Of a DNA stretch of 25,714 nucleotides, positions 1-25,714 are shown one piece after another. The DNA is taken from contig CAXXJS010000027.1 in NCBI GenBank assembly GCA_963662665.2, forward strand, positions 1 to 25,714, read 5' to 3'. The notes under the pieces are model-generated. The model was given only the letters and a program-made list of their open reading frames with translations. It was not told the DNA's origin and did no database searches. The translations under genes were made by a program, and so were the position numbers. The stretch is from Candidatus Latescibacterota bacterium (GTDB lineage Bacteria > Latescibacterota > UBA2968 > GCA-2709665). Position 1 is the stretch's first letter. Every line of letters begins with the position of its first letter.

Positions 1-144
1 ATCCGGTCTGCGTCCGGCCATTGTGGCCGAATGACTGCGTTGCGCTCCCTCCCCGAATCCCCGATTCGACGCGGTCGCGCGCCTTGTCTTCGGCCACAAT
101 GACTCGGCCTCGCCTGCAGAGCGACTTTTTCAACGGACTGTTAG
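1..144. mobile_element. Partial MITE/REP-like structured element (left end outside the window)
   Basis: Inverted repeat CATTGTGGCCGAA (19-31) / TTCGGCCACAATG (89-101) encloses CTGCGTT (35-41), an inner hairpin CGAATC-CCC-GATTCG (54-68) and CGCCTTG (80-86). It ends in GACTTTTTCAACGGACTGTTAG (123-144), which resembles IS-type terminal inverted repeats. No transposase is present in the window. Confidence 0.6.
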
Positions 145-173
145 CCGTCCGACGTTGGTGGGCAAGCATCATC

Positions 174-208
174 GAGGCTGAATCCCGCAGGGGCGGCCTC
201 TGTTTTTT
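174..208 (+). terminator. Possible intrinsic terminator
   Basis: Stem GAGGCTG (174-180) / CGGCCTC (194-200) with an inner CCC-GCA-GGG, followed by TGTTTTTT. Confidence 0.4.
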
Positions 209-371
209 GTGTGATCCCCGCCGGTAACGGGCCAACGATGGCACCACACTACCGGGTGGAATTCGATCCACGCCTGGTAGTACTTGAGTCTGCGATCACG
301 CCGGATCGCCTGTGCGTGGAAGACGGGTCTCTTCCCGTCCGGTTGCATGCCACAATGAGGTACCGCATTTA

Positions 372-2370
372 ATGAGCCGGTACGACTTACAGAATACAGA
401 CCCGCGACCGGGAGCGTCGCAGGCGTCGGCCGCCGAAGGTCTGCGTGGAATTGTCATCGCGCTTTCGGTTGCCATGCTTGTATTTGCGTGCGTCGCGGCT
501 ACGTTTCTGGAATTCAGATCCCGCTCCGCACACATGGCCATGGCGAACCTGCCCCTGGCGGTGTTGCTGCCCTTCGTCGCCTGGCTTCTGGTAAACGCCC
601 TGCTGAAGCGGTTTGTTCCACGGCTGTCCCTTACTTCGGCAGAGCTGCGCCTGGCGCTGAGTATGCTCTGGGTGGGAGGATCATTTGCCGGTTACAACTG
701 GATTACGCAGTGGGTGGGCGCAATGGCGGCGCCCAGGTACTATGCGTCGCCCGAGAACCGGTGGCAGGAGTTGATTTTCGATTATCTGCCCTGGTGGATG
801 TTCCCTTCGGATTTTCCGGGCGTGACCGAGGGATTCTTCCTCGGGATCGAGAAAGGCGCCGGGGTGCCCTGGGGAGCATGGCTTGGACCCGTTTTCTGGG
901 CGATGTCCGCCGGCGCGGCGATGACGGCGATCGGGGTCGGCCTGACGGCGGTGTTCCAGAAGCAGTGGGTCCGGCACGAACGGCTCACCTATCCACTTGC
1001 GCAGGTGCCGATCGAACTGACCGAGGGCTTCGACCGGAAGCAGGGGTGGCCGCCGTTTGCCCGCCAGTGGCTGTTCTGGACGGGGTTTGCGATAGCAGCG
1101 GTTCCGTTGCTGTGGAATCTTATCGAGTATTGGTCTCCCGGGTTTCCCCGGCTGGCCATTTTCGACGCGTATTACGGTCCGACCGGGCCCAGAGGCGCAG
1201 AACTTTCGCGCTATCTGCAGCCGTTTTCCTACCGCATGTTACCCACCGTCCTGGGCTTTACGTTTCTGTGCGACCTGAATATCCTGTTCAGCATTTGGTC
1301 GCTGTGGCTCTCAGGGCAACTGGGCCTCTACGCAATGTCCCGGGTCGGTTTTTCCGTCGGCCTGGCAGGGCAGGAGGCCAAACCATCGGCAATTCTGGGC
1401 CTGTTCACCCACGGCGTCAGTATGGGTCTGGTGGTATGGACCCTGTGGGCCGCCCGTGGTCACCTGAAACGGGTCTTCAGGCAGGTAGTCCGGCCTCGCG
1501 ACGACGAAGAGGCGGAAACTGCCATTCTCCGTCCCCGGCTGGCTCTGATTTCGATTCTGGCCGGAGCCATCTATATGGTATTCTGGTTGAACAGGGCGGG
1601 CTATAGCGTTACAATCGGCCTGGCCTGGCTACTCCTGTTCTGGGCGAGTATCCTGGTGGTGATGAAGTTTCTGGCGGCGAGCGGGTTTGCGTATCTGTTT
1701 CCCGGTTTCGGCACTTCCATCCTGAATATGACCGTAGGCGCAAACCGCATGAATGAATCCACCCTGGTGGGACTTCGCCTCGTGAACTGGAGGCTCCTGG
1801 CGGGTTGGCGTCTGCCGGCGGCGCTACCTCACGTTGAACGCTTGCTCGGGCGGTCGGGTCGTACGGGTTGGGTGGTGGCCGGCAGCCTCACGGCCGGCAT
1901 GCTTGCGGCGATTATTTACACGGTTTCAATCTGTTACGAGGAGGGAGGCAGTTACGTTCCGTACGTGGTCTCTGGTGGGCGCGCCGCGTGGGATGTACGA
2001 GGGTATCGCAAAGGCGGTTGCCGACACGGACCCCGAAGTAACCGATCCGGGAAAGATCGGGGTATGGATTCTGGGTGGCCTGACCGCGGGCGCAATACAG
2101 TTGATGCAGAGCCGATTCTCCTGGTGGCCGTTCCATCCTCTGGGCGTCATGCTGATGTCGAGCGGGTACGTCCGGCTGTATGTGCTGGATATATTCCTGG
2201 TTTGGCTGGCCAAGTTGATGGTCCTCCGTTTTGGCGGCATCTCACTGTACCGGCGTGTAAAACCGGTCTGTTACGGATTGATTGTGGGGTACGTATTCGC
2301 TGTTGGATGTTCGTTTCTGGTGGATTTGATCTGGTTTCCCGAAGGCGGTCACTATATCCATGGATACTAA
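372..2370 (+). pseudogene. DUF6785/DUF6784-family polytopic membrane protein (putative transporter), interrupted by a +1 frameshift at about 1952-1953 (pseudogene or sequencing error)
   Basis: ATG at 372 with GAGG upstream. Many TM segments plus motifs YYASPENRW, QWVRHERLTYPLAQVP in the first frame and WWPFHPLG, LRFGGISLYRR in the second frame (ORF 1834-2370). Removing one T from GGC AGT T ACG TTC joins them into a 665-aa protein (...CYEEGGSTFRTWSL...). Confidence 0.75.
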
Positions 2371-3130
2371 CCAGCGCAACGTGGTCATTCACGTCCGTGG
2401 CGTGAGCAAGGTTTTTGAGAGCGATGCCGGACGGGTGGAGGCGCTGAGAAGCGTCAATCTGCAGGTTCCGCAAAGCGCTTTTGTGAGTGTGGTCGGGCCC
2501 TCCGGCTGCGGAAAGACCACCCTGATGCGCATCGTCGGTGACCTGGAGGCGCCCACGTCCGGTAGGGTTCGAGTGAACGGCAAGGCGCCGGCTGAGGCGA
2601 GACGCGCGAGGGAAATTGGCGTGGTCTTTCAGAGCCCCGCCCTGATGGGATGGCGCACGGTGGCGGAAAACGTGAGTCTGCCCGGTGAGATCTTCAACGA
2701 CAGTCAGGTAGTGGCGAAAACCGGGGAGATGATTCGTGCGGTGGGGCTCCAGGGATTCGAGCAGTCCTATCCGAGACAGCTATCGGGTGGTATGCAGTCA
2801 CGGGTGGCCATCGCCCGGGCGCTGACGTACCGCCCCGCCATATTGCTGATGGATGAACCCTTCGGCGCCCTGGACGAAATTACGAGGGAGCGAATGCAGC
2901 TTGAGTTGTTGCGGATATGGAGGGGCGCAAAGCCCGCTGTTCTGTTCATTACCCACAGCATCCCGGAGGCCATTCTGCTTTCGGATCGGGTCGTGGTGAT
3001 GTCGCCTCGCCCGGGCCGCCTGGTGGCCGACGTGGAAGTGGATTTTCCAAGACCCAGAACCGTTGAGTTGCTTGTCCGGTCCCGTTTCGTAGAGATGGTG
3101 GCGCACCTGCGGGCCTTGCTGGCAGGCTAG
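2360..3130 (+). CDS. ABC transporter ATP-binding protein, NitT/TauT/SsuB type
   Basis: Walker A GPSGCGKT, signature LSGGMQSR, Walker B LLMDEPFGALD, H-loop FITHS and C-terminal VVVMSPRPG. The start overlaps the 3' end of the upstream membrane gene by 11 nt. Confidence 0.95.
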   Translation: MDTNQRNVVIHVRGVSKVFESDAGRVEALRSVNLQVPQSAFVSVVGPSGCGKTTLMRIVGDLEAPTSGRVRVNGKAPAEARRAREIGVVFQSPALMGWRTVAENVSLPGEIFNDSQVVAKTGEMIRAVGLQGFEQSYPRQLSGGMQSRVAIARALTYRPAILLMDEPFGALDEITRERMQLELLRIWRGAKPAVLFITHSIPEAILLSDRVVVMSPRPGRLVADVEVDFPRPRTVELLVRSRFVEMVAHLRALLAG

Positions 3131-3202
3131 CTGCGCCGCGTTGCCACGTGTGGAACGGGTTGGCAATTATGCGATGCAGCGGGGAAAATCGAGCTGTCAC
3201 GA

Positions 3203-4174
3203 TCAGGGCATCGGCGGCAGCATGTCGACGACGAACAGCCGGTCCACTTCGACCTTGCGGTTGATCAGACCCAGTTCGAACAGAATGTCCTGCGTGTGTG
3301 ACCACCGCGCGGTGGTTTGCGCACCCAGCCCGAGGCGTTCGACGTCCGGGCTCATTAATATGGGGATGAGCTTTTCGAAATTGGCCCGATTGAAACCGAT
3401 ATCGCTCTCAGGGCGGTCCGCCATATATGCGGCAACGGCATCTTCCGGGTGATCGACGGCGTGACGCCAGCCTTTCATACTGGCCTGTACGAATCTGCGC
3501 ACGACCTCCGGGTTCTTGTTCAGATAGTCGGCATTGGCAATGATATTGGTGCTGTACAGGTCGATGCCGTATCGGGCGAATGATATGCGGGTTACCGCGC
3601 GACCCCGGAGCTCGACGGTTACCGGCTGGTCTTCGGTATATCCCAGCATGGCATCGACCTTTCCGGCAAGCAGGGGAGCAGGGCTGGATTCGGTCATTCC
3701 CATTACGCGCACACTGTCCTCATCGATGCCGACCTTCTTGAGAAAAGCCTGGAATTCCCGGTGTTTCGTGCCTCCGATATTTACGCCGACCCGTTTGCCG
3801 ATCAGATCTTGCGGTGTTCGGATGTTGTTCTCTTCCAACGCGTACACCACAACCGGCGAATGTTGGTTAATAACGGCGAGGGAGACCACGGGAATGTCGC
3901 GTGCACGCGCAATCAGGGTGGCCGAGCCGCTGGAAATCCCGATCTGATACTTGCCGCTTCCCACCAGACGCGCCGTGGTAGGTGCTCCCGTGCCTTCCAG
4001 AATTTCAACCGAAATCCCCTCGGCACGGTAATATCCTTTTGCTTTCGCCACAAAAAAGCCGGCGTGCTCCATCTGTGCTTTCCAGTCCAGAAGCAGCTGG
4101 ATCTGCTTTAATGTTTCCGGCGGTTTGCCGCATGCGGCCAGGAAAGCCACAAGCAGCCACATCATACGGTACAT
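3203..4174 (-). CDS. ABC transporter substrate-binding lipoprotein, NMT1/THI5-like (SsuA/TauA superfamily)
   Basis: Lipobox LAAC after a short hydrophobic leader; LDWKAQMEHAGFFVAKAKGYY, TPQDLIGKRVG and NPEVVRRFVQASMKGW motifs; GGAGG RBS upstream. Confidence 0.9.
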   Translation of the reverse strand: MYRMMWLLVAFLAACGKPPETLKQIQLLLDWKAQMEHAGFFVAKAKGYYRAEGISVEILEGTGAPTTARLVGSGKYQIGISSGSATLIARARDIPVVSLAVINQHSPVVVYALEENNIRTPQDLIGKRVGVNIGGTKHREFQAFLKKVGIDEDSVRVMGMTESSPAPLLAGKVDAMLGYTEDQPVTVELRGRAVTRISFARYGIDLYSTNIIANADYLNKNPEVVRRFVQASMKGWRHAVDHPEDAVAAYMADRPESDIGFNRANFEKLIPILMSPDVERLGLGAQTTARWSHTQDILFELGLINRKVEVDRLFVVDMLPPMP

Positions 4175-4216
4175 AAGGAACCTCCACGGAGTTGGTCTTT
4201 GGCGTTCAGTCCCCGC

Positions 4217-5008
4217 CTATCGCCTGACTGGTTCATGGAAATCACCCCAGCGTTTGAGCAGGAGCCTTTCCAGCCTTTCCACAATCAGGAAAAGGAGCGT
4301 GCCCATCGCGCCCAGCACAATCAGCGCGGCGAACATCAGATCCGTAGCCAGTTCGGAGTTTGCCAGCCGCGTGAGGTGCCCGAGGCCGGCGCTTGCGCCA
4401 ACGAATTCTCCAACAACCGCCCCGATAACACTCAGAGTGACACAGATTTTGAGTGCCGCGAAAAGATAGGGAATGGCGTGGGGAAGGCGTACCTTGAACA
4501 GAATCTGGCGCCTTCCAGCGGAGAGCGCGCGCATCAGATCCAGAATAAGCGGGTCCACGGCGAGCAGGCCGCGCGTCGTGTTGATAATGACGGGAAAAAA
4601 GGAAATGAGCGCGGCGATGATCACCTTGGGGAGCAGCCCGAGGCCGAACCACACGATGAAGAGGGGGGCGAGCGCTTCTTTCGGGAAGGTTTGAGACGAA
4701 ATGACGATGGGGTAGAGCATTCGCTCGATTACGGGAGAGCGAGCCATGATTACAGCGCCGGCGACACCCGTGCCGGCGCCGAGAAGAAAGCCCCAGAGCG
4801 CTTCCTGCAGGGTCACCCAGGCATGGGACAAGAGCGTATAGCGCGCCGAGATCAGTTTACCGAGGATTCGCGACGGCGCCGGCAGGATATAGTCCGCGAT
4901 GTCCCACGCATGCACCAGCAGTTCCCAAACGGCCAGCGCAAGGAATACGAAAACAAGGGAGAGGCCGTACTCCCGGGCGAGGACGCGTACCAGGTTAACC
5001 AGGATCAC
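4217..5008 (-). CDS. ABC transporter permease, NitT/TauT/SsuC type
   Basis: ILPAPSRI, LAPLFIVWFGLG, EAA-like LMRALSAGRRQILFKVRLP and IGAVVGEF motifs. The GTG start overlaps the TGA of the upstream gene (GTGA). Confidence 0.93.
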   Translation of the reverse strand: MILVNLVRVLAREYGLSLVFVFLALAVWELLVHAWDIADYILPAPSRILGKLISARYTLLSHAWVTLQEALWGFLLGAGTGVAGAVIMARSPVIERMLYPIVISSQTFPKEALAPLFIVWFGLGLLPKVIIAALISFFPVIINTTRGLLAVDPLILDLMRALSAGRRQILFKVRLPHAIPYLFAALKICVTLSVIGAVVGEFVGASAGLGHLTRLANSELATDLMFAALIVLGAMGTLLFLIVERLERLLLKRWGDFHEPVRR

Positions 5009-5382
5009 CGTTCAAACAGAATGATCTGGGCCTGAATTGAGCCGGCCTGGTTCTGGTATTCGGGATTTTCGTTCATTGCCATAAATAGGGGTCCTTCGTA
5101 GGGGGAAAAAAAGTCGAAATAGACCCCTGCAGCCAGGGGTGGGTTTTCCGAACCGACCCTGCAGACAAGGGCGCCGACGTTGGTGCCGGGCAGAAGATAG
5201 TCGTCTCCGGCCAACTGGCCTTCGACCCCGTTCGCGCTGCACCACACGATCGTGGCGGGACGCATTTCCGGCGACCAGATACCCTCTGCCGAGATGACGA
5301 GTCGCTGTTCTCTCTTTACCCTCAGATACATCTCTTGCCAGATCGCATTTGGCCTGATGGTCTTGTTGACAGTAAGCGGCAT
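5005..5382 (-). CDS. Small LecA/PA-IL-like lectin-fold protein
   Basis: 125 aa. VISAEGIWS, GALVCRVG and GPLFMAMNENPEYQNQAGSIQAQI align by eye with LecA TIVAAGWAS, GALVMKIG and [25 protein letters not shown]. Translationally coupled to the permease. Confidence 0.65.
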   Translation of the reverse strand: MPLTVNKTIRPNAIWQEMYLRVKREQRLVISAEGIWSPEMRPATIVWCSANGVEGQLAGDDYLLPGTNVGALVCRVGSENPPLAAGVYFDFFSPYEGPLFMAMNENPEYQNQAGSIQAQIILFER

Positions 5383-5435
5383 TGGTCGATTTACCCGAAC
5401 ATGGGAACGGAAACGAGGGTTCGACTGGCAGCTAC

Positions 5436-5464
5436 AAGATATGGCCTCACATCGCCAATGTCAA
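5436..5464 (-). promoter_or_regulatory. Sigma70-type promoter for the lectin-permease-SBP unit
   Basis: On the minus strand: TTGACA (5464-5459), 17-nt spacer, TATCTT (5441-5436), about 50 nt upstream of the ATG at 5382. Confidence 0.65.
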
Positions 5465-5629
5465 GGGGACTGCCAAAGGAAATGCCGCCCTCCGGTTGCA
5501 GGCTGCCAGGACCCCGTGGTTCCAACTTCGTATGCCGTAGACCGCGCAGGCATAACGTACACGTCCGGACCCTTGCCTGGACCGGTCGATCGTAACCCGG
5601 TTCGGTCCGGAATGGCGAAAGGTAGCGTA

Positions 5630-7384
5630 ATGGATTTTCATATGACCGTGGACTTCAGAGACGACTTTACGGCCAGCGCGACACCCTGGACCGCCGAACG
5701 ATTCCGGGAGTACATCCGTCTCCTGGCCGATATGGGTATGAAGGGCATTCACTGGATTGAGATGGGGGACAAAGAAATGGGAAAATGGGATAAGGGTTCC
5801 TCTACAGATCTCAGAGGTGGGGCCCGCCGGTTCGTGGAGGAAGTTCCCAGCCCACTGGCCTTTCTGTGCGAGGAGGCGCATCGTATCGGAATGAAGGTCT
5901 ATGCGGTTCACAAGATCAACGATATGGCCAGTTTCGGCCCGGGCCGGTTTTATCCTCTGGGAACAGCGCCCGACGTTCTGCCGGGCATTCCCCAGATCGG
6001 GGGCTCTGGCCAGATGGCATTCCGATGGCTTCGGCAACATCCGGAAAAGCGCGCGGAAATTCACCCCTCATTATTGGAAACCACCGGTATCAGGAAACCC
6101 GTGGGGACCATTCGTCTCTGGCACGAAACCGAACGCTTTGGAGCGGTTCCGGGAATCGAGTTATTTGTGAGTGAGACCAATGCGCGGTACGTGCCCTACG
6201 AAGGGAACCGAGATATCCGCGTTTCTGTGAAGAGGAGAAGGCCGCCCGTATTTGCCCCGGCCCCGGAAAGGCGTTTCGCAAAGGAGGGAGATTTCGCCTG
6301 CGTCGAGATTTCCGGTCTTGAGATATCACAACCGTTTTTTTGTATCCGCTTTACAGGTGAATTCGGTCTGACGAACACACTCGCGGCGCTCCTGGAAGTT
6401 CAGGACGTCAACGGTGAAACCGTGGTTTTCACATGGGGACTCTCCCCCAGGTCTGATTATTCGAGATCTCTCGGACCGTTTGAGGAGGCCGGCATCGGTT
6501 TTGACGCCAACTGGTTCATTCCCTTTGAAGACCGTCCCGAAGATCACGACTGGCGATATTCCACGGGAAGGTACCGGCTGAACGTGGATAAGGTGCCGTT
6601 CATAGGAATCGCCCGCGGAAGAAACCGGTTTCTGACGTCCGTGGTCGAACTCGGGTACCCGGATGTCAGACGCTGGCTGCTCGACGTTGTTCAGTATGAA
6701 CTCGACGCGGGTTGCGACGGGGTGGACATCCGGGTCGAGAGTCATACGCAGAATATGGATTTTGAGAATTACGGATTCGGAAAACCGGTTGTCGAAGCAT
6801 TTCGCGATCGATATGGCGTGGACATCACGCGTGAATCGTTCGATCGGGGCGCCTGGCGGGAGCTGCGCGGAGAATTTTTCGATCTGTTTCTGAAAGACGC
6901 ATCTGAACTGATCCGGTCTCACGGAAAGGAAACGTGGATACACCTGACGGCCTATCCAAGCATGGAGCGGGAGCCCCGGCAGCAGAGCCTGCATCAGATG
7001 TACTGGAACTGGCGTAAATGGCTGGCGGAAGGCTGGGTGGACGTCGTGAATTTCAAACGGTTTCAGGCGAGGGGTCTGTCACCTGGTCAGCAGGAGGAAA
7101 TCGACAGATTCTATGGAAGGGCGCTGGACGTCTGCAGGGAAATGGACCTTCGGATGGCCTACACCCCCAATCCGAGATACGAGGGTATGACCGAAGAGGA
7201 TTTCGCAGACATGGAAGTTCGGAACATCCATCGTATCGCCAGAGACGGTTTCGAAGTCTTCAATTTCTACGAGGGTTGCACCTACATTCGTCTGAACGAA
7301 AACGGCTTTAAAGTAGACGCCGGGAGATTGTGGAAAGAGGTACGTGAATGGAACCGCAAAGCCGGTCTTCCACCGGGTCCATAG
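5630..7384 (+). CDS. Glycoside hydrolase-like TIM-barrel protein (GHL10/DUF187-like)
   Basis: Start placed at ATG 5630 after AAAGG; the ORF extension to 5252 overlaps the divergent gene and its promoter. Motifs LCEEAHRIGMKVYA, ELGYPDVRRW, AGCDGVDIR, YGFGKPVVEAFRDRYG and WRKWLAEGWVD. Confidence 0.65.
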   Translation: MDFHMTVDFRDDFTASATPWTAERFREYIRLLADMGMKGIHWIEMGDKEMGKWDKGSSTDLRGGARRFVEEVPSPLAFLCEEAHRIGMKVYAVHKINDMASFGPGRFYPLGTAPDVLPGIPQIGGSGQMAFRWLRQHPEKRAEIHPSLLETTGIRKPVGTIRLWHETERFGAVPGIELFVSETNARYVPYEGNRDIRVSVKRRRPPVFAPAPERRFAKEGDFACVEISGLEISQPFFCIRFTGEFGLTNTLAALLEVQDVNGETVVFTWGLSPRSDYSRSLGPFEEAGIGFDANWFIPFEDRPEDHDWRYSTGRYRLNVDKVPFIGIARGRNRFLTSVVELGYPDVRRWLLDVVQYELDAGCDGVDIRVESHTQNMDFENYGFGKPVVEAFRDRYGVDITRESFDRGAWRELRGEFFDLFLKDASELIRSHGKETWIHLTAYPSMEREPRQQSLHQMYWNWRKWLAEGWVDVVNFKRFQARGLSPGQQEEIDRFYGRALDVCREMDLRMAYTPNPRYEGMTEEDFADMEVRNIHRIARDGFEVFNFYEGCTYIRLNENGFKVDAGRLWKEVREWNRKAGLPPGP

Positions 7385-7433
7385 CCACTCTTGACCGACA
7401 CTTTCGTCGTCGGCTTGAAACAGGGGAATCTGA

Positions 7434-8993
7434 GTGATGCCGAATCAAACTATCGACGTGGGATCCGGTAAGCAATTGTTCGTGGACTCGAAGTTCGTTG
7501 ACACCAGCAGAGGCGTGACCTTCGTGATGAATCCGCCCTATCAGGCCCACGAACCGGTACTGATGCCCGACCAGGCGTGGGAACAGCGGACCGGAGCGAG
7601 TTACGGGATCTACAGCAGCATTCTCAAGGACGTTGACGGCAGGATTCGCGCCTGGTACCACGTTCGCATCGGCGACTACCGGTCCGGCCGGGACGAAGCC
7701 CACGTCGCCTACGCCGAGTCTGCCGACGGCATCCATTTCACCAAGCCGGTCCTGAATCTGTTCGAGTCCGGCGGGACAACGGCGAATAACATCGTCATCC
7801 CGGGCGATATCGGAGGAAGTTCCGTCTGGATCGATCCTCACGCGGACCCTGATTCCCGCTACAGGAACCAGGCAAAAGTGTATTCGCCGCCCGAGGTATG
7901 GGGGCATCTGCATATGCACGGATCGCCTGACGGGATTCATTGGAAATTCTCGCGCGACATACGGCTCAGCCGCGGCGGGTGGGATACGCAAACCGTCGTG
8001 TTCTGGGATCCGGCAGTTGGGCGTTACGTCATGTATACCCGGCACTGGTTTGCCAGGCGGCACGGCACAGCCGGGGGCAACACAAACTACCGTACTGTGC
8101 GCCGGCTGGAGTCCGACGACTTGCATGAGTGGGGAAGCCAGCGAATCGTAATGTGGCCCGACGACGTGGATATGGGTACCTATGACACGCCTGCTTCCGT
8201 TCGCCCCGAGGGACCCGAACGTCCCTACGGCCGGGTGCCGGTGGACTACTACGGCGCCCTGGTCTTCAAATACCCTGACCCTGATGGTGTGTACGTCATG
8301 CTGGCCAACGCCAACTGGTATTGGTACGACCGCGAGCCGGTTGTCACCGTTGTACGCGACGATCTGGGCGTCCCGCGTGAAGAAACACGGAATATCTATG
8401 GACCCAGCCGTTTCGACGCCCGGCTTTCCGTCAGCCGGGACGGTATCAACTTTAAGCGATGCGGAGGCCGCAGGGCCTTTCTGAAGCCGGGTACGGAGGG
8501 AAGTTTCTCTTCCCGCATGGTATGGGCGATGCCAAGTCCCATACCGATGGGGGATGAGTTGTGGTTCTATTACAGCGGGATAAACAGGGATCACGACGGC
8601 ATTGTCGATCCAACGGCAGGAAGGCTTCTCAGCGGCATCGGCCGGTCCGTGATGCGGTTGGATGGATTCGTGTCCGCGGACGCCGGATACGGTGGCGGCG
8701 AACTGGTAACGCCGGTGATTCGATTCGAGGGGGCGAAACTGGAATTGAACCTGGATACCGCCGGCGGAGGCTCGGTGAAGGTGGAACTTCAGGACCATCA
8801 GGGCCGGCCGATAGCGAATTATGCCGAATCGGACGCCTCATTCTTGTGCGGTAACTCCGTAGGGATGCCCGTACGGTGGGGCGAGAAGACGGAGGTAGGC
8901 GAGTTGTCGGGCAGGCCGATCAAAATACGCTTTGTCATGCGCGACTGCAAGCTGTATGCGTTTCAGTTTAGGGCGTCGATGCGCTCAGAGTGA
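7434..8993 (+). CDS. Five-bladed beta-propeller glycoside hydrolase-like protein (GH32/GH43-like) with a C-terminal beta-sandwich
   Basis: QLFVD N-terminus; repeated Asp-box-like blades YAESADGIHFTKP, SPDGIHW, ESDDLHEW and SVSRDGINF; DELWFYYSG and MRLDGFVS motifs. Start is GTG 7434 or ATG 7437. No signal peptide. Confidence 0.75.
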   Translation: MMPNQTIDVGSGKQLFVDSKFVDTSRGVTFVMNPPYQAHEPVLMPDQAWEQRTGASYGIYSSILKDVDGRIRAWYHVRIGDYRSGRDEAHVAYAESADGIHFTKPVLNLFESGGTTANNIVIPGDIGGSSVWIDPHADPDSRYRNQAKVYSPPEVWGHLHMHGSPDGIHWKFSRDIRLSRGGWDTQTVVFWDPAVGRYVMYTRHWFARRHGTAGGNTNYRTVRRLESDDLHEWGSQRIVMWPDDVDMGTYDTPASVRPEGPERPYGRVPVDYYGALVFKYPDPDGVYVMLANANWYWYDREPVVTVVRDDLGVPREETRNIYGPSRFDARLSVSRDGINFKRCGGRRAFLKPGTEGSFSSRMVWAMPSPIPMGDELWFYYSGINRDHDGIVDPTAGRLLSGIGRSVMRLDGFVSADAGYGGGELVTPVIRFEGAKLELNLDTAGGGSVKVELQDHQGRPIANYAESDASFLCGNSVGMPVRWGEKTEVGELSGRPIKIRFVMRDCKLYAFQFRASMRSE

Positions 8994-9050
8994 CATCGCG
9001 GCCGATCTCCTGGCCATTTCGGCCTTGCGGTCGGCCAGGTACACCATCGA

Positions 9051-9869
9051 TTAAGCGTGTTTTTCTAGAAGTGCCTTGCTCTTCAGAACACCCTCGTGAT
9101 CGTTGGATCTACCCTCGAATTCGATCCCGTAAGGGTTGTCGTAACCCGCCTCCCTCAGAATGGCGAGCGCGGCGGCGCAGTCGATTTCCCGCGACTCGCC
9201 GTCCGCCGTGAAGCTGAGGAATTTTGCATGGGTCGCCCAGGCGTACGGTGCGACCATTCTGAGGTTTTCCAGCTTGTCGTCTTCTGCCGGCCAGTTCAGA
9301 AAATCGGCAAGGACCCGGCAGTGATCGCTTCCAACCGCGTCCATGATCCTGAGTATGTTTGCCGCCGATACCGACACGCCCCCGTGATTCTCCATCAGCA
9401 GCCGGATACCCGCTTGGGCACAAAGTTCGGTGAGTTCGCCAAAGCTTTCGATGCATTTTCCAATATGGGTCTCGGTCACGGATTCGCCCCTGCCGGGGCC
9501 GGTGTTGGCGCGAAACGCGTTGCAGCCCAGCCCCAGGCAGGCGTCGATCCATTTTCTGTGGTTCTCAACGGCTTGTTTTCGTTCCTTTTCGTCGGCCGAG
9601 GCGAGATCGCCGTGGCCGTCCACTGCGATATTCAGCAGCCGTACGCCCGCATCCTCCGCGCGTTGACGCAGTTCCATGAGATATCCATCGGCCAGGCAGC
9701 TGGTCGCGGGGCTCTCCGGATCGGCGTAGGCAAAGAATGGGCTGTTGAGTTCCAACAGACGAATGCCGAATTCGTCAACGGCCAGAGCGGGAAAGTCAAG
9801 GAGACGCAGGGGGTTTTCGGTTGTCCTGAACCGCCGTTGAATGCTCCAGCCCGCGAGTGAGATTTCCAT
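9051..9869 (-). CDS. Sugar phosphate isomerase/epimerase (xylose isomerase-like TIM barrel)
   Basis: ATG at 9869 with GGAGG RBS. Metal-ligand motifs LMENHGG, LADFLNW, THAK and GIEFEG. 272 aa. Confidence 0.88.
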   Translation of the reverse strand: MEISLAGWSIQRRFRTTENPLRLLDFPALAVDEFGIRLLELNSPFFAYADPESPATSCLADGYLMELRQRAEDAGVRLLNIAVDGHGDLASADEKERKQAVENHRKWIDACLGLGCNAFRANTGPGRGESVTETHIGKCIESFGELTELCAQAGIRLLMENHGGVSVSAANILRIMDAVGSDHCRVLADFLNWPAEDDKLENLRMVAPYAWATHAKFLSFTADGESREIDCAAALAILREAGYDNPYGIEFEGRSNDHEGVLKSKALLEKHA

Positions 9870-9903
9870 GGGGGTCGCCTCCGTCGTTGTATTGGGTTTG
9901 CGC

Positions 9904-9937
9904 TTGCATTTGCGGCTGAGTGGGAATATAATATTCC
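9904..9937 (+). promoter_or_regulatory. Sigma70-type promoter for the ggt-like/aspC unit with an overlapping palindrome
   Basis: TTGCAT (9904-9909), 17-nt spacer, perfect TATAAT (9927-9932). The -10 lies inside the palindrome GGAATAT-A-ATATTCC (9923-9937). Confidence 0.65.
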
Positions 9938-10097
9938 GCCGCATGCATTGCCAGCGCTTCCTGTGCTTCCGGCCGCCAACCCTGAACCGGAATTGGAAGC
10001 GCTCGTTCAGCGGATTCCGTAGTACGAAAGATACACACACAGGAACAGACGTACTCACGGACAGCGGTCTTTGCCGTTTATTTAGAAGGGATCTCAC

Positions 10098-11666
10098 GTG
10101 AAGGGCATGGTAACCGCACCCCAACCTCTGGCGGTAGACGTTGGCGTGAAGGTGCTGGCCGACGGCGGCAATGCCGTCGACGCGGCCGTAGCGGCGGCGT
10201 TTGTTCAGATGGTGGCAACGCCGCGCAGTTGCGGTGTAGGCGGTTTCGGTATGATGAACATCCATACGTCGGAAGGGGACCGGATTCTGGATTTCCATGG
10301 GAAGGCCGGCGCCCGGGTCCGGCCCGATATGTGGGAGCATGAAATCGTCCGTGAAAATGCCACGGGGTACGGATACACGCTCAGGGGACAGGTCAACGAA
10401 CGGGGCTATGGCGCGGTAACAACCCCCGGAACGGTGGCCGGCCTTTACAAGGCACAGGCGGATTTCGGGACGATGTCGTGGCGGGAGGCTCTCCAGCCGG
10501 GTATCGCGATTGCAACGGACGGATACGAAGTTACCCGCACGGAGGCGGCGTCTTGGAAACGGGTACCCACTCCCGAGACGACACCTTGGATAACCGTGGC
10601 GACCTCGCCCCACGAGGGCGGAGGCGAGTTGATTGCCAACCCGGATATGGCCAGAACATTCTCGGTTCTGGCCGAAGGCGGCGCCGACGTTTTCTATCGC
10701 GGGGATCTGGCCAGGGCAATTGCCGACGATATGGAAAAGGGCGGCGGATTTGTTACGCTGGAAGACCTCAACCGTTACGAAGTGACGGTTACGCGGCCGC
10801 TGTATTCCCGGTACCGGAAATATACCGTTGCTTCCAATCAGCCGCCCGGAGGCGGGTTGACCATTCTTCAAATGCTCAAGATCCTGGAGGGCTATGGTCT
10901 TGCGGATATGGAACACCTGTCGCCGGAGTACGTGTATACCGTATCGATGGCGATGAAGGCCGCCTGGGCCGACAGGGCGGACCGGATCGGGGATCCGGCA
11001 TTTGTCGACGTGCCCGTTGAAGACCTTCTGTGTGAGAAACGCGCGGCGGCGTGGCGCCGCCGCATCGATGCCCGGAAAGCGATCACGATCCCTCGATGGC
11101 AACCGGCTGAACCGCCGAGTACCACCCATATTTCCGTTGTTGACAGGTGGCGCAATGTGGTGGGTCTGACGCACTCGCTGGGATCCGGATCGGACGTGAT
11201 CACACCGGGATTGGGGTTTATGTACAATAACTGCATGAATTGTTTCAACCCCGTTCCCGGTCAGGTGAATTCCATTGAACCGGGCAAGTCCAGAACAACG
11301 GGTATGGCGCCCACGCTGGTGAAACTGGGTGACAAACCGTTTTTCAGCGTTGGTGCGCCCGGAGGTACCCGGATCGTGACGGGGATTCTCCATGCCATTC
11401 TGAACGTGATCGATCACGGCATGACGGCGACGGAAGCCATCGCGGCTCCCCGATTCGACTGCCAGAGCGACGTGATCGTCGCCCACTCCCGAATCGCGCC
11501 TTCCGTCTGCAATGGCGTTCGCGACATCGGCCATGACGTCCATTCCCTTCTCAACGGCTACGGTGGAATTGCGTCTGTGCATGGGATCGTTATCGATCCG
11601 TCCACCGGAGTCCTCGACGGCGGGGCGGATCCCGGTTCGCCCGGGATGGCGATGGCGGCAATCTGA
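10098..11666 (+). CDS. ggt: Gamma-glutamyltransferase-family (Ntn-hydrolase) protein, cytoplasmic, with an atypical substrate pocket
   Basis: GGNAVDAAVAAA, TPGTVAG, QPPGGG, autocleavage site STTHISVVD, GAPGGTRI and GGADP motifs. GTG start with AGAAGGGG RBS. No signal peptide. Confidence 0.88.
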   Translation: MKGMVTAPQPLAVDVGVKVLADGGNAVDAAVAAAFVQMVATPRSCGVGGFGMMNIHTSEGDRILDFHGKAGARVRPDMWEHEIVRENATGYGYTLRGQVNERGYGAVTTPGTVAGLYKAQADFGTMSWREALQPGIAIATDGYEVTRTEAASWKRVPTPETTPWITVATSPHEGGGELIANPDMARTFSVLAEGGADVFYRGDLARAIADDMEKGGGFVTLEDLNRYEVTVTRPLYSRYRKYTVASNQPPGGGLTILQMLKILEGYGLADMEHLSPEYVYTVSMAMKAAWADRADRIGDPAFVDVPVEDLLCEKRAAAWRRRIDARKAITIPRWQPAEPPSTTHISVVDRWRNVVGLTHSLGSGSDVITPGLGFMYNNCMNCFNPVPGQVNSIEPGKSRTTGMAPTLVKLGDKPFFSVGAPGGTRIVTGILHAILNVIDHGMTATEAIAAPRFDCQSDVIVAHSRIAPSVCNGVRDIGHDVHSLLNGYGGIASVHGIVIDPSTGVLDGGADPGSPGMAMAAI

Positions 11667-11809
11667 GCGTTCGATGCGGATCGAGCCGCCCTGTGTCGAA
11701 AATTTCACCGCCGCAGGTGTCCGGATCGGGGTTACGCATTCTACATAACAAAGATCAGGGTGGCGGTTCAGGGCCAACATGGACGGCCAGGATCTGGAAA
11801 GGAAACGAA

Positions 11810-13009
11810 ATGTTTGAAACGCTGGAGATAGCGCCCGCGGATCCGATTCTGGGATTGACGGCGGCGTTTAACGAGAATACGAATCCAAATCGTATCAATC
11901 TCGGCGTGGGTGTCTATAAGGACGGCGACGGCAACACGCCGGTTTTAAACTCGGTCCAACGTGCGGAGGCCCGGATCCTCGACCGGCAGACCACGAAAGA
12001 CTATCTGCTGATTTCCGGCGGGCCTGAATACGCGGCGGCCGTACAGGCCCTGTTGTTCGGCCCCGATCACGAAATCGTTACCGGACAACGGGCGGCCACT
12101 GTACAGGCGCCTGGGGGGACCGGAGGACTACGCGTCGCAGGCGATTTCGTCCACAAGCTGTTTCCTCGGGCGAGAATCTGGCTGAGCGATCCGACCTGGG
12201 CGAATCATCCCAATATCTACAAACACGCCGGGGTGGCCATTGAGACGTATGCTTATTTCGAGAAGGAGACGAACGATCTCGATTTCGCCGCAATGCGTGA
12301 TGCTTTGGCGTCCGTTCCCGAGGGAGACGTCGTACTGTTGCACGGCTGTTGTCACAACCCCACAGGGATCGATCCCACGCCCGAACAATGGGAGGAGATC
12401 GCTGACGTGGCCGCTGCGCGCGGCTGGATACCTCTGGTGGACTTTGCCTATCATGGGCTGGGGGACGGGCTCGAGCAGGACCGACGGGGATTGATGGCAT
12501 TTTGCCGATCGGGCGCCGAGTTGATGGTGTCCAGTTCGTTTTCGAAGAATTTCGGCCTTTACAACGAGCGCGTCGGCGCGCTTACCGTCGTGGCATCCTC
12601 TCCGGAGGCGGCCAGTGCGTTGATGAGCCAGGTGATGATCTGTATCCGGGCCAACTATTCGAATCCTCCGGCCCACGGCGCGGCCATCGTGACGGAGGTG
12701 CTGAACGACTCCGGACTTTGCCTGCAGTGGGAGGGCGAGGTAAAGGAGATGCGGAACCGGATCAACCGCATGCGGGCATTATTCGTGGATACCCTTGAGC
12801 GGAAAGGCGTGCGGCGCGATTTTTCGTTCATCGCCCGGCAGCGGGGAATGTTCTCGTTTTCGGGCCTGAATAGCGAACAGGTGGAAACCCTCAGGGACGA
12901 ATATTCCATCTATATGGTGGGCTCGGGTCGGATAAACGTGGCGGGCATTACAGAGGCGAACGTCGACTATCTCTGCGACTCGATTGCCGCTGTGCTTCGG
13001 GCATCGTAA
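11810..13009 (+). CDS. aspC: Aspartate/aromatic amino acid aminotransferase (class I, subgroup Ia)
   Basis: APADPILGL, NLGVGVYKD, LHGCCHNPTG, PLP-lysine motif SFSKNFGLYNERVG, IRANYSNPP and GRINVAG. ATG at 11810 after AAGGA. Confidence 0.93.
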   Translation: MFETLEIAPADPILGLTAAFNENTNPNRINLGVGVYKDGDGNTPVLNSVQRAEARILDRQTTKDYLLISGGPEYAAAVQALLFGPDHEIVTGQRAATVQAPGGTGGLRVAGDFVHKLFPRARIWLSDPTWANHPNIYKHAGVAIETYAYFEKETNDLDFAAMRDALASVPEGDVVLLHGCCHNPTGIDPTPEQWEEIADVAAARGWIPLVDFAYHGLGDGLEQDRRGLMAFCRSGAELMVSSSFSKNFGLYNERVGALTVVASSPEAASALMSQVMICIRANYSNPPAHGAAIVTEVLNDSGLCLQWEGEVKEMRNRINRMRALFVDTLERKGVRRDFSFIARQRGMFSFSGLNSEQVETLRDEYSIYMVGSGRINVAGITEANVDYLCDSIAAVLRAS

Positions 13010-13095
13010 TGCCGTCTCGACCGCGGGGGAACGTTCTCTCTTGCCGCGAAATCGACAGCGGTGAAGGCAGCCGGGAAAGTGCGGGTGAGTAGACG

Positions 13096-14598
13096 ATGGA
13101 AGATTCGCTGTTCTGGGGCGACCTGCACGCGCACTGTGCGATAAGCTATGGTTACGGCAGTCTCGATAGAGCCTTCAGACTGGCGAACGAGCACCTGGAT
13201 TTCTGTTCGGTCGTGGGGCATGCAACGTGGCACGACATGCCGGTCGATCGTGACCGGCACGGCTACGTCATCGACTACCACAGGGAGGGATTCGACAGGC
13301 TGAGACAAAACTGGCCGCACGTGCAGGAAACGGTACGGAAACATAACCGGCCGGGGCGGTTTGTTACGTTTCCGGGATACGAATGGCACTCGTGCGCCTA
13401 CGGCGACCACAACGTCTACTACCTGGAGGATGGCGGCGAAATCGTGGAGCGCGATAGCCTGGAAGAACTGGACGACGCGTTCGAAGGCCTGGACGTGATG
13501 ATCCACCCCCACCATATAGGTTATGGTGAAGGCTTCAGAGGGATCAATTGGTCGCATTTCAACGCGCGTCGCTCGCCGGCCGTCGAGATACTGTCGGGGC
13601 ACGGCGGCTCGGAGCGGGACGGCGGTCCGTATCCCATGTACCATACGATGGGGCCCAGGCAACACAGCGGTACGGTCGCGCACGGACTTGAGCTGGGTCA
13701 CCGGTTCGGTTTTCTGGGAGGCACGGACCATCATGCGGGATATCCCGGGCACTACGGCGAGGGAAGGACGGGCGTGTACGCCCCTGAACTCACGCGCCAC
13801 GCGATCTGGAACGCGATTCGCGCCCGACGCTGTTACGCGGTAACGGGAGACCGCATCGTGCTGAGCTTTTCCATTAACGACGCGGAGATGGGTGACGAGA
13901 CGGTCGTACAGGGCGCCCGTGAAATCAGGGTGGCCGCCCGGGGCGCCGACGTCCTGGATCGAATAGAGGTGGTGAAGAACAACCGGCCGTTGAAACGGGT
14001 TTTCGGCCCTCCGCCCGTACCGGCGGTGCCCGATCCGGTCCGGGCGAAGGTCCGGGTGGAATGGGGCTGGGGGGACAAAGAGGAGTGGGTGCGGTGGGAT
14101 GCCAGGGTCCGGCTCTCCGACGGTCGGCTGGTTACCGTGGAACCCTGTTTCACCGGCGATCCCGTCCTGGCGCCCTCGGCGGACGGTGCGCTCGAGGCAA
14201 CCGGCGAGGAGCCGGTTCACGGCATTGTGACGCAGGATGAACGGCACGTGGTCTGGTTCTCTCACACCCGGGGGAATCCGCATCCGTACTTGCGGGGGAC
14301 AAACGCGCTGATCCTGGAACTGGATGCGCCTCGCTCCGCCTCACTGGAATTCCGTGTGAACAGTGCAACCTATCGCTGTCTGCTGGCGGACCTTCTCAGG
14401 GGATCGAGGAGCGAGTTCATCCGGGGATGGCGGTCCGAGGCGATGCTCGTGCACCGGGCGGTACCCGAGGCCCAACTGCAAAAGTCACTCGTGTTTGAAG
14501 ACGACGAGCCGGAGCGCGATACCGATTTCTACTACGTCCGCGTTTCGCAGGAGAACAACCAGTGGGCCTGGGCAAGCCCCATCTGGGTGTCGCGTTGA
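13096..14598 (+). CDS. DUF3604-family / PHP-like metal-dependent hydrolase
   Basis: WGDLHAHC, FPGYEW, GDHNVYY, IHPHH, GGTDHHAGYPG, IRARRCYAVTG and terminal YYVRVSQENNQWAWASPIWV motifs. Confidence 0.8.
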   Translation: MEDSLFWGDLHAHCAISYGYGSLDRAFRLANEHLDFCSVVGHATWHDMPVDRDRHGYVIDYHREGFDRLRQNWPHVQETVRKHNRPGRFVTFPGYEWHSCAYGDHNVYYLEDGGEIVERDSLEELDDAFEGLDVMIHPHHIGYGEGFRGINWSHFNARRSPAVEILSGHGGSERDGGPYPMYHTMGPRQHSGTVAHGLELGHRFGFLGGTDHHAGYPGHYGEGRTGVYAPELTRHAIWNAIRARRCYAVTGDRIVLSFSINDAEMGDETVVQGAREIRVAARGADVLDRIEVVKNNRPLKRVFGPPPVPAVPDPVRAKVRVEWGWGDKEEWVRWDARVRLSDGRLVTVEPCFTGDPVLAPSADGALEATGEEPVHGIVTQDERHVVWFSHTRGNPHPYLRGTNALILELDAPRSASLEFRVNSATYRCLLADLLRGSRSEFIRGWRSEAMLVHRAVPEAQLQKSLVFEDDEPERDTDFYYVRVSQENNQWAWASPIWVSR

Positions 14599-14712
14599 AT
14601 GATCGTCCCGGTTGCGGATGTCCATGATCGGCGCGCATGGGCGCTGCGGAGTGCGACCGTGAAGGATTCCCGGGCGTCGATTCGCGCGAGTCGTGAGGAA
14701 TGGAGGTCATCG

Positions 14713-15486
14713 ATGGTGCTGAAAGATCGGGTGGCTATCGTCACGGGCGGGAGTTCGGGTATCGGCCGCGGCGTCGCCCTGGAATTCGCAAAAGAGGGCG
14801 CGGCGGTGGTGGTGGCCGATATCCAGGAGGCGCCGAAACGGGGAAAATATCACGAACAGGAAGTCCGGACAACAACTCTGGAGGAGGTGCGAGGGCTGGG
14901 TGGTGACGGGATGTTCATAGAAACCGACGTAGGCGACGCCGCCGCGGTCGAGGCCCTCGTGAACCGGACGGTCGACGGGTTCGGCGGACTGGATATTCTG
15001 GTGAATAACGCGGGAGTACATATTCCGGGGGATAGTCAGACGCTGACACTGGAGGCGTGGGACACGGTGATGGGCGTCAATATACGAGGCGTATTCGTCG
15101 CTTCCAGAACCGCGATCCCCCATTTGAAACGATCACGAGCCGGGAGAATTGTAAATATCGCGTCGGTGCATTCATTCGGCGGCGGCGGCGGCCCGGCCTA
15201 TGCGCCCGCCAAGGCCGGCGTGGTCAACCTCACGCGCGACCTGGCGATGGAAGTGGCTACGGAAGGGGTAACGGTGAATGCGGTCTGCCCGGGCTATATT
15301 GAAACCGCCATACAGGATTATCTGACCGAGGAACAGATACAGGATGCGCTGGACAACACCCCCCTTCCCCGGTTCGGATTACCCCGGGATATCGGGCGCG
15401 CGTGTGTCTTCCTGGCGTCGTCGGACGCGGAGTGGATCACGGGGGTGGCGCTGCCGGTTGACGGCGGCTGGCTCGCGCCCGTCTAA
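14713..15486 (+). CDS. Short-chain dehydrogenase/reductase (classical SDR)
   Basis: TGGSSGIG, LVNNAG, catalytic YAPAK, NAVCPG and VDGG motifs. ATG at 14713 after GGAGG. Confidence 0.93.
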   Translation: MVLKDRVAIVTGGSSGIGRGVALEFAKEGAAVVVADIQEAPKRGKYHEQEVRTTTLEEVRGLGGDGMFIETDVGDAAAVEALVNRTVDGFGGLDILVNNAGVHIPGDSQTLTLEAWDTVMGVNIRGVFVASRTAIPHLKRSRAGRIVNIASVHSFGGGGGPAYAPAKAGVVNLTRDLAMEVATEGVTVNAVCPGYIETAIQDYLTEEQIQDALDNTPLPRFGLPRDIGRACVFLASSDAEWITGVALPVDGGWLAPV

Positions 15487-15547
15487 GGGATGGAACCCGC
15501 CGCGGGCCACGAACCGCGTTCGCTTTCGATCGATTAATCGGTGAAGA

Positions 15548-16615
15548 ATGGAGATCCGAGCCGTACGAGAGGACGAGATTGAGGAGACGTTGGCGCTCCA
15601 GCGGATGGTTTTCCGGCCGGACGAGGGGGCGGTGGCGCTCGAGCGGTACCGGGCGTACGTGCGGGACGATCCGAGTTTTCGGCTGGACCAGTCGCGGGTT
15701 CTCCTGGAAGACGGGCGCATCGTGGCGCATCTGCGGGTATGGGACCGGGAGATTCGCGTGCGTGAGGCTGTTTTGCGCGCCGGCGGGATCGGCAGCGTTC
15801 TGACCCACCCCGATTACCGGGGCCGGGGGTTTGCGCGTGCGCTGATGCGGAATGCTGAATCGTACATGTTGAACGCCGGGTACGACGTTGGGCTCCTTTT
15901 TACGATTATCGGAACGCCGTTCTACGAGGCGCTGGGTTGGACACCCATCCCGCTGCCGACGTTTGCAGTCAACCTGGGGTCCGGGCCCGTTGAACGCCCG
16001 TCTCGCCGCGTCAGGGCCCTGGACGTGACCAGGGACCTGGATTGCGTGATGGAGATCTACAAGCAAGGTTCCCGTTGCCTCACCGGTCCTGAAGTGAGAC
16101 AGGGAGAGTACTGGTGTGCCGGCCCATCGCTTATACGGGGCGTTTTCCCTCAATGGGGCGTCGAGCTGGATGCGAATTTGTGCGGTTATGCGACCTTCGA
16201 GGCGAGCGAGGATCGGGTCTGGGTGAAAGAAGGTTGCGTTACGCCATCGCTTGACGACGTGTTCGAAGACCTGGCACGGCTGATCTGCCTGCACGCCCTC
16301 CGGAACGGATTAAACCGGGTAGAGGGCAGTCTTCCCGTGGGCCACGGATTGGCGCGCGCGCTTGAAAAGGTCTGTGGTTCCACCGCATCGTGGGACAGTC
16401 ACGATGAAATGATGTTGAAGGGCATCAACTGGCGCACGATCGTTGAGAAGCTGAACGGTAACCCGCGGACGGTGGGAGCGCCGGCGGACGAGGGAGCGTT
16501 CTGGCGGGCGTTGTACGGTCAGGACGTGGAAGGCCGGAGCGAAACGATGGCGGAGTGGATGGAATCTCTGCCGAAGTGTGAAGGACCCTTCTACTGGTGG
16601 AGCGACATCTTTTAG
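15548..16615 (+). CDS. GNAT-family N-acetyltransferase, Eis-like tandem GNAT
   Basis: Acetyl-CoA motif A GIGSVLTHPDYRGRGFARALM and motif B FYEALGW, followed by a degenerate second GNAT-like region. Confidence 0.8.
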   Translation: MEIRAVREDEIEETLALQRMVFRPDEGAVALERYRAYVRDDPSFRLDQSRVLLEDGRIVAHLRVWDREIRVREAVLRAGGIGSVLTHPDYRGRGFARALMRNAESYMLNAGYDVGLLFTIIGTPFYEALGWTPIPLPTFAVNLGSGPVERPSRRVRALDVTRDLDCVMEIYKQGSRCLTGPEVRQGEYWCAGPSLIRGVFPQWGVELDANLCGYATFEASEDRVWVKEGCVTPSLDDVFEDLARLICLHALRNGLNRVEGSLPVGHGLARALEKVCGSTASWDSHDEMMLKGINWRTIVEKLNGNPRTVGAPADEGAFWRALYGQDVEGRSETMAEWMESLPKCEGPFYWWSDIF

Positions 16616-16618
16616 GAT

Positions 16619-18466
16619 TCAGTCGAGGAGCCGGGCTTCGGCTTCGTCCACCATTCCAGCCAGAATCCGCGTTGCAAGCTGGTCGATTGCGGTTTTTGTC
16701 TCCCCCAGGTCCGGTCCGCACAGGTGGGGGCGGTCCACGGACGCGGCGGAGACGTAATATTTGATTTTGGGTTCGGTTCCTGAGGGTCGGGCGGTTACGC
16801 GGGTATGACCGGCAGCGGTGAAGGTGAATGCAATTACGTCGCCCATTGCGCCGTCAATCTTTCGGCTGGCCCCTGTTCGCAGGTCCCGAGCGATGCCCAC
16901 CGCCCTGTCGATGTTCTCCACGACGTCAAATCCGCCGATCTGCCGGGGCGGACGGGTCCGCAGGGACTCCATAATGCGGACGATATCCCGGCTGCCCCGC
17001 GCCCCGGTTCTGAATACAGACTCCTGGATTTCCCGGAAGTAGCCATATTCCGAATAGATTTCGTCCAGGTAGTCTCGCAACGTTCGGCCGCGGGGTTTGA
17101 GGCCCGCGGCGCATTCGCACAGGAGGACGGCCGCAGCGGCAGCGTCCTTGTCCCGGGTGAACGACCCGGCCAGATAGCCATGGCTTTCTTCGGCGCCGAA
17201 CAGGAATTCGGCGCCCGGCGGTAGATCGGCGATGACTCTGCCTATGTATTTGAAGCCGACCAGCAGGTCGTCTATGACCCTGGCGCCGAACGCGCGCGCG
17301 ATGATGGACGTGAGGTCTGTAGTGACGATTGTTTTTGCGACAATCCCGTCTCCCGGAAGTTCCCGGCGGTTTTTTTTTGTTTGCAAAAGGTAGTGGCAGA
17401 GAACAACGCCAATCTGATTGCCGTTGAGCGCAAGATCCTCAAGTGGGGCGTCCCATCCGCGTCGGGCATCCGGTACGGCGCAACCCAGACGGTCGGCGTC
17501 CGGGTCGCTGGCGATGACGATATCGGCTTCAATCTCGGCGGCTTTTTGGACGGCCAGAGCCAGTGCGCGGGGATCCTCGGGGTTGGCAATGCCTTTGTGA
17601 ACCGTGGGGAAGTTGCCATCCGGTTGCGCCTGCGACGGGACTGCGTGCAGATCTTTATAGCCGAGGACCTCCAGCGCTGGCAATACTGACGTTAAACCCA
17701 CGCCGTGCAGCGGGGTGTAGACCACCCGAACCTGGCGTTCGGGCCTCATGGTGAGTCCGGCCAACTCTCGATGGTAGCGAGTATCGACCGTGCGATCCAG
17801 TATTCCGATGAGGCCCTGTTCAACCGCCTGCTTGAAGTCGAGTTTTTCGATCGCGGATACCGAGTTGACCTCGGCGATGATGTTTCTGTCGTGGGGAGGT
17901 ACGACCTGGCCTCCATCGGCCCAGTACACCTTGATTCCATTGTCACCTGGCGGGTTGTGGCTGGCGCTGATCACCACGCCGGCCACAGCATTGGTCAACC
18001 GGACCGCAAAGGAAAGTTCAGGAGAGGACCGAAAGGTTTCAAAGATACTGGCGCGGATACCGTTGCCGGAAAGAACAGCCGCGACCTCTTTGGCGAAGAC
18101 TCGCGAATTGTTCCGTGTGTCGTGCGCGACAACCACGCCGCGGCGCGGTGCATCGGCGCCCGATCTCAGAACGTACTGGGCTATGCCCTGTGCGGCTTCA
18201 CCGACGGTACGCAGGTTGATGCGGTTCGGGCCCGGTCCCATAGCGCCGCGAATGCCTCCGGTGCCAAATTCGATCCTTACGCGAAAAGCGTCTTCCAGTT
18301 CGTTCAGATCCTCGGCACGGACCAGGCTTTTGATTTCCTCCTTCGAATCGGCGAAACGGGGGTCGGTGAGCCAGAGCGCGGCATGTTCTCCCGCGGCTTC
18401 GGACAGTTCGCCCGCAGCGACCCAGAACCGGATTTTTTCCAATAGATCCGTGGGTGTTTTTTTCAC
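16619..18466 (-). CDS. Phospho-sugar mutase (phosphoglucomutase/phosphomannomutase family)
   Basis: FGTGGIRG, phosphoserine loop ISASHNP, metal loop DPDADR, sugar loop GAEESHG and RPSGTEPKIKYY. Confidence 0.95.
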   Translation of the reverse strand: MKKTPTDLLEKIRFWVAAGELSEAAGEHAALWLTDPRFADSKEEIKSLVRAEDLNELEDAFRVRIEFGTGGIRGAMGPGPNRINLRTVGEAAQGIAQYVLRSGADAPRRGVVVAHDTRNNSRVFAKEVAAVLSGNGIRASIFETFRSSPELSFAVRLTNAVAGVVISASHNPPGDNGIKVYWADGGQVVPPHDRNIIAEVNSVSAIEKLDFKQAVEQGLIGILDRTVDTRYHRELAGLTMRPERQVRVVYTPLHGVGLTSVLPALEVLGYKDLHAVPSQAQPDGNFPTVHKGIANPEDPRALALAVQKAAEIEADIVIASDPDADRLGCAVPDARRGWDAPLEDLALNGNQIGVVLCHYLLQTKKNRRELPGDGIVAKTIVTTDLTSIIARAFGARVIDDLLVGFKYIGRVIADLPPGAEFLFGAEESHGYLAGSFTRDKDAAAAAVLLCECAAGLKPRGRTLRDYLDEIYSEYGYFREIQESVFRTGARGSRDIVRIMESLRTRPPRQIGGFDVVENIDRAVGIARDLRTGASRKIDGAMGDVIAFTFTAAGHTRVTARPSGTEPKIKYYVSAASVDRPHLCGPDLGETKTAIDQLATRILAGMVDEAEARLLD

Positions 18467-18592
18467 TGAACCGTTCCTGGTTTATCCGGGCTAATCACGT
18501 CGACGAAAGAAAGCCGAAACCGTCGGGGGTGCCTGTTGCGGCCTCGACTACCAATATATCTCATGAAACGCTTCGATCAACATATAAATCGC

Positions 18593-18620
18593 TTGACATT
18601 CGGAAGACATTGTGCATATT
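18593..18620 (+). promoter_or_regulatory. Sigma70-type promoter for the DUF2953-GerW-ATP-grasp unit
   Basis: TTGACA (18593-18598), 16-nt spacer, CATATT (18615-18620) in an AT-rich stretch; RBS AAGGAG (18642-18647). Confidence 0.55.
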
Positions 18621-18655
18621 GATCGTAAGTGAAACAGTTATAAGGAGTTGGTCAT

Positions 18656-19357
18656 ATGACTTTGCTCTTTCTATTGCCGGTTTTGTGCTTCCTGATCGTC
18701 CTTGCGCCCGTGCGTCTGTGGGCGCGAGGCCACAATGGCTCGGGGCGGGGGCCAATCCTGGAAATCCGCTTGAGACCGTGGATCGGTCTGGTGGGTATCC
18801 GGCTTTTCTGCGCTGACGGAGGTTGGCGTGTTGGCGCGCTTCTGGGATGGTGGACAGTGTGGGCTGCGCCATTGAGAGAGGGAAAAAGCAGGAAAAAGAA
18901 AAAACGGGGACACGGCGCGAGGGACAAGGCGGAAGGGGACGTTTCTACCGTGTTTTCGGCAAGAGTTGAACGGTTCGTACGGACCGTACAGCGGCTGAGG
19001 ATGCTGTCATTGCCCCTGCGGCGTTCTGCGTTACGATTTCTGAAAGGTTTCCGTCTTCGCCGCATCAAATGCAAGGTAACGTTCGGCGCATCTGATCCGG
19101 CCACGACCGGGCAGATTTACGGATACTTTATGGCCGCTTCGTCTCTCGTCGGTGCAACAGGAAGCGTCGACGTGACACCCGATTTCAAAACACGGCGTCT
19201 GGACGGGGAAGCCCGGGTGGAAATACGGATTTATCCCCACAGGCTCTTATCGGCATCCGTTTACCTGGGATGGCGCGTTGCACTTGCGTGGTTTTCGGAA
19301 CGGCGCAACCGGAACCGGCCTGAGGAAAACATTGTTGGCGCCGGCGCGACGGGTTGA
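18656..19357 (+). CDS. DUF2953 (YtfI-like) membrane-anchored protein
   Basis: N-terminal hydrophobic anchor ending LAPVRL, a basic linker, the motif FGASDPATTGQIYG...VTPDF, and adjacency to a YtfJ/GerW gene. Confidence 0.75.
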   Translation: MTLLFLLPVLCFLIVLAPVRLWARGHNGSGRGPILEIRLRPWIGLVGIRLFCADGGWRVGALLGWWTVWAAPLREGKSRKKKKRGHGARDKAEGDVSTVFSARVERFVRTVQRLRMLSLPLRRSALRFLKGFRLRRIKCKVTFGASDPATTGQIYGYFMAASSLVGATGSVDVTPDFKTRRLDGEARVEIRIYPHRLLSASVYLGWRVALAWFSERRNRNRPEENIVGAGATG

Positions 19358-19378
19358 GCGGGCAGTTATGGAGGTACT

Positions 19379-19780
19379 ATGTCGGTTGAGGATCTAATCA
19401 GGACAATGATGACGGAATTCCGTCAAATCGTCAAGACGGAGACGGTAGTGGGGGAGCCTATTGACATAGGGGGGACAGTTGTGGTGCCCGTTTCCAGGAT
19501 TTCGTTCGGGTTCGGCGCGGGCGGAGGCGCGGACAAGTCGGACGGGGGCGGAAGCGGCACGGGAGGCGGGGCATCCGTGGAGCCCCTTGCATTCGTTGTG
19601 ATTCGAGACGGCAAGGCCCAGATTCTGCCCGTGCAGGAAAAAGAAGGGTCCATTAAAGGGTTGTTGGATTTGGCGCCGGACCTTCTGGCGAAGGCGAAGG
19701 CATTCAAAGAGAAGAGAGATCGAAAGAAAGCAGAGGTGGATGCCGATGCCGGTTCCGGCGATGACGACGTAAGCGCTTAG
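19379..19780 (+). CDS. GerW/YtfJ family protein
   Basis: VKTETVVGEPI, VVPVSRISFGFGAGGG and GSGTGGGASVEPLAFVVI motifs; GGAGG RBS. Confidence 0.88.
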   Translation: MSVEDLIRTMMTEFRQIVKTETVVGEPIDIGGTVVVPVSRISFGFGAGGGADKSDGGGSGTGGGASVEPLAFVVIRDGKAQILPVQEKEGSIKGLLDLAPDLLAKAKAFKEKRDRKKAEVDADAGSGDDDVSA

Positions 19781-19792
19781 GCCGGGGCAGCC

Positions 19793-21022
19793 ATGAACCG
19801 GCTTCTGCTTTTAATTCCAACAACAACCTATCGTACCCGCGACTTTATGGCAGCGGCGTCGAAGCTCGGCGTATCCGTCGTCGTAGGGTCCGAACGCAGC
19901 CAGGCGCTGTGGAGTCAGACCCCGGGAAGTACGCTGACGCTTGACTTCACGGAGCCTGCAGCATCGGTCGCGACGATTGTCGCCTTTTCAAAGGCGTACC
20001 CCATCCGGTCTGTAGTGGGCGTGGACGACGAGACCGTCGTGCTCGCCGCGATGGCGTGCAGCGCGCTCGGACTTCCACACAATGAGGTGACGTCGGTCCG
20101 GGCGTCCCGGTACAAACACGTGATGCGTCAGTTGCTTGCAGAAAAAGGCCTGCCCTCGCCCGGGTTCAGGCTTTTTTCATTTTCGGACAAACCGGAAACC
20201 GTCGCCCCGACGGTCGACTATCCGTGCGTGCTGAAGCCCGTGTTCCTGTCCGGCAGCCGGGGTGTGATCCGCGCAAACGAAGAAGCGGATTTCGTGACCG
20301 CTTTCGACCGGATTCGGCGGCTGATTTCGGAATCTGTACATGAGGCGCCCGAAGGCGGAGATTGTATTCTCGTGGAGGACTACATTCCCGGCCGGGAAGT
20401 CGCGCTGGAGGGATTGCTGGTTGATGGAGAACTCCGGACGCTCGCCATTTTCGACAAACCCGATCCGCTCCACGGCCCTTATTTTGCCGAGACGTTTTAC
20501 GTTACGCCCTCCCGGCTTTCCGAATGCCGGCAGGCGCAGATCCGCGAGACCGCGCAGGCGGCCGCGCGCGCGCTGGGGTTGTGCGTGGGGCCCGTACACG
20601 CCGAGCTTCGGCTGAACCCGCGTGGCATCTACGTGGTGGAAATCGCCGCGCGGTCAATCGGCGGTCTGTGTTCGCGGATATTGCGTTTTGGCGCCCGTAT
20701 GTCTCTGGAGGAATTGATTCTGCGCCAGGCAACCGGTTACGCTCCCGGCGATTTGAGGAGGGAAGAAACCGCGGCTGGCGTAATGATGCTGCCGGTGCCA
20801 GAGGCGGGGATACTGCAATGCGTGAGGGGGGTGGCACGCGCACGGCGCGTGCCCGGAATCATCGACGTGGTGATTACCGTTCCTCAGGGCCAGCACGTAC
20901 AACCGCTGCCTGAAGGTGACAGGTATCTGGGGTTCATCTTCGCCCGCAAGAAGACATCCGGGGAGGTGGAAGCGGTGCTTCGCGAGGCATACCGACGGCT
21001 CCGAGTTGTGATTGAGGGATGA
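19793..21022 (+). CDS. ATP-grasp enzyme, L-amino-acid-ligase-like
   Basis: YKHVMR, YPCVLKPVFLSGSRGV, LVEDYIPGREVALEG, HAELR and EIAARSIGG motifs, with a C-terminal LAL-type domain (YLGFIFAR). Confidence 0.88.
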   Translation: MNRLLLLIPTTTYRTRDFMAAASKLGVSVVVGSERSQALWSQTPGSTLTLDFTEPAASVATIVAFSKAYPIRSVVGVDDETVVLAAMACSALGLPHNEVTSVRASRYKHVMRQLLAEKGLPSPGFRLFSFSDKPETVAPTVDYPCVLKPVFLSGSRGVIRANEEADFVTAFDRIRRLISESVHEAPEGGDCILVEDYIPGREVALEGLLVDGELRTLAIFDKPDPLHGPYFAETFYVTPSRLSECRQAQIRETAQAAARALGLCVGPVHAELRLNPRGIYVVEIAARSIGGLCSRILRFGARMSLEELILRQATGYAPGDLRREETAAGVMMLPVPEAGILQCVRGVARARRVPGIIDVVITVPQGQHVQPLPEGDRYLGFIFARKKTSGEVEAVLREAYRRLRVVIEG

Positions 21023-21080
21023 GAAAGGGGCAATTCATCGGGTGGAGCCGTGAACGGCGCGACCGGAACCAACTTTCTTC

Positions 21081-21233
21081 TGTTCTGTCCCGGAAATAAG
21101 TTGCCTGAATTCGACCGCCTGGTCGCCCGGTCCGCAAGGCGCCACCGACCTGCGTAAGGTCGGCGAGCGAGGGGAACGTAGCGAGACGGGATGAATCGGC
21201 GGTTGAGTGGTGAGGAATCCTTGGGACAAAACA
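21081..21233. mobile_element. MITE/REP-like structured element between convergent genes
   Basis: Terminal IRs TGTTCTGTCCC (21081-21091) / GGGACAAAACA (21223-21233, 1 mismatch). Inner stem TTCGACCGCC (21110-21119) / GGCGGTTGAG (21198-21207, two G-U pairs). Core CAAGGCG (21135-21141), hairpin CCGACCT-GCGTA-AGGTCGG, then AACGTAG (21175-21181). Confidence 0.6.
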
Positions 21234-21247
21234 CCAGGTCCTTCCGA

Positions 21248-22708
21248 TCACACAAGAGCGAACTGCTCTTCGGTTGGTTCCGCTCAGCAATACCACGGCT
21301 CGGTGAGGCGCGGAAGGGGGATGCGGGTCGAATCTGCATCGGAATTCCGGACTGGCGCCGGTCGGCCCATCATGTCGTAAACATGCGATCTGATCCCGTG
21401 GAAGATCTCCCGTCGCGCCGCGTTTCGGTTCTGAAGGCGTGCGACCAACCCGGTAAGTTCGCACTGGAGCCGGTCCAAACGGACGTCCGGATGCGCCCAC
21501 GGGTAAGACAGGGCTTCCGGTTCGAAGGGCCCCACCAGGTCGCGAACCTGGGCGAGGTCGAGGAGCCTCGATCCCCCGGGGATGAGCAGGCGGATGGTGA
21601 GTTGCACGGGAGAGATATGTTCGATCAGGTCCAGGTCGGCAAGGCTGTCCAGGAAGCCGGCATACCCCTTCATCGTTATCCAGGGCGTGAACGGTATGAA
21701 CGTCGGATTCATGACGAGTCGGTGTTTCCTGAATAGGTGTACGACCTCGAAGAAATCGTCTACCGTATGGCCCTTGTCCAACAGCGAGAGGACACGGTCG
21801 TCGAGGGACTCAACGGCGGTCGTCACGAGTGCGCAGCCGGTGTCACGGAGGCGGGGCAGATAACGGCGGTACTTCAGCAGATGTTCGACTTTGACGGTGA
21901 TATCGTACGTCACATCGGGAAACTCCGCGTGGAGCTTTTCAACCAGAGGCAAGGCGTGGCCGATGCCGTTGAAGAAGTCGGGATCGCCGAACGTGATGTG
22001 GCCGGCCCCTGCAGCAACTTGCTTCCCAATGTCTACCAGCACGATTTCCGGTTGCACGATGCGAAATCTGCCCCGGTACACGGGCACCACCGGGCAATGG
22101 CGACAGAGATGTTTGCAGCCCCGGCTGGCCTCTGTATAGCCGACGGTTTTCAGGCGGCCGTCACCGGTGGACAGACGCGCGTAACGGGACAGGTCCGGTA
22201 GGCCTCTCCTGTCGGGCGGCCGAAACCGCTGTCTGTCGAGTGAAACAACGGTTTCGTCCAGGTTTCCAGCAGTGATCGAGGCCCCTCGGAGGCGGTTGCA
22301 TAGTTGAAGCAGGCCGTCTTCGAATTCACCCCCGAGTATGGTCTGCGCGCCCAGGCTTCTAAGGAAAGTTTCGTTGACTGAGGCGTAAAGACCATAGAAA
22401 CAGAGGTGCGTGTCGGCATTCTGTTTTCGCGTCCTCAGTGCAAGCGGTACGGCAAGACGGGTCGCGGTATGCATCGGCACGTAAAATGCAACCATGTCGG
22501 CGTTGCGAACGGCCTCGTCAGGGAAGTTCTCTATTGAAACGTCCGCCAGGACAACGTCGATGCCCGCCCGCCGCAACCAGCCAGCCGGCGAGGCCAAACC
22601 GAATGGCTGACGACCCAATTCATAGGTGGACACCAGAACGACATTGAACGGACGCGAACCGGAAGTGGCAGGCAACGGTATTTGGTCCCTGAAAAATACG
22701 GCAGACAC
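21248..22708 (-). CDS. CUAEP/CCAEP-tail radical SAM selenoprotein (UGA at 21286-21284 read as Sec); 486 aa
   Basis: CxxxCxxC motif RGCKHLCRHC, N-terminal B12-binding-like domain (STYELGRQPFGLAS) and ITFGDPDF. After PRLTEPWYC the sequence continues TGA GCG GAA CCA ACC GAA GAG CAG TTC GCT CTT GTG TGA, i.e. U-AEPTEEQFALV-stop. The exact start codon is uncertain. Confidence 0.88.
21254..21270 (-). promoter_or_regulatory. Candidate bacterial SECIS hairpin
   Basis: In the mRNA: UGA, 13 nt, then AAGAGC-AGUUC-GCUCUU (perfect 6-bp stem, 5-nt loop with G at loop position 2 followed by U). The loop begins 19 nt after the UGA. Confidence 0.65.
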
Positions 22709-22750
22709 CGGGCGTAACCCGGTAAGTCTGCCGTTTGTTGTATGAGGTCG

Positions 22751-23335
22751 TTATTTTGAGGACTGGTAATACGGGTTCGCGCCATCCGCGTGTTCGGTCA
22801 CGTCGAGAATTTCTTCAATTTCGGGCACGGCCTCCTTAATGAGGACTTCGACACCCTGCTTGAGCGTCACGTCCACCATACCGCAACCCTGGCATCCGCC
22901 GCCGAACTGGACGAACGCCTTGTTGTCTCTTACATCGATCAGCGAAATATGACCGCCGTGCATGGCCACGCTCGGGTTGATCTTCTCGTCGATAATGTTC
23001 TGGATTTTCTCGGCCGTGGTGCCTTTCAGGTGATGGGGTACCTTATTGGGATTTTCAATCTTGAACCCTCTCCCCATCAGGCCGTCCACAAAGTCCAGGG
23101 TGATGTCCTCGGCATACGGAGCGCTATCCGGGTCCACGTAAACGTTAAACCCCTCGAACGGCGTGACGTCGTCGTCGGCTTCTTCCTGTCCGCTGGCGAC
23201 GAAGGCGAGTCGGTAGTTGGCCTGTAGAGGTGATACCGCCTCGGCCTTGACACGAACGCCAACGATCGCCGATTCCTGGTTCCGTATCAGGTTGACAACC
23301 TCCTTCTGCGCGGCTTCGGTTACGGTGATTTTCAT
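22751..23335 (-). CDS. nfuA: Fe-S biogenesis protein NfuA (degenerate A-type domain plus NifU-C domain)
   Basis: ITVTEAA...LDFVDGLMGRGFKIENPN N-domain lacking Cys, then INPSVAMHGG, FGGGCQGCGMVDVTLKQGVE and DVTEHADGANPYY. Confidence 0.88.
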   Translation of the reverse strand: MKITVTEAAQKEVVNLIRNQESAIVGVRVKAEAVSPLQANYRLAFVASGQEEADDDVTPFEGFNVYVDPDSAPYAEDITLDFVDGLMGRGFKIENPNKVPHHLKGTTAEKIQNIIDEKINPSVAMHGGHISLIDVRDNKAFVQFGGGCQGCGMVDVTLKQGVEVLIKEAVPEIEEILDVTEHADGANPYYQSSK

Positions 23336-23375
23336 TTCGACCTTCCCTTAAATAAGATGTGCATTGCCAGGGCGG

Positions 23376-23870
23376 TCAGGACTCAAGCGCCACGATAGGC
23401 TTTGCAGGATGTTCCCGGTCTATTTTTTCCTGGATCTTCATCAGCGCAGACAGCAGGTCCTCGGGTCGCGGCGGACAGCCGGGCACGTAGATATCAACGG
23501 GCAGGAATTGATCGACGCCCTGTACCAGCGTATACGTATTGAAAACGCCTCCGGACGATGCGCATGCGCCCATCGAAATCACCCATTTGGGATCCGGCAT
23601 CTGATCGTAGATTTTCTTGAGTACAGGCATCATCTTAATCGATATACGGCCTGACACGATGAGCAGGTCGGACTGGCGGGGCGAGAACCGCACGGCTTCC
23701 GCGCCGAAGCGGGCCATATCGAAACGCCCTGAAAGCGTAGCCATCATTTCGATGGCGCAGCAGGCCGTGCCGAACGGCATTGGCCAGAGGGATGACTTGC
23801 GCGCCCAGTTAATCATTTTGGATAGCGTTGTGGTAACAACGTTGTCGCCAAGTCCCGTCTCAAGTCCCAT
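23376..23870 (-). CDS. nuoB: NADH-quinone oxidoreductase subunit B-like protein (stand-alone)
   Basis: [45 protein letters not shown] and [13 protein letters not shown] motifs. All four N2-cluster cysteines are present. Confidence 0.92.
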
Positions 23871-23976
23871 TGTTCGCCCTCACAGAATGGTTGAATTCGT
23901 CCCCTGATGAGTTGAACGTCCGCGGCGGTGAATCTCCGGCAGTCTTTCCGGCCGGTCGCGCGTCGCGGGCAGCATG

Positions 23977-24456
23977 CTAACCCGATACCTGAATCAGTTC
24001 CTCCGTCACGTTCCGTAAACAGGCATCCATGGCCTGTTCTTCGCCCAGCAGGTCATCAAGTGTAACGCGGCTCAGCATCCGATCGATAATGGATTGCACC
24101 GAAGTCCAGAGCGACCGGATGGAGCAATCGACGGAGTGCGTACACAGTTCTCCCCGGCCGGCGTGTTCATCGCAGAATTCGGGACTGAACAGGCGACCGC
24201 CAAGCGCTCCCAGTACATCGCCAACCACAATCAGGTCGGCCGATTTCGCGAGTCGGTACCCACCGGACTGACCACGGACGCTTTCAACGAATCCCCCCAT
24301 GCGCAGCAGGCGCATCAGCTTTGCGACATTTGGGATGGAAAGGCCTTCTATCTGGCTGATTTCCGGAATGGAAAGGCCGTCGCCGGTTTCTTTCTGCCGC
24401 CGGCCGATCTGAAGCAGGCACCGAAGCCCGTATTCTTCCCCTGCGCTCAGTTTCAT
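23977..24456 (-). CDS. Rrf2-family transcriptional regulator (Fe-S sensing, IscR-like)
   Basis: MKLSAGEEYGLRCL start (ATG 24456), wHTH wing VESVRGQSGGYRLA, Cys cluster C-x9-C-x5-C followed by SIRSLW, and VTLDDL. Confidence 0.88.
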   Translation of the reverse strand: MKLSAGEEYGLRCLLQIGRRQKETGDGLSIPEISQIEGLSIPNVAKLMRLLRMGGFVESVRGQSGGYRLAKSADLIVVGDVLGALGGRLFSPEFCDEHAGRGELCTHSVDCSIRSLWTSVQSIIDRMLSRVTLDDLLGEEQAMDACLRNVTEELIQVSG

Positions 24457-24594
24457 GGAACTATCGAATTCCCGGACGGGTTGTCGTCTGGTTGATTGAA
24501 CCTGTTCGGCCAACGGCGCTACAGATGCTTGGAGACAGCGTTTTCGAACGCCACTCACGATAAAAGAACGTGGCGGCTCGTTTACGGATGCCGG

Positions 24595-25107
24595 CTATAG
24601 CAGCCCAAGCTCAAGTCTTGCCGCTTCGGACATCATCTCAGGGTTCCACGGCGGGTCGAAGGTCAGATCCAGGTTCACGTCTCGGACACCGGAAACCGAA
24701 CGTGTGGCGCTTTCCACCTGTCCTGGCAGGATGCCCGCGGCCGGACAGGCGGGGGAGGTGAGGGTCATCTGGACGTAGGTCATCCCCGTGGGTTCAACGT
24801 TGATTTCGTAAATCAGGCCGATATCGTAAATATTGACCGGAATTTCCGGGTCGAAGACCGTGCGATGGGCGGCGATAATATTCTCTCTGATGGCCTTTGT
24901 GTCAATCGGATCGCCGGATTCGTCTGCAGTCTCGCGCGCTTCGGCCATATCCTGTTTTTCTTCATCGCGTCTGGCGGCGTGCGTTTCCAGCGCGCTCGCG
25001 TCCACGGGCTTCGCATCCTCTGTCGTGTTGGAATTCGACGGGTCTTTTCGATGCGGATCGTTTTCATTGTCGTTCTTGTAAAGGCGGTTTAAAAGTCGTT
25101 CAAGCAA
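24595..25107 (-). CDS. sufT: SUF system DUF59/MIP18 (SufT/PaaD-like) Fe-S maturation protein
   Basis: VFDPEIPVNIYDIGLIYEI, MTLTSPACP and FDPPWNPEMMSEAARLELG motifs; TTG start with GGAGG RBS. Confidence 0.85.
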   Translation of the reverse strand: MLERLLNRLYKNDNENDPHRKDPSNSNTTEDAKPVDASALETHAARRDEEKQDMAEARETADESGDPIDTKAIRENIIAAHRTVFDPEIPVNIYDIGLIYEINVEPTGMTYVQMTLTSPACPAAGILPGQVESATRSVSGVRDVNLDLTFDPPWNPEMMSEAARLELGLL

Positions 25108-25130
25108 GATGGATTCCTCCCGATGGACGC

Positions 25131-25583
25131 CTACTCGGTGGTCACCGGCAACTCGCGGTCTTCAAGTGCGGCCAGGAGCGTATGCCATGACAGGGTTGCG
25201 CATTTGATGCGCATAGGGAACTCTCTCACGCCTGCGAAGACGGCCAGTTTTCCGATGCCGTCGGTGACGGGTCGGGTAGAAACGTCACTGGTGACCAGGT
25301 CGTGAAACTTTCCGAAGAGCGCCTGGGTTTCTTGAAGGCTCCGTCCCTTGACCGCATCGGTCATCAGGGAAGCCGAAGCCTTGGAAATGGCGCACCCCGC
25401 TCCTTGAAAAGCGATATCCGCGATGCGGTCGCCGTCGAGATTGACGTAGAGGCTCAAATGATCGCCGCACAACGGGTTGTGTCCGTGGGACGTTCGATCC
25501 GCGGGGGACATGGACCGGTAGTTGCGCGGACTCCGATTGTGGTCGAGAATGACCTGCTGGTAGAGTTCCCGGAGGTCGGACAT
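25131..25583 (-). CDS. sufU: SUF system NifU-family sulfur-transfer/scaffold protein
   Basis: LYQQVILDH, NPLCGD, GCAISKASASLM and PMRIKCATLSW motifs. Confidence 0.93.
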   Translation of the reverse strand: MSDLRELYQQVILDHNRSPRNYRSMSPADRTSHGHNPLCGDHLSLYVNLDGDRIADIAFQGAGCAISKASASLMTDAVKGRSLQETQALFGKFHDLVTSDVSTRPVTDGIGKLAVFAGVREFPMRIKCATLSWHTLLAALEDRELPVTTE

Positions 25584-25714
25584 CAGCAGAATACCTCATT
25601 GGCCGTGCGCAGCGCCTGCGCGAGTATGTCGATGTCTTCCCGTGTATTGTAAAACGCCGTGGCCGCCCGCGTCGTCGCGGGAATGTTGAAATGGCGCATG
25701 ACGGGTTGGGCGCA
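25583..25714 (-). CDS. sufS: Cysteine desulfurase SufS, C-terminal 43 aa (5' part outside the window)
   Basis: Manual translation CAQPVMRHFNIPATTRAATAFYNTREDIDILAQALRTANEVFC-stop matches the SufS (HH)CAQP...RAS...YNT tail. TGATG overlap with the sufU start. Confidence 0.88.
   Translation of the reverse strand, partial: CAQPVMRHFNIPATTRAATAFYNTREDIDILAQALRTANEVFC

Follow-up and report, generated by a model that had tools for sequence, protein, structure and literature searches.

The 25,714-nt window, by which we mean the whole stretch of Candidatus Latescibacterota DNA that was analysed, contains two genes that converge tail to tail. On the forward strand, positions 19,793 to 21,022 encode a 409-residue ATP-grasp protein whose Pfam domains and match to the solved structure 3VOT mark it as a predicted L-amino-acid ligase (LAL), with the N-terminal start MNRLLLLIPTTTYRTRDF. 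Facing it on the reverse strand, positions 21,248 to 22,708 encode a predicted CUAEP-tail radical SAM (rSAM) selenoprotein of 486 residues including Sec475, recognized by the NCBIfam model NF040546 and by read-through translation. The convergent intergenic spacer (21,023 to 21,247) measures exactly 225 bp, matching the initial annotation, which had placed the genes tail to tail about 225 bp apart. A DUF2953 gene (18,656 to 19,357) and a YtfJ/GerW-family gene (19,379 to 19,780) are packed directly upstream of the ATP-grasp gene on the forward strand, together spanning 18,656 to 19,780. Family scans of the window's genes found no ars, mer or metalloid transporter gene in its 25.7 kb, so the initial annotation's caveat that arsM and other ars genes are missing stands.

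The initial annotation also described the spacer as mostly filled by a MITE-like element, a reading that we reject on the evidence of the window and the related loci. The spacer sequence is unique within the window, and none of the best 80 related loci has a copy of it, not even the two closest relatives, whose genes are arranged alike; nor are any terminal inverted repeats confined to it. Its predicted fold is no better than that of shuffled sequences (z = -1.3; 22 of 200 shuffles equally good), no Rfam family matched the spacer or the window, and scans of 21,023 to 21,247 for consensus promoters and terminators found nothing. The sole long-range inverted repeat, of 13 nt (21,061-21,073 and 21,273-21,285), extends into the rSAM coding tail.

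The rSAM protein scored 612.5 bits against NF040546, "CUAEP/CCAEP-tail radical SAM (seleno)protein" (cut-off 500), over residues 23 to 484 of 486. This family was named by NCBI curators, and its structure and function are called "not well known" in the one paper found to mention it (10.1101/2022.07.06.499078). The reverse-strand ORF at 21,284-22,708 ends in EPWYC at a TGA codon; when TGA is read as selenocysteine, the frame stays open through CUAEPTEEQFALV and closes with a second TGA (21,250-21,248). The putative selenocysteine codon (21,286 to 21,284, reverse strand, motif WYC-U-AEP) was compared across the best 80 related loci, where this position is TGA in 59 and TGC in 15, with the motif not found in the other 6, and the AEPT..Q tail is conserved past the TGA. 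Starting 13 nt after the UGA on the same strand, we identified a SECIS-like hairpin (21,254 to 21,270) with a 6-bp stem, AAGAGC/GCUCUU, and the loop AGUUC. Its position is conserved, its stem shows compensatory changes among homologues and is degraded in cysteine forms, and its mean minimum free energy is -10.9 kcal/mol in the 59 selenocysteine forms versus -5.4 kcal/mol in the 15 cysteine forms (Mann-Whitney p = 2e-8). The in-frame UGA, the conserved tail behind it and the hairpin make selenocysteine at position 475 a well-supported prediction and bear out the earlier proposal that the protein is a selenoprotein. The window itself carries no selA, selB, selC or selD, and no tRNA or tmRNA gene.

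Among 38 full-length homologues, the motif W-Y-C-[U/C]-A-E-P is invariant, as are the three cysteines of the CxxxCxxC motif (C198, C202 and C205) and the tail residues C474-U475-A-E-P. The start of the rSAM gene is ambiguous, lying either at the GTG at 22,708 or 11 codons later, as in an identical database protein (P0002, 463 aa). N-terminal extensions of the ORF in four related loci (L012, L057, L009 and L063) hold no extra Pfam domain. An AlphaFold 2 model of the protein has a mean pLDDT of 87 and a pTM of 0.87, with confidence falling to about 60 for residues 471-480 and below 50 for residues 479-486.

The second-best NCBIfam model was that of ArsL (NF040542), which the rSAM matches at 270.2 bits and thus below the cut-off of 450; other named rSAM families scored 35 bits or less. 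Compared with an ArsL-family protein, the rSAM shows 33% identity over 409 residues (E = 2e-73), and the two share an N-terminal Rossmann-like domain, a CxxxCxxC core and a C-terminal tail with a vicinal pair. The tails differ: ArsL ends in RCCLKC, with three cysteines, whereas the rSAM motif WYC-U/C-AEP offers two chalcogen ligands, one of them usually selenium. That motif lies about 12 residues or more from the C-terminus (tail EPWYCUAEPTEEQFALV), and RCCLKC is absent. The window rSAM also has no arsM, arsQ, arsN or ars operon nearby. The CUAEP family is far more widespread than ArsL, its matches in species-representative genomes numbering at least 578 stretches.

The ATP-grasp protein has the three-domain architecture of ATPgrasp_N (53.7 bits), ATP-grasp_4 (113.9 bits) and LAL_C2 (65.8 bits), all above cut-offs, and a full-length match to the solved LAL BL00235 (3VOT; E = 1.3e-34, residues 65-407 on 70-415). 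This architecture is common to BL00235, BacD/YwfE, RizA and LdmS, and together with the 3VOT match it supports the LAL-type assignment that the initial annotation had made. The protein is predicted to be an equivalog of neither BacD (NF053745, 57.6 bits against a cut-off of 850) nor DdaF (NF041595, 49.8 against 840). It carries every invariant residue of a 35-member subfamily alignment (A4), including K148, E195, E202, H269, E271, R273, E283 and R287, and by sequence belongs to a subfamily separate from BacD and DdaF with invariant residues of its own, such as C293. Methionine can itself be written as ACP-S-CH3, where ACP is 3-amino-3-carboxypropyl. The listed products of BL00235 are Met-Gly and Met-Met (PMC6920838, table 2), and that reported for LdmS is Asp-Met (PMC9486568).

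The gene-neighbourhood comparison that the initial annotation had proposed gave a positive result. Among the best 80 loci related to the rSAM, 70 of them assessable in having enough flanking sequence, 48 (48/80; 48/70 assessable) have an ATP-grasp orthologue no more than ~1.1 kb from the rSAM gene, in four arrangements and four named phyla. These orthologues are 31-77% identical to the window ATP-grasp, or 41-77% where uncut by a contig end. In 37 of the 48 loci the ATP-grasp gene is directly downstream on the same strand, and in six more one gene intervenes (DUF169 in five of the six); two loci have the ATP-grasp upstream with nfuA between, and three are convergent, in addition to the window. 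The opposite strands that the initial annotation had raised as a caveat thus hold for the window but not in general, 43 of the 48 pairs being co-directional with ATP-grasp downstream, and turn out to be a local peculiarity. By phylum, the pair occurs in 37/47 assessable loci of Acidobacteriota, 3/3 of Methylomirabilota, 2/3 of Gemmatimonadota and 1/2 of Latescibacterota, and in the rSAM tree it is present on either side of the midpoint root. There were also seven size-matched contigs between the lists of rSAM and ATP-grasp homologues. Acidobacteriota dominate the sample (53/80 loci), and therefore 48/80 overstates the number of independent events.

As a control, the window's YtfJ, DUF2953, PGM, GNAT and SDR genes recur in only 2 of the 80 loci, and window neighbours other than the ATP-grasp are kept in just 2-7. 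Only the two closest relatives, L001 and L002, keep both DUF2953 and YtfJ, so this arrangement looks lineage-specific and outside the conserved module. In 10 of the 32 loci without an ATP-grasp gene, the downstream flank is shorter than 2 kb; the other 22 (of 70 assessable) have none within 10 kb, among them all six assessable Chloroflexota and the single assessable loci of Actinomycetota, Calditrichota, Dormiibacterota and Pseudomonadota. Hence either the ligase is not obligatory or those genomes encode it elsewhere.

The same pairing appears in the sister family. In 35 of 36 plasmid records with an RCCLKC-tail rSAM, an ATP-grasp orthologue is encoded at a distance of 0.3-3.4 kb; these records come from five genera. 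Such clusters occur on plasmids of the Bacillus cereus group, Priestia, Pantoea, Klebsiella and Alicyclobacillus. Like the CUAEP loci, these plasmids hold a cysteine-rich-tail rSAM and a BL00235-like ATP-grasp of ~410 aa in one cluster, and in Pantoea and Klebsiella the ligase gene follows shortly after the rSAM in the same direction, which is also the order in most CUAEP loci. Unlike the window, they also carry ArsR, ArsM, MFS or aquaporin transporters, a COG0523 GTPase, an ArsN-type GNAT and arsenic efflux genes: a Pantoea operon reads arsL-like, hypothetical, ATP-grasp, MFS, arsM, and the Alicyclobacillus and B. cereus clusters have ArsR, ArsM or ArsN/GNAT neighbours. BL00235 is the best solved relative of both ATP-grasp groups. 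The ArsL-cluster protein is only 25% identical to that of the window (365 aa, E = 2e-22), so the two groups may have been recruited independently.

Because the pair is conserved in 48/80 loci and the ArsL family pairs likewise, a functional link between rSAM and ATP-grasp is well supported. It is very improbable that the two genes are simply the convergent ends of unrelated operons (SUF...rSAM and DUF2953-ytfJ-ATP-grasp), brought together by chance or inherited synteny. The window taken alone would fit such an origin, with its opposite strands, its 225-bp spacer and each gene tightly packed with genes of its own strand, as would the 22/70 assessable loci without an ATP-grasp. Against it, the pair is kept across four arrangements and four named phyla while the other flanking genes all change, and ArsL, a sister rSAM family, is paired in the same way in 35/36 plasmid records. 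That the two genes stay neighbours in many soil bacteria suggests an undescribed two-step pathway; in the literature searched, neither the CUAEP rSAM nor the ArsL pairing with an ATP-grasp is described.

ArsL, which makes the antibiotic arsinothricin, is the only known enzyme in which ACP-radical chemistry takes place at a canonical CxxxCxxC radical SAM site. Dph2 of diphthamide synthesis, which modifies a protein histidine, has no CxxxCxxC motif. It is named in 10.1101/2024.02.01.577332 as the one other enzyme known to generate the ACP radical out of SAM. ArsL is reported to cleave SAM to MTA and the ACP radical, and truncating its RCCLKC tail or changing the three cysteines to alanine to abolish As(III) binding or AST-OH formation (10.1101/2024.02.01.577332, 10.64898/2026.04.29.721666). 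By homology with ArsL, the CUAEP rSAM would bind a [4Fe-4S] cluster through C198, C202 and C205 and reductively cleave SAM at the C-gamma-S bond to give an ACP radical. This radical would then be joined to a soft atom bound by Cys474 and Sec475, a vicinal pair in the flexible C-terminal tail, which is the presumed counterpart of ArsL's As(III)-binding RCCLKC. The reaction would yield a 2-amino-4-(X)-butanoate resembling methionine or glutamate, where X might be As(III) or methyl-As(III), Hg(II), Sb, or a Se or S species. In a second step, predicted from its family, the ATP-grasp enzyme would activate a carboxylate with ATP and ligate this amino acid to another, giving a dipeptide for masking, storage or export. 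Bialaphos, the phosphinothricin tripeptide, offers an analogy for ligating a glutamate or methionine mimic, a toxic amino acid hidden in a peptide, although NRPS enzymes and not an ATP-grasp ligase build bialaphos itself.

The initial annotation had proposed that the pair may make and then ligate an organo-metalloid (As/Se/other) amino acid. The functional link on which this depends stands (48/80 loci; 35/36 for the ArsL pairing), but the rSAM misses the ArsL cut-off (270 bits versus 450), and its ACP-transfer chemistry is suggested solely by 33% identity to ArsL. Also counted against an ArsL-like pathway is that the window ATP-grasp sits on the opposite strand, in a different operon. Making an unusual SAM-derived amino acid and then ligating it is nonetheless the best available reading of the pair. 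For the specific module, ArsL-like ACP transfer to a Cys-Sec-held atom followed by ATP-dependent ligation to a dipeptide, we see the chances as evenly balanced.

The sequence would fit ACP-radical and 5'-deoxyadenosyl-radical chemistry alike. The genes could be linked through a different reaction, in which the rSAM uses a 5'-deoxyadenosyl radical or a B12-like domain on the ATP-grasp dipeptide or another small molecule, and Cys-Sec is a redox-active or hydrogen-atom-donating tail, not the site of a substrate atom; the C-terminal Cys-Sec of thioredoxin reductase is a model for such a tail. We consider this unlikely. Conservation of the pair (48/80 loci) is expected from it too, the N-terminus resembles a B12-binding domain (PF02310, 22 bits, below the cut-off of 32.1), and the closest folds are those of AprD4, TsrM, OxsB and MgmA, B12-domain-type rSAM enzymes with other chemistries. 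By sequence, however, the nearest characterized family is ArsL (270 bits versus 35 or less), whose tail is described as the substrate-binding site (10.1101/2024.02.01.577332, 10.64898/2026.04.29.721666). The ATP-grasp pairing in ArsL clusters would also be explained most simply if both rSAMs pass the ligase an amino acid.

Upstream of the rSAM, all on the reverse strand, lies a run of iron-sulfur genes. Immediately adjacent is an NfuA-like Fe-S carrier (22,751 to 23,335; Pfam Fe-S_biosyn and NifU; 160 bits against TIGR03341, below the cut-off of 269), followed by a NuoB-family 4Fe-4S protein (23,376 to 23,870; NF005012, 240.8 bits, cut-off 116) embedded in the SUF-type operon. Beyond these are an Rrf2-family, SUF/IscR-like regulator found by family scan (23,977 to 24,558), a SufT-like/DUF59 Fe-S assembly protein (24,595 to 25,107; PF01883; TIGR02945 134.6 bits, just below 143.4) and the sulfur-transfer protein SufU (25,131 to 25,583; TIGR01994, 160.5 bits, cut-off 92.5). 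L001, the closest relative, has sufB-sufC-sufD-sufS upstream, and in the window and L001-L003 the rSAM closes a sufBCDS-sufU-sufT-rrf2-nuoB-nfuA string. Across the 80 loci, nfuA is directly upstream of the rSAM in 7 (four named phyla), and YggX (PF04362) adjoins it in 38 by tblastn. In 34 loci the divergent upstream gene is an aconitase, an ORF cluster whose name was read off its sequence alone. Apart from the ATP-grasp, housekeeping iron-related genes are the most frequent neighbours, which fits a core metabolic role better than niche detoxification or antibiotic production. The SUF placement may reflect cluster supply to the rSAM, or it may point to a function in shielding Fe-S metabolism against thiophilic elements.

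This context could also mean that the pair belongs to Fe-S homeostasis itself, the rSAM tail taking sulfur or selenium from a SufS/SufU relay and, with the ligase, making a small S or Se amino-acid derivative that aids or protects Fe-S assembly, with no foreign metalloid involved. The position of the rSAM at the end of the SUF string and its nfuA, YggX and aconitase neighbours would all be expected, yet we judge this quite unlikely. YggX and aconitase adjoin the rSAM mostly in Acidobacteriota, where inherited synteny could account for it, Fe-S supply is needed by any rSAM enzyme, and a homocysteine-type product made from SAM would be metabolically circular. HgcAB-like, CpaM, MerB-like and DUF169 partners at some loci, together with the ArsL parallel, instead favour carbon-metal(loid) chemistry.

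The HgcAB-like, CpaM and MerB-like partners occur at three loci. L075 has rSAM, DUF169, CpaM (245-254 bits, cut-off 180) and an HgcAB-like fusion (332 bits, cut-off 285), the same gene set was recovered by tblastn at L043, and L006 has rSAM, a methyltransferase, an aminotransferase, a MerB-like gene and DUF169. None of these genes, DUF169 included, is present in the window, and the association is limited to these 3/80 loci, all without an ATP-grasp. DUF169 and a UbiE-type methyltransferase are reported to flank Nitrospina HgcA-like genes (10.1101/648329), and the CU dipeptide is described as rare, occurring otherwise in HgcA, SAO-system proteins and MerT variants (Haft and Gwadz, 10.1101/2022.07.06.499078). 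We rejected an aminotransferase as a third conserved partner, as it adjoins only in L006, L075 and Thermomicrobium.

A LAL-type ligase beside both the CUAEP family and ArsL on plasmids gives the CUAEP family a testable two-step pathway, and the pairing predicts peptide forms of arsinothricin-like compounds. If correct, it would imply a new carbon-heteroatom bond-forming reaction using selenocysteine, and possibly metal(loid) chemistry linked to Fe-S cluster maintenance in abundant soil phyla. More speculatively, CUAEP and ArsL tail-Cys/Sec rSAMs might both feed a dedicated BL00235-like ligase with a 2-amino-4-(X)-butanoate, forming a widespread undescribed class of SAM-derived organo-element dipeptides. 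The ArsL plasmids would then make arsinothricin dipeptides, an arsenic counterpart of bialaphos. The CUAEP selenoenzyme, which is much commoner and belongs to soil Acidobacteriota, Methylomirabilota and Gemmatimonadota, would form a carbon bond to another soft element (Hg, Sb, Se/Te or methyl-As), with a function tied to Fe-S homeostasis and not to classical resistance operons. We regard this wider proposal as possible but doubtful.

A search for gene fusions returned seven longer proteins. In P0243, P0244 and P0247, apparent rSAM-ATP-grasp fusions, the rSAM C-terminus or tail is read in a shifted frame at the junction (LHDRGVVLL replacing PYMTEPWYC, for instance), and we take these three as probable indel or gene-calling artefacts, not Rosetta-stone fusions. 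They do record same-strand rSAM/ATP-grasp adjacency on three further contigs. P0248 and P0242 were also set aside, as they look like garbled or antisense read-throughs. In P0245, a candidate fusion of another kind, a PaaK-like AMP-binding domain is joined to the rSAM through an unconserved linker.

The radical SAM (rSAM) gene of the window opens at 22708 on the reverse strand and runs to a TGA at 21286-21284, directly after ...EPWYC. Reading this TGA as selenocysteine (U) extends the frame through CUAEPTEEQFALV to a second TGA at 21250-21248, for a 486-residue protein encoded at 22708-21248 (-). The read-through protein scores 612.5 bits against NCBIfam NF040546, 'CUAEP/CCAEP-tail radical SAM (seleno)protein' (cut-off 500). 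The second-best model is ArsL, NF040542 (270 bits, under its cut-off of 450), and every other named rSAM family gives at most 35 bits. Convergent with this gene lies an ATP-grasp gene (19793-21022, +), encoding 409 residues with N-terminus MNRLLLLIPTTTYRTRDF and the Pfam domains ATPgrasp_N, ATP-grasp_4 and LAL_C2. Among proteins of solved structure, it is closest to the L-amino acid ligase BL00235 (3VOT; E 1.3e-34). These results uphold the initial annotation of a seleno radical SAM protein and an amino-acid-ligase-type ATP-grasp enzyme, encoded by convergent genes 225 bp apart (21023-21247). The rSAM start is ambiguous (22675-22708): it may be the GTG at 22708 or lie 11 codons downstream, as in an identical 463-residue database protein (P0002) and most homologues.

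We built an AF2 model of the rSAM protein on 38 full-length homologues (mean pLDDT 87.2, pTM 0.87), in which pLDDT falls in the tail to ~60 at residues 471-480 and below 50 at 479-486. The closest solved folds are rSAM enzymes of the B12-domain type: AprD4 (TM 0.63-0.65), and OxsB, MgmA and TsrM (0.53-0.65). No ArsL structure was among the fold matches listed, and the rSAM sequence profile gave only weak matches in the PDB.

To place the pair in context, we collected related rSAM loci from species-representative genomes; at least 578 matched, and the 80 best were kept. Of these 80 loci, 59 have TGA and 15 have TGC directly following EPW[YF]C, and 6 gave no match to the motif; an AEPT..Q.. tail is conserved downstream of the TGA. 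A hairpin (21270-21254, -; stem AAGAGC/GCUCUU, loop AGUUC) begins 13 nt past the UGA of the window gene. Its position is constant among the selenocysteine (Sec) forms, and its stem varies by compensatory changes. The mean minimum free energy is -10.9 kcal/mol for 59 Sec sequences (58 loci plus the window), versus -5.4 for the 15 Cys sequences (Mann-Whitney p = 2e-8); the window's 65-nt segment folded alone is unexceptional (z = 0.38). On this comparative evidence, the behavior of the hairpin fits a bacterial SECIS element. The window holds no Sec-insertion genes and no tRNA genes.

The spacer between the two genes had been described as MITE-like, an identity that our data do not support: there is no second copy of the 225 bp in the window or the 80 loci, including the two closest relatives (L001 and L002, also convergent); its fold is no better than that of shuffled sequences (z = -1.3; 22 of 200 shuffles equally good); and Rfam gives nothing for it, either at the gathering threshold or at E <= 1. 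The sole long-range inverted repeat has one arm within the coding sequence of the rSAM tail, and no consensus terminator was found in the spacer.

We searched for the window's proteins in the 80 loci, up to 10 kb on each side of the rSAM gene, and the gene-neighborhood check proposed in the initial annotation bore out the pairing. An ATP-grasp orthologue is present in 48 of the 80 loci (the best 80 of at least 578), every time within ~1.1 kb of the rSAM gene; ten of the 32 ATP-grasp-less loci have under 2 kb of downstream flank, giving 48 of 70 assessable loci. Identity to the window protein is 41-77%, mostly over the full length, with four matches cut by contig ends at 31-41%. Four arrangements occur: ATP-grasp directly downstream of rSAM on the same strand (37 loci; tblastn gaps 28-313 bp); downstream with one gene between (6 loci; DUF169, PF02596, in 5 of them); upstream with nfuA between (L013 and L015); and convergent as in the window (L001, L002 and L067). 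By phylum, the pair is found in 37/47 assessable loci of Acidobacteriota, 3/3 of Methylomirabilota, 2/3 of Gemmatimonadota, 1/2 of Latescibacterota and 5/5 with no phylum assigned, and in 0/6 of Chloroflexota and 0/1 each of Actinomycetota, Calditrichota, Dormiibacterota and Pseudomonadota, in a sample with 53 Acidobacteriota among its 80 loci and 22 'negative' loci judged from flanks rather than whole genomes. In a quick maximum-likelihood tree of rSAM proteins, linkage appears on either side of the midpoint root, occurs mostly in a single acidobacterial clade (39 of 45 rows) and is wholly absent from a 10-row clade. The control genes from the window (YtfJ, DUF2953, phosphoglucomutase, GNAT and SDR) recur in only 2 of 80 loci, those of L001 and L002, indicating that background synteny decays quickly. 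The lists of rSAM and ATP-grasp homologues have seven longest contigs of equal size in common, three of them short (7.7-14.6 kb).

A search for longer proteins in which rSAM might be fused to another enzyme gave seven candidates. Three predicted proteins of 860-877 residues (P0243, P0244 and P0247) carry rSAM and ATP-grasp domains together, and we rejected them as true fusions because their junctions are frame-shifted rSAM C-termini or tails that avoid the UGA. They are probably indel, assembly or gene-calling artefacts, and confirm adjacency only. In P0245 (865 residues, on a 431-kb contig), a PaaK-like AMP-binding domain (PF00501) is joined to a CUAEP-type rSAM; if genuine, this protein may put another ATP-dependent carboxylate-activating enzyme in the ligase's place, and its junction may be a read-through artefact.

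ArsL, the characterised sister family with an RCCLKC tail, is described as converting SAM to MTA and a 3-amino-3-carboxypropyl (ACP) radical and binding As(III) through this tail, and loss of arsenic binding or product is described for ArsL whose tail is truncated or has its three cysteines replaced by alanine (10.1101/2024.02.01.577332, 10.64898/2026.04.29.721666). A tblastn search of annotated plasmids identified 36 records with an RCCLKC-tail (ArsL-family) rSAM, representing ~5 cluster types after redundancy. In Alicyclobacillus pAACI01, the cluster comprises a CMD-family protein, an ATP-grasp enzyme, an MFS transporter, ArsM (annotated 'putative arsinothricin biosynthesis methyltransferase ArsM') and the RCCLKC-tail rSAM, with an ArsN1 N-acetyltransferase further on. 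With the pAACI01 ATP-grasp as query, we found an orthologue 0.3-3.4 kb from the ArsL-family rSAM in 35 of the 36 records (20 from the Bacillus cereus group, 7 Priestia, 6 Pantoea, 1 Klebsiella and 1 Alicyclobacillus), the exception being the arsQ-arsL-arsM cluster of Pseudomonas amygdali. The Pantoea order is ArsR / rSAM, hypothetical protein, ATP-grasp, MFS, arsM, COG0523-type GTPase and aquaporin, adjoining arsR, a gene for an arsenic transporter, arsC and arsH; the cluster of B. cereus AH820 has arsR-ACR3-arsC-arsD-arsA beside it. ArsL-family clusters span 2118-7272, 2151-11131 and 4633-12469 of plasmid records L082, L083 and L084, respectively. A small CMD-family or hypothetical protein often precedes the ATP-grasp gene in ArsL clusters, and a COG0523-type GTPase is also encoded in the cluster. 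That the two genes have no functional link at all is contradicted both by these 35 of 36 plasmid records and by the pair in 48 of the 80 loci related to that of the window, and we consider it highly improbable.

The ArsL-linked and window ATP-grasp proteins align over 365 residues with 25% identity (E 2e-22); the former has an ATP-grasp_4 domain, with LAL_C2 and ATPgrasp_N matches just under cut-offs. BL00235 (3VOT) is the top solved relative of the ArsL-linked enzyme as well (E 6e-28). Methionine is ACP-S-CH3, and shares its skeleton with the product expected of an ArsL-type reaction. Met-Gly and Met-Met are given as the products of BL00235 in a review table (PMC6920838). The BL00235-like enzyme within ArsL clusters predicts peptide derivatives of arsinothricin.

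Based on homology to ArsL and the analogy between the tails, we propose that the window's rSAM would move ACP from SAM onto an atom held by Cys474-Sec475, and that the ATP-grasp enzyme would next join the amino acid so formed to a second one; in this scheme the direction of SAM cleavage, the identity of the acceptor atom, which step comes first and what the product is for are all inferred. Three observations speak against a plain arsenic pathway: the window has no ars genes, the tail offers two ligands rather than three, and the neighborhood is of a housekeeping-like kind. The two genes could also be linked through a different radical chemistry in which the tail has a redox role, an alternative that we consider unlikely.

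In three loci without ATP-grasp, the rSAM gene has other partners. In L075 (8761-16175), the rSAM gene is followed by genes for DUF169, CpaM ('corrinoid protein-associated methyltransferase', 245 bits, cut-off 180), an 'HgcAB-like fusion protein' (332 bits, cut-off 285), a second, B12-type rSAM and an aminotransferase; L043 (9643-13897) encodes a CUAEP rSAM, DUF169, CpaM (254 bits) and an HgcAB-like protein, and neither string includes an ATP-grasp gene. In a cultured Nonomuraea sp. (L006, 9824-15887), a Cys-type rSAM is accompanied by a methyltransferase, a class I/II aminotransferase, a MerB-like protein of the alkylmercury-lyase family (PF03243, 51 bits; under the NCBIfam MerB cut-offs) and DUF169. 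These gene contents occur in only 3 of the 80 loci (the best among at least 578) and point, for some ATP-grasp-less loci, to chemistry between carbon and metal(loid)s. According to a figure legend, HgcA-like genes of Nitrospina are flanked by MerR, a UbiE-type methyltransferase, DUF169 and YHS (10.1101/648329). The CU dipeptide is described as rare, occurring in the CUAEP rSAM family, HgcA, SAO-system proteins and some MerT (Haft and Gwadz, 10.1101/2022.07.06.499078).

The plasmid search returned a single CUAEP/CCAEP protein, from the cultured Thermomicrobium roseum. This annotated CUAEP/CCAEP-tail rSAM (42% identical) is encoded on a megaplasmid (L081, 7521-11867); a PLP aminotransferase gene is divergent from it, an MFS transporter gene is convergent, and no ATP-grasp gene lies within 9 kb.

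Upstream of the window's rSAM gene and on the same strand (22751-25583, -) is a string encoding SufU (TIGR01994, 160 bits, cut-off 92.5), a SufT-like DUF59 protein, an Rrf2 regulator, a NuoB-family protein and an NfuA-like carrier, the last 42 bp from rSAM. In L001 (2009-9925), the closest relative, this string extends upstream as sufB-sufC-sufD-sufS, with rSAM as the distal gene. Among the best 80 of at least 578 loci, nfuA is directly upstream of rSAM in 7, from four named phyla, and a gene for the Fe(II)-trafficking protein YggX (PF04362) adjoins the pair in 38, either just upstream of rSAM or convergent past ATP-grasp (for example L042 12862-13194, -, and L004 9622-9954, +); the 7 nfuA loci are distinct from the 38 with YggX. 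In 34 of the 80 loci, a protein of 890 residues, an aconitase as judged by reading its sequence alone, is encoded divergently upstream of rSAM. Possible explanations of this neighborhood are a supply of clusters to the enzyme, synteny inherited within Acidobacteriota, and a genuine functional tie. A role of the pair in Fe-S homeostasis that uses sulfur or selenium is, in our view, unlikely too, and slightly less probable than a different radical chemistry. The lone nuoB-family gene (23376-23870) is unusual inside a suf operon.

In full-text literature outside subscription journals and bioRxiv supplements, the only relevant work on the CUAEP/CCAEP family is the Haft and Gwadz preprint, which covers the family; the rSAM family is thus known by name, as is its selenoprotein status. 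The preprint calls both this family and KCU-star 'not well known' in structure and function (10.1101/2022.07.06.499078). The same literature yielded no paper on a radical SAM selenoprotein together with ATP-grasp. For arsinothricin with ATP-grasp, or with an amino acid ligase or dipeptide, no paper on the pairing was among the matches listed (the one paper matching arsinothricin and ATP-grasp deals with unrelated ATP-grasp enzymes and has an arsinothricin study solely among its references), and the text of the original arsinothricin cluster paper (PMC8552651) has neither 'ATP-grasp' nor 'ligase'. Within this searchable literature, the pairing with an LAL-type ligase and its ArsL-cluster counterpart appear undescribed.

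Elsewhere in the window, DUF2953 and YtfJ/GerW-family genes (18656-19780, +) lie directly 5' of ATP-grasp, in a genome that looks to be of Gemmatimonadota type, and are retained only in L001 and L002; genes of both families are found in Bacillus sporulation operons. An ORF of 710 codons (5252-7384, +) and overlapping opposite-strand ORFs at 7308-8993 (496 or 519 residues, on either strand) have no Pfam match, and the sole match of a 909-residue protein (9051-11780, -) is a C-terminal xylose-isomerase-like TIM barrel.

Follow-up and report, generated by a model that had tools for sequence, protein, structure and literature searches.

The window, by which is meant the whole 25,714-nucleotide stretch of Candidatus Latescibacterota DNA analysed here, carries a radical SAM gene whose reading frame runs through a TGA codon. 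It is flanked by an ATP-grasp gene that converges on it and by a series of genes for iron–sulphur (Fe–S) proteins lying upstream. The features are:

19793..21022, plus strand: ATP-grasp ligase of the L-amino-acid-ligase type, convergent with the radical SAM gene (Pfam ATPgrasp_N, ATP-grasp_4 and LAL_C2)
21248..21250, minus strand: true stop, TGA, after ...AEPTEEQFALV (a stop codon, TAA, TAG or TGA, lies here or close by in homologues, and conservation and codon periodicity cease)
21251..22675, minus strand: coding sequence of the CUAEP-tail radical SAM selenoprotein (NF040546, 612.2 bits; Pfam Radical_SAM), with the start taken from homologues
21254..21270, minus strand: SECIS-like hairpin AAGAGC-AGUUC-GCUCUU, a 6-bp stem beginning 13 nt past the UGA, with G and U in the apical loop
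21284..21286, minus strand: in-frame TGA read as selenocysteine (Sec), residue 464 of 475 (475 of 486); TGA in all phylum copies and most wider loci, with Cys homologues aligning there
22751..23335, minus strand: NfuA-type Fe–S carrier gene, directly upstream and probably co-transcribed (Pfam Fe-S_biosyn and NifU)
23376..25583, minus strand: genes for a NuoB-like protein, an Rrf2 regulator, a SufT-like protein and SufU (Pfam and NCBIfam matches)

Translated with table 11, the open reading frame on the minus strand (21284..22708) encodes 474 aa from a GTG start and ends ...PRLTEPWYC at the TGA at 21286-21284. If this TGA is read as U, the tail becomes C-U-AEPTEEQFALV and stops at a second TGA (21250-21248). 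A sequence-only reading of the same DNA had placed the gene at 21248-22708 and pointed out the AEPTEEQFALV extension, and it was right on both counts. It had also described the product as a selenoenzyme of 486 aa; the Sec read-through stands, but the length is probably too great. Use of the GTG at 22708 would indeed give 486 aa, but the start codon of same-genus homologues (ATG or TTG) falls on codon 12 of the window gene, the TTG at 22675, and the gene caller's own protein (P0003) begins at this TTG too. Taken together with the match to the family profile, which begins only at residue 23 (486-aa numbering), and with the low confidence of residues 1–10 in the AlphaFold2 model (pLDDT <50, same numbering), these starts make TTG at 22675 the probable true start and a 475-aa product, with Cys463-Sec464, the more likely one.

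Recoding of the in-frame TGA

The identification of the gene as a Sec-containing member of a known family, with TGA recoded as Sec, is very probable, a judgement that covers its identity and the recoding and not the reaction catalysed. Among 168 genomes of the phylum, all 33 family copies have the in-frame TGA, and all 30 phylum loci that were fetched read C-U-AEP... and then stop, with the 11 codons past the TGA retained; these counts come from related genomes and are not independent. Outside this set, in 79 wider loci, the column is TGA in 64 and Cys (TGC or TGT) in 15. Cys is also found there in 7 of the best 120 database homologues, and 42 of 150 cluster representatives carry CC[AS]EP. The alternation of Cys and Sec at this position, stated in the sequence-only reading, is thus borne out by the alignment of homologues, as is its expectation that AEP would be conserved beyond the TGA, since AEP follows in both forms. 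The extension is more than a chance reading frame, and variation in it falls at third codon positions. Mean column entropy in the 11 codons after the TGA is 0.20, 0.15 and 0.74 bits at codon positions 1, 2 and 3, compared with 1.85, 1.78 and 1.76 bits beyond the second stop, so that third-position wobble runs through these 11 codons and ceases at the second stop. The second TGA (21248-21250) was considered as another Sec codon and rejected, since its place is taken by TAA or TAG in homologues and conservation goes no further.

The source genome has the machinery needed, all four genes that the earlier reading had proposed to look for being found above their cut-offs. SelA (560 bits), selB (372 bits) and the gene for tRNA-Sec (selC; 73.6 bits, gathering score 47) are contiguous on one contig (C16), and selD (356 bits) has an in-frame TGA of its own. 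In the phylum, selA is present in 32 of the 33 genomes with the radical SAM gene. The hairpin, which begins 13 nt downstream, would direct SelB and tRNA-Sec to insert Sec at the TGA (21286-21284), to give a product of about 475 aa ending ...WY-Cys-Sec-AEPTEEQFALV.

The description of bSECISearch reportedly gives a rule of spacing and of a G in the loop for bacterial SECIS hairpins, which lie shortly downstream of UGA, and the stem in the window has both the spacing and the loop G. Across the 30 phylum loci, 98.3% of hairpin cells are paired. An unbroken stem of at least 5 pairs is found in 56 of the 64 Sec forms as against 2 of the 15 Cys forms, both stem registers being scored because a subset of sequences has a 4-nt loop and a register shifted by one; for the same reason, the 79% pairing obtained when a fixed 7-pair structure is imposed on the 65-sequence alignment is an underestimate. 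Changes on both sides of the stem occur in 53 cells in the 65 Sec-form sequences compared with 21.8 in shuffles, and none of 500 shuffles was as high. Mean folding energy is also lower in Sec forms than in Cys forms (-11.4 versus -9.0 kcal/mol; one-sided Mann–Whitney p = 0.004). The loop letters CAG-K-U overlap Gln-Phe/Val/Leu codons and occur in 9 of the 15 Cys forms too, so conservation of the loop is not independent of coding.

The TGA could be a genuine stop, with the protein ending ...WYC and the conserved stretch downstream being a non-coding RNA element, but this is very improbable. Gene callers do end 113 of the best 120 database homologues at W-[YF]-C. Folded alone (81 nt), the hairpin region of the window is no more stable than shuffles (z = -0.04), and no Rfam model fits: when 21150-21350 was scanned at E <= 10, the only hits were three to unrelated families, all at chance level. 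Against this, third-position wobble persists past the TGA to the second stop, the Cys forms, for which an RNA element would be superfluous, retain AEP-T..Q as protein, the curated profile covers the tail and the Sec machinery is complete. The practical importance of the recoding is that gene callers truncate such proteins, the 113 homologues ending at ...WYC among them.

Family, fold and relatives

The read-through protein matches the NCBIfam model NF040546, ‘CUAEP/CCAEP-tail radical SAM (seleno)protein’, with 612.2 bits (E = 5.7e-184; curated cut-off 500), and the alignment places residues 23-484 on positions 1-467 of the 468 in the profile and spans the TGA. The family proposed by the earlier reading is therefore the correct one. 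A search of the whole genome with NF040546 finds a single copy (606.1 bits) with one TGA inside. Pfam Radical_SAM also matches the window protein (42.7 bits, cut-off 29.5); the CxxxCxxC cluster motif is C198/C202/C205 (486-aa numbering) and is invariant in an alignment of 20 sequences. The C-[U/C]-A-E-P motif is found in all 30 phylum loci and in 79 of 80 wider loci, the sole miss (L119) ending at a contig edge. Nothing separates the window gene from NF040546, in which the CxxxCxxC motif, the ...W-[YF]-C-[U/C]-A-E-P tail and the alternation of Cys and Sec are the same. Curation already covers both the family and its Sec site, and a preprint by Haft (10.1101/2022.07.06.499078), the only relevant item that full-text searches for the CUAEP/CCAEP tail gave, mentions the CUAEP family as an uncharacterised selenoprotein with a CU motif. 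The selenoprotein call is therefore routine and the window gene is of a known kind; the present analysis adds a consensus for the hairpin, a probable start at TTG and the link by inheritance to the ATP-grasp gene. The family is common in genome-collection records labelled Acidobacteriota, Chloroflexota, Methylomirabilota and others, and mostly in Sec forms.

The AlphaFold2 model (mean pLDDT 89.8) predicts an N-terminal Rossmann domain resembling those that bind B12, a radical SAM barrel that houses the [4Fe-4S] site with its CxxxCxxC motif, and a C-terminal domain. The Cys-Sec pair would sit on a less confidently modelled tail (residues 451-486, pLDDT 49-80) extending from this last domain. 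The closest structural match is AprD4 (6fd2; E = 1.2e-19, TM 0.66), and TsrM (6wte), MgmA (9ccb) and OxsB (5ul4) are also among the best. These enzymes, class B-like with a cobalamin domain, share the Rossmann domain, barrel and C-terminal domain of the window protein at a sequence identity of 14-19%, but none has a Cys-Sec tail. AprD4 and TsrM are the nearest in fold; the Pfam B12-binding match is below its cut-off (21.8 versus 32.1 bits). A sequence search of the PDB found nothing with the single protein and only distant radical SAM enzymes with a profile, and the PDB set searched by structure held no ArsL or NF040546-family structure.

By sequence, the nearest characterised relative is ArsL, the RCCLKC-tail radical SAM enzyme of arsinothricin biosynthesis. 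The ArsL profile NF040542 matches residues 24-415 of the window protein with 269.9 bits (E = 4e-80; cut-off 450), and so the homology to ArsL asserted in the earlier reading is real, though below family level. It extends over the Rossmann and radical SAM domains. On scaffolds that are otherwise alike, both proteins end in a short Cys-rich tail, but the tails themselves differ: C-U-AEP in the window protein offers two ligands, whereas R-C-C-L-K-C in ArsL has three Cys that bind arsenic. The ArsL alignment ends at residue 415, and the RCCLKC motif is absent from the window tail. [quoted passage not shown]

The gene neighbourhood

An NfuA-type gene lies immediately upstream of the radical SAM gene in all 30 phylum loci, the copy in the window scoring 160 bits with TIGR03341, below the cut-off of 269. 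No promoter-like site lies between the two genes, and a scan of 20950-23450 gave no promoter-like and two terminator-like sites, no more than in shuffles. Further upstream, the genes at 23376..25583 together form the tail of an Fe–S assembly gene cluster. Fe–S trafficking genes are often the immediate upstream neighbours: of the 79 wider loci, 9 have YggX in this place on the same strand and 7 have Nfu.

The convergent ATP-grasp gene is tied to the radical SAM gene by inheritance rather than by position alone. Its orthologue (E <= 1e-60) occurs in the same 33 of 168 phylum genomes and is missing from the remaining 135, and this holds where the two genes are unlinked (genomes G038, G039 and G040). 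In the wider loci, the two adjoin in 40 of 79. Where five genomes with no adjacent ATP-grasp gene were searched, an orthologue was found elsewhere in three and, at the orthologue level with this query, not found in two; the link is not universal. Within the one phylum the co-inheritance is strict, and the pair is thus a defined target for enzymologists, who could express and assay both genes together.

Arsenic-related Pfam families are absent from the 24 open reading frames scanned in the window and from the 18 commonest neighbour clusters. Eight of these clusters (0, 3, 4, 5, 9, 10, 13 and 16) have no Pfam match and were set aside as shadow ORFs because they lie on the opposite strand inside ATP-grasp, YggX, Nfu or aconitase genes.

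Possible chemistry of the Cys-Sec tail

As to the reaction, we tentatively favour the idea that the enzyme works like ArsL while recognising that the odds are against it. By this analogy, SAM would be reductively cleaved at the cluster to give the ACP fragment, and the Cys-Sec arm would present a soft atom (As, Se, S or a metal) to which this fragment becomes attached. The putative binding of a metalloid by the C-U pair, suggested in the earlier reading, is modelled on the RCCLKC tail of ArsL. The amino-acid-like product could then be ligated by the co-inherited ATP-grasp enzyme of the L-amino-acid-ligase type. If so, the two enzymes would constitute an undescribed pathway of ACP transfer followed by ligation into a dipeptide-like small molecule, a proposal that should be regarded as speculative and rather unlikely to be correct in full. 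As nfu, yggX and suf genes adjoin, the product of such a pathway might serve Fe–S or redox homeostasis rather than being an antibiotic. The presence of two chalcogen ligands in the tail, compared with three Cys in ArsL, and of housekeeping Fe–S genes as neighbours speaks against arsenic chemistry.

It is scarcely credible, in particular, that the gene is an ArsL orthologue making hydroxyarsinothricin from As(III) and SAM. The two are homologous over about 390 residues of NF040542, but the score of 269.9 bits falls short of 450, the alignment stops before the tail, which has no RCCLKC, and neither arsM nor any other ars gene occurs in the window or among the commonest neighbours. An ars operon with arsM would be expected around an ArsL gene; here an ATP-grasp ligase is co-inherited instead.

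A different and doubtful role for the tail is that of a redox or hydrogen-atom-donor arm forming a selenenylsulphide, in an enzyme of canonical 5'-deoxyadenosyl chemistry; its task would be either to quench a product radical or to hand reducing equivalents on. The model for such an arm is thioredoxin reductase with its C-terminal Gly-Cys-Sec-Gly. The alignment invariants are consistent with this, the only two conserved chalcogen residues of the tail being adjacent and without a third Cys, and model confidence drops from the core to the tail, as would be expected of a mobile arm. AprD4, the closest solved fold, is moreover a canonical 5'-dA radical SAM enzyme. On the other hand, no redox partner gene is conserved nearby, and the tail of ArsL, the nearest characterised relative by sequence, is described as binding substrate and not as shuttling electrons. 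Less likely again is a relay of sulphur or selenium, as a persulphide or selenosulphide, tied to the neighbouring genes for Fe–S assembly and trafficking. The invariable NfuA gene of the phylum loci, the SufU, SufT-like and Rrf2 genes upstream in the window and the YggX and Nfu genes of the wider loci all fit such a role, but the 79 wider loci come mostly from few phyla, so their counts are not independent. Fe–S carriers beside a radical SAM gene may merely supply its own cluster, and a relay would leave the ATP-grasp ligase without a role.

Returning to the analogy with ArsL, the interest of the family lies in the fact that ArsL carries out unusual C–As bond chemistry and that its CUAEP sister family is widespread and mostly in the Sec form. 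[quoted passage not shown] These belong to folds and families unrelated to that of the window protein, and the preprint interprets the pair as a motif for interaction with heavy metals (10.1101/2022.07.06.499078).

Translation past the TGA

The minus-strand ORF at 21284..22708 (translation table 11) encodes 474 aa ending in PRLTEPWYC and closes with a TGA at 21286-21284. The sequence-only reading had proposed a hidden selenoprotein with a Cys-Sec tail, and re-translation with this TGA as U bore out its coordinates and residue letters: the frame runs on as AEPTEEQFALV until another TGA, at 21250-21248. The extended protein reaches 612.2 bits (E = 5.7e-184; curated cut-off 500 bits) against NCBIfam NF040546, ‘CUAEP/CCAEP-tail radical SAM (seleno)protein’, and because it aligns to positions 1-467 of the 468-position profile, the match extends across the TGA. 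The product is probably 475 aa long, with Cys463 and Sec464, rather than 486 aa, because same-genus homologues have an ATG or TTG start at window codon 12 (TTG 22675), the gene caller's own 463-aa protein begins at this TTG, the profile match starts at residue 23 of the 486-aa form, and residues 1-10 of the AlphaFold2 model have pLDDT <50.

The family occurs in 33 of the 168 Latescibacterota genomes, with exactly one TGA in each match, and all 30 excised loci read TEPWYC-U-AEP(T/S/P) with a stop 11 to 14 codons on. Column entropy at codon positions 1, 2 and 3 is 0.20, 0.15 and 0.74 bits in the 11-codon stretch that follows the TGA, and 1.85, 1.78 and 1.76 bits past the second stop. Among the best 120 database homologues, 113 end in W-[YF]-C, as expected of a caller stopping at the TGA, and seven carry CCAEP; the best 150 representatives at 50% identity comprise 42 with CC[AS]EP, 38 ending in C and 70 fragments or unclassifiable sequences. 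The best 80 of 568 confirmed relatives in a wider genome collection (labels include Acidobacteriota, Chloroflexota, Methylomirabilota, Calditrichia, Actinomycetota and Entotheonella) have TGA at this column in 64 loci and a Cys codon in 15, one locus stopping short of the site. In a 20-sequence alignment the Cys of the CCAEP forms falls in the TGA column and AEP(T/S)..Q is kept after it.

The source genome encodes selenocysteine machinery. The genes selA (560 bits) and selB (372 bits) and a tRNA-Sec (73.6 bits; gathering score 47) adjoin on contig C16. The match to selD (356 bits, 355.6 unrounded; G000:C40:300099-301019, locus L014), on contig C40, contains one in-frame TGA, so the selenophosphate synthetase is probably a selenoprotein itself. 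SelA is found in 131/168 genomes of the phylum and in 32 of the 33 carrying the radical SAM gene, the exception being an assembly that is 80% complete and split into 820 contigs.

A SECIS-like element follows the TGA:

21270-21254, minus strand, beginning 13 nt past the UGA: hairpin AAGAGC-AGUUC-GCUCUU

Folded alone, this region has about the stability of shuffled sequence (z = -0.04), and Rfam returned no family match for it. Counted over related sequences, which are not independent, 98.3% of cells are paired in the 30 phylum loci, with two pairs changed on both sides, and 65 Sec-form sequences show 53 cells with two-sided changes versus 21.8 in shuffles (0/500 shuffles as high). Across these 65, the stem letters vary widely with pairing kept (AAGAGC/GCUCUU, GGGACC/GGUCCC, GCGGGC/GCCUGC, CCGGCC/GGCCGG). 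Again among related sequences, an unbroken stem of at least five pairs stands at the fixed place in 56/64 Sec forms but in only 2/15 Cys forms, with mean folding energies of -11.4 and -9.0 kcal/mol, respectively (one-sided Mann-Whitney p = 0.004). The loop letters CAG-K-U double as Gln-Phe/Val/Leu codons and are present in 9/15 Cys forms.

Taken together, the machinery, the phylum relatives, translation past the TGA, Cys/Sec alternation and the SECIS-like hairpin make decoding as Sec very nearly certain. A true stop codon, at which the caller's protein and the W-[YF]-C homologues end, is highly improbable. The selenoprotein finding is thus correct and already known, since the NCBIfam name says (seleno)protein, as do the labels of close homologues in their sources, and the Haft preprint includes NF040546, described as uncharacterised, among its CU-motif selenoproteins (10.1101/2022.07.06.499078).

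Structure and gene neighbourhood

The family is single-copy in the source genome. Pfam assigns Radical_SAM (42.7 bits) and, below threshold, B12-binding (21.8 bits; cut-off 32.1). The AlphaFold2 model, built from the 20-sequence alignment (mean pLDDT 89.8, pTM 0.89), places a radical SAM barrel between a Rossmann domain and a C-terminal domain; its final 36 residues are weaker (block mean pLDDT 61, 80, 61 and 49). AprD4 is the top Foldseek match (E = 1.2e-19, TM 0.66), with TsrM, MgmA, OxsB, MiaB, CysS and TokK among the other best matches. In the structure database copy searched by sequence, profile and Foldseek, neither this family nor ArsL, the arsinothricin radical SAM enzyme, was represented.

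The neighbours in the window are:

19793..21022, plus strand, downstream and convergent: ATP-grasp gene with ATPgrasp_N, ATP-grasp_4 and LAL_C2, the L-amino-acid-ligase domain set
22751..23335, minus strand, upstream: NfuA-type gene
upstream, same minus strand: SufU, a SufT-like gene, an Rrf2 regulator and a lone NuoB-like gene

A promoter scan found no promoter-like site between the NfuA and radical SAM genes, and NfuA lies immediately upstream in 30/30 phylum loci. The ATP-grasp gene, whose only NCBIfam matches (BacD and DdaF) are weak and sub-threshold, lies inside the 1.5-kb flank in 25/30. Its orthologue (E <= 1e-60) shares the distribution of the radical SAM gene exactly, present in those 33 genomes and absent from the remaining 135; among the 33 are genomes in which the two are split between contigs or separated by 1.3 Mb.

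Neighbours in 79 wider loci (from the best 80 of 568 relatives; >1.5 kb of downstream sequence in 67/79)
ATP-grasp: 40/79; 31 downstream co-directional, 7 convergent, 2 upstream
YggX-type iron-trafficking gene: 33/79; 9 immediately upstream, same strand
Nfu: 8/79; 7 immediately upstream
Aconitase: 19/79; divergent
MoaA: 11/79; upstream, 8 on the opposite strand and 3 on the same

Three of five genomes with no adjacent ATP-grasp gene have an orthologue-level match (44-53% identity) elsewhere; with this query, one of the other two gave 25-28% identity matches only and one gave none.

Possible chemistry of the Cys-Sec tail

Family membership, Sec recoding, domain layout and co-inheritance with the ligase are computational results. 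ArsL is reported to convert SAM to a 3-amino-3-carboxypropyl fragment that is joined to As(III) held by three tail cysteines (10.1101/2024.02.01.577332; 10.64898/2026.04.29.721666). Since the family is homologous to ArsL and its partner is of the kind that ligates free amino acids, our best guess, a tentative one by analogy, has two steps: the Cys-Sec arm would present a soft atom to chemistry of the ArsL kind, and the ATP-grasp enzyme would then ligate the amino-acid-like product. Almost as possible is that the tail is a selenenylsulfide arm serving redox or hydrogen donation; a role in relaying sulfur or selenium, linked to Fe-S trafficking, is doubtful. It is most unlikely that the gene is a true ArsL orthologue: ArsL (NF040542) is its second-best family, at 269.9 bits, under the cut-off of 450 and over residues 24-415 only, and neither the window nor the 18 commonest neighbour clusters gave a match to an arsenic-related family.

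No functional study of the family came up in full-text searches on CUAEP, CCAEP and RCCLKC, or in a search that combined radical SAM and selenocysteine with ATP-grasp and arsinothricin. Two leads, for which these searches gave no printed account, are the co-inheritance of the ATP-grasp ligase and the proximity of Fe-S carrier genes.

Other genes of the window

The window is the entire contig C27 of an assembly that is 92% complete, with 5.4% contamination, in 66 contigs; gene context in the source genome is therefore confined to it. The lone NuoB-type gene (23376-23870, minus strand; NADH dehydrogenase 20-kDa subunit family, NF005012, 240 bits) is flanked by the Rrf2 regulator and NfuA inside the Fe-S assembly cluster, where it has no nuo companions, and this arrangement recurs within the 1.5-kb flanks of 18/30 phylum loci. 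Immediately before the ATP-grasp gene, and reading in its direction, come a gene for a DUF2953 protein and one of the GerW/YtfJ ‘sporulation’ type (18656-19780, plus strand); in 10/30 phylum loci the edge of the flank includes YtfJ fragments. Three long ORFs of 496-710 aa, 5252-7384 (plus), 7308-8798 (minus) and 7434-8993 (plus), match no Pfam family at E <= 1e-5; of the two among them that overlap on opposite strands, either may be the real one. The 909-aa ORF at 9051-11780 (minus), whose N-terminal 690 residues have no family match, carries a xylose isomerase-like TIM barrel (PF01261) in its last ~210 residues.
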